Part shown: positions 1-64,000 of the stretch, in pieces
Layout of the letters: each line of letters begins with the position of its first letter
Position numbering within the stretch: position 1 is the stretch's first letter
Position numbers and translations under genes: made by a program
The notes under the pieces: model-generated
The model's database searches: none
What the model saw: only the letters and a program-made list of their open reading frames with translations
Told to the model about the DNA's origin: nothing
Assembly: GCF_037042905.1 (NCBI RefSeq)
Contig: NC_087251.1
Coordinates: 3,164,001-3,228,000, forward strand
Length of the DNA stretch: 64,000 nt
Source of the DNA: Lytechinus pictus
Taxonomy: Eukaryota
Direction: 5' to 3'

Positions 1-3000
1 AGATTGATGATGCTCCTTGTTCTCTTTGCATCATAACAAACCATGAGGTATACATCATTATCATCTATATATAGCGTTTTAGCCATACATTAGAAACATG
101 TATTTTGGTCTGCATCAATTGCTTGTGCAGTATCAGAGTGTATAGAGATAAATATCCCATAGGCTTCTGTAAAAATTTACCGTTGAGTATGAGACCATAT
201 TGAACAGTCTAGTGCACATGCGTGAATGCGTGAAATATACAATGCGTACAACAATGAAAGCAATGCGAAGAGCAGCATAGATCACAATTACGCTCAATGA
301 CCAAAATTGATCCTAAAGTGATGCCATAATGTGATAAGTGATTTGACTTGTTCAAATCAAATTCTCCCTCTTTTTTTTTTTTTGGGGGGGGTTGTATAGA
401 TGATAATAATTATATTGGATGGCTTTATTTCATGAAATACCAGAAACATTCCACTCGTAATGGCTAATATTTTCCCAAACTCTTGGGATATTTCTGGTAT
501 TCCATTCTGAGCCATCCAGTATAATAGTATTATTGTCTTGTTTTGTTCATTATTCATTATCATCAGAGGGTTACATAACAATGTGGAATGTTGCTGCACT
601 CTTGGAGGACCCCCTAACAGATGATCATGTAAGTTATACACAATACCATATATATAAAGATTTCAGTAAAATGTCTATATAGCCAAAGCAAGTATAGGAA
701 CCAATCATGAAATTGATTGTGTGTGGAGTCACAGTCTTGATTGTTCAAGTAAAATTTCAAGTAGATTTAATTTGAGTCAAATATGTAACTGATAAAAGAG
801 TTTGGTAATTAACATATTTAAGCTCATACCAACTTAAATTTTGTGCCAAGCTTTTATCTAATTTGTATTTGTTGACTTTCTTTAGCCAGGTGATCATTTT
901 TCTTTTTCTCAGTGTTGCTAGTGGTCTTTGAATGGTCATTGGTCATTGAATAAATTGAAGAAAATGTTCATGAATTATTCAAGATATATCCTGTAATATA
1001 CATGGTGACTTTACTAAATACTCTTATTGTTTTTACAGGGAGCAGTACAGCAGCTGATAAGTTGGAGAGCTCACCTTAGTAAGATTGTTAGTCTGATCTA
1101 TGTAGATAGGATGAAGATTATCATATCAGGATCAACAGATGGTTCAGTCAGGTATGTAGGTTTCTATTATCATTGTCAAGTTAAAAGCTAATATTTTAAC
1201 TCATCAAATGATGCCTTCTGATTGGTCTAGGGAACATTTTGTGAGAGTTTGTATATTTTTCTTGATAAGAAGTTCTATGAAACTGAGTTTAGTTCTTAAT
1301 CACTGTGTTATGTGGTGAATCATTTTTGTAAGATTAAATGGCTGCATTTACAACAAATTTCAAAACGATTAGTTGGAAGGGATGCATGAAAGAGTAATAA
1401 ACAAACCCCTGCCTATTGCATTGCTAATCACCATGAGAATCAAATTGTTTATTTCTTTCTGATAGAGGTTGTTTAAAAAATAACAATGCCACTTCCATAG
1501 GAGACAAGTGATATTGAAAACTGGAAATATCGGCTGATAGTTGGTAGCAAGATGTAATGACTCAGTGGTACCACTTCACTTGGTCATAATTCATTAACTG
1601 ATTATCCATCCATTATTAGCATGGACAGGATATATTTTCAGAAAAGTTCTCAGATTTATCCAGAAATATTCTAGTCATAGCAATTCACCATTTTTACAAG
1701 TTGATAGAAGTTCCAATAAAAAAAAACTGACATAGAAAATGAATGATACAGGACAATGGAAATAGTGACTGCTGTTACTTAAGAGATCGTATTTGGAGAT
1801 ACCAATTAACACTACATTCTTTTGTGATAGGGTTTGGTATGGTGATGCACCCCAGAGAAGTCACTTCATGGGATTCTTTGGTCAACATAGACCATGGAAC
1901 TACCCCAGTGCTGAAAGCTCAAGTGAACCTGTATTACCCTATGATATAGCTGAGAGACCCCTCCTGCCACCAAAGAGGGAGAATGAGAAGAAGAAACAGA
2001 ATACTCAGAGCTATGAGTATCCCCTCATCTTTGATAGTGACAAGTAAGTAGAAACAGTAAGAGGAGTATTGCTTTGGAAGAACATGGGTTAATTGAGTTT
2101 TTATTTAACACAGTAGGCGGTTGACACTCGCCCCATCTCTTAAATGCTGATATATTATTATCAACCAACATCAAAGTCTCGTAAAACAACTAAATTAGTA
2201 TGGCAGGGCTGTGTTTGTTTTCATTTGGTGATTCAAGGTCAATCTATTTGCCAGATTGCCTCTTTTATTGTCTATTAATGGGTTTCTTTTTTATTTTGCA
2301 AATTATCTTGTTACAAGTGCCCTGGATCATCGTTGAATTATTAAACCAGCATAAGCCTGGGAAGAAGTCCTGCGTGATACCTTTCCTTATTGCTTGGTTT
2401 TATTTGTCATTATTAATCATATTGAAAAAAATAGAAATTAAAAATTGAAAAGCACAAGTTTTTAAATATAACAATTATCACAGAATGAAGGTTAATTCTG
2501 TATATCAAAACCACCAATTTCACATTTCTCTCTGGATCTAGATGGAAGCCATTCCGTCGTTCAGCTTATCAACAGACCAGAAACAAGAAGATGGAGCCTG
2601 AAGATAAGAAGTTCTTTGAAGCGCTTCAGAAGCCTCACTTCTACAATGATCATCTGAAGAGTTTCAAGACAGGAGAAATGAGTCTTGGAGCAGTGTTCAG
2701 AGCCCTACCAGTCTATAGAGTAAGTCAATTATTTAATTGTATTGGGGATTATACAGACATGAACCCCAGGCTAAACATTGATGGAAAAGCATGAAAAATG
2801 CATGATTGTGTTCGTAAAACATGCTGCTTTTCACTTTGTGATACAGAAACTTGAACTATGCATTTCTTATTACCAAAGTAATTGTATCATTTTGAGAAAA
2901 AGATTCTTTCCTGATTAGTCAATATTCAAAATTTTTCCTTTGGAATTGTATGTGCATTTTAAGAACAAATATGACTGATGTTGTTCAGATTTAGTTTAGT

Positions 3001-4078
3001 GTGGTTCAGTGTTATTTAAAGATCAAAATAATGTATATGAGAATGTTAGCAATATATAAATAATTAAAACGATAGATTTTTCCTAAAGGTCCATCTAGAG
3101 GTATCAGGTATAACATTGTGATATCTTGAGGGGTTTGAATTGATGAGTAATTTGTGCATTTCATTGAATCATTGACAATTCATTTCACTGACATAGATAT
3201 CTTCCACATGTCAAATTTTGATCTTTGATTAGGTGAGTACACCTGAGAGATTAGAAACACCAGCTATGGAGTACAGTAAATCAGCTTTAGCCAATGATTC
3301 CTATCTATATGGACCACCTCCACCTAGGAACAACAGGGCTCCTTCACCTAATAAAGAAGTCTCAACAAAGGTATTTATTCTAATTCCTACATTTGAAAAT
3401 AACACTATTGGGAGACATACTTAAACTCTGTCATAAATAGAATAATATGCCTTGAATGGAATGAGAGCTATTACGTATCTCTAATAGTGTATTATCAACA
3501 ATTCCTGAACTTTCAAGACATGATGGAAGTGATTACCTATCTAAAAAGGCAACAAATCAAGGTACATCAATGTCTGAGAGCACTACTTAGGTGTCCCTAC
3601 ACAGTGGCTGTAAAACAGCAAGACCATACCCACTAGAAAAATAATTATAGTAGTAATATCTTTTTTATCCAGGGTAGCCACTTCAGTTATAAAACTGCCC
3701 TACCAGAAGAATTGTTAACAGTAAAGTAGTACCCTTATTGTGAAATCATTGATAGGACATTCAAATGAGTAAGATCTTATCTTAGTAACAGAAACCATTA
3801 AGAATGAAAAATCACTTGAAAACTCATGAAAATGAATGTACACTTGTCACAAAGCATAAAATCCTGACAAGATCAACACACTTCTCTCCACATAATACAT
3901 TTCTTAATTTCAGATCGATAAATGAACGTGAAAGATGGTTAAAGTTGCTCTCTTTCTCTCTCTATTGTAAATTTGACAGCCAAGCAAAGGTCAGAGTCAG
4001 AAGAAAGGTACAGTTTCGCCGATAAGATCACCTCTTCCATCACCACGGCGACGAACAACAGACAAAACTCCAAGATGA
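1..4078 (+). CDS. 3' part of a WD40-repeat protein gene, WDR49/WDR64-like (spliced, 5' end outside window)
   Basis: Phase-compatible AG/GT exons: <1-47 (tentative), 1039-1151, 1831-2043, 2542-2719, 3233-3370, 3980-4078 (TGA). Translation includes ISWRAHLSKIVSLIYVDRMKIIISGSTDGSVR|VWYGD...FMGFFGQHRPW, a terminal WD repeat followed by the G.FGQ..PW pattern I associate with WDR49/WDR64-type proteins. Confidence 0.75.
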
Positions 4079-6849
4079 TGCAGCATAATTCTTCCATGCC
4101 AATCGGCTATGAATGTCAACCTTAATCTATAAACATTCATGCATTTATATAAGAGGAATGCACAAGAGAATTGATGATGCATTAATTAGTGAATGTATCT
4201 AGTATCATCTGTGATGGTTTATCAGTGTTATCATCTTCCTCCTACCTGTTATCTCCTCCCGTTTGAATCTTCTTGAATCCATTGGACCTCTTGCCCATAT
4301 ATGACAGTATTAGTGTATGTAGATATGCATTTCATCTTCCATCACCATCATCTATCCAAATACTTTGCGCCTTGTGCATCCTTCTACTTCAGAGTATAAC
4401 TCCTTTCTTCATCATTAAGTCTTTGCTTTTCCTTATGCTCTCATATTGTATTTCATAATGCCATATACCAACATCTCCATCTCCCCCAACACAAATATAT
4501 ACATTTAAAAGACCTTTTCAGTTTGCTTTAACACACACATTTCTCCCTCTTTCACTTGTCAGTAAACTTCCTTTCACTCTTTAATCATTTTTCTAACCTG
4601 GAGGTTATATGTTGTAGAGACTAGAGAGAAAAAACACCATCTAATTCTATTTTGCTTACTATAATTGACAGTGACGTTTGTAGATAACAAATACTAGTTT
4701 TTGTGACATAAGTTATAGGCATTTTGGATGGAATTGTGGCATACATAATTAAGATAAACTGTTGAAAGATGTTTCTTCATCATTGTTAAGTTATATATCT
4801 GTCAAATATTGTTTTTATTGATATGTTGACAAATCAGAATGCTATTGCATGATTTAGTAAATTTCATAATTATTTCAAACTGAGATATGTATTTAATGAC
4901 ATGATGTAAGTTCACAACCCCTCGGAAGCCATTCCTATGCAAAGTTGGTCATGTGATATTCTTCTATTATTTTGACAGCTTGACCTTTTTTTTTTGCATT
5001 GTAAAAATGTTACTGGTATCAATTCTGATTATATTCTTGTATATTTTGAAAAGATATGGTTGATTGACCTTTATTTATCATTGGACCAAACTATGCAATG
5101 ATATATCAAGTTAGAATTGATGATTGTGTGAATCATAGTATTTATTTGATATATAGTACTGTATATTTTATCTTTTAAATGATGATCAAGGGTGATCAAA
5201 TTACCAAAGAATAGTATTCAACCTTGTTACTTAAATTAAGTATTCTTTTTCATCTGTCTTTTTTTATACTCTAGCACTTCAGTTGTGTATAGATCTGTCC
5301 ATATCTTTTTATAATGATTTGAAAGCAGCTTATATTGGATTTTCTAGCAATTATATTATATCCGTCCCATCTTCTAGTAAATTCTCAACAATTAAGTCAT
5401 TTATAGAAAAGCTATATCAGTTATGTGTGTATTGAATATATAAATATGTAAATAAAGATCTTGACCTATATTTTCTCTCTTGAATTCACCTTGAAAATAT
5501 GGTGTATTACACTCTTTATACATACATGTATTTATAGATTATTCTAATTTGAATTTGGGAGTGTTTTGTAAATGTGGGCGTGACATCTCAACTCATTTGA
5601 AGTGAAGTTTATTTGCTTTGGTGGTTGCATATTAACATGCACAAAGTGCAACTCATTTATCAAAAGATCGTTTATGGGTTTTGATTCTAGTACTTATTAA
5701 TGAAGTAAGATGAGACATGCTTGTGTTTGAACATCAAATTCTAAAAGTATGAACTGAGAAATTATCTCAAGGTATTTATTTCAAAATCAAGTCAGGATTT
5801 TGTTTTCAATTTGCTTTTTGCAACATTAACAGATGTTATCTTTTCAATTTATGTTACCTGTCAATTTGTTTGAGTATAGAATTTTGTTTCACCTTTTACA
5901 AATGCTACCCTGGTATTCTTTAAAACATTAACAGTGAAATAAGGAAAATCCAGGCAAATGTATAATATGCCTGGCCATTACACCAAAATATTTCACTATA
6001 CAGAGCTTGAGAGGTATAAATTTCACATATCCAAATTATTTCAAAAATATTTTCTTCAATAATTTGTTGTTTTTAGCTCAGATTTCTAATTGACTATATT
6101 TTGTTCAGCTCATCTGCTACACTTTTTTTTTTTATCTTCAAACTTGCATACATGTATATGGTGATGTATTAATTGGCTGGTCTGAATATATTCATAGAGG
6201 GCATCATACGAATTGATTCGCTTTTATTTTCCTGAAATATTTATCAAGTTTGAGTGTTTGCAGGGTGGAATAAAATAATTCAAATTATTTAAATCTTATG
6301 TCTGTATTTAGTTTCTGTTCAAATTGTGTTTTTTCCTGTTTGAATATGAGTGGGATTTGGGGGAGGGGGTTAACAACAAGGAAATGAATAAACAATTTGC
6401 ATGCATCCAATTTTTGGCATGTGTTCACATATATTTATTTACATTATATTTTTCTATCTTTATTTACAACTTCAATAATGGGAAATGTTAGTTAACATAG
6501 GCTAGTTATTCATGTTGTCATATTATGACCTACTTGATAGGATGTTCATTATTTTTTTTCCTCTCACTTCACATTACACTTTGATTGTAAAGGACCTCAG
6601 CTTTTCAGTATCTGCCTTTGCTGTGGCTATGTCAAACAATTATACTAAAAACAATTTTAAAGGGTATATCAATATTTAGGATGGAGAAATCGTGATTGTG
6701 ACTGAAAATAACCTATTATGAATGAATGCTTGGTATATGATACAGGGAAAATGATCTTGTGCCCCAAGTGTAAAATTAAATTTGATATAGGTTATTTTCA
6801 TTTCAAATTGACTGAGATGTTAAAAAATTACTTGGGATGTTTGAATTGA

Positions 6850-8959
6850 TCAAGGTGCATTTCTAGTATATCTGGTTGCTGTGGGTGGCCTTGTTCTTTC
6901 TCGATGACCATCTCTAGGAGTATTCCGACCAACATCAGCAGTTCTTGAAGGCATTGGTGAATGCATGCTATCTTGACTTGCAGACGCTACAGCTGATGTC
7001 CCCGGTTCAATCTTCTTGCTGCGTCGAGTCAAATTCTGCGTAAAACGGCTGGTCGATTCGGTAGATCGGTCTTCACGTAGCGGTGGAGTTGACCTCGTAG
7101 TAGCATTGTTGTTACCGCTCACACGATTACTTTCTACCAGATTGCTGGTTGCAGGGGTTGGGGTAGGAGGATGTGCAGGTGGACTACGGCGGTTTGAAGA
7201 TGAGCGTGATGTAGTCGCAAAGTTTGGAGTTGTAACTGGCTTGAAGTTACATCCATCTTGCATCCATGGATGGTTAAGAATGTCATTCACTTTCAGTCTG
7301 CGTTTTTTATATACCAAAATGAAACCAAGCCAGAAGTAGCTGTTAGTAATGACTCTCACCACACCAATAGCACATAGTTATTTGTAATTTTATCAAAACA
7401 ATCACAGCAAATGCTGGTTTGTGTACTATTTCTGATGCAATGATTTGTAAAACTTTTGGGGAGATGGAGTCATTCTATTGTACTGAAAAGTTTAAAAGCA
7501 TTGTCATATTAGAACTTATAATCATTTCCAACTAAAAAAAACCGAAATTCCTACCAATACATTCATTGTTTTTATTATCTTGAATTTTATATCAATGAAT
7601 TATTTTATAATAAAAAGAATAGCAATTGTAATGGCTTCAGAAAATGATGAATGATAAGGAAATATTTCATTTAACAACGAATTTCTACCACTGCTCATTG
7701 CTCCCTCCTCCTGCTTTTCCTTTTAATTCTATGACATCATCACTTTATTCTCTGATATGATCATCTATTGCCTTGATATGATCATCTATATTGCCTAGAT
7801 ATGATAATCTGTATTGCCTTGATAATTATGATCATATATATTGCCTTGATATGATCATCTATATTGCCTTGACATATCAAACTTACCTCCTTTCTGCAGC
7901 AGGTTGGAGAACAGCCAGAATGATATCTTTAAAGAGTAAGGTAAGTTCTTTCTTTTTCGTGAAGCAGAGTCTCTGATCCATTTGGTCTTTAATCATCCGT
8001 TTGATATTAGAATCATCAAAAGGCATTGTCCCGCATACCATGATGTATAGAATAATCCCCAAACTCCATACATCGTATGCCTTACCTGAAATTACATAAG
8101 TTTGTGTGTATTTTAGTCCCATTTTGATAGGACTGAAATAATAATTAAGCTAAACAGGTGTTGATCAAAATATATAACAAATAGGCCTACAATTTAGAGT
8201 CGTATTCTTTTAATTTGTTATTTATTGTTTTACTTATTTATGTGGCTATTCATACTTTCAGGTGGCTGTTTGCTAATAAAATAATCATACTTCATGAAAC
8301 ATAATTTATATGAGACTGGAATTAGAGACATCTGACAATAAATAAATTCACATTTACACCGATGTATTGATGGAGGGGCATTAGGGGCAATAGACCCCAA
8401 AAGATATCGGACTAGGGCCTGTTACAACCGATAATGTCGCAGGGACGCATAATGTCGCAATTGCGACATTATGCGTTGACTGTGACATTATGCGTTGGAT
8501 GATTTTGGCATAATGTCACAGTCAACGCATAATGTCGTAGCTTAAATTACTAACGCATAACGTCGCAAGTCTTAACGCATAATGTCGCATCGGTATTTTA
8601 TTCAGGAATCGAGTTGCAGATAAGATATAAGATATGTTTTCACTCAGTAATTCATTCAAGCTCTGTCATCTGAACGTTTTTGAAATTGTGTTTGGTGGGA
8701 CAGGCGCGAATGCGGGGGGGGGGCAGTATTGAATTCATTATGATGAAGAATGGTCACTTTTTGAAAATTTGATATTTTATCGTTGTTCATATTTTAAGAA
8801 AGAAATCATATTTCGTATTATAACTCAGAATGTACCGTATGAACAGTAATTATAAAGCGATAGGTCCTATACAAATCTCCCGTGGGGGAGAGGGGATCAC
8901 GTGATAAAGTAATAACATGTTAGTATGTTGCGGGAGGGGGCAGAATTAATGCCCCCCCC

Positions 8960-8995
<36 letters not shown>

Positions 8996-11900
8996 TTACT
9001 AAAATGTGCACGAAATCATTAAATATCACTTTAGATTCGTTTTTCACATGACCACATCCCCTCCTCACAGAAAAAAAGCTGAGTATGTATTTCTTATTAA
9101 AAAAAATAACTGGACATTACAATGTTTTACAACTTGTTTTCGTTTCTTTTTTAAATAACGAGAGCCGACCCTTGCAGTGGCGGCACCAGAATTTTAAAAC
9201 TGGTGGGTGGCAAAGGAAAAGGGATAGAGGGGACTAAAATTTATTTTGCATGTTTCACAAAATGGAGTGTGAAGCGCGACTAGGGCACTGGATCCAACTT
9301 TTGGATCCCTGTTGGAGTCCAGGGTCAGAGCACGCATACATACGTGTTTCTAATACATTATAAAGCAGGATTTCGCCAAAAGGGGGTGGGGCGCAGAATG
9401 TTTTAATTCAGGTTTCCCCAATGGGCTGCTAAAAGCCAATTTTTGCTGTTGGTTTATAGAGGGAGCAGTCCCAGCTAAAGACTAAAGTTTGAAGACTATT
9501 ATTTTAATTAGCTGTATTCTTACAAACAAGATAGGCTATCTCACATTGCCTAAATAGATAATGAGAGCGCGAAGCGCGAGCTCAACTTTTTGGATCTTGA
9601 TGCATTTAGACCAAAGCAATGTACATTCTGAGCAATTTTTGGCAGTATAAGATATGCGAGCGCGAATCGCGCGCTAAATTTTTTATATATTGATGGCACA
9701 TTCCGAGTAAAAATACGAAATATGATTTCTTTATTAAAATGTCATGAACAACAATGAAATGTAATTAAATTTGTATTTAATTTTCAGCAAGATGACTTTA
9801 CTGTCCTGCAAAATAAGTTGAATTGCATGTATAGCTACATGCACATATGAATGGTGATATGCGTATACTTGCATTTCACTAGTCCACACATTACAATGTT
9901 TCAAAGTCCACCCCGGCCCTTCCCCAGACAATGAATTCGATATTGACCCCCTCCCCTGCATCCGTACCTGCCCCACCAAACACGCTCTTTAAAACGTTCA
10001 GATGACAGGGCTTGCACAAATGAATCAGTGAAAACATATTTTATGTCTTATATTTAACTCGAGTCCTGAAGCGAATACCGCTGCGACATTATGCGTTAAG
10101 ACTTGCGACGTTATGCGTTGGTAGAAAAGCTACGACATTACTAATGCGTTGACTGTGACATTATGCGTTGGACGCTCTTGGCATAATGTCGCAATCTGCG
10201 ACATTATGCGTTGGTGTGACATTATGCGTTGCTGCGAAATTATCGGTTGTAACAGGGCCCCGTTGCATAAAAAATTCTAATTTGGTAACTTAGCCATTAA
10301 AAAACTTCCCTGAAATCCTTGATTCTGATTGGTTGCTAAGCATTGTTACCATGGTAGTTACCTTTGGATGACAAAGATACTAAAATAGTAGGCTTTTATG
10401 CAACGGGGCCCAGGTGGGGATGAGGAGGGAAAACAATGGAAAGGAAAAGGAGTGAAATATGGTATTTTCTTAATATTATGACTTAATCTATCACAAATGG
10501 AATTTTCATTTTTAAAGGTAAAAAGTTTTTGCTTGCTCGCGACAAAATGTTTACCCTATATGTCTTTTTCTGTACCCCACATTTTTTAAATCACTTTGCC
10601 AATTCATATCCATGTCCACTGCATATATTGTTCATACTTTAAGTAAATCTTGATTTAAAATGGCAATAAGTTTATACCTATTATCTCTTCATCAAACTAT
10701 GAAGATGCATCTCTTTCCAGTGCTGACAATATTATGAACGATTCGAATATGCCAATTAGTTGAACCGAGAAGGGTTTAAATTCAATTAAAAACCAAGATC
10801 TAATTGCGATAATATTTCATTCCTTAAAAAATATATATAAGTTTCTATTTTAATGAAATGGATTATTATATATTTACATTTACATACCATTATACATGTT
10901 TCCTTTTAATATTTCTGGAGCAGCATAGGCCGCACTGCCACAGTAAGTCTTGCTGAGATCTTGCGGCTCCATGAAGCGTGCGAAACCAAAGTCAGATATT
11001 TTAATGGTGTTCGCTGCATCCAGCAAAATGTTTTCACATTTCAAATCCCTTAATTAATATCAATGAAAATAACGCAACAATTAATTGAACTTTAATATAA
11101 AATATCGCTACTAACATAGTTTTTTAAGTAAAATATTCAACGAAATTGTCAATTAATAAGGCCTTTAACATTGGGCAGAGGTTTGTAGAGAGGGGAATAT
11201 CATGATGTACGATGGCGAAGATTTTTTATTAAAGCTAATATTATGACAATGATCTTGAATCCCAAGTTAGATTTTGATTTGTTCTGAATGAACTGAGTGT
11301 CATTACGACTACATTGATTATTTTTCATTAGGTTATATAAAAGTATGAAAATAAATAGGCCTACCATAATCAATTTGATCTTTTTTCATGAACTATAGCC
11401 TATGATCATCATTCCTCGATAGCATTATAATAAAGTTTTATTCAATGTTCATCAGGGGTAGTCATGCTTAGGTTGATGACGGATATTAAAACCATTCAAT
11501 CTTAAATTTTTTTTTTCTATCAATTAATATATTTTGCTTACTGACCTGTGCACTACGTTTAAGCTATGCAGATAAGCAACTCCATCCACCATTTGACGAA
11601 AAAATGAGCGCGCCTTTTCTTCGGTTAAGGATCGTCTGAGCTTGATGTATTCCAACATATCACCATGTCCGGCCAACTCAAGCACCATATAGACCTTAAA
11701 TGAAAATATATGGAAAAATCGAAAGTTTTCATAACTCTAAGTTATTATTTCGATTTGTAGTTCACAAAATGACTCGCACAATAATATAACTATCTGTTCC
11801 TCTGAATGTTTTATTTATGGTAACAATGATAGTAATGATATTACTTAAAATAAAATGAAAATAGTCATATAAATAATAATGATAATTATAAAGATGATGA

Positions 11901-12808
11901 TGACGACGAATGACGATAAAATTATTATCATAATATGATTGAAAATAATGATAATGCCATTAATAATGTTAATAACGATGATGATTCTAATGATGATATA
12001 GATTATGATGATACCCCCCCCCCCCCACATTATTTTATTGCAGTAATACATCGGAACGATGTGTCAAACAACTCTTAATTCAGTAGGCTCAAATTCTTTG
12101 ATCAATTTCAGTTTTATTTTGTTTTAAGAACTAACGTTGGGTGTCAAAAAATATGATTTTCATAAATTAATTCACTATAACCTTAACCTGTAGGATGGGG
12201 GGTGGGGTGTCCGGACACTTAATATTTTTGAAGCCTTCTTTTTTGTCTTTGGATTACACTAAAAATACGAATTCAATAGTTGTAATCATCTTCTGTTTTG
12301 TTCTCTATGATATTACCTAACATTTCGTACTAAATATTTTATGAAACTTTGCTTGTAAATTTTTCCAAATGACTTTATAAAACTGATCGTCCGGACACAC
12401 AACCTGTCCGGACACACAACAACTGGGTATATAGATATAGGCCTAAATATTGAGCAAATAGCTTACCTTATTTCCAGTATCAAATATTTCAAAACATTTG
12501 ACGATATTTCTGTGCTGTACTTTACTCAAAATTTTGATTTCTCGTGGAAGAAATTTTTCCAGAAAATCTTTTGGAGCCTTCTTTCTGTTGATAATTTTAA
12601 TGGCGCACTTTCCTCTGTTGTTGCTCAGTTGGCATGAGTAGACGGCAGCATATGACCCCTCTCCTAACATTAATCCAAGAGTATACCCTTTTTTGTTTAA
12701 CATGACTTCTTCATTTATAACTCTCCGAACCGATGTTGTTCCAGCCATGAATTTGGCACTATCCGTCGCCGGAGGCTTTGTTTCCATCTTAGTTTCTGGT
12801 GATAACAT
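6850..12808 (-). CDS. TSSK: Testis-specific serine/threonine kinase-like, 5 coding exons, ~432 aa
   Basis: Exons 12808-12467, 11694-11546, 11048-10888, 8085-7887, 7297-6850; all GT/AG and in phase, 1299 nt in total. Motifs [64 protein letters not shown] are characteristic of the TSSK family. Confidence 0.93.
7753..7872. repeat. Minisatellite, ~22-27 bp unit (tgatatgatcatctatattgcct)
   Basis: About 5 imperfect tandem copies in TSSK intron 4. Confidence 0.8.
8420..10254. mobile_element. Non-autonomous TIR element with TGT...ACA ends and 5 bp TSD (Ginger-like)
   Basis: TIR tgttacaaccgataat / attatcggttgtaaca; TSD gggcc at 8415-8419 and 10255-10259; subterminal aacgcataatgtcgca repeats; long imperfect inverted arms. 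Confidence 0.8.
10255..10411. mobile_element. Short MITE whose left TIR was the target of the Ginger-like element
   Basis: TIR gggccccgttgcataaaa / ttttatgcaacggggccc. Confidence 0.65.
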
Positions 12809-13041
12809 TTTTTTTGGGGTATTTTGCTTGTTTTGACTTGAGCTCTATGTTTTTTTATTTTAAGTTTTCTTTTGTGTTTTATTAACACAAGTTATTCAAT
12901 ACTGAACTTTTATCGTTGTGTTTTCCTGGCACCTCTAAATTGAAATTGGATTGTGATTAATAAAGTTTCTTTTGCATAGCGCATGGGGCAACGCGCACGC
13001 GCCTTGTGCATGCAAACGTAAACCACTTGTCGATTGATGAA

Positions 13042-13656
13042 TGACGTCAACAATAGGATTGTCGTAGCAATATCATTGACCAATAAATGAAAATAATTCT
13101 CCTGTATCAAGTTGATGCAATTAAAGAAAGACGGATAACTTGTGTAAATAGGCATGTGGTAATCAATTAATAATCAAATTATAATGAACATATTTAATAT
13201 ATTTATCTATTATTTTGTTTAAGTTAATAATTTATGTATATTCAATTGTATTTTGTCTTTACCAAAATAATTCACCTTCGCAGATTGTTGATCTCACTTA
13301 CTGAAAAAAAATTACAAAAAAGGAAAAGATAACGGTTGATTGACTGCATGGCTACACGAACCCTGTAGATCGATACTTGAGAATAGATTAGGCCTAAATT
13401 ATAAATTGGAAGATAATAGTTTTATGGAAGGATTATGTTTCTTCGTGTGAATGTGGCCTTTTTTACATTATCGACATGAGACATGAACCCCATGTTTGGT
13501 GACCTATATTTCGCAATGAGCAAAGCAATAAAAGTTACGTGCAATTGTAATTGTGACGTCATGTGAGTACATGGCTCATGCACATGACCCGACTGGTGTG
13601 ACCTAGATCACCGCATTGACATCATGCGCACCAGTACAACACGATGACGTAACAAT
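13042..13656. promoter_or_regulatory. Bidirectional TSSK promoter with CRE elements
   Basis: Perfect TGACGTCA at 13042-13049 and 13554-13561, variants TGACATCA 13617-13624 and TGACGTAA 13645-13652, lying between two divergent start codons about 1 kb apart. Confidence 0.6.
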
Positions 13657-13820
13657 GTAGACCTTAATTGGTAACATAAAATATATTTCATATTTCAATG
13701 TTGGTAACCAATCAAACATTAATGTTCTAACGATCATCAGTTCTAACAAGCATTAAATTTGTAGGAATTCATCATATATTATTTTTTGTAAAAAAGCGGC
13801 GTAAAAAGGTGACGAAAATC

Positions 13821-14765
13821 ATGCAGAGTTCAGTAAAAGCCATCGGTTTAAAAATCCGAACGATGGGTAAAAATCAAACATCCCAATCGGCAAGAATCAG
13901 AACACCAGAGCAAGCCCATTTGAATAATGCTGTTAACGATGGAACAGTGATGCTAAGTCATGGATACTGTTTGGCACACAAACTCGGTTCTGGTAGTTAT
14001 TCCAAAGTACGGATGGCCGTGCACAAGACGACCCGAAAACGTGTTGCTGTCAAGATCATTGATAGAAGACGAGCACCTAGAGATTACCAGGATCACTTTC
14101 TTCCAAGAGAATTGGCCGTCATTCGTCAGCTTCAGCATCCAAATGTTCTGCGTACATATGAGTGGTTTGAACAGAATCAAAAGGTCTACATGGTTTTAGA
14201 ATTAGCAGAATCTGGTGATGTATTGGAGTATATACGTACTGTTACCAAGGGTTCCGTCCCAGAGGTGCTTGCAAGAAAGTGGTCCCTCCAAACTGGACGA
14301 GCTCTTCTTTACATGCATGAGATGGATGTGGCACACCGCGATGTAAAGTGTGAAAACCTGTTACTCGATCGCTGTAACAACATCAAACTAACTGACTTTG
14401 GCTTCGTAAGATCAGTCGGGAAGGGTAGTCTCAGTAAGACCTACTGTGGATCTGCTGCATATGCTGCTCCAGAGATCATCCGTTCTGTGCCTTACTGTCC
14501 TTTCAAGAGTGACGTGTGGGCTTTTGGAGTGGTCATCTACATCCTGGTTGTTGGCTGTATGCCGTTTGGTGATGACGTCAAGAACATAAAGAAGATCCTT
14601 CATCAGCAATATTCAGGTGCTCATTTCAACGCCAGTAATAGCACTAATGTCAGAGACGAATGTCGGGACCTGATTAGAAGCATGTTGACCATATCTACTA
14701 AGACTAGGTTGGCACTAGGAGAGGTGATGGAGAGCGAGTGGCTCAATCAAGTTCAGATTTCTTAA
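13821..14765 (+). CDS. TSSK: Intronless testis-specific serine/threonine kinase-like (start at ATG 13821 or 13863)
   Basis: Single ORF with a complete kinase domain: [59 protein letters not shown]. Confidence 0.93.
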   Translation: MQSSVKAIGLKIRTMGKNQTSQSARIRTPEQAHLNNAVNDGTVMLSHGYCLAHKLGSGSYSKVRMAVHKTTRKRVAVKIIDRRRAPRDYQDHFLPRELAVIRQLQHPNVLRTYEWFEQNQKVYMVLELAESGDVLEYIRTVTKGSVPEVLARKWSLQTGRALLYMHEMDVAHRDVKCENLLLDRCNNIKLTDFGFVRSVGKGSLSKTYCGSAAYAAPEIIRSVPYCPFKSDVWAFGVVIYILVVGCMPFGDDVKNIKKILHQQYSGAHFNASNSTNVRDECRDLIRSMLTISTKTRLALGEVMESEWLNQVQIS

Positions 14766-15729
14766 AGGAATCTTTTTAAAAATGTGGATATTAAAAGATC
14801 TTGTGATATGGGTCTATATGACCAGTAGAATGCAAGTTTACTACTAATTCTCGTATCTGCATGGACTCTGGATTTTGTCAACCCGAAATAAATTGTAATG
14901 GAGTATCGCTGGGTGGATCGGAGATGTATTAGGTGCTCCTGAAAAGGGAATATATATATACAAACTTTACAATGCTTGAACACAGAGAAAGGTGATCAAA
15001 ATATGATAAACTGTAATCGAAATAAAAAATAAATAAACAATGAATAAAAAAGGCAATACAAACAAGCTATAAACGAAGCTGTACAGACTTGACCTATCTA
15101 CTTTTGAATGGAGAACTGCTGAAGAATAATTGAATATGGAGCCTAGGAAAGCTATTTGGGGATAAACGACGAACTTAAAATTCATTGATTGTTTTCGAAA
15201 AAATATAAGTATTTGAAGACGACATTCATTAGATTTTTTTTATTCGCCTTTTTCAGTTTAACATCAAACAATAAAACACACATAACAGAAAATAAGACTA
15301 GCGAATAATTATTTGTGAAACAGTAAATGGAGTATACAAAATCGTTTATTTTGGGTTGTTCTTAGACATGTGATGACTAAATGAATTGAAGCGGTGACGA
15401 AGTTGTTATTGATACAAAATCGTTTATTTGAGTTGTTCTTAGACATAATTATGATGACGAAATGAACTGAAGTGGTGACGAAGTTGTTATTGATACAAAA
15501 TCGTTTAGTTGGGTTATTGGTAGACATGAGATGAAGAAGCTCAATGATGTGGGGTCGCTATTGATACTGAATCGTTTGTAAGATGAAAAAGTTTTTTTTA
15601 ATGAAGTATGCGTGTCGATTAATATAGATATTGGTACTAACTTGTCTAGAAATCGTTGCTATTTCAATGTGATAAACGATTTTGTATCAATAACAGTTTC
15701 GTCACCATGTCAGTGTAGTATGTCATCAC

Positions 15730-17737
15730 TAGGGGCGTAGCTACGGGGGGGGGGGGTCTGGGAGGCACGTGCCCTCAGAGATTTGGTGTGCCCCCAGATG
15801 CCCCCCCCCTGAGAAAAAAATTGGCGGAGCAAAAGAAAAAAAGAAGTTGAAAGATAGAAGAAAAAAAAGAAGAGGAAAATTAGAGAAGGGAGACAAATGA
15901 ATAAAATAAAGTAAGGGGAAAACTTGCAAAAAGATAACAACTTTCATGTCACTACGTAAAATTTTCGCTCGCGCTGCGCGCTCGCAGTGCCTGTTCGATG
16001 AGATTCAAATATTGCTCAATTATAGGCTGATATAGAGCTTAAAATATCAAGTTTTGAAATCAATATACAAAACATATTTCAGCTCGGACATCGAGCTTTC
16101 ATATTTTTTTTATTTACAAATTGAGTTTTTATGTGCTCTGTAAAATGTCCGTTTGATGGTCAAAATATCCACATTTTCAGCTTACGCAGCACGGTCGCAT
16201 TATTTTATTTTCCAAGCTCCTATTGTCTTTGTGTATTCCATAAAGTTATCAAAATATCCCTTTTCAGATGTGATTGTCAAAACATAGGCCTCTAAGCTAG
16301 CTCTGCGCGCTCGTATTTTGATTGGTATGTATACCTCTATAATAATTTTATACCCAGCTACTTAAAGTCCCCTTTTCATTACAGTTTATTAAAAAAAAAT
16401 CAGCTCGCGATTTAAGCTCGCATTAATTGTTGAAAATGTATTAACCCATGCGTCCTATTCATAATTATAAAATGCTTTTCAGGCTTTAGTATCAACAAAT
16501 TCCACGCTCTCATTAAGGATATTTGATTAATGAATAAGAAAATAAAATTTTCATAAAATCCTATTAACTAAATTGGCCCTTTTTTAGAATGGAATATCGA
16601 CAAGTTTCATCTCACGCTTAGGAATAATAGGAAGATAAGGAAGAAGTCATCATTTTTATTTGATGACATAATGTCCTTAGAATGTCCCTGTCCTATGTCA
16701 AAATAATGATATAAAATGTCAGTTCGCGCTTCGCGCTCGCATCATTTATTAAGTGTGATCCACATCCACTTCGAAATTTTCCTACACAGTGCTTGAAATA
16801 ATGCCTAAATTGACTCTTTTTCAGATCGGAATATCGAATGTTTTCAGCTCGCGCTTCGAGCTCGCATTATTGATCTTTATAATTAAAAAAAAAGTATTCA
16901 GAATGCCCAGATTCTAGGTCTAAATCTAAAACACGCGCACGCAAGTTTGAGATAGGCAGCTTGTTCTTTATTTAAAACGTGCTTAAAGTATCCAGTTTCA
17001 GATCAGAATGTACATAATTTTCTGCTCGCGCTTCACGCTCGCATTATCAGGAAGATACCCAATTACCCATCCGATTCATGATTTACAAATCGTTTTAGGT
17101 CTAAAATCTGAATTTTCTTCCGCTCACGCTTCGCGCTCGCATCACTTGTTTAGTTACATCCCTTTCATGATTACAAAAAGTGCTTAGAATGAACAATTTG
17201 TTGTGTAAAATATGAAAAACAAATTTCAGCTCGCGCTTTGCGCTCACATTATTTAGTGTTGAAATTTTTTGTCTTCATAGGTAACTGCAAACAGTTCTTA
17301 TCAGGACAGAACGTTTATTAAAATTTCCCGCTCGCGCTTGTCGTTCGCAGTAATTATCTAGTTACATCGCATTTTGTTCAGGATGTTAAATTTTCAGGAA
17401 AAAATGCATGAAAGTTTTTTAAAAACAAAAAATAGAAAATTTAGCTCGCACTTTTTATATAGGTCTTTTGAGATTATTTTATAATTATGTTGTTATATAA
17501 GAATAAAGCTAAGAAGTGACTGTGAGGACTACCCCTTCAAACAAACAAAAATCAACTTTGAGCGGCCGATCGGGGAAAATATGGGTGAAAAATATTGGTG
17601 CCCACCCCCTATTGGCGGAAGCTGGATCGCTCCTGTGACACATACACACACAGAAAAAATTGTTGTCCCCCCATTAAAAAGCAAGGACACCCAGTGCCCC
17701 CCCCCCCCCCGAGAAAAAAATCCTAGCTACGCCACTG
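15730..17737. mobile_element. hAT-like non-autonomous element (gctcgcgcttcgcgctcgc repeat family)
   Basis: Ends taggggcgtagcta / tagctacgccactg; 8 bp TSD gtcatcac at 15722-15729 and 17738-17745; periodic internal gcgcttcgcgctcgc motifs. Sits inside an older inverted repeat (arms ~15570-15640 and ~17778-17847). Confidence 0.8.
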
Positions 17738-20023
17738 GTCATCACATGTAAATAGAAACTATTTCCATACAATTTTATTAAGTACCAATATCTTTATTTA
17801 TCGACACGCATACTTCGTAAAAATTCTTTTCATATCACAAACGATTCGAATTTATATTTTTTGTGGTTTAATTGGCATGCGATGGTGATCTATCATGCTC
17901 AAAAAGTTTTATTCAGTAAATACTATTTTTAAACACTAAGAAGAATACCTTACAACGCCCAAATCGAGTGCAAAAAATTGTCAATAGACGTTAAGACGGA
18001 ATATTATTTGTTTTTTTTTGTAATCATAATGTGATTCGTATCTAACTTAACAATGAATGCGAACGCGAAGCGCGAGCTGAAAATTATTGATCTCTGACCT
18101 GAAAAGCAACATTTATCATAAATAAATTACGACAGAGAATCAGGGATCTCATTAAATAAATCGACCTAATACGAGGGCGAAGCGCAAACCGAAAATTATT
18201 GATATTTTAGACCTGATATCGGGACATTTCATGGAGAGGTAATCCCACGATGCGGATCTGTAACTAAGCAATTAATGCAGGCACGATCAATGAGCTGATT
18301 ATTTTTTTTATATATACAGACATGAAAGGGGACGATTTTAAGGAGTTTTCTTCTGAATTCATGAAGTTCCTAAACGTATCTCAACGACAAAATGCGTGTG
18401 AGAAGCGCGAGTTGATTTTGTTGGTATATCCTCTCCAAAAAAGAGACGATTGTTTGTAAAAAAAAAATAATGAAGAAGGTTTGTATCTATACCTTATCAA
18501 ATCAGGGCGTGATTATAAGACTTTTTTAATTAAACAAGAAGAAAAAAAGATGTATTTCAGAACTGTTTGTAAGAATCAATGAAGAGTACCATATCAAAAT
18601 GCTTACCGCAGCTAGAGATGAAATATTATATGATATGCGATTGAAAAAGAAATATTTTAAGGAATGTTTGCCGGAATTCTTGGAAAGAATAAGTATATCA
18701 CTAGCTCATCAAAAATTGGCGCGGATACGGAGTATTCATCGTTGGGCAAAAACATGCAAGATTCATTTTCTACATGGGTTCAAAACTGAATTACCATGCA
18801 TGGTAATAGCATGTAACGGGGGTATTAATCACCTTCAGTGGTCTTCCTTTTCTGCAACTTTATTCCTTAAGTTTGACTTTTCTGAATACAAAAAAAGTTC
18901 ACAATTTCTGTTTATTTTTTTTCCTTTTTTTTTGCGCCCCCTAAAGGTGGCGCCCGGGGCACGTGCCCCCTTGCCCCTCCCTGGATACGCCACTGGTTGT
19001 CAAGGATAGCCAGGATATAGATTTGGGGTTCAAAGATCACAGAGGTGATTAATAGACCAGTTCAGAGTTACCTCATTGGCAATTTCGAACAAATGAAACA
19101 TTTCAAAGCAAGACATTTTGTAAGCATGCCTTACATAGCAGGATGTAGAAATTACATAGAATAGGTGACAGAATAACACACAAAATGAACACTCTATAAA
19201 GGTATTTCTTGCATTTCTGCCTTGAATGCATTAGTATGTCGTTATAACAATGTACTTGGCCATCTGATAAATAACAGTCGCTAGTGGACATCAAAGTTGG
19301 TGCCTATCTCATTGAATATTAAATCACCATATCACTTTTGCACATGTCTTAGGTCACATGATCATGGTCAAAGGTCATTTTGGGTCAATGAACATAGTAT
19401 TTGATATGAATGTTTTATTTTGTGAATAATTATTCAATAGCTGTTTTCAAAGTCAGCACTGCTGCTATATCAAACTACGTAATGCAGGCAAGACTACCAG
19501 AGGCGTTCCACTTGTTTAATCAATAATCTCGTTTTATAAGTTGTTGAGATGCAATAATCAAACAGAGTCTAATAATTCAGATAAAATATTTTTGTTCTGT
19601 CACTTACAGTATCATCATCATCTATATTTCTTTACAATTGGTAAATTTGCCATCATGTTCGGAAGCAAGATCAGACCAGATAATATTGCGTTGAAAACGA
19701 GACTATATTGCAATCACAGCGTATGTTTGAATTATTATGATCAACCCAGAAATACTAATAGATAAAGATCAAATTTGTATGTAAAACATAAATGTTTATG
19801 AATCAAATAACATTGATTCGACATAACCATATATGGCAATTATCAGGATGGCCTGATATTCCAAAGAAATTCCATTATTTGGGATAACTAACTAATATTC
19901 TTCCAAGATATTTTGTATTTGGTGGTTAAGATTATGACATATTAAACGTATATCATTAATACTAGAAGAAACAAACCGGTAGTATTATTGGCAATCTTTA
20001 TTTCTACCTCTTTCTTTTTTCAG

Positions 20024-21628
20024 GCAAAGAGATTTGTAGTTCTGAACAGTTCTGAACAGAGTTGCAGAAAGGACTTATAACAATATCTTCACTATGCAAC
20101 ATCTCAGAGAACTTGCCCAGGTACAATATTTCTAATCAGTAAAAAAGTATCATCTGGTAATCAATTCTATTGTTCCCTATATCAGTTGTTTAATTTGTTT
20201 ATGTTTAAGAATTTTGGTTATAGATATCATTCATGGTTTATAGTTTTGAAAGGATATTGTTCAGTTATGTCATGAAGGAAAAATGAGGCTAGTTTGGAGT
20301 AATGTGCAGTATGATGTTAAACATATGGCTTTTTCTCCAGGAAATGAGAACACACCAAGAATACAAACATGGTTGACCATTATCTTATCAGAGAAGCCTA
20401 TATACATATTGAATGTTAAATGCGTATGTACAGTGCGTATCAAAAAAAGTTTACACTTTGAAAAAAAACCTGGGAATTAAAAAAATATACAACATGTGGG
20501 TAATTTTTTAACATATAATCTTGGGTTTGGGTCTCATCTATCCAATGAAAGTAAAAGTTTTGACAGAATGTTACACTTGAGTGAGCACTGTCCATTTTTG
20601 TAAAGCTCGCAGAAATCTGTTTGCGCAGAAATGCTCGTTTCACGCTGTGTCAAAGGGAAAGGGCGAAATCAAACTTACCCTGCGGAACATTTCTCATACA
20701 TTTCCCTTGTACTTATAGTCAATTGAAATAAAACGGATACATTCAAGAATTTTGTAACAATTTTTCCACCCAAATTGGCATTTCAACACTTAGTAAGCAC
20801 AACCTTTACCCTTATTGTGCTAGCTGGATCTGAGGACATAACTGAATTTGAACAAAAGTTTATATCAGACATCTCCAGCATTTTTTCACCAAGTTTTTAT
20901 CATTTAAAGTGGAAGTACATTTCATTTTTCATTAATACTTGTTTCTCCACACTTTTCCCAAGCTTGACAATGATTAACAAAATGAAAGTCAAGCCTAAGT
21001 TATTTCATGTAATTCACAGCTCAGTGTAAAGCAAATATCGTCACGATGGCCTTGGTGTGTGGGAATGTGGGGTGGGGCGCAATGCACTCTTCGAAGTGTT
21101 TTGGGCAAGGAAACAATTCAAAATGAAAAAAAATATCTTCAAATCAATTTTTTATGAGCTAAATTCAACGTGTTGTTCATGATAAAGGTCTACTTTTATT
21201 CGCATAACTATTTCAAAGTTCTGCGCAAATCATTTTTCACTAGCTTTTCAAAAGTAAGTGGTGCTCACTCAAGCGAAAATATTTTTCGACAGTCATATCG
21301 TCGTTTGCTTAAATGGATCTGTACCCATGTTAAAATGTGGAAATATGTTCAGGATATTACAAAAGTATGATTTTACAGGATTATTTCTAAGTGTAAACTT
21401 TTTTGTATACGCACTGCATTGTTTCATACAAATGTTGTGGTTGGTTATCATTGTAGGCAGCATCATCATTTTCGACCATCTCTCATAGTCAAGACTTCTA
21501 TATTTTCATCACAGGAAGCCAGCATCCAAGTTGCTGACTTTGATGGTTTCATAGCATCCCTCAACAATCAGATATATCTTCTCAAGAAAGGACCAAGAGT
21601 CTTCCAACTCCAAACAGCCTCTTTCTGA
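20024..21628 (+). pseudogene. MCM8: Orphan last two exons of an MCM8-like helicase (winged-helix C-terminus), frameshifted
   Basis: Exon 20024-20120 (AG/GT, 97 nt) reads AKRFV...VLNRVAERTYNNIFTMQHLRELAQ across a frameshift; exon 21515-21628 reads EASIQVADFDGFIASLNNQIYLLKKGPRVFQLQTASF*, matching the MCM8 C-terminus as I recall it (..AERTYNNIF..IQVADFENFIGSLNDQGYLLKKGPKVYQLQT). No upstream MCM8 exons were found. Confidence 0.82.
20431..21416. mobile_element. Tc1/mariner-like MITE, copy 1
   Basis: TIR cagtgcgtatcaaaaaaagtttacact / agtgtaaacttttttgtatacgcactg, TA on the left flank; homologous over its length to 36281-37531. Confidence 0.8.
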
Positions 21629-23749
21629 GATCCCCCAAAAATTAACAAAGCGGGTACTTCAGAAAAGATCAGCACGCATTAACATTGTACCTGTGATATC
21701 TTCATGAAAATGCGTTCGAAATTACTAGAGCATTGAAAAAGGACCTTTCCTCCTATGTGTTACAACGTCGGAAAGTTAATTTCTTTTCTTTATCTACCTC
21801 AGGTGACAAATACTGAAAAATAACAACAATGACAAAAGATTGAACATGTTTGGTCAGAGCTGGGCAATGATTATTAGCTATCGAGATACTAGAGCATTGA
21901 AAAAGGACCAATGTTGGTCTGTAGAATGAAAACTCCAAGAGATACTGTTCATTTCCAAAGATATATAACTACAAGTCTTGTGAGTATGAACTCATTTATT
22001 GGATGTACTCTATCTTCCTGAGAATGTTCAAACAAGACTGCACCACCCTGCTGCAAGTAGAGCTGGCTTGGCATGATAATAATTTGAGTGACTATTGTAG
22101 GGAGAGGGGGTTACTGTTCTACTGCATAAAAGCACTGAGGGGGTATGATTGTCCTTTTCCAAAGGTGAACCTGATGTCTTGTGAGTAGATCTCATTGTCT
22201 ATATTTGATTGGCTCTTCTCTTTCTAAGAATATATCATCAAGTTTTCCAACTCCAGAAACACACAAAGTACCTGTGAGTCTTAAACATTTCTGTATAACT
22301 TTTAACCGATGGAATAATGTACTTTGAGCTTTAAAAGGAATCATAAAATCGGTCTTCTGGAAGATGACTACATAGGCCTGCTTCAAGAAAGTGCATTTTA
22401 AGATGTCAAAGTTGTGTAATTTCAAATTGACCAGCTTCATGCTATACTTGTAGTATAGTGAAGAGTATCAATGTTCCTTTAAAACTATAAAAGCACTGAC
22501 AATATGTCTTTCTCCGACAATTACCATAGTAACAGTCAGAGGCCAATGCTTCTTAGCCAATCAATAGTAAGGATTTCACTATTAATAGTCAGCATCGACA
22601 ATTTAGTATGTGCTAACAACTTTCACGAAATGCCCCCCTTCCTTAAAAGTTAGTCTGTAAACTGAGAAGAATTAACATATTTAGAGGTCAGAAACAGCTT
22701 TAATCATATTTAAAACCTAAGCTTTAGAAGCAAATAGTTCGTTGAATTCTCTGTAGGCCCTATGTCTGATGGTTTTGATAAGGGTTCCAAAAGCCAGTGT
22801 ATGTCACACACTTCAAAAAGTTGTCAATATACATTTTGTTGTAAATGCTTGTATTATTCAATCTCATCCTCAAAAGGACAGGTTTATCAGGATGTCAGCA
22901 TTTTTTTTTTAGTCACATCAACTGAAAACTCAAAAGACAGTATTTGTAAATAAGACAAAAGCTATTTATAAAAATATTTGACCATATGTTGACCAGTTTT
23001 TAATAAATTCTAAATTTCAATAATGGTTCCATTCCTGTTGTCAGTCATTTCAAAATGTCGTGGTTGAACTGATATGGATTTTAATAAATTCCTATTTTTT
23101 TTGGTCAAACTTGATATTCCTCTTGATATATAATGAATAGCCCATAAATAGACTTACATTGTCATCTACAATGCACATACTTATGGGATGCAATAATGCA
23201 AGAATTACTTTTTCACTAAGATATCAACAATTTTGACTTTTATGCTCAATCCAGGGATTAGGATGATTTCACTAATTCAATTTTTGGTCTACAGAATCGG
23301 GAAAAAACTAAATGATTAAAAATGGATAAATTGGGATGCACTTCAACAGCGTTCTATGAATTTATCCCTCTGGAAAAATAAAAAAAATCAATTTATACTT
23401 ATTTGCTTATCATAACTTAATTACAATAAAACTTAATACGTACTTGGAAAGCTTATCCTCTTCTATTCTAGGCAACTTCAATGTGATATGAAACACTTCA
23501 CATGACATTCATGAATAAGGAAACAATTTGAAAGAGGCTACCAAAAGTTGGCCAGCAGTATCTGAATTTAAAAGAAAATCCTTTTTGCCTTTTAGGATGA
23601 CACCTCAATCAAGAAAAAATATTACGAAGTTATTATTTGAAATATAATTTGCATTCATACATTTCATGAAACAAATGTATTTAACATAGTTGCCACTGAC
23701 AGAAAACATGATTTATCATATACAATCAGTGTTGAAGCTTATTTTAAGT

Positions 23750-23938
23750 TTTGGTAATTACCCCCAAAAGGACATGTCACAATGAAAATTCTATCTCGGT
23801 TTGCTTTTGTGATAGACAGTCCTGTAATTAATGATTCTTGGATTTTGGTAATTACCTCTAAAGGACATGTCACGATGAAAATTCTATCTCTGTTTGTTTT
23901 TGTGATAGACAGTCCTGTAATTAATGATTCTTGGATTT
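23750..23938. repeat. Tandem duplication, ~93 bp x2
   Basis: aaaggacatgtcac.atgaaaattctatctc...aatgattcttggattt present twice in direct orientation. Confidence 0.85.
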
Positions 23939-26900
23939 GTGAAATTATGGAATACAAACATTTTTATTTCAAATGAAAATTATCTTTATTGATGTGTCAA
24001 ATTAAATGGCATAAATTGAACTTTTCAGGAAATATCTTTGAAATTTAGATATCGCCCTTCAAATTACCTTTCTGTGGCCTCTCTTCAGAGCTTTTTTCTT
24101 ATTCACTCATGCATGAAGTATGAATAATGAAAATTGAATCAAATGAAATTAGAAGGTAAAAGCTGTAGATCCGAGTTATGATAAGAGATATATAATTATC
24201 AGTTTCATTTCTGTTTTGTGACAGAACATTCAGACATTCTTTCTTTATTTTTATTTATTCAAAATGATAGATACATGTATATTGTACCATTCATCAAATC
24301 ATGGGGGGGGGGGTAGAAATAGTGGCTTTGGTCAGTGATGGCACGAGGGGAGTTTAATAGGTGAGGTGATCATTTACTAATTATCTCACACAACCAATAG
24401 CTCTTGATGCTCTTTTCTCATCCCTTTTCCCTCTTTTTCTTGTTTTGGTGCCTTTAATAGTTTCATTTTGGGGATTTCTACCCCCTGATTCTACCGTCAA
24501 ATCCTCAGTTAATGGTACATGCATATCTTGGGTCGGTCTTCAATCCATAATTTTAATCCAAATTAAAGGCTAAGTGTATAAAATATATAAACTTTACTTT
24601 TCATCTTCTCCAACAATGTTTTGAACAGTTGAATTAACAGAATGGAAATCGGACATCAAATGAAGAAGCATGTTGAAATTTTGACAGATGGTTGATACCA
24701 CGCCACGGGAAGAGCTCATCTAGCCCTTCATGCCAGATGGGCTTAAAATTGACATACCAGTCAAAGTATGGCCATGGGTGCTTATAATTGTATTCTTTCT
24801 GGAGAATAAAAATACAAACAATGAAATGTTCTTGTACAAGAATATTTATTTGCAACATAAACTAATCTACTGAAAACAAAACATGAACAGAATAATTGGA
24901 TAATGCTCTTTGTAAACTATTCTACTGAATTTAAATTGTGAACAAAACAAAAACAAATAAGTGATTACTTTGATGAAAGTGCCACTAACTCATGAAAAAA
25001 AGAATGATTGGTGAACATTAGCAAGATGACATCGCCAACAAAGAAAAAAAAATACATAAGAGAATTCACATGATTCTCAAAATTTTGTAATATGAGTGAA
25101 GTTCACTGAATGATATTTAACATAGTAGAAGCTAAATTTTACAAAAAAATATATTTAGAAATATTTACACTTGCTATATACAACATATTAGTACCCTGAT
25201 CTATTCCATGATTCTCAGTGCTAAAGAAACTTCAAAAAATCATTGAGGAAAATATGCACAGGTATCAAAACTAGAAAAAATATGAAATAAACTAAATTAT
25301 GTATAAAGAGTACCCCAGGCTGAAAGCAATATCTAATTTGAGCAAAATTAAATGAGCTAAAGGCTGGAAATTTCATTAAAATCTGATAAAAAATAATATT
25401 TACAATTTAGCAATAAAGTTTTATATGCAGGTGATCATGAATGTGATGTCATGTCCACTTTCCTTTTTTTTATTACATAAAATCTTTTTTATTTTGTATT
25501 TTCAAAAATATGTGTATAACCTGTCTCCCTTGTAACAAATTAGGTTGCAGCAATGATCATTTTGCACATTAATTCAATCAATTCAATCCTATTTTTACAT
25601 TCTTGGGGAACAAAATTTGAAGAAAAAAATAAATTCATATCATAAAATACAAAAGAACAAGTGGAGATATGACATCAAATTCATTGCATATTCATGAAGG
25701 CATGCATAGAACAATTTCACTGAAGTAACGAAAAGTTTTTTAATGCCATAATGTTGTTATTCTTTGTCTGATTTTGATAAAAATTTTCGTTGTTTTTACT
25801 TATCTGTTTAAATCATTACTTTCAGTCTGAAGTATCCCTGTAATTACAATATATTATAAATAGTTGAAATATTTATTTAAAAATGCCCTAATTACCTATT
25901 TTTTACATTCTTAAAAACAAATAAATATAAATGTGCTCACTTGTAGTAAATAGGTGCTAAATGTCTGCATAAAATTAAAACTGGAAACATCTTTTTTGTT
26001 GAAAAAAATTGAAACAGACATTCATATGTTATCGACTGTGCATTGTTTCATTGATTTTTAAGATAAGTTCAAGAAGCTAAATTAAGACCAGAAAATCTTG
26101 GCATCATAATGGCAGTTTCATGTATCATTTTCTTGTTTTATTTTATTTACTTTTCAGTTTTATACAATGCAATACAAAAGGGGGTGAATAATCAGAATTT
26201 CCAATTAAATTCTTCACTTATACTTTATACTTGATTGCAGTACTTAACACTTTTGTTCAAATGAAAAATAATTCTGAGAAGTATATTACAATACATTTAC
26301 TCCATTTTTTTTAAGTTTTCATCGCAATGTCGCTACGACCAGCACAGATGATATATTCAACCTAAATTCGGTTTATCTTGATTCTGTTTTTTCACTTATT
26401 TCACTCACATAACCTAAATATACATTGAATTACATAAATACCACAAAGATAGCAAAGAGCACTTAATGAATTCAAATACTAATATAAATGAAATAAATAT
26501 GAATATAGATAAATATAAATATATATATGTATGAAAAATATATCATCTTTGCTCTGGCAAGATATACATTCATTTTTTTTAAAGATTTTTTTTATAGTTT
26601 CAGTCAGGTAGGCCACTTGATGAAAACACCAGTTGAAACAACCCAGGATTATGCTTCCAATACAGAATTCTGTGCTTCTTTTAAGCTAATTGCAGAAAAG
26701 TCATTTTGGGGGCATAACTAAATATTAATTAGTGCTCTTTTCTTAGACTGTAATAGTCTATATATAGATCTGTAGAAAGGAGAGTCTGTGTCCCGTCTGT
26801 GTACTATATTATATGTAATGTATACCGAAACACTCTTAATTTTGAGGATTCTGAAAAGGTGTAATGCATACCTTTATCTCTAATATTTAAATATCATCGA

Positions 26901-26990
26901 ATTTCCTCTGGAAAAAAGTAAAATTTTGAGAAAGAAAATGAGTGAAAGCAGTGTCCTGGGTAGTTGTGCTGTTTAACTGGTGTTACCTAT

Positions 26991-29900
26991 TTAGGGTAGC
27001 GGTTCAAGGTTGTTAGAGATAAGGTTTGCCGGATCAGAGCACCATTGAAATATCTCCTCACTGATGAACTGGAAACTTTCCTTGTTATGTTTCTTATATG
27101 GTGCCTGGGGAAAAGGGATAGGAAAACGAGGATTAAACGAATCCTGTGGAAAGTGGATGTGTTCACATCTACTTCAGAACGATATACACTGATTAATGAT
27201 ATTGGCAATTCAGTAATAATCTTTATCAACATCAAGTCATTATTGTAATCATCAAGGTGTTTGAATTTCTCAGTGTAAGCTTGATATACAATATAGTGTA
27301 GACCAATTGGTTTTGAGGGTTATTTTCCTTTTTCAAATGTGGTCAATTTCCAAAATATTGAAGAAAAAATACATATGAGTCACAAAAAAATACTAGCTTT
27401 CTGTAGTTAATTAGCATTTGGCATAACTTAAACTATATGATTGAGAATGTGAAAATATATAAAATCACCTGAAGCTTTGCAGTCTTTGATTCAAGGACCT
27501 TTTCCACTATTTTTCTTGCTACGTTGGTCATGGATAGTTCACCATACCTTGTCACTGTCTGCAGACGTAAACTCCATACTCCACAGTTATTCATTCTGAA
27601 TGGATTCTTCTGCTCATTGTTAGATAGGTGATGGGATCTTCGAATTGTGAGGGATAAGAAGATAGCAGCGGCGGCCCAAATTGATGGACGGGAGTCCATG
27701 GAATGGAGCAATGGTAGGGTAAGATCCACCAGGTAGTTACACATGAAGACCAGCTTTAGATTAACAAGAAAAGACATTTAACTATATATCAACAAATACC
27801 AGAACTTTTGAAAGCAGTTAATTTCAATTATGTTCAAGTAATGCGCAAGTAGAAATCCATATTTTATTTCTTTTATGTGGGAAGAAATTATGGAACCAAC
27901 TGTTTTACAAGCTTGATTGATTTTACTTAATGTTCATTAATTTAGATTTAGTATTATTCCCTTTTTCTTATTAGTACCTGCTCAATACTTTTTTTTATAT
28001 ATATATCATTAAGAAAAAAAAACAAAGAAATGAAAAAAAGAGCAATGAGCAGTCAATGAGTCCAGTGCAGCAAAACGAAAAAAAATTCAATGTTTAAAAG
28101 ATTCCATGAGATTACCGTCTCATTCTCAATATCAGCAAGGGTGAAAAAAAGAGGCAGAAAATCAACAGCGGTGGGGAAAAAGAGACTGTATTCCAAAGTG
28201 CGTAATATCCGTGGTTCCATCTTCAGTAAATCACTCTCTTTGTAGCAACTGGCACACAACATACAAAGAGTAGACACCTAAGGAAAAAAGAGACATGATA
28301 AAATTGGATAAGCGTCAAAAGCAATTACCTCTATTATTTTTGTCTATCAACAACTGAAATGTGATGACTTGGTTACAGATAGCCATGGTGTTTTAGAAAT
28401 TACCCATGGTGGATTTCAGGCCTGGTGGATTTAATAACATCTTTCTAACTCAGGCGCGTAGCCAGGGGGGGGGCGGTGGGGGCGGTCGCCCCCCAAAAAA
28501 AACATCCCCAAAAAGAAAAAAAAAAGAACGGGAAAAAGAGAGGAAAAAAGGAAAAGCGAAGGAAGGAAAGGGAGGAAAGGTAGCTTTGTGGGTTTTTCTT
28601 TTTATTCTTTTTGTTTTTCTCAAAAGAGAAACTCATCCACTCTTGCTCTAAATTTATATATATGAATTTTGCTGTTCTCCTTTGTTTCCCTAATCCTTTC
28701 TTTAACCCTGTTTTTCCACCTCAGCTATGTGTTTGAAATGTTCAAAAGTATACATTAGGGCATGGAATTAGAGTAATAGGCCGAAGTATATGAAGTTATC
28801 TTTTTTATCACATTGATCGCGCAACTTCTGGTCGGGTCGACTCCGGGCGGGTAAAACCTTGATATCAATTTCTGCCGTCACCTCCATATAGGCAACTTCT
28901 CCCGCTTTTTCAGCTCATTACTAAACAACCATAATTTGGGGGCAAACGGTTCCTAATTTAAAAAGAGGAAGGTATAAATTTAGTGTCGTATTAAATAAAA
29001 AACAGTACAATATTTTTTTTAATCAAATTCTATTCAACTTGTCATTTCCCTAAACATTCATCTCCTGTCCTGTTTCGCGCCCTCAGTTTGAAATTTTGAA
29101 TTACACTTAAGTTTCTTAAATATTCAAAATGAAGCGCTTCAAGAGAGGTCAAAGAAATTATACATCATCCTTTTTTTTATAATATATAATGTCAATAAAT
29201 CACAGAAGTTTCAACTTTTTGCGCACTATTTTCCTTGTAATGAAGTTCAATAATCTTAGAAAATCAATTGAATTAGAGCCGATGGGGTATTAGAGATATC
29301 TGCATTTGATGAAACGTCCGCCCTTTGAAATTTCAGAGTTTCATTGCTCTGCGCGGGGAGGAATATCTTCCTCCCGGCATATATCCTTCTTCTCCTCTGT
29401 TTTGCGAGTATATATGAACTGTCGCTAAATTGTTTGTAATCAAATCTGATCTTTCCAAGGGAAGCTTTTTAATTTAACTTATAGAATACCCTTATCTCGG
29501 GACCCTTTTCTTTAGAAAAAACTTGGTGAAACGCTTTAGGCGCGGAGTAATTATTATTTTAATTTTCTCCATTTTATCCCTTTTTGTGCGTTCACAATCA
29601 CTTTTAAAAAACAAGGTTCAAAATCACAATATAGTCAACTGAATTGGAGCTGATATAGGTACTAGAGACAAGAGAGACGGCTCATTTTCATTTTAATTTA
29701 TGAAACACCGAAAGCTTCGCGCTTCGCAAGCTCCCCCTCCCTGCACCCACCCCCTAGGGAGCGCGCTTTGCGCGCTCTCTAAGTGTTGGCACGGTTGGCA
29801 CCTTTGGTTGGCACGCTTCGCGTGCATTATTTTACCGCCCCCTCCAAAATGAAATCCTGGCTACGCGGTTGTTCTAACTAGCCTGTATATCAGTATCTTA

Positions 29901-32900
29901 AATGAAATAATGAAATGTGGCAATAATATTATGAGTGTGTGTGGGTTTTTTTTCAAACCAGAAATCTGCCTTAAGCAATCCATGTATTTTCATAGTCCAT
30001 TTTTTATGTCCACTTTCTCGATTTTTAAGTTACTTTTTATAAGATTTTTACTAATATCCTACAGAAGTCTTGTTTTCTCTTTGGCCATCATTTCACTTTT
30101 TGCCTTTTGCTGTGACTTCATGCAAAGGGATCCATTCACACTCTATATAGCTTCTTAAAAACTTGTATTTATATGGATTGAATGTAATATACTTACACTG
30201 GGAACGTACACATCCTCGTACTTTGAGGCTACAAACAGACATGTGATTCCTACGAGCTGAAGCGAATGTACAGAGATAATCCGCTCCATTGCGTATGCAT
30301 CTATCAAGGCAATTGCCAAGTGTAATGTTGCATTCTCAAGTTCAAGATGAGCCTGAAATGAATGAATGAAAATACAGTCAAACCTGTTTTAATGACCACC
30401 TGTATGAAAGGAGCATCCGTGGATAAAGCCCACCAGTTTGTTTTCCCTTTGGAATCTGTATTACTGGAAGCTGATTATGAACCCCTTGGATGGAGGAGGG
30501 CCGCACAAAATGATTTCTAGGACAACTCCCCTTGCAAACAACTGGAGAGTTGTCTCCTTTGTATGAGATGTTCTTTGAGGCATTCATCTCCTCTTATTTT
30601 CTCCCCCCTCATTTTTTCAAAAAAATATGTAGCAGGTCGCCCACCGCCCACTGTGGCACAGAGCAAAAGCTATTTACACTGACAAAATAAATGAACATTG
30701 TTTTGTTATACTTATCTTAAAGTCAGTGCAATGTGAAAAACCGTTTGATTACTTTGGGGGGCATTTTTGTAAATTCTGTTGCATAGTATATACCTTTGAT
30801 AGTTTGACAGTTTTTGAGATTTATTGCGATTCAATAAATCAAAAACAAAATAAGTATGCCTTCAACTTGATTGAATCAACATCGTGCAAAGAAATGAAAA
30901 GTAACTGGTAAACTATCACTGAATTTACTATGGAAGCTTAAAAGTGCCACTCAGATGTTCAGATAATAATCTTGTTATGTCTACATCCCTTAGAATAAAT
31001 GGCCAGATCTCGTCATGTCTGCATCCCGTGGGAGAGATTATCAGATGGCAAGATCTTGGATCTCGTCATGTCTACATCTTGTGGGAGAGATGATGAGATG
31101 ACAAGATCTTGGATCTCATCATGTCTACATCCTGTGGAGGAGATGATCAGATGACAAAATCTTGGATTTCGTCATGTCTACATCCCATGGGAGAGATGAT
31201 GAGATGACAAGATCTTGGATCTCGTCATGTCTACATCCTGTGGAGGAGATGATCAGATGACAAAATCTTGGATTTCGTCATGTCTACATCCCATGGGAGA
31301 GATGATGAGATGACAAGATCTTGGATCTCGTCATGTCTACATCTTGTGGGAGAGATGATGAGATGACAAGATCTTGGATCTCATCATGGGATGTAGACAT
31401 GACGAGATCCAAGATCTTGTCATCTCGTCATATTTTTCAAGGATTGTAGACATGACGAGATGATTATCTGAACATCTGGGTGGCACTGTTAAGCTTCCAT
31501 AATTAACTACCCGTTTTCCCCCAATATAGGGAGTCTATACTAACTTGTACATCTGTAAGCCAATCTATTAATACTTCACGATGTAACGGCTGTACGGAAG
31601 ATCGACTCGCTTCTCTGCTCATATCAAGCAATGTTTCTCTCTCCTGAATTCAGATGAAAATGATGGACATAAACATTATATGTACATATTTCGTCACCAA
31701 TTAATTTGTCATTTTGTGGAACAAAATGGTAATTGTATTAGGACCATGAAAGCAAGACGGATCAATAGCGCTATTTTATACATTCATTAGGTCTCGGGGG
31801 GGGGGGGGCGGGCTGCCCCCCCCTGGCAAAAGAGCTGGATTCGCCCTTGTTTATAGTTCATAATTATTCTCTTAAAACGATAAAAATGAGCTGTCGGCAG
31901 TCGCTTTCTTTCTTTCAAGTGGAAGGATTACTGCTAGAATTTACCAGAATTTTACAACTTCGAATTTCAATTTTCAAACCTCTCGCTGGCTACGTTCACT
32001 TGCAGAGTAATTAAAACTATATTCTATCATTAATAAATCCCTCAAACGGTTTTTTCAGTATGATTATTAAGAAACACACAGCTATTTCAGGCAAAAAGTA
32101 TAATCTGATGAGATTACGTTTGCACCCAATTGCCTAATTTTAAAATATAAGTTCCCTTTTTACTCCCCCTAAACAAAAGGTCTTTTGTTTAACGTAGGCA
32201 TACAGCGTAAAAAATGTTACAGTCACCTTTTTCTTGCATCATTTATTAACTGGGTGTGCCATAAATCACATTGCCGCCCTTGATAAAACCAAATAACTTT
32301 GAACACCTCTACTACGATCTATTTGACTTTTCTTTAAATATTTAATCTTAAATTTCAAGTTTGAGTTGACAGGTATTTTATGAAGATTCTAAAGAGACCT
32401 ACGTTATAGCCCGAATCAGGTAATTCTTTCGAATTTAGATAAGAGAGAGTATATACTTTATACATTTATTGATTCAACAATCATCTTTGATTTTTTTTTA
32501 GATTTAAAAATCAATGTACATATGCCTAATAAGACTGTTGGTGGGTAGCAAACTCCAATCCACAATTATATTATTAATTACATGTATATAAAGATCGACT
32601 TCTACATCTATCAGATCTAAACTAGTAAACTGACACGTTCCCCAAAATTAATTTTGCTCTTACAAAAATGTTTACCCACCGGTTTATTTCGCCAGTTGTC
32701 AAGTTTGCTTCCACCTGCTAACAGCCAATGACAAAAACGTCGGGAGAAAAAATATGACCGCCCGTCCATTATTCTTACCTTTAGATATGCAACAATATCC
32801 TCATGGTAGTCGTAATCTTGCACAGACGGGTCAAAGAACTTGTCGACATTTTTCTGTCGCATCAGGAAGGCCATATCATCATCGCTGATTTGCACTTAAA

Positions 32901-34477
32901 TAGATAAAGAATATGAAATCTATATTCATATTTTTGTCATCATCAGTAGCGGACCGTGACCCGGAGGAGACAAAGCATTGGAGGGGCACTGTATTGTTTG
33001 TGAACAATGCTGTGCCCCCCCCCCCCCCAATGCTTTGTCTCCTCCGGGTCACGGTCCGCCACTGATCATCATCATCATCATGACCACCACCACCACCACC
33101 ATCATCTTAATAAATCATGATTCTCTTATATTCAGTAGAAAATTCACTTGCTATTCGACAAGGGCGGATGTTCAGTGCCGCTCGGTTCAGTTAGATTGTT
33201 TTGTCATCGTAAAAAACAACATTCAAGAATAACAAGACATTTTGGAGAAAAACGGAAACCACAAAATAAATCATTAAAGAAATCATGAGAATAAATAATT
33301 TCGAGTGACTAGACATGAATGTAAAGTTTGTAATAAAATAAATATATATTTATTCAGAGCACCAATAAATAACAGCTGATAATAGGGAAGGTGAAAGGCA
33401 ATTTAGACTCCCTTCCTTTGCATATTCACTACGATGTCAAGAATGAACTAATGAGGGCAGTGGCGTACCTAGGATTTTCCACAGGGGGGGGGGGCAAATT
33501 CGTCCGCCAAAAAAATTGACAAGCAAAAAAAAAAGGTCTTCAACCACAAATAAAGGATCTCGTCCGCCAAAAAATTTGACAAGCAAAAAATAAGGTCTTC
33601 AACCACAAATTTCGTAACAGAAAAAAATTTGACGAGCAAAAAAAAAAAAGGTCTTCTATCACAAATAAAGTATTTCGTAACAACAAAAAAAATTTGACAA
33701 GCAAAAAAAAAAAGTCTTCAAGACTCGTCAGGGGGCAGGGATATGTCCCTTCCATGGTTTGTGACTCGTCAGGGGGGGCAGTCTGCCCCCTCTGCCCCCC
33801 CCCGTATGTACGCTAGTGAATGAGGGGCAGGGAGAGGGGTTGCAGTGGCCGAACCAGGATTTTCTTAATCATTGTCAGTGGCGATCGGAAATTGTTTAAA
33901 TTGATTTGAATATTTTTTTACTAAGATTTTATTTTGTGTGTCTCTCCTGTGATTTTTGTTTTGTATTGCTTTTTCCTTTTAACCATCTTATTTGCCTTTT
34001 TTCTTCTTTTTTTCTTCTCTCTCTCTTTCTTTGTCTTTTACTTCTTATTTTGCATTTTGTCTTTTTCTTTCTACTTTTTGTTCTTTTTATCGAACTCTTG
34101 AGGGGGCAGCCCCCCTCAGGAGCACTAGTGATCCTAATCACAATCCTTATTTTAAATATAATTTATCACCATCACCGCCATAGAGGGAAGAAACATTGCC
34201 ATCCTCACTGTCATCAACATTGTCAGTACTTTTATATTTTTTGTTGTTGCTATCCTGAACAATATTATTGTGAAATACATTTACCTGTCGGCACTCCATT
34301 TGATTTGACCCTTTTTCGCTCTCTCCAAACTTGTCCTTTGGCATGTTTGGCTACAGTCACCCTCTTCCTTGTAACTTGTCTTGCTCTATTCTCCTTGTCC
34401 ATCGTCTTGTCCACGTCATGTTTGTAGACCCTGCCACTAACACGCGGTCTTAATACTCTTGTAGGGCGATCCATCAT
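26991..34477 (-). CDS. Divergent cyclin of the A/B class, 7 coding exons, ~374 aa
   Basis: Exons 34477-34285, 32894-32779, 31643-31545, 30352-30197, 28277-28116, 27753-27469, 27104-26991; all GT/AG and in phase, 1125 nt. Cyclin box: YHEDIVAYLKERE, HREVLIDWLTDVQ, TLHLAIALID, LQLVGITCLFVASKYED, LLKMEPRILRTLEYSLFFPT, NYLVDL, PSIWAAAA, LQ|APYKKH. In-frame stop upstream of ATG 34477; probable non-coding exon ending at 34608. Confidence 0.88.
28451..29871. mobile_element. hAT-like non-autonomous element in cyclin intron
   Basis: Ends caggcgcgtagccagg / cctggctacgcggttg; 8 bp TSD ttctaact at 28443-28450 and 29872-29879. Confidence 0.8.
30930..31500. mobile_element. TIR element carrying an internal 53-54 bp minisatellite
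   Basis: TIR atggaagcttaaaagtgccactcagatgttcagataat / attatctgaacatctgggtggcactgttaagcttccat; flanks aatttact / aattaact (7 of 8); ~7 forward copies of gatcttggatctcgtcatgtctacatc...gatgacaa, then inverted copies. Confidence 0.8.
32944..33064. mobile_element. 121 bp hairpin MITE (hAT-like)
   Basis: Near-perfect arms cagtagcggaccgtgacccggaggagacaaagcattgg / ccaatgctttgtctcctccgggtcacggtccgccactg; flanks gtcatcat / atcatcat. Confidence 0.8.
33458..33818. mobile_element. hAT-like MITE with internal ~50-60 bp tandem repeats
   Basis: Ends cagtggcgtac / gtacgctagtg; 8 bp TSD aatgaggg at 33450-33457 and 33819-33826; internal repeats of aaaaatttgacaagcaaaaaaaaggtcttc. Confidence 0.8.
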
Positions 34478-34621
34478 CAAACCTCTTCCTTGATATCTTT
34501 AGGAGATTGGCGGTTAACTGTGGTATATAGGAAATTAAACAAAATCAGAGCATATCATTATTTATATTTGTTACACAATTATGTTTTCTAAAAAATCACA
34601 TCCTCACTGACAAATGAAGAG

Positions 34622-34770
34622 CGCCAATATCACCCGATCTGTATGAAACGATCACAGACACAATGAAGTTCTAATGCGATGAAATGTTTTCCGCACGCGG
34701 CGTGCCGTGTCGTCAGCCGCATGTTAAATAACGCACTGTGATTGGCTGGCGAGATGGGACCACGTGATAT
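34622..34770 (-). promoter_or_regulatory. Probable cyclin promoter / TSS region
   Basis: CpG-richer patch with CCAAT box (gattggc 34740-34746) and E-box cacgtg near 34761, just upstream of a candidate 5' UTR exon donor. Confidence 0.4.
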
Positions 34771-35688
34771 ACAACAAAGAGCGCCGTTTTAATCTCAATA
34801 GAAAAATTGCGAAGTACTCGATGTTCATTTGACCGAGACCGCCACAGTGGAGCGGTAATTTTTTTTAAGGACAATACACAAACTGCCGTACGGATGTAAG
34901 AATTGAATACGATAAAATCCCAAGGTAGATCACTATACTCACACAGTACAGAGTATAAAAGAAAAAAATCTTTGAAGCTAAATGCTTTTGCAACAACTGC
35001 ATAACAAGCAACGTACCCAGTTAGGATTACAAATCTCAGTTCACTAAACGAACAATGACATAGACCTATATCTCGTCGATGGCCCAGAGCAGGAATAAGA
35101 AGGAGCTAGCTGTAACGCATACGCATTATCATCGTGTTCTAAAGCGTAACAATGGGGAACAATGGGATTTTTAACATTCCTCTTGGATTGGTTGGTTGGA
35201 TTTAGAGATGATGGCGCTATATATTCTATCGATATGGATGATTTACCCCAGGCTATGCGAGAGGGGTTTTCTCCATCTCCATGTACAGTATCGTTGTCTT
35301 TTTGGACCTGCTATATACTTAGTTGCACTTTTTTTTTTTGGGGGGGGTCGTTATTATTTGGCAACCAGTCAATGTGAAAGTTTCGCCATTATAAATATTT
35401 TTCAAATTGCTATGTTATCTTGAAAAAATATATATCTTTTAATGAAATAATAAAATAGTTATTTCTTTTATTTTTACTTTCTCTTTTCTTCTCTTCATTT
35501 TTCTTCTTCTTTTTGAATACCGGTACTTGGATTTGAAGTCATGAAGGTGTGTCTCAATATAAAATCTAGGGCTTTTAATTAGTACGTAGACAGGCTAGAA
35601 AACTTAGGAGGGAGATGATAGAGAAAGGAAGAAGGAAATCGCAGCTCCAATCCTACGCCCTCATCGAAGTATGGGATACGTCTGTACA

Positions 35689-35887
35689 ACTGGGCGTTGT
35701 GGTGTGCGCCTGTAATCCAAGCTACGTGGGGAAGTTACAAATTGATGCAGAGGTTCGAGGTTCGAACCCTGGTCACGTCTATCGGATGGTGACGTTAAAG
35801 GTCGGTCCCAGACGTAAATAATCATATCTGATTGATACACGTCTGACAAAAACTCAAATACATAACACACACACCCACACACACACA
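35689..35887 (+). mobile_element. Candidate SINE with 7SL (Alu-domain) head, tRNA-type B box and (CA)n tail
   Basis: actgggcgttgtggtgtgcgcctgtaatccaagctac resembles the 5' end of metazoan 7SL RNA; ggttcgaaccc at 35759-35769; CA-rich tail ~35865-35887; no S-domain sequence follows. Confidence 0.6.
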
Positions 35888-36280
35888 CCCCGGTTGATGT
35901 GAATATCAACGTTGGTGAAGTCTCGATCTTTCCCGGAAACAAGACGCCTTTGAATATTTCCTACTTTTGGAGACAAGCCGTTGTAGGATGGAGTGTGAGT
36001 TTGGGAGAAAAAAAAGGATACATTCATCTATGCATGCATAATTATTTATACATATATACTTATATATTTCATCATAATTATATAATTTATTTTTAATCAA
36101 ATTTAAGGAACTATAAAGTAAGGCAAATTAATCCGAAGGTTATATTAGGAAAATTAGTTATGAATTATGGTGTTTTCTTGAGCCTCTTTCGGGTCTTGCT
36201 CAATACTTATTGACACTATAATATATATACATGGATATATTGTTCACAATTTTTTAAAACATAATATAATTTTGCTTATA

Positions 36281-37531
36281 CAGTGCGTATCAATAAAAAC
36301 TTTACACTTTGAAAAAGTCCTGGGATTGAAAATATATATAACATGGGGATTATTTTTTTTTCACATATATTCTTTGGTTTGAGTCTCATCTAACAAATGA
36401 AAGTGAACGTTTGACAGAATGTTACACTCAAGTGAGCACTGTCCATTTTTTTGTAAAGCTCGCAGAAATTAGTTTGCGCAGAAATGCTAATTTTCACGCT
36501 GTGACAAGTAAAGAGGGCGAAAACAAACTGACCGTACGGTACATTTCTTATACATTTCTTTTAGATGTTTAGCCTATTGAAACAAAAGATAACACATTTT
36601 AAGCATTCTGTAACAGCTTTGCCACCCAAATGAATATTCAACCCTATAGGTAAGCACAACTTGTACCTGTTTTTGTGCCATCTGGATCTGAGGACATAAC
36701 TGAATGTAAACAAAAGTTTATTTCAGACATCTCCAGCCTTTTTTCACTAAGTCAGGTTTTTTATCATTTAAAGTGGGTTTACATTTCATATTTCATTAAT
36801 ACTTGTTTCTATACGCACATTCTACGAAGCTTGACAATAATTTACAGAAGATAAAGCAAGCCTAAGCCATGTCATGTTAATCACAGCTCCGTGTAAAACA
36901 GTTATCATCACAATTACCTCGGTGTGTCGGAAAGGGGCGTGGTGCAATGGCCCTCCTTGAAGTATTCTGGGCAAGGACCCCGGGCAAGGACACAAGTTAA
37001 AAAAGGTAAAAGATATCTTCAAGTCAATCTTCCTAGCTAAAGTCCATGTGTTCTTTATGGTTACCATCCACTTTTAGGGGGTGTTGCAAGAAAATATTTG
37101 CAATCAATCGCAAATATTCTGTTGCAATTTTACAATTGATTGATCACTTTTACCTTTATCAAATCAGATATACACTCCTTGTTTCATGGAGCAGATTACC
37201 AATCAATCGCAAATTTGCAATTAATTGCACGGCATATGCTTGATTTCGGGAAGGAAAATAGACTTGCAATTGATCGCAAGTTTCTTGCAACGCCCCATTA
37301 GTCATACAACTATTTCAAATTCTGCGCAAATCATTTTTTTTTCACAAACTTTCCAAAAGTAAGTAGTGCTCGATCACTCAAGCGGAAAGATTTTTCGACA
37401 GTTATAATATCTTATCGTCATTTACCTAAAGAGATCTGCATCAATGTTTTAAGGTGGAAAAATTAGGGATACTACAAATATAATTTCACAAGGATTTTAT
37501 TTTTAGTGTAAACTATTTTTGACACGCACTG
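36281..37531. mobile_element. Tc1/mariner-like MITE, copy 2
   Basis: TA|cagtgcgtatcaa...ttgacacgcactg|TA; colinear with 20431-21416 apart from an insertion at 37077-37297. Confidence 0.8.
37077..37297. mobile_element. PIF/Harbinger-like MITE nested in the Tc1-like MITE
   Basis: TIR gggggtgttgcaagaaa / tttcttgcaacgcccca; 3 bp TSD tta at 37074-37076 and 37298-37300; absent from copy 1 of the host. Confidence 0.75.
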
Positions 37532-39654
37532 TAGAGTCTATTTTATATGTGTTCATTCCTACCTGCATACCCAGTCCTATCCCATTTCAAACGAACACGT
37601 TCCTTCATCATACCAATGCAGGCTTATAAACCATAGGCTCGGATCCCGGATCCAGGAAGGGGGGGGGGGTCGAAACACCGTGGCGCTCGCATTTTCTGTT
37701 TAATGACTTACATAATCGAGGAATAACGCTTTAAACTTTCCGTTTAAATGTCAATATACAACCAAAAAAAGTGTTCTCGTTTCGAGCTTTGATTATTTTG
37801 TTTAGTGAGATACACATCTTGTTCATGATTTAATAAAAGTGGTAAAGATAATTATTCCACACTTTTCATTTTTAAATTAAAGATATGTACATCTCGCGTT
37901 ACGCGCTCGCAAAATTTGATTTGTGAGATACACGCTCTTCATGATTTCCTTCAAACAGTCTTTAGGTACCCTTTTCAAGTCTGAATATCAGGTCACACTT
38001 CGCTATCACAATATTTGAGATACTTACCCTGTTCATGATTACAAAAAATGCATGCTTAAAATTTCCTGGCGTCAGGTTTAAATCTGACCTAATTTCATCT
38101 CGTGCTTGGCGCTTGCATTATTTATCTTTTTTTTTAATACGTACATACCAAATAGTGCTAAAACCCTTTAAAAATATAATTATGGGTCAATGAAACTTAT
38201 CGCGCTCCGCGTTCGCATTGTTTGTTCCCAACAGCATGCATAAGATAAGTACGTGACATGATTACAAAAAGTGCTTGAAATATCCTTTTTTCAGATCTGA
38301 TTGTTTATTTTTAAAAATAATAAAAATTCATCTCGTGCTTCTCACTCTCGTTATTTGATTATTGAGATACGTTTCATTTTAGTTGAGAAATGTTCCTTTT
38401 TCAGGCCGGTATACATTGTATATCGAGCGCGCTATAGCGTTCGATAAAGGGCTTTCACAAAACTGCTCGTGCGATTATTATTTTGGTCACAATCAGTGGT
38501 GACACCAAGGGGGGCACGGGGGCATTCCCCCAGTCAGGATTTTTGCCCCCCCCTCGCTCCCAGAAATTTTGAAAACAGACAAAAAGGAGTAATAAATATT
38601 GACATAAGCATCCTACTCGAGCTGTAAAGCGTGCTCCAAAACAGCATTTTTACTTTACAAACTTTGAAAAAATTTCCATAGCTCCCAACAATATTAGTCG
38701 CTAACAGATAAATCTGTCAAGTCATTATATAAAATTCAATAGGACAACTTGGTTGTTCAAGTCAATATTCGCATATTGTTCTTCTTTTGATCGAATTTTC
38801 ATTATTTGTTTTAGCGAGATACGCATCCTGCATTATCATAATTACAAAAAGACAGTTTCGGGCTCACACTAATTATTGTTTAGTTAGATACCAATCCTAT
38901 TCATGGTAACAAAAAAAATGCTTAGAACGTCCAGTTATCATATCAGGATATTATCAAACAGTAAAACAGGTCCCTTTTCAAGTCATAGGGCCTATATCCA
39001 AAAGCGCTTCGCGCTCGATTTTGTGACATGCAAAAAATTTGTGTCCGCCCCCCAAAAGTTCTTTTGCTCCTACTAAAAAAATCCTGTTGATTTTCTCAAG
39101 TCTTGGAGAACTGCGCCGTGTATACGCAGAAAAAAGTGATTTGATAAGACTTATATAGAAATGAAAGACAAATAGAGAGCTAGGCTCAGGAAGAGGGCGG
39201 GATACAATGTATCACAAGACTGTCTATTTGTTATTTACAAACAAAGTACGTTTGACACGAAGCTCATGCAAGAAATGGAGAGAGCAGGGGCCGCGGAAAC
39301 GTAAAAATGAGCATAATTATGATTGTGATTTTTTGCATGGTCAACCCCCCACAGTTTTGGCTCAGCCCCCCCCCCCCCTTGAAAACCGTTCCGCGGCCCC
39401 TGGAGAGTAGTAGTGAAGTTTTGGAAGCTGAAGCACTGACGTACAGGTATTCTAGTTCCTGGGGTGGAGGCAGTCAGATATATCGCTGTACAAAATGCGT
39501 GACCAAAAAAAAACCGCAAAAAAAAACCACGTGTTTTCTTCAGTTTTGGACTCGGGCCGCGCGTGCACTCGTTAAGGGTGTCAAAACACCGATTTAAAAA
39601 AAAGTGGTTTTGAAAGACTGGTCAATGGTCAATCGCAGCAGGGCCTTGGGGACG

Positions 39655-40301
39655 ATTTTATTTTATTTTTATTTATTGATATATTCATATTCCACAATCA
39701 TCTAAGTACATTTCGTAATAAATCATTTTTACAATGAAAAAATGCATAACACATGCAGGATTGAAACGTAGCAATGAAATTAAAAAAAGTGGAGGGGCCT
39801 ACTAAAAAGCAAAGCTTGTAAAATGTAGACCCCCTATCAAAATTTTATACAAGGGTAATATGGTATAAGTAGAGTAAAATAATCAGCAAAATTATATAAA
39901 ATCATATAGATATAAACACTGTCACACAAATGTATATACACTATATACAAAATGAAATATTGACTGTAAAATAATTAATACTACCGTGGATAAGTATGAA
40001 GTTCACAAAATATTTGATTGAATCAATAAGAATTCAGAAGAAATTTTTTGATGAGTAATTTAAATCGGTTCAGATTACTCTGTCCAGAGAATTCCAGAGT
40101 TTTGGTCCTGTGAAAAATACAGTTTTGCTAGAAAATACTGTTCTACTTTTAGGTAAGTGATAGTCATTTGATTGTCTCGTATTATATGAATGTAAAGTAT
40201 TGTTTCTCATAAATTTCTTTTGTAGGACATTAGGTACACTATTTCTATCTAGCTGATACATGAATTGGAATAGTTGCAAGCGGTACAGGTCATTGACTTT
40301 T
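39655..40301 (-). mobile_element. 5'-truncated CR1/L2-group LINE 3' end
   Basis: Encodes KVNDLYRLQLFQFMYQL...HSYNTRQSNDYHLP...FFTGPKLWNSL, a typical CR1/L2-group ORF2 C-terminus, followed by a 3' UTR and an A-rich (aaaat)n tail. Confidence 0.75.
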
Positions 40302-40335
40302 TGGGGGGCTGGTGGTGCTGAAGCAGGCTTAAATT

Positions 40336-42483
40336 CAGGGGCGGATCCAGCTTTTGCCAATGGGGGGGGGGGCGAACAAATTTTAACCCATATTTTCCCC
40401 GATCAGCCACTGAAAGTTTATATTTGTTTGTTTCTTTGAAGGGGTAGTCCGAATAGTCACTTCCAAGCTTTATTCTTTTAAACCGGGCTTATAAATCAAC
40501 ATAAATATATGCTTATCTCATAAGCCTTATCTAAATAGTGCGAGTGCTAAGCGCGAGCTATTTTTTTTAATTTCATGTATTTTTTTCTTAAAATTTAAAC
40601 ATTCTGGGCAATGTTTGTGATCCTAAACGAGATGTGTATCGCAACTAAATAATTATTACTGCGAGCGCGAGCAGAAATTTCTAATATACGTTTTGATCTG
40701 ATAAAAGAAAGGATCTGTTAACGGCTGCTTGCATTTAGCCATGCCCATGAAGACGTTACATATTATTTTTAAACAATCAAATAATGCGAGCGCGAAGCGC
40801 GAGCTTAAAATTTTGACATTTTTACCTGAAGAATGAAAGTTCTAAGCACTTTTTGTAATCTTAAAAGGATAAAGTATATAACTAAACAATTGATGCAAAG
40901 CGCGGGCGGAAAAAAATATCAAGATTTACACCTAAAAATGGGACACTCTATTCATGTTTTGTAAATCATAAAAGGATGAGTAATCTTCCTACATTAATAA
41001 TGCGAGCGCAAAGTGCGAGCAGAAAATCTTTGATAATTACCGTGTTTACATTTAATCGGCTTTTGCATCGGCTTTTTCATAACGTGTAAACGCGATTAAC
41101 TTGCATCGGCTCGCGGTTCAGAACCGGCAATTTGCACCACCAAAGTAGTAGGTTCAGAACCGAGAGCCGATGCAGAGTCCGCTTTTTTACTACGTGTAAA
41201 CAGAAAGCCGATTCTGCATCGGCAATTGGTGTGCATTTCATTTACTTTTCCATTGTGACGCAATTGTAAGCGCACGGATCCAGCGTTGTCTTTATTATGA
41301 CGTATATTGTTGGTGTGCGTATCATTTTTGCTTCGGCTCGCGGTTCTGAACCAACCGCGAGCTGTAACAGCGTGTAAACGCAGTGCAAGATAAACCAAAA
41401 GCCGATTCTGCATCGGCTTTTGGTTCTGAACCAAAAGCTGATCAAGTGTAAACACGGTAATTGTGATCTGAAACTGGATAATGTTTTAAATAGAGAACAA
41501 GCCGCGTATTTGAATAAACATGCGCGCGTGTGTTTTGATTTTGTCCTAGAATCTGGGCATTCTAAATACCCTTTTCTATCATGAAAATCAATAAAGCGAG
41601 CGCGAAGCGCGATCTTATAACATTTGATATTCCGATTTGGAAAGGGTCAATTTAAGCTCCGTATTTCAAACGCTTTGTAGGAAAATTGTGAGGTGGATAT
41701 GGATCACATGCACATGCAGTTAAAACAGAGTTGATATGTTTCATTAATTGAGTTTTGACAGCGGACCGGGACATTCTATGAACCCTATGTCTTCATAATA
41801 AAGTCATCATATTAAAATGATAACTATCTTCCTATTTCTCTTCCTACGCGCGGGATGAAACTTGTCGATATTAGATTCTGAAAAAAAAGACAATTTAATT
41901 ATTAAATTAATGTCTTATTTATTACTCTAATAAGACTAATGAGGATGCGAAATTTGTTTTTATGGCCTGAAAACTGGACATTTAAAGCACTGAATAGGAT
42001 GCATGAGTTAATATATTTTCAACAATCAATGCGAGCGCAAATCAGTCGTGAGCCAACATTTTTGATAAACTGTCATGAAATGGGGATTTTAAGTAGTTTG
42101 TTATATATAGAATTAATATTATATACATCACCAATCAAACGCGAGGCGTGCAGCGCTAGCTCATAAGTTTTGACAATCTGACATAGATATTTTTAGAACT
42201 TTATGGAATAGGCCTACAGGAAAATAATATCTACCTGACAAATCAAATTTTGCGAGCGCGCAGCGAGCAGAAAATGTTCATATTTAGACCATAAAACAGA
42301 AAATTTTACAGAGCACTTTTTAAAAACCAATTTGTAAATCAAACAAAATAATGAAAGTTTGATTTCCGAGCTGAAATATATTTTTTGTATATTGAATTGA
42401 AAATTTGATTTTTATAAGCTTCATATATTGAGCAAGATATGTAAATCACCTAAAGGCGATTTATATAGTGACATGAAAGATTA
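40336..42483 (-). mobile_element. hAT-like element related to 15730-17737, in reverse orientation
   Basis: Starts caggggcggatccagc; reverse complement is colinear with ~15940-17630; periodic gcgagcgcgaagcgcgagc motifs. Confidence 0.75.
41039..41458. mobile_element. Palindromic MITE nested in the hAT-like element
   Basis: TIR accgtgtttaca / tgtaaacacggt flanked by aatt on both sides; internal ggttc(a/t)gaacc and gccgat..tgcatcggc palindromes. Confidence 0.7.
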
Positions 42484-42707
42484 TTTAAATATAATAAAGG
42501 CACAAGAACAATATTGTTAGTCGAGGCATAGACGGATCCAGGGGGGGGGGCGAGGGGCCCATGCAGGCACTCATATTGCCTTGGCAGAGCAAAAAGAAAA
42601 AAAAGGGAAAGAAAGAAAAAAAAGGAAGGAAAGAGAGGAGAAAAAAAGAAGGGGAAACATAAGAGAAGGAAGACGAGTGAATAAAATTAGATGAGGGGAA
42701 GACTTGG

Positions 42708-45700
42708 AAAATAATAGTATTGAAGGTGTCACAGGAGATAATGAAATATGTGAACTATGGAGAAAGCACTATAAGGATCTGCTAAACTGTGTTAGAAGTG
42801 AAAAGTTTTTAGTTAACAATGTTTCTTTTCATGATGATATGATTGTTTCCCCGGAAGAAATTGTAAAAGCCATTACGAAGCTTGATGGCAATAAGTCATG
42901 CGGGTTAGACGGTATAACTGCAAAGCATTTAAAGTATGCTAACTCCAAATTAGGTCCTTTACTTGCTGTATTTTTTTTTTTTTTGAAACGTTTTTATTTA
43001 GTATAACCATCTCATACACATATTACAAAACGAGTTTAATAACCATATAAAATAACAATGTACAGTATGGATAGGTTACATTTTGATAAAAAAAATACAT
43101 ACAAAACAAAAACAACAAAGGGAAAAGAAAAGAAACATAGAGAAGCAATACAGGTCTGTTCGTCTACATTACCCAAAATCTAATAAACTCCATTTTTTTT
43201 TAAATCTATACATAGTAGAGTCCCTATAAGCAATACACTTTTCTGTTTGGTACACTTGTTTTAATTTACTGGTAAACAAGTCAAAACAAGGAAGGATATT
43301 AATATATCTACACAGATATAAAGTTTTCTTTGCTACAATAAGGCAATGATTCAATAACATATCTTGCTTGTTTTTAATTCCGAATAAAATCTCTTCATCC
43401 TTTACTTGGATAATTTGTTTTTTAAATTTAGTATGCCACCATCTTAGAAATTCATTCCAAAAATCTCGAGTATGCGAACATTCTACCAACAGGTGTTCAA
43501 TTGTTTCCTGTTCTTGTTTACAAAAAGAACACATCTCATTATCTACAACTTTCATTTTCTTTAACTTTGCATTTACTAGTAAGCATCTTGTATTTATTTT
43601 ATATTGAAATATTCTTGTTCTTGTATCTGGAATAACTTTAAAAGGCAACTCGTAAATAAAACTCATCTTCACTTATATCATACCTTGATCTCCAATATAT
43701 TTCAGAAGTAGGGGTTTGGTATTTATCTTCTTTTAATATCATATTTATGATCTTGGTTGACAATTTTGATATAAATATTTTTTTATTACCAAAAACTATA
43801 CAAATATCTAACTTTTTTAACAGATGTCGCCTCTCGAAACAACGAGCTTTAACTGTTTGTGGAATAGCAGAAACAATTGAACGCCAAAGAAGATAGTTTT
43901 TAAAGCCAATTTGTTGCCACTTTATAAAAGGGATTAATTGACCATTTTCATCAAATAAATCTTGTATAAACCAAACACCAATATTGAACAATTCCTTCAC
44001 AAAACAACTGACACCTGCTATTTTTATTTGTCTATTATTCCAAATAATACTTTCATGAGAAAATGCATCATGGTTACTCAGATCTCTTAACTCAAAATAG
44101 GCATATAAGACCTCTTTATAAAAAGAGGGTACAAATCTTAGTTTTAAACAATCTTTTTTATCAAAATTACAATAGAGTAAAAAGTGACCACCATATTTTC
44201 TTATAAAATGATTAAAATATATCTTCCATGAAGAAAGTCCTTCATCAAAAAATCTTACTATCCATTTTATTTTGAGTGCCTTAAACATTGAACGAATATC
44301 GATCATATTCAGTCCCCCTTTAGAATAAGGGGCAATCAGTGTTGACTTTTTTATATAGTTCTTTTTTCCATTCCATAAAAAGGCATGTATAATTTTCTCA
44401 AGTTCTTCCACCACATGTTCAGGGACAGACAAAACTGAGGCACAAAATATGAACTTTGACAATGCAAAAGTTTTTAAGATTTGTATCTTTCCTATCAGAG
44501 TAAGATTACGTTTTCGCCAAATATTTAGCAATACCTTTACATCCTTGATACATCTATCAAAATTAAGCTTTAAAGCTAAATCAGTATCATAAGAAAAAAA
44601 TATTCCAAGACCCTTAATTGGGTTTTCTGGCCACTCAATATCAAAATATTTATCTTGAGATTCTCTAAACGAGCCCAACCACATGGCTTTACACTTATCT
44701 CTGTTTGTTTTCAAACCAGAAAAAGAGGAAAATTTATCTATAACTGAAAAAGCTTTCTCTGCAGACTTTTTGTCCGCTAAAATCAATGTCGTGTCATCGG
44801 CATATTGGGCAAGTTTAATCATATTTTCATTTATAAGAATACCTTTAATATCATCCCTTTGCCTTATCTCACATGCGAAAGATTCAATACAAAGTATGAA
44901 CAAATACGGGGACAAGGGGTCTCCCTGTCTAACCCCTCTATTTAAATCAAAATATCCTGATGAATGTCCATTACTACATATGCAGCTACTGATATTTGTA
45001 TAAAAGGACTGAATGTACTTTATAAATTTCTGACTAAATCCAAATTTGCCAAGGGTAGAGAAAATAAAATTCCATTCTAAAGAGTCAAAGGCTTTTTGAT
45101 AATCTAAAAATAAAAGCAAACCTGGGATATCATTTTCTTTTGTGTAGAACATAGTATCTATGATAGTTCGAATCGATTCACCTATGTATCGATCTTTCAT
45201 AAAACCTGTCTGGCATGGATGTATCAATCTAGGTAAAACTTTGCATAGTCTATTAGCAAAGACTTTGGATAAAATTTTAATATCTGCATTAAGTAGTGAG
45301 ATCGGTCTCCATTTACTTGCATTTACTTGCTGTATGCTTTTCTGGTTTTTTAATTCATGGAATACTACCCGATAGTATGCTATCTGTTATTTTGGTCCCT
45401 GTGTTGAAGGACAAAGCGGGCCGAATTGCTAGCAAAGATAACTATAATTGCGTTAGCGAGTGTAATTTCTAAAGTCTTGGAGAAGATAATTCTGTTTAGG
45501 TTAGAAAAATATATTTCAATATGTGATAATCAATTTGGCTTTAGAGCAAAACATGGAACTGATATGTGTATTTTTGTTCTAAAAGAGATCATTGCGAGCT
45601 ATCAAAAGAGAAATTCCTCAGTGTTTTTATGTTTTCTTGATGCCTCCAAAGCATTTGATAGAGTCAATCATGAAAAACTCTTCCAAAAAATGTATGATAG

Positions 45701-46770
45701 GGGTGATACCAAGTTATTTGATCAGGATATTAAAAAATATATTGGTATGGTAACCAAACTATGATGATTAGATGGGGTAGCTGCCTATCCGACTCGTTTA
45801 CTCCCGCCCTGTTAATGGTGTTCGACAAGGAGGTATATTGTCTCCATACCTTTTTAACTTGTACATGGATGACTTATCTGTGAAATTGAATGATTGTAGT
45901 ACTGGCTGTTTAGTTGGCTGTACCAAGATTAATCACTTGATGTATGCTGACGATCTTGTAATTTTTAGTCCGTCAACTGCCGGGCTGCAGAGTTTGTTAA
46001 ATGTTTGCACTCAGTTTGGTATGGAAAATGATGTCAAATTTAATGCGAAAAAAAAGTCATGCTATGTTTGTTACTTGTAAAGATCATAATAGATTAGTGT
46101 TTCCAGATTTCTATCTGTGTGGCACCAAACTTGAAGTTTGTAAGGAGACCCGATATCTTGGTCATTTTTTCACAGAGGACCTATGTGATGATAGAGATAT
46201 TTATAGACAGTGTCGCAAACTTTATGCACAAGGAAACACACTTGTGCAGGAAGTTCCATGTGCTCCCATGGAGTAAAGATTGCATTATTTCGAGCATATT
46301 GTACACCGTTGTATACTGCACATTTATGGTGCAGATATAAAAAGAGCAGTTTAAGGAAAGTTATGGTAGCCTATAACGATGCTATGAGAATGCTTCTTCA
46401 GTACAGTAGGCACTCTAGTGCTAGTAGAATGTTCGCTGACGCTCATGTACCTTCATGTCAACTAATATTAGTCTGTATCTTTGTCTTTTTCGAGACAAGT
46501 TACTCATTTTGCCATATGTAAATATTTCCATTGTACTATTCACTTACTGCTTAACCACTTGTTTTAGGTATTCATTAATCTAGTTATTTATAGTGTGATT
46601 TGTTTTTCTCCTTTTTGACTGTTTATACTTTAATTATTTGTTCTTTGTTTATTCCAGTATTATCTTTGTATGTTTGTCTTGATGTATATTACATGTATGT
46701 TATTTGTTGATATGGACCTCTGCATATGCAGCTGTGACTGGATTAAAGCCTTGAATTGAATTGAATTGAA
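42708..46770 (+). mobile_element. Degenerate 5'-truncated non-LTR retrotransposon (RTE-X-like), split by an L1/Tx1 insertion
   Basis: Pieces ~42708-42970 and 45322-46770 read through as KSCGLDGITAKHLKYANSKLGPLLAV|CFSGFLIHG...QFGFRAKHGT...CFLDASKAFDRVNH...GVRQGGILSPYLFNLYMDDL...HLMYADD; several frameshifts; (TTGAA)4 tail at 46751-46770. Clade assignment is tentative. Confidence 0.85.
42971..45321 (-). mobile_element. 5'-truncated L1/Tx1-clade LINE (RT domain plus C-terminal CCHC), nearly intact reading frame
   Basis: WRPISLLN, QTGF, LDYQKAFDS, GVRQGDPLSPYLF, QYADD, and C-terminal CSFC...ETIEHLLVEC; one frameshift near 43660; AATAAA plus poly(A) (poly-T at 42971-42984 on +); TSD tttacttgctgta at 42958-42970 and 45322-45334. 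Confidence 0.92.
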
Positions 46771-49700
46771 TGCAGTGCCTGCATGGGCCCCTCGCCCCCC
46801 CCCCCCCCCCTGGATCCGTCTATGCCTGGACTAACAATATTGTTCTTATGCCTTTATTATATTTAAACATATGCATGTGGGTAAAAAGCGCTTATCTATT
46901 TCACACTTTTTTTTTTAATTTTTACTTTTTTGCCAATGGGCCAATGCTCAACTTACACCGCCTTTTTTTCTTTTATCTATACGGTATATATAACAACAAA
47001 CCCGCGCGAATATTACGTTTACGCGCGCTTGCACTCGATCCATATCTGATCTATCTCCACGTACGTGCATAGCGCCAACTTAATGTGTTCCGCCATCTTG
47101 CTTGTTGGTTGCCGATAAAATGCGCATTTTCAGATTTTTTAACGCTCAGTTATTATCCATGACTGAAACATTGACCAATCAAAAACTAAGATTCTACAAG
47201 AAATATGAATATTCATATACGAAAGTATAAACATAGATAATTCAGTTTTATGTGAAATTTAAACCCAATACTTCAAAATATGGTTAGTTTTATGTCTCTA
47301 AAATGACCCTTAAAACCAGAATTTTATTAGTAAAAAATAAAGGTTTTCCCAAGTTGCCATGGTAACGCGGTCTGAGATATAAAAGCTTAGCAAACACTTC
47401 ATTTCAGTGATCGAGGATGTATTTGTTTACGGTATACGTCTACATAAATTATAACATTTTTTTCCAGACCATGGATGAACTTTCAAAAAGAGACATTTTA
47501 GGCAAGTTTTTACGATTTCCGGCAATTTTCTGACACAGGCACTTTGAAGAGGTAATTTTTACAGAATTAGAAGAAGACATCATGGATTTTCCTAATTATC
47601 ACGACGGATATGCAACTTACTTGTAAACAAATCAAACAAAGTCTATGATACATTTTCGATAATGCAAAAAGAGACATTCAAGTCTCTGATTGAGAGCCGC
47701 AGATTGAACATTCGCACGGCGCAATGGTAGCGTTTTCGCCGAATTCGTCGGGGCGAAAACTCCAAGAGAGCCGTACCACTCACCAGTCCCGAACGCTGCG
47801 CTGTATGTTTGATGATTTATCTGGTGCCATTTCGTGCTTATAAATTTGTTTTTTCTACAATGCCACTATCTCATTAAAATTGTTTGTCATGATAACATTG
47901 GAAATATTATCGTTTAATGGCCCAAAGGATCGACTGTAATAAAAGATACTTTGAAATATTGTCAGAGAGTGATTAGTTAGGTGATGTTTATGGTCAGAAT
48001 TCAGTCATGGCTTCGGGTGAACTTACGCGAACGCGGTCACTTGCTCACGGGGCGAGTCGGCCTGGCCCTTTGGTGGAAGGCCGTCAGGCAACGTGCAGTG
48101 CAGCTAGAGCAGAGTTGGGGAGTTATAGGTATAAAAATACTTTGAAATAAGTAATCTGCAAATATTTTTGTCTTATCCCTTTGGATTACTTAGATAAGAA
48201 ATTCAAATTCTCAAAGTTTAAATCAAATTTTAGACAGTGACAACAAAGAGTGGTGCTGTATGGGGGGGGGGGGTGGGGTCTTGCATGCCCCCAATTCACG
48301 AACAAGAAAAAAAAGGAAAAGGTAAGAGAATCTTGCGAAATTGTTCAATTGGATTTTTGTAACCAAAAGTCAAAATTATGCTTATGTCGCTTGCTTGCAA
48401 CTATATATTTTATAAATTTTGCCTGATACGCCATATCGTAGTATTTTTACCCTCAATTATTTTCACTTGTTACGCCACTGACATGACTGATATAACATCT
48501 ACTAGTTTATGATAACATTATTTGGTTGCGGGATCAAAGCATCAGCTATATAGCTAAACATTTATACTTTATGCCTGTTCAACTTCCAATACAGGTTTAG
48601 GCCTGTATTTATGAGATGTTAAGATCTATGGGTGCCTTTATTATTTTCATTTTCAATTAAAACAATTATTAATTATGTATTAATTTAGTATTAACCTCGA
48701 TGATACATTTTATTGTATTAAATCGTACAATTTCTGTTGTACTAAGCCCCTTATTAAGCCCTTTTAAAAACATGCTCAGTAGCAGACCCCCCCATATATA
48801 AAGACAATAGAAGTGTATATAGAATTAATTGAACCCCCCCCCCCCTTATTGAGGACAAAATGAAAAAAAAATACTCAAAATAATCGACCGCCCCCCCCCC
48901 CCCCCTTTGACGAGGCAGCTGTCGGTGGCCTGATGTCTTCATTGACTTCTTTTTGCTTGTAAAAATAATATTAAAGAAATAGGGGCTACTCTAATTGTCC
49001 CCTGTGAAAATTGATTTGGATCTGCAAGTGCATGAGGCTGCGCCCCCTCCAACGTCATAGCTACGTACCCCATATCTTTAGGTTCTAGCTCTCATATTTT
49101 TCAGCTCCCTGGTTTTTTGGAAGAAAAAAAAACGAGGCGAAAGAAAAGAGTGAAATAAATGAAATACGATTAATCAAAATTTGAGTTGTTTGAAAGAATT
49201 ATACTTATCAGAGAAACTAAATTAAATTCTACAACCATGAAGAATAACAGCAATCTTGATAAATTCTGTTTTTTTTCTTCAAAATCAGAACCAATCAACC
49301 TTTTTCTGATTATTCTGTCACTTTCCATATTTTGGAGAAAAAAATAAAAGTGTTCATCGACGCCCTGTACTGCATGATGAAACTGTATCCCCACTCGGCC
49401 CTCGTAACCCCCCCCCCCCCCCTCTCTCCATCTCCCCCACCACAATGCCCCTTGCTCATTTCTCTTATCTCACCTTGACCTTAATTAATTAATCTTAACT
49501 ATTTGGCGGTACAGTCAAACGTGACTGGTCGCCATCATAGTTTCATCCCCAACAAACAAGGAACAAACAATAACAATTCTGTTTTTCGACCCAACATCAT
49601 TCCTTTCAATACGCGTAAGGCTATACGTGGGCATGCACAAACAACGTGGGTTAACAAAAACTGACCCGCATTTGGACTAAAATTGTGATTAAAATAAAAA

Positions 49701-50045
49701 TGTTATAAATATGAAAAAAATATGTGTATAATGAAGGATATCTGATAAACGGAAAAACATCAATCGCTAATTCATAAAAATGCTGGAAAAGATTTGACAG
49801 AGGTTTTTAACAACGGTAATCAAGGGGAATTAGTGTATGGGTGAATGGCGTTCGAGCTTTAGCCGAGCGTTAGCCGGAGAGGGCGCGGGCCAAATCTGCC
49901 TGAATCTGGCAATATGGCGGCGTCCATTAAGCTGACGTTAGCCAGCGGCGACTGCACGTACGTGTCTCCCGCGCCGGCCCTGCACAATTCTGGTTGCTGC
50001 TTTCACTTTCTTTAGCTTTTGAGGAAGATAACATCATCTCACATT

Positions 50046-50225
50046 ATGAACAGCCACGAAAATTCGATAAATAACTCGAATTCGACGAGTACAAATTCAA
50101 AGAAGTTGAGACTGGAGCCCGTCAACAAAGTCAACGTGGTATTGGGAGCTCAATGGGGCGACGAAGGGAAAGGAAAGCTGGTCGACTTGCTAGCGACAGA
50201 GGCTGATGTTGTTTGTCGATGTGCG
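50046..50225 (+). CDS. ADSS: Adenylosuccinate synthetase, exon 1 (gene continues beyond window)
   Basis: MNSHEN...[32 protein letters not shown] followed by gtaagt; QWGDEGKGK is the PurA P-loop signature. Upstream GC-rich patch with YY1-like aatatggcggc near 49911. The expected next exon (GGNNAGHT) was not found up to 64000. Confidence 0.92.
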
Positions 50226-50658
50226 GTAAGTTAATAAAATAATAACAACTGAACAAGAAATTAAAATTGGATCTAAATTTTTAGATCTCGAGAATTTAAT
50301 AATATAAATGCTTGTTACTAGACTAAAGCACGACATAGTGTATATTTACGCCAGGCAGGCCTGGGCTTCTTCCATGAAAAAGGAAAAGAAGGGATCTACT
50401 ATAAAAAAGTACTATTTTTTAGTTAGCATGGCCATGGTTAGGATTAGGAACAAAGTCCTTGTGAAAGTTATACCTTATTTAAACTGAAAAAAGGTGAAAG
50501 GAAAAAGGGCATGAAGGGTGCCAAGTTAAAGCGAAATCAGTCTGAGGATTACCTCAAGTGATGTTTGTGATAGACAGCTGGCAGCCGTCTGTTTCGAGGA
50601 GTTTTTTAACATTTTTCATTTTTTGTTTCTCCTCGTACACAGACGGCTCGCTATCGTG

Positions 50659-51287
50659 TACCTCAGGCGATGTTCGTGCAGGCTCCACTTCACTAGTACC
50701 ACTACACTACTCTCCACCTACCCGAACATCGGGACAGTGAACTCGATCGGATATTCCGAGTCACAAAGGTGGGATGGCAATCATGGTTATCGTAAAAAAT
50801 TTAAAAAAAGATATAACGAGGGTTATGAATGACTTAATATCTTACTCTACCCGTATTTCACTCCGTGTCCATCCTCCGGTTATCCTCAAAATTTGTGATT
50901 TTGGGCCAGTATCTTTTTCCTCACACGTATTATTCACGGCCGATTTCAAAACATCGCATGCGATCGGTCGCTGATCGATTGCAATTGCATGCATGCGATG
51001 TTTTGAAATCGGGCGTGAATAATACGTGTGAGGTAAAAGATACTGGCCCAAAATCACCAATTTTGAGGATGGACACGGAGTGAAATACGGGTGTAGAGTA
51101 AGATATTAAGTCATTCATATCCCTCGTTATATTTTTTTTCTTTAATTTTTACGATAACCATAATTGCCATCCCACCTTTGTGACTCGGAATATCCGATCG
51201 AGTTCACTGTCCCGATGTTCAGGTAGGTGGAGCGTAGTGTAGCGGTAGTGAAGTGGAGTGGAGCCTGCGCGAACATCGCCTGAGGTA
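50659..51287. mobile_element. Foldback element, ~630 bp near-perfect palindrome, 9 bp TSD (Mutator-like)
   Basis: Arms begin tacctcaggcgatgttcg and end cgaacatcgcctgaggta, pairing to a centre near 50975; flanks gctatcgtg (50650-50658) / gctatcggg (51288-51296). Confidence 0.85.
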
Positions 51288-51470
51288 GCTATCGGGCAGC
51301 TACCATTAGGGGGTTAACAATGCAAAATCCCCCCGTCGGGGCTCATCAATTTTTGTCTTTATTTCATAATAACATATAAAAAGAACTTGTCCAAAATAAA
51401 GATTAGTATTCCATTTTGGCCTGAAATGCATCAAAAGGGGAAAAAACAGTGACTTACTTCGGCTGTCGCG

Positions 51471-52600
51471 TGTAACAACCAATAATGTCGCAGATTGCGA
51501 CATGCCCAAGAGCGTCCGACGCATAATGTCGTAATTTTTCTAACGCATAACGCAGAGATGCCAACCGTTACGGATTCGCCGTATTTGTTCCGATTTTATT
51601 CCTCCAATTACGGTGTTACGGCAACAATAAAAAGGTTACGGAAAAAACAACTACAATACATGTGTATTGTGTATTGTGTATTGCTTTGCTGTGTATGTGT
51701 ATATATGCGTGTATTGTGTATTGTGCATGTATATGCGTGTATTGTGTATACATGTATCGTGCATGCAGCGTGTGTGTGGCCAACGGTAAACCAACGGGAG
51801 TTTCTCTACTATAATTTATAAACGCGCGCACTGCCTACTACGTTCATTGAGTTATGCTTTTATCAAGGCTTTCTGATTAGAATTATCGATATCCTGGCCA
51901 ATCAATGCGAGCGACAAGTTCCGAACGCACGCACATAGACAAGCACAAATCAGCGGCACGAATTGCGGTATAATAGCGACTGGTAAATACGACTGTAAAG
52001 ATGATGACGTCATCCAAGATGGCAACTTACGATGACCAACGAAGGAATCGAGGATGACTAAGTTTTTATCATCATTTGAAAGGAATTAGCGGTAACTGCG
52101 GTCTAAGGTACGATGTTTCTTAATTTTATATATTTTCTCGTAAGTTTGGATGTAATTATTTTTTCATAATGTGACATTTGATGTACCAAAAACGATCCGA
52201 AAATCGGGTTTCCGCCGAATGTTAGATCTAACGTTACTGCTGCATGCTGATACGGAACTCGGGGAGCTCCGGCCCGAAAAGCGGGCCGGAGCTCCTTGGG
52301 TTACGTACGTATCAGCTAGCCCAGATCTCCCTGGGTTAGCTGATACGTTGTCTTAATGTACGGGCCAACAACTCTTCAGTCTATGTATTGGTGAGTGGAG
52401 CCAACGCGGTTCAGCTGAACAACCAAAATACAGAGACTGAAGCTTTTGGTCTAGCGTTCTATGAGAAACACACAACTAACAGTTTTTCAAACCTAAGTCC
52501 TAATTGACTTCAAAGTCATCAATCACAACAAGGTAAGAAGCCACTTGGTCCTCCCCCCCCCCCTCCCCTAAATTTGAGGTGGGGGCAGACCCCCCCTCCT

Positions 52601-52637
<37 letters not shown>

Positions 52638-53436
52638 TGTCCAATTTTTTACCTGTGACATGTGTCCATCCCAAAATTAAAGGTGGACCCCCCTAAATTT
52701 TTTTTTCTTGGACACTGTCCCGGCCCGCGATGAGTTTCAGTATTTTTGGAGGACACCTAGTGGCATCCCTGTATAAACGATGCTACTTCGCGGGATGTTC
52801 CTGAGAGACTCCCATTTGTTCCTGACAAATATGGTAAATGTTCCTGACAACCATCCCTTTAGGTTGGCATCTCTGATAACGTCACATGTCGAAACGCATA
52901 ATGTCCCAGCAAATTTCTAACTTATAACGTCACATGTCGCAACGCATAATGTCGCAGCGGTATTTTCTTCAGGACCCGAGCTACAGATAAGATATAAAAT
53001 ACGCTTTCACTAAGTATTTTGAGACACGAGAAAGAGAATTAAGTGATTTGGAAATCAGGATTACTCTTTGTATGGATATTTATCGGTTTATTGCCATTTC
53101 GTCTACTGTCTTTTTCCCCCACTATCGCATGGTCTGATATCATTTCGTCTACCATAATTAGTTAGTCAACTATCAACATAGTCCAATAACCATTTCGTCT
53201 AATTACCATCTCGTCTAATAGCCAGTAGGTCTAATAGCCGTTTTGTTTATTATCATTTAGTCTAATTGTATTTTTTTCAATTGGTCCAATATCCACTTTG
53301 TCCAATATCACTACGTCTATTACCTTTTGGTCTAATAGCCAATTTGTCTAATAACCACTTGGTCTACTCTCATTTTGTCCATGTTCTATTTGGTCTGACT
53401 TCATTATGCGTTGGTGCGACATTATCGGTTGTAACA
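51471..53436. mobile_element. Ginger-like non-autonomous element, copy 2, with nested insertions
   Basis: Ends tgtaacaaccaataatgtcgca / tgcgacattatcggttgtaaca; 5 bp TSD tcgcg at 51466-51470 and 53437-53441; shares subterminal sequence with 8420-10254. Confidence 0.8.
51553..52875. mobile_element. hAT-like element with 6 bp TSD, chimeric
   Basis: TIR cagagatgccaacc / ggttggcatctctg; TSD ataacg on both sides; ~51810-52771 is homologous to ~57895-58848 and includes that family's right end. Confidence 0.75.
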
Positions 53437-53789
53437 TCGCGCAACTTCACTTCCCTGTTTTATCCGAACTTAATACATAAACGTATGGCCATTGAGTCCC
53501 TGTACAGATCTAGCTACAACTTTGGTCTCTGTATTTGGTGAGTGGAGCCAACGTAGTTCAGCGGAACAACCAACATAACAGAGACCGAAGCTTTTGGTCT
53601 ATGTTTGTGTAGGCTCCACTTCACTACTGCTACACCTACCCGAACGACAAGGTATAAAACTCGCTCTGCTATGCTAGTCTGAGTGCTAAAGGTGTCACTT
53701 TAAAGTTTATGGGGGGGAGGAATATAAAACTCATGCAAAAAAATGACCTTACAATTCATTTAGACTATAACAACTCCTCCTACAAAGTT

Positions 53790-54190
53790 ACATTTCACAA
53801 AGTTTCACTACTTTTCCACGCTTCTATCAGTCTCAAAATTTGTTATTTAGAGCCAGTATCGGTTTCCTCACACGTATTAATTCACTGCCGATTCCATAAA
53901 CATTGCAAACGCAAATTGCGTATTCGCGGAAATGACAGCTCAATTCATGAATATTCATGATAGGACTATAGATCGGGATCGTTTTGCATTTGCATCAAAT
54001 CTCGATCTGTAGATCTACTCCTGAATATTCATGAATTGAGCTGCGATTTCCACGCATGTGCAATTTGCGTTTGCGATGTTTTGGATTGGCAGTGAATTAA
54101 TACGTGTGAGGAAACCGATACTGGCTCTAAATCACCAATTTTGAGACTGATAGAAGCATGGAAAAGAAATGAAATTTTGTGATATATGTA
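53790..54190. repeat. Palindromic repeat related to the 50659-51287 foldback family
   Basis: Inverted arms containing ctcaaaatttg...gccagtatc...cctcacacgtatta, shared with the 50659 element; centre near 53990. Confidence 0.7.
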
Positions 54191-54349
54191 AGATGAGTTG
54201 TTATAAATGAATTGTACATGAACATCACTTGAGGTATAGTCACATATTTTATTACCGGACACTATTATGATTCCGGATGCGCATATTACTGCGTACGAAA
54301 ACAATTTCTTACCGCAAGACGTTCGCAGTTCAAATTCACAGAGCAATAC

Positions 54350-57127
54350 GGTTACACTTCGTAATTCCGAAGGTTCTTTATTCCGAAGGTTCGTAATTCC
54401 GAAACACGCAAATTGCCTATACCTCGATGTTCGTTAATCTGAAAACGAAAAAGGGTTCGTTAATCTGAACATTTGTGGCGTTATTACGAAAACGAAATAA
54501 GGTTCGTTGTTCCGAAGGTTCGTTAATCCGAAAACGAAATAAGGTTCTTTATTCCGAAGGTTCGTTAATCCGATAAATGAAAACCGGGAAAGCAGAGGAA
54601 GGGCAAGTGTGGTGGTGGGGGGGGGGGGGAGGACACAGTTGCTGTTCAATTGTTATGAGGATGGGAAGGCAAGGGCGGCCGAATGAATTTTCGTTTGGGG
54701 AGCAAAGCCAAAAATGACACTCGTACGTCAAAATGGGCAATTTGGTGATATTTTCACAATGAAGTCATTGTGTGTTTTATAGTAATTAAGTAGAGAAAGG
54801 CCTTTTAGAAGTGACTTCTGATTATGAGAGATGTATATTTAGGCTTTATTTTTCGCGAGAGAGTATAATGAGCGAGTGGTTTGGAAAAAAATCAAAGCTC
54901 AAGTTGTAAAACTCGTTTTGGGGGTCAATTACTGTTAAAATGTCATTATTGCGAGATGTTGCGAGCGTGAATCACAAGCTCAAACTTTAGGGCATTTCAA
55001 TAAGAAATGAAAAAAAAATCCGAGCGGGTTTCTGCTATCATTAAACCATGGACCCTAGGGTCCATGATCTAACTTAAGAGTTAACACGAGCGCAAAGCGA
55101 GAGCTTAAATATACTGACCAGAAAAGGAACCTGTTAAGGACTGCATTTAGTGACCTCTTTAGGATACATAATTATTTTACCAATCAAATAATGCAAGTGC
55201 GAAACGCGAGCTGAAAAATTGTAATATTCCAGCCTGAAAATTAATCTAAAATGTATACTTTAAAAAGAGTATGTATTTTGAAAAAAGGGAATTTCCCTGT
55301 TATTTATTTTGGGGGTGCAAGTGCCCCCTGCCCCCCCCCCCCCCCCCCCCCGGCGGATCCAACTTTCGCCAATAGGGGGGGGGGGCGAAATGTTTTCACC
55401 CATAATTTCCCCGATCGGCAGCTCAAAGTTGATTTTTGTTTGTTTGTTTCTTTGAAAGGGTAGTCCTAACAGCCAATAATTAGCTTTATTCTTATAAAAT
55501 AAAGTAAATATGTAATAATATCATAAGCCTTTTTTAAATAATGCGAGCGCGAAGCGCAAGCTATATCTTTTGTTGAAAGTATGATGGGCAATATGTTTGT
55601 GATCTTCAAAACAAGTTCTGCGAGCAAGAAGCGCGAGCAGAAATTTTAAATATAAGCTCTGACCTGATCTAAAGGGACATGTTAAGGAAGTTTTGCAGTT
55701 AGCCATGAAGACGATACATGTTTCAACCAGGTGCGGCGGAACGTATTTTCCTTTGGGGGGGCAAAGTAAAAAATGGGCATTTTGCTGCAAACTGATATTT
55801 TCACCATGAGATTATCATCTGTGTAAAGTTGTGTGTTTTGTCGTAATTAAGTTGAGCAAAGTTTTTTCAATTGATTTTTGATTGATAAAATATATATTTA
55901 GGTTTTATTTTCGCGAGCAAGCGGTTTGGAAAAAAAATCAAATCTGAAGTTGTAAAACTCGCTTTTTGGTTAATTATGGACCTAATTACTGTTAAAAGGG
56001 CATCCTTGTGAGATATTGCGAGCGAATCACTAGCTCAAACTTTGGAAATTTCATGTAGGCCTAATAAGACATAATAATGATAATAATAATAATGATAATA
56101 ATAATATTGGTATTATGTACCAAGGGAAGCCACTTTAGTTCTGAAAACTATTCTCCCAGCGGGCCCTGCTATTATTATTACCCCGGCTTTAGCTGGGCTG
56201 CCTAGGCGCCCGAAGGGAGGCATTTAATCAATTTCTTCCTACCGTGTACCCATTTACCTCACCCGGGTTGAGTGCAGCACAGTGTGGATAAATTTCTTGT
56301 TAAAGGAAATTATGCCATGGCTGGGATTCGAACCTACGACCCTCTGTTTAGTCAGAAGACTAATCCACTGGTCCACAACGCCCCACATAAAAAGTAAACA
56401 TTCCATTTCCAAGCATTTTTTGTAATCATGAAAAAAGATTAACATTGTTAACACTAGCGTAACGATCAATAAAATGTTATTAACATTTATATTCTTCATC
56501 ACCATTTTTATTATGATCATCGTTTGGGATTATCATGATCATCATTAGTATTATTTTTATTACCAGCAGAAGCTCTTATTAAAAATGACATCCCCTCCAA
56601 TACAAATCCTATTATCTAGAGGTTAATCCCCTGCATCTTTAAACCATTTGCTTGGGCAGCAATTGCTCAGATAAAATCGAAATTAAGCGTATGCTTGATC
56701 CGGCTGCCTATTCTTAATGCAATACATGCTTTGGCCACAACACACACATGTATCATCGTTCGTTATTTTATTATTGCATAGTATCATGTTATCTTGTAAG
56801 GACAACACCGTTTTTATTACCAAAATGAATTAATTTCATTTTCGGAAATACGAACCTTATTTAATTTTCGGATTAACGAACCTTATTTCATTTTCGGACT
56901 AACGAACCTTCGGATTAACGAACCTTATTTCGTTTTCGGACTAACAAACCTTCGGAATTATGAACCTCATTTCGTTTTCGGACTAACGAACCTTTGGGAT
57001 TACGAACCTCATTTCGTTTTCGGATTAACGAACCTTCGCAATTACGAACCTCTTGTTTTCGGACTAACGAACCTTCGGAGTATCCGAACTTTCGGAATAA
57101 CGAAGCTTGGAATTACGAATGTATGGG
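54350..57127. mobile_element. Mutator-like non-autonomous element with tandem subterminal repeats and nested insertions
   Basis: 9 bp TSD gagcaatac at 54341-54349 and 57128-57136; arrays of ttcgttaatccgaaggtt at the left end and their reverse complement at 56840-57120. Confidence 0.8.
56071..56384 (-). mobile_element. tRNA-derived SINE with (TAT)n-type tail
   Basis: Minus strand: ggggcgttgtggaccagtgg (A box) ... ggttcgaatccc (B box), body with cactcaacccgggtgaggtaaatgggtac, tail of tat/tta repeats. A short matching 3' fragment occurs near 3650-3705. Confidence 0.8.
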
Positions 57128-57703
57128 GAGCAATACATAGAACAAGATTGCAAAAACAAGGGCGAAAAAAAATTAAACTTTACCTTTTCTATCTTTTAAA
57201 TTACAGAAAATTATTAAAATATCATATGAAACTTTATGCTTTAACAATTGAAATATTTTCTGAGGGAAATATGGGCCTGATTTGATGATTTGCTGAATTT
57301 CAATCTCGTCCGCTCCTTTGATCAAATGTTGAGGTGTGGTGTATTGTGGGTGATTGTCGACGGCTAGTTCTCAAGGTACCCGTGCACAAGGTTAACCGTG
57401 ATTAGAGCTGTTCGATCATCGACAGTGCATCGATAGAACTTGATGAGCGTCATACAATACAAACAAGCATATTATTGGAAAGTGCCATGGAACATGCAGT
57501 TAAAAAGAAAAAAAAAGTAGTTAGCAAACACAAATTTATTACCAACATCTGCTCAGATTCGATATAAAAAAAGCAAACAAAAACTTCGAATTTACTCACG
57601 ATATGATATATGAATAAAAAATCACACAAATTCTTTCTTACATCATTATAATCAAGAATATCTTTACCCATCCGGCACACGTCCGGAATCATGATGTAAT
57701 TTG

Positions 57704-58848
57704 CAGGGATGCCACTTTTCCGTCTTTATACGGAATTCCGTCTTTTTCCCTGCTATCTGTCTTATTTCCGTCTTTTCCTATTTTCTGTGTATTAAAAAAA
57801 TCGAAAAGTCCTCCTTTTTTCCCCCCTCTCTCTCTCGATTGCGATGCATGCAGTGAGAGATATTTCCCCAAGATATTTGCTATTATACAGTACATAATTT
57901 ATAAACGTGCGCACTACCCACTACGTTCATAGAGTTATGCTTTTATCAAGGATTTCCAATTAGAATTCTCGATATCCTAGCCAATCAATGCGAGCGACAA
58001 GTTCCGAACGCACGCACATAGACAAGCGCAAAGCAGCGGCACGAATCGCGATATAATAGCGACTGGTACATATATCTGTAAGGATGATGATGTCATCCAA
58101 GATGGCAACGTACGATGACTAACGAAAGGGTCGAGGATGACTATGTTTTGATCATCATTTGAAAGGAATTAGCGGTAACTGCGGTCTAAGGTACGATGTT
58201 TCTGTATTTTATATATTTTCTTGTAAATTCGGATGTAATTATTTTTTTATAATGTGACATTTTATGTACAAAAAACGATCCGAAAATCGGGTTTCCGACG
58301 AATGTTACTGCTGCCTTCCGATACGTAACCAAGGGAGCTCCGGCCCGCAAAGCAAGCCGCAGCTCCCTTGGGTTACGTATCGGCTAACTCAGGGAGCTCT
58401 GGCCCGCTTTGGGGGCTGGAGCTCCCTGGTTTAGCTGATACAGTCTATGTATTGGTGAGTGGAGCCAACGCGGTTTAGCGGAACAACCAAAATGAAGACT
58501 GAAGCTTTTGGTCTAGCGTTCTAGGAGCAAGAACTAACTACCGTCAGTTTTTCAAACCTTGACTTCAAAGTCATCGATCACAACAAGATAGGAAGCTACT
58601 TGGTCCTTCCCCCCCTAAATTTGAGGTTGGGCAATGGACCACCCCCCCCCCCCCTAAAATTTATGTTAACTTTTTTTTTTTTTTTGCTGGCTTGTCCAAT
58701 TTTTTACCTGTGTCCATCCCAAAATTTAAACTGGACCCCCCTAATTTTTTTTGCTTCTGCCCCCAATGCCCCAATTTACTGTTCTTGGACACTGTCCCTG
58801 CCCCTGATAAGTTTCAGTATTTTTGGAGGACACCTAGTGGCATACCTG
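57704..58848. mobile_element. hAT-like element with 6 bp TSD
   Basis: TIR cagggatgccac / gtggcatacctg; TSD aatttg at 57698-57703 and 58849-58854. Confidence 0.8.
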
Positions 58849-59109
58849 AATTTGCCGTGAATGAAAATAAATGTTTTTCATGGAGGGGTATGCGGCAAGT
58901 GTGCAAAGAAATGGTTGGTCAATATAAAATAATTTTGTCATATTCATAATTTTCATAATATTTGGAATAGCAAGTGCAAATTTTTCTTGATTGTATTTCC
59001 TCTAGTTGTCATTTTTAAAGCACTGAAATAAAGGTGTCCGGCAATAGGATACACTGCCATATCTGAGGATGGGAGAAGCCTGCCTATGGCTATGGGGGGG
59101 GGGGTATAT

Positions 59110-59637
59110 CTAGCCTTGAGGACTCGTGATGATATTTAAAAATATTTTTACATATATTTTTCATCACAGAGCCTTGAAATGGTTGCCTTATATATATGCA
59201 TAAGCAAGACTTGTCAACAAGGATGAATTTCCCTGGGAAATCCATATTTAGAGAGTGAAATCGGTTTGTTTCTCTTGATTTTATTTATCTATGACCCTTC
59301 ATACGCCTAATGCGTATGAAGGGGTTAAAAATATTTTAGTATAGATATGAAAAATGAGAGGTTTCTTACCAGACCGATCTCGTGTAGATCCCTCGATCCA
59401 TTCGTAATCACTGCAAATATAATAGGCTTGACCCTTGAACCGCTTCGTTATGACGTACCTTCGATAAAGCGATGTTACAAAATGCCTTTTTGAAGAACAA
59501 TATATAGATAAAAATGATTATTTAACAAGCAATAAAATTTGAAACTTGAATAGAAATAATGATCATTTCAAGGCTCTGTGATGAAAAAGTATATGTAAAA
59601 ATATTTTAAAATATCATCACAGTGCCCTCAAGGCTAG
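59110..59637. repeat. Inverted repeat pair (~70 bp arms), probable MITE
   Basis: ctagccttgagg...catcacagagccttgaaatg at ~59110-59181 and its reverse complement at ~59563-59637. Confidence 0.65.
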
Positions 59638-60752
59638 GGTATATCATAAGAAGTTCTGACACTGTCTCTCAAAGTCAGATAGTCTCATATCGAGTCATGT
59701 ACCCCTCATGAATTGTCGTCTTCTCAGCAATCCTGGAAATGGCACTCCACACTCGCGAAAGGCGTCGCAAACATGATTGTGTTCTTAATACTTAAATTAG
59801 ACAGGCATGACAGCTAAAATCTGAATGAGTTTTTAAACGATAAAAAAAAAAATTTGTTTCTCATCCCACACATGGTACATCATGGAACAAGTGTAGATAT
59901 CTAAATATTCCAGTGGAAAAACCGACAAAATGCAATTTTCCTGAGGGGCAGTCCCGAAGTAAAATAGGTGCATTAACGTCACAGAGGGGACCACAATACA
60001 TGTTGTTCCAACAAAACCTCTGATGGCTGTATACACTTCATTTGGTTTATATCATTGGTATTAAATGCAACAGATACAAAAAAATATGATAATATTAGCA
60101 TCTAGGCCGAAAAGTTTCTGAAGATTTTTATGGGTGTTAAGGACGTTCCACAGTTAAAGTGAAATCCATGTCATTTTCACCAAACTTTGCACATAGATAC
60201 TTTAGAACCTTAATATTCGAAATATGCAAAAATTACCATAGGTCCATGTGCTTGATTTTTTGCTGTAGAGCTTCAAAGTTCACCCAAATTGATGTTCTTA
60301 AGAATTGCGCATTTAAAAGAATTTGGCATTTTTAGACCTCGCAAGAATACTACAATGAGTTTAAACCTCTATTACTCGGTCAAAATACATGAAAAAGTCA
60401 TCAAATTTCGCAAGAGAGTTAATAATTGCATCGTTAGAATGGATAATCTATTTATGGTGCTATTTGTTTGCAACTCTAAGTCTAACAGCACAGTCAGTTC
60501 TTAAAAACGGCGTAAAAGATAACAAAAACCCAATCTCAAAAATGTGAAATTTCAATAACAGACTACAAAAGTACAATAAATGCTGCACTTTATTCAAAAT
60601 CCATGTCAAAGTTGTAGAGGAAGCTATACATAAGAGGAACAAACATTAAAAAATAGGGGTTCATGTGCTTGTTTTCAAACTATCAGCATTTTTATTAGAG
60701 CAAATGTGCTTTTTTAAACACCAAAAATGCGCCAAAGATCAAATTACCCTAA

Positions 60753-61565
60753 TAGGGACAGTGATTTTCCGTTTCAAAAAATTGCCTTTTCCGTTTCATA
60801 AAATCTCAAATTCCGTTTCAGCATGTCAGAAAACGGAAATTCCGTTTCCCCATAGACTTTGTACACACGGAAAATTGACAATTCCGTTTACACATTGAAT
60901 AGCAAAATCACAACACGCACACTCGACTCGCACTGGTCAAAATTTGTATCTGCTACTGTACCAACAACACAATAAAATCCGTTCTAATCGGATCTATGCG
61001 GGTGCATTAGATATTTTTACACACCCATTTTGCATGCATACATCCTCACCTTTCATATTATTAGCATTATTTCACGGTGAAATGATATTTCATCGATAAT
61101 TTTGGGGTTTTTTGGACATCGTTATCATCAATCAACGGCTCTTGCCAATCCGCCATCTTGGATTTTAAGACCACGATATCGTGCTGTTACATCTTCAAAC
61201 GTAGAGGGCAGCAACACACGACCGTGTAAGGAGTTGAACGATATGTGTGCATGTGAAGCCCAACACCCGGCCGGCCGGGTACGGGTACGGTGCGGGGTAC
61301 AATCGAGTGTGCTAATGTCAAGTGCAGTCACGATGTGTGAATTGTCATGATAGTAGCAAAGTGAGATCGTGTTTTCTGGGTTTTTTGGGCCATTTAATAT
61401 TCTCATTTTGTTGTGATTTTGGAGTAATTTCTGTTGCTATTCTGTGTATTTTGAGGGAAAATACGTTTTCCGTGATTTTCCGTTTGAAATGCCACTTTCC
61501 GTTTCAAAAGGCCCTTTCCGTGAATTCCGTCCGTTTGCCGCGATCGCGGAAAGTCACTGTCCCTA
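60753..61565. mobile_element. hAT-like element with 6 bp TSD
   Basis: TIR tagggacagtgattttccg / cggaaagtcactgtcccta; TSD ccctaa at 60747-60752 and 61566-61571; subterminal ttccgt repeats. Confidence 0.8.
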
Positions 61566-63474
61566 CCCTAAAATATTCAACAAAAGTAAGAAGAAAACAG
61601 ATAGGATTTAAAATACTTTGTTCTTGGTTCTGGGAATTCTTGATGGAGATTGATCTCATAGGATTGAAGAAATTGACAGGTGACATTAAAGTGATGCATT
61701 TCTTCTTGATACATACATTTAGGGTACTGTGGGATTTGCCCATTTTGAGCAGAAATAGAATAGCAGATGAATATATTTTCAACTGATGATTCTCTGTAAA
61801 GATTTTTTAGCACCCTCTCATGGTGATATTTTTTTATTTTTCTCTTTAGAAAAGGTCTTTTTTCATACAAATTTTGTGATTGGATATCAGAAAACTACAG
61901 TACAGACAAAGATTACATACATTCATGTCCTGAAATTCTCAGCTGATTCCATGCTTTGGAGAAAAAAAACGATACAAACAACACATGCAGATAATTTTTA
62001 TAAGTTAATTCACAAAATTTATCCTGCAAAACATATTTTCCATTTTATTTATGTGAAGCAGATGATTTTACCAAGTTGTTGCAAACAGGATAGTAGCATT
62101 CAGAGGAGAAGTTGCCAATTATTGATCAACCAATTCATGACCATGAAAAACATTTCCTAATCCTCTTTGTTTGAATACATGCATGGATTATCAGTTTCAC
62201 ATAAAACCATTTTCGTTTTCAATGCCAACACAAAAACACTAGCCATACAGCTTTACTAGATTAAGGAACTACTGATCCTCACTTAGAAGTAGGTCATGTG
62301 AACAATTTAATATTGATTTATTTTGCTTATGAGCAGTGTGTAGTGCTCTAAATGCTCTTTCAGTTTTACAGGGTGTGGCAAACTTCTTTTTTAATCCTGA
62401 GGTTCTCCATTCATAATAAATTACATGTAGTTTCAAATTAAGAAGAGATTAATTGAGGAAAAGAGATTTTTCAAGACACAAGAATAGCTTAAAAACTCTA
62501 GACTAAAAGTATGTACATGTATTAAGTTTGATTCAGGTCATTGTTTTTTTGTTTAATGTGTATTCCGGGATTATCCATTCATGTAATGTTGGAAGTATTC
62601 TTCCTTTTAGGGAGGGGGGGGGGGTGGAAGTAATTTGTGTAGCAGTGGGTTGCTCTAGACTCAGTTTACAATGTTTGCAAAGTTCAATGGATTTTTGTGA
62701 TATTTTATTTATTTTGGTCATTGGGTGCTGAAAGAAATGCTTCTTGAATGCTTCATTTGGTTTATATTTCCAATGAACCTGTTCAAAAGAGAGTATCAGT
62801 TATACATGGTTCATATCAAGTGCTGTGATCAAGCTTACCATGATGAAATCCTTCTCTGTGCATTTGCTGGAGTTGTTTAAATGTCATCTGTCAGTCATAC
62901 TCAGTGTACATTATACATTGCCCTTTTGCCACAGGAGGTTTGATGATAAGGACTGAGGGGAGCGTGTCATTCATATTTAGGTCTTCAATTGGTTGCTTAT
63001 TGTTGCTAAACATAGTAACAGTTGATTTCTTGATTGCTACATGCATATGAGGAAGAAGAAAAAAAATCAAATATTTAATCACTTGAATTTAATATTTTTG
63101 GGTGTGGGGCTTGAGTTTTTAAAAAAATAATAAAATGAAAATGTCATGAAAACAAAGATATTATTTGATTACATGTATTTATTTCACATTATATGAGGCA
63201 ATTATGTGATGATGGTATATTTTTTAATTAGTGAAAACTGGGAGTACATGAAAAAAAGCAGGTTTTATGTGTCATGAATTCAGTTTATTGAAAATTTGAT
63301 GATTTCTTTTGCAATTGTCGCAAATACCTTCGCGAACACTGTACAAACAATTTTATACATAGCAATAAATGGTATGAAATAGGTTTGTATGGTATTCGTA
63401 AAGGTATTTGTGACGATAGCCAACCATATTCATTTTATTCAGTCTGTTGACAATTTGTAGGATTTTCTACAATT

Positions 63475-63703
63475 GTGTTTTTGGTGACTCGTAGGACTGA
63501 ATTTTATTTCAAGTTAATTATTTGAAAAAGAATTTGGTTTTGAATTACGAAGAAGCTAGAGAAAAGCATATCAGAAAAAAGACTTGCACAGTGTTTTTGG
63601 TGACTCGTAGGACTGAATTTTATTTTAAGTTAATTGTTTGAAAAAGAATTTGGTTTTGAACTATGATGAAGAGAAAAGCATATAAGAAATAAGACTTGCA
63701 CAG
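63475..63703. repeat. Tandem duplication, ~116 bp x2
   Basis: gtgtttttggtgactcgtaggactgaattttattt...aagacttgcacag present twice. Confidence 0.85.
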
Positions 63704-64000
63704 CAATCAAATATAACATGGATGTAGTACATGTATGGGCCTTTATAAAAAAGTTCTCTTTAAAAAACTTGACAAAAAAAAAAAGGAAGTGGAGCAAAGA
63801 CAATTTGAATCCCAAGGCTTTTAGAAATTTGTGATTTTCTTATTTTTTACTTGATTTGTCCAAACTTTCATTTTACATGGTTCTCTGAGCTCCATGCTAT
63901 GATTTCCATTTCATTAAAAAAAAAAACACTTTGTTTCCATGCTGTTCAGACTGCATTTTCTAAACCCCCATATGGATACTATTTTTTTGTTTTTTTGTTT

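Follow-up and report, generated by a model that had tools for sequence, protein, structure and literature searches.

Positions 35689-35888 of the forward strand of a stretch of Lytechinus pictus DNA (hereafter the window, meaning the whole 64,000 nucleotides that were analysed) hold a 200-nt SINE copy, which is very probably one member of a 7SL-headed SINE family of Lytechinus-type sea urchins. It is apparently a SINE1-type element and the first from an invertebrate. Its parts follow each other in the order 7SL head, tRNA-type T-arm with B box, Deu/Nin-like core, hairpin and (CA)n. The original prediction of an invertebrate SINE with a 7SL head, a tRNA B box and a CA tail is borne out, as the Rfam match of the head, the multi-copy body, the common junction and the Deu/Nin-like core agree. 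The full chain proposed below, which joins the 7SL-headed family and a head swap to Pol III, SRP9/14 and a hairpin-reading LINE, seems reasonably probable. The features are as follows:

35689..35735 (+): 5' Alu domain of 7SL (SRP RNA), 47 nt (Rfam, pairing test, hagfish comparison)
inside 35689..35735 (+): helices 2, 3 and 4, G4-U23 wobble and UGU loop (Rfam pairing)
35693..35702 (+): putative Pol III A box, at the place of the 7SL A box in a passage of PMC7245038
35711..35713 (+): UGU motif, flanked by helix 3 and helix 4 (sequence)
35736..35755 (+): linker, identical at 6-8 of 20 positions to three marine-metagenome relatives (L001-L003)
35756..35780 (+): tRNA-type 3' half, made up of a T-arm (35756-35772) that contains the B box (35759-35769) and of an acceptor-like strand
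35772..35808 (+): 5' portion of a central domain of the Deu/Nin (Inv/alpha) type (by-eye alignment)
35809..35845 (+): 3' hairpin with a 7-bp outer and a 6-bp inner stem, candidate LINE-recognition element (folding)
35846..35888 (+): A-rich stretch and (CA)n tail (35865-35888), at which the family ends on its 3' side (sequence, loose ends of contigs)
35965..35968 (+): first T4 run met downstream of the start; it lies in the flank and may serve as a Pol III stop (sequence)

The Rfam model Metazoa_SRP matched 35689-35735 on its own at 30.1 bits (E 6.6e-7, model positions 1-44) and was found again at E 1.3e-5 in a scan of the 2.5 kb at 34500-37000; both scores lie under the gathering score of 70, which is no surprise when only 47 nt are compared with a model of 299 nt, and at gathering score Rfam gave no match across the 64-kb window. 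The 2.5-kb scan also returned mir-1268 (E 4.8e-4), a family that matches the head too and which we take to be Alu-derived, and three further matches elsewhere (E 4-6.7). The likeness to 7SL that had been claimed for the 5' end is therefore real, but by Rfam its extent is nt 47 and not nt 37. Rfam found neither SRP nor tRNA in 35736-35900 at E<=10, and since no SRP match follows, the 7SL part consists of 47 nt, the 5' Alu domain alone. In a by-eye comparison with the excerpted 5' end of the hagfish SINE1-1_EBu, 27 of the first 30 bases were equal, beginning with an identical first base, and in the A-box region (35693-35702) 9 of 10 bases equalled the hagfish SINE1 equivalent. Judged from these alignments, the 7SL likeness of the head is greater than chance.

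The head is compatible with all 17 pairs chosen for a pairing test (three in helix 2, six in helix 3, three in helix 4 and five between the loops), a score reached by none of 200,000 shuffles and by one of the 127,906 47-nt segments on both strands of the 64-kb window, which is the head itself; the pair set was selected post hoc with the alignment already known, the loop-loop register was our own choice and two non-canonical helix-3 pairs (10-17 and 11-16) were excluded from the 17. The TGG/CCA loop pairing of the original prediction would need two bases that Rfam assigns to helix 4. A complementary loop-loop register was found between nt 11-15 and nt 33-37, and its five pairs are an upper bound, since human SRP has three loop-loop pairs in the passages of PMC4238359 and PMC4231752. 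The UGU motif is retained in the head as predicted; the UGU loop is the central SRP9/14 contact site of human SRP (passage of PMC4231752), and the G4-U23 wobble is conserved among Alu RNAs (passage of PMC4238359). In the ViennaRNA fold nt 24-27, which form the UGU loop, are paired with nt 47-50 (probability 0.79-0.93) and the junction-closing helix 2 has a probability of 0.0; the junction is unclosed for the head alone too. The energy is -14.6 kcal/mol versus -12.8 for the head alone, a small gain. Because ViennaRNA lacks the loop-loop tertiary contact and protein terms, we read this competing fold as a caution and not as a refutation. The fold of the whole element is unremarkable (z -1.35, 17 of 200 shuffles). 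The 3' strand of helix 5, which SRP9 contacts as well (passage of PMC4238359), is absent, with no SRP match in 35736-35900 at E<=10.

Behind the linker, the B box at 35759-35769 lies where it had been placed, as does the (CA)n tail. The tRNA origin of this half is argued from the motif and the shape of the arm, as there is no Rfam tRNA match at E<=10; the source may have been tRNA-His. A 7-nt unit is doubled before the B box (35750-35756 and 35757-35763) and single in a shorter variant that is present in all four sequencing runs compared below, so that the A and B boxes are 56 nt apart here and 49 nt apart in the short variant. The segment 35750-35780 was also considered as a fused 3' part of 7SL of the FLAM/B1 kind and was rejected, since most of it recurs in relatives that lack a 7SL head and it has no SRP match. 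The start of the core agrees by eye with the Deu domain of AmnSINE1_HS, as excerpted, at 22 of 28 columns, over a stretch of about 28-37 nt with the later Deu domain missing, which speaks for the Deu/Nin likeness of 35772-35808 that had been suggested. A similar core stretch, again by eye, occurs in the excerpted BivaMD-SINE1.

A 21-nt pattern from the core was found at three loci (L001, L002 and L003) in marine-metagenome contigs, and nowhere in the genome contig set or the viral contig set. When aligned with the window, these loci are identical at 17-19 of 25 positions of the T-arm and acceptor-like strand, at 29-34 of 35 positions of the hairpin and at 29 of 30 positions of the core, the last value being partly built in by the pattern search. 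Over the head they reach 9-19 of 47, and Rfam detected no SRP in them. Their own heads carry A- and B-box-like motifs that are tRNA-type by eye only; ARAGORN found no tRNA there down to -ps80 and gave noise at -ps70. Since the three relatives have the body and tail in common with the window copy and lack the 7SL head, it is likely that a 7SL piece replaced the front half of the head on an older Deu-type tRNA-SINE.

The acgtct/agacgt stem of the original prediction is present in the tail, but 35810-35815 pairs best with 35839-35845, which closes the 3' hairpin. The hairpin is kept in L002 and L003 and is weaker in L001; among the four sequences it shows no compensatory change or covariation. 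A 9-nt insertion (duplication) in L003 sits in the hairpin loop. The terminal repeats that accompany this one hairpin differ among the relatives, being of CCAA type in L003 (about 300-375) and of another kind at the end of L001. In L002 the A-box region is interrupted at ~172-535 by a ~360-bp element with terminal inverted repeats and flanks of 3-base T/A repeats, which we take to be a PIF/Harbinger-like MITE. The copy at 35689-35888 has no target-site duplication (the best candidate is a 7-mer with a mismatch) and none was found at L002 or L003; three copies are too few to judge a family by. The nine bases directly before the head (35678-35686) are the same as those that end the tail hairpin of the family in L002 (position 652), and this string is present once in the window. 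They may be a relic of the 3' end of an earlier copy, the mark of an insertion into the element's own tail, or chance.

The proposed mechanism begins with a head swap, which would have come about by template switch or recombination, as in the model for the hagfish SINE1, where a head was swapped onto a tRNA SINE (passage of PMC7245038). The result would be a hybrid internal promoter with an A box from 7SL and a B box from the tRNA half. Pol III is predicted to transcribe the element up to the first T4 in the flank, here at 35965, and there is no T4 run within 35689-35888. The head is predicted to fold as a three-way junction, bind SRP9/14 and park the RNA on ribosomes that are making LINE reverse transcriptase. 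By analogy, such SRP9/14-mediated ribosome docking appears fairly likely, and it gains support from the extent of the head, which coincides with the 46-nt functional Alu domain: according to a passage of PMC11760393, this 46-nt 5' domain binds SRP9/14 and, in HeLa-HA cells, allows retrotransposition at ~86% of the level of full Alu. Copying would then proceed by target-primed reverse transcription with a hairpin-reading LINE instead of L1. The chances that this partner belongs to the I/Nimb clade seem about even. In some bivalve SINEs a hairpin is combined with an A-rich end and with CA/CAAA repeats, and one of them, BivaV-SINE1_MiYe, is paired with a Nimb LINE; the likeness of these tails to the urchin tail is one of build, without a scored match. 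The window contains no partner LINE, and its own reverse transcriptase element ends in poly(A), with no tail in common.

The main rival to SRP9/14 docking is a promoter swap only, in which the SINE family and the 7SL origin of its head are real but the head serves as start site and A box, SRP9/14 binding has been lost or plays no part, and the LINE would recognise the RNA through the 3' hairpin alone; we consider this rather unlikely. It would fit the predicted pairing that masks the UGU loop in ViennaRNA and the absence of helix 5 from the element. It would also fit the tRNA-type relatives, which spread with an identical tail type and without an Alu domain, and the promoter role that a 5S rRNA piece assumed in other Deu-SINEs (passage of PMC4758252). 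Against it, the 7SL match ends exactly at the closing helix of the 5' domain, well past the A box (nt 5-14), with G4-U23, UGU and the loop complementarity all retained. Moreover, the head equals the unit that was functional alone in the passage of PMC11760393.

For the question of a family, public sequencing runs were compared. A 1.4-kb stretch has 5-10% of its words in every one of the 24 runs listed and half of them in no run, as a short repeat common to them would give. Contigs from four runs of four studies, X1 from organism A and X8, X5 and X16 from organism B, were then compared with 35740-35864; contig records may be filtered out silently in this comparison. The body was found on 2,545 contigs in X1, 3,154 in X8, 2,150 in X5 and 102 in X16. 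The RNA nature of X16 is guessed and the run is uninformative for expression; the contigs show neither start, end nor strand. The 2,150-3,154 contigs in each of the other three runs show that the body is multi-copy in these organisms, in line with the family of the original prediction. Summed depth divided by median contig depth would give 25,000-32,000 copies, a figure rejected as a copy number because overlapping short contigs inflate it; it is safe to say that the copy number is far above 100 in the organisms of the runs. On the 3' side, all 16 loose-end groups shown pass through the A-rich end into CA repeats, beyond which they no longer agree; this holds in all four runs. On the 5' side, six of the eight groups shown (106 of 109 contigs) bear the 3' end of the head, and three of these 5' groups extend back to about nt 23-25 of the head, with an agreement of 0.53-0.56. 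Agreement of the loose-end consensus is 0.53-0.66 and 451 further loose ends fall outside the groups shown; the contig groups document the junction and the head's 3' half, and include neither nt 1-22 nor the upstream boundary. The T at 35781 is missing in ~82% of the X1 depth, as in the window, and is present in 99.7-100% of the depth of X8, X5 and X16 and at all three metagenome loci. This distribution points to a subfamily that would have amplified after the lineages of organisms A and B split, and hence to a recent, lineage-specific spread.

These contigs speak against a one-off chimera, in which a 7SL 5' fragment would be joined or adjacent to an ordinary tRNA-SINE without forming a family. 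It is true that BLASTN and nhmmer found no second copy within the 64-kb window, that the copy here has no target-site duplication and that no other copy showed the head's 5' half. Still, in four runs under two organism labels an identical head-to-body junction is present in 106 of the 109 contigs that make up the 5' groups shown, which makes such a chimera very unlikely. It is more improbable again that the element is an ordinary tRNA-derived SINE whose decayed head resembles 7SL by chance. ARAGORN at a relaxed threshold does fold 35692-35781 as a tRNA-Pro-like cloverleaf, but that threshold yields 26 calls in the window and the default settings none across its 64 kb, and against a chance resemblance stand the Rfam SRP match at E 6.6e-7, with no tRNA at E<=10, and the 27 of 30 bases shared with the excerpted hagfish SINE1 start. 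Finally, primate Alu or 7SL DNA mis-assembled into an urchin contig, for which the mir-1268 match of the head might speak, can be practically dismissed, since contigs of four runs from four studies connect the head with the invertebrate-type body and neither the 3' Alu part nor poly(A) follows the head.

Among known systems, the hagfish SINE1-1_EBu (Ebu1-1) resembles the urchin element in having a 7SL head from the first base on an older tRNA-SINE body, a simple-repeat tail and a non-L1 partner, which for the urchin is presumed (passages of PMC7245038). It differs in its 96 nt of 5' and ~44 nt of 3' 7SL, in the 7SL origin of both promoter boxes and in a bipartite RTE tail, where the urchin element has 47 nt of 7SL, a tRNA-type B box, a Deu-like core, and a hairpin with (CA)n. 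Alu, B1, Tu and Urop share with it the 5' Alu domain, including UGU and helices 2-4, and some left units of Tu derive from both 7SL and tRNA; these families, however, lost a central part of 7SL but not the 3' strand of helix 5, carry poly(A) and use L1 (passages of PMC13023118). The urchin element falls outside this Alu type, as it has no 3' 7SL part (35736-35900, E<=10), ends in a hairpin and (CA)n instead of poly(A) and presumably does not use L1. In extent its head equals the engineered minimal Alu domain SA46/AY46, which comprises the first 46-47 nt without the 3' domain (Moldovan et al., PMC11760393, in part). SA46/AY46 is a laboratory construct with a CMV promoter, poly(A) and human L1 ORF2p, whereas the urchin element is natural, has predicted internal Pol III boxes and lacks poly(A).

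In the DeuSINE/Nin-DC/Inv-alpha group (AmnSINE1, EbuSINE1, BivaMD-SINE1 and SINE2-3_SP), as in the urchin element, the Deu start follows directly after the tRNA half (passages of PMC4824008, PMC4758252 and PMC7245038). The central domain of the named members measures 70-330 nt in these excerpts, and the urchin element has only the first part of it, by the by-eye alignment. Replacement of the head is known in the Deu superfamily with 5S rRNA (passage of PMC4758252), where the urchin element has a 7SL head instead; the passages of PMC4824008, PMC4758252 and PMC7245038 name no DeuSINE that has a 7SL head. The urchin body itself may be that of a catalogued S. purpuratus SINE2.

SINEBase defines SINEs as interspersed elements of <1 kb with at least 100 copies (passage of PMC3531059). 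The urchin element, with 200 nt and 2,150-3,154 contigs in each of three runs from related organisms, agrees with this size and number. The same passage asks for a minimum of 60% identity to tRNA, 5S or 7SL across 60 nt or more, with exceptions on proof of Pol III transcription; here the 7SL match (47 nt) and the tRNA-type part (~25 nt) both stay short of that overlap. The element has internal A and B boxes, as motifs only, without a T4 inside. Its 5' end is homologous to 7SL (Rfam, hagfish comparison), as in SINE1, and CA repeats, a simple-repeat tail, mark the family end in all four runs. In the passages of PMC7245038, PMC10886601 and PMC13023118, 7SL-derived SINEs are limited to Euarchontoglires, hagfish and shrew moles, with a central deletion and the 3' strand kept. 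The original prediction, which had placed them mainly in Euarchontoglires and hagfish, missed Urop of shrew moles (PMC13023118, in part). The literature found reports vertebrates only and no 7SL SINE from an invertebrate, as far as its accessible parts go; Repbase, Dfam, a SINEBase supplement or subscription journals may contain one.

The flanks of the SINE contain no useful reading frame. Three pairs of interspersed repeats of 0.8-1.0 kb with 72-80% identity, one pair inverted, lie at 51811-52774 and 57894-58851, at 20429-21198 and 36279-37076, and at 16030-17009 and 41460-42426; one of these repeats begins ~390 bases downstream of the SINE. A tandem array with a period of ~53 bases occupies 31006-31431. 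The reverse transcriptase element at 43100-45386 (-) is a 5'-truncated non-LTR retrotransposon, presumably L1/Tx1-like, with RVT_1 and zf-RVT in two frames (43169-45386) and a poly(A) end, and a second fragment of reverse transcriptase on the opposite strand (45408-45764, +) abuts it. A single long ORF at 13731-14765 (+) encodes a kinase that matches TSSK proteins, the best match being from S. purpuratus at 92%; among the members of its cluster, the L. pictus protein is 99.4% and the L. variegatus protein 99.0% identical to it, which places the host in Lytechinus or very near that genus. A second TSSK-like gene lies in divergent orientation, with the start of its kinase domain at 12443-12844 (-), and its last exon may be 6850-7377 (-).

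Reviews up to 2026 treat 7SL-derived SINEs as exceptional (passage of PMC13023118), and a sea-urchin family with only the 5' domain and a tRNA B box would be an exception to the taxonomic as well as the structural rule for them. Its head parallels the 46-nt minimal unit that was defined by deletion in human cells (passage of PMC11760393). As a whole, we tentatively read the element, with slightly less than even confidence, as an independent origin of 7SL SINEs, which would be the fourth and the first in an invertebrate, combining a minimal 46-47-nt domain for SRP9/14 docking with a non-L1, hairpin-reading LINE. The relatives with the same type of body and tail but no Alu domain form a natural experiment, in which the gain from SRP9/14 would be measurable. 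Lytechinus is a genus used for embryo injection. If the reading is true, ribosome hitch-hiking would be a portable module that extends beyond L1 and poly(A).
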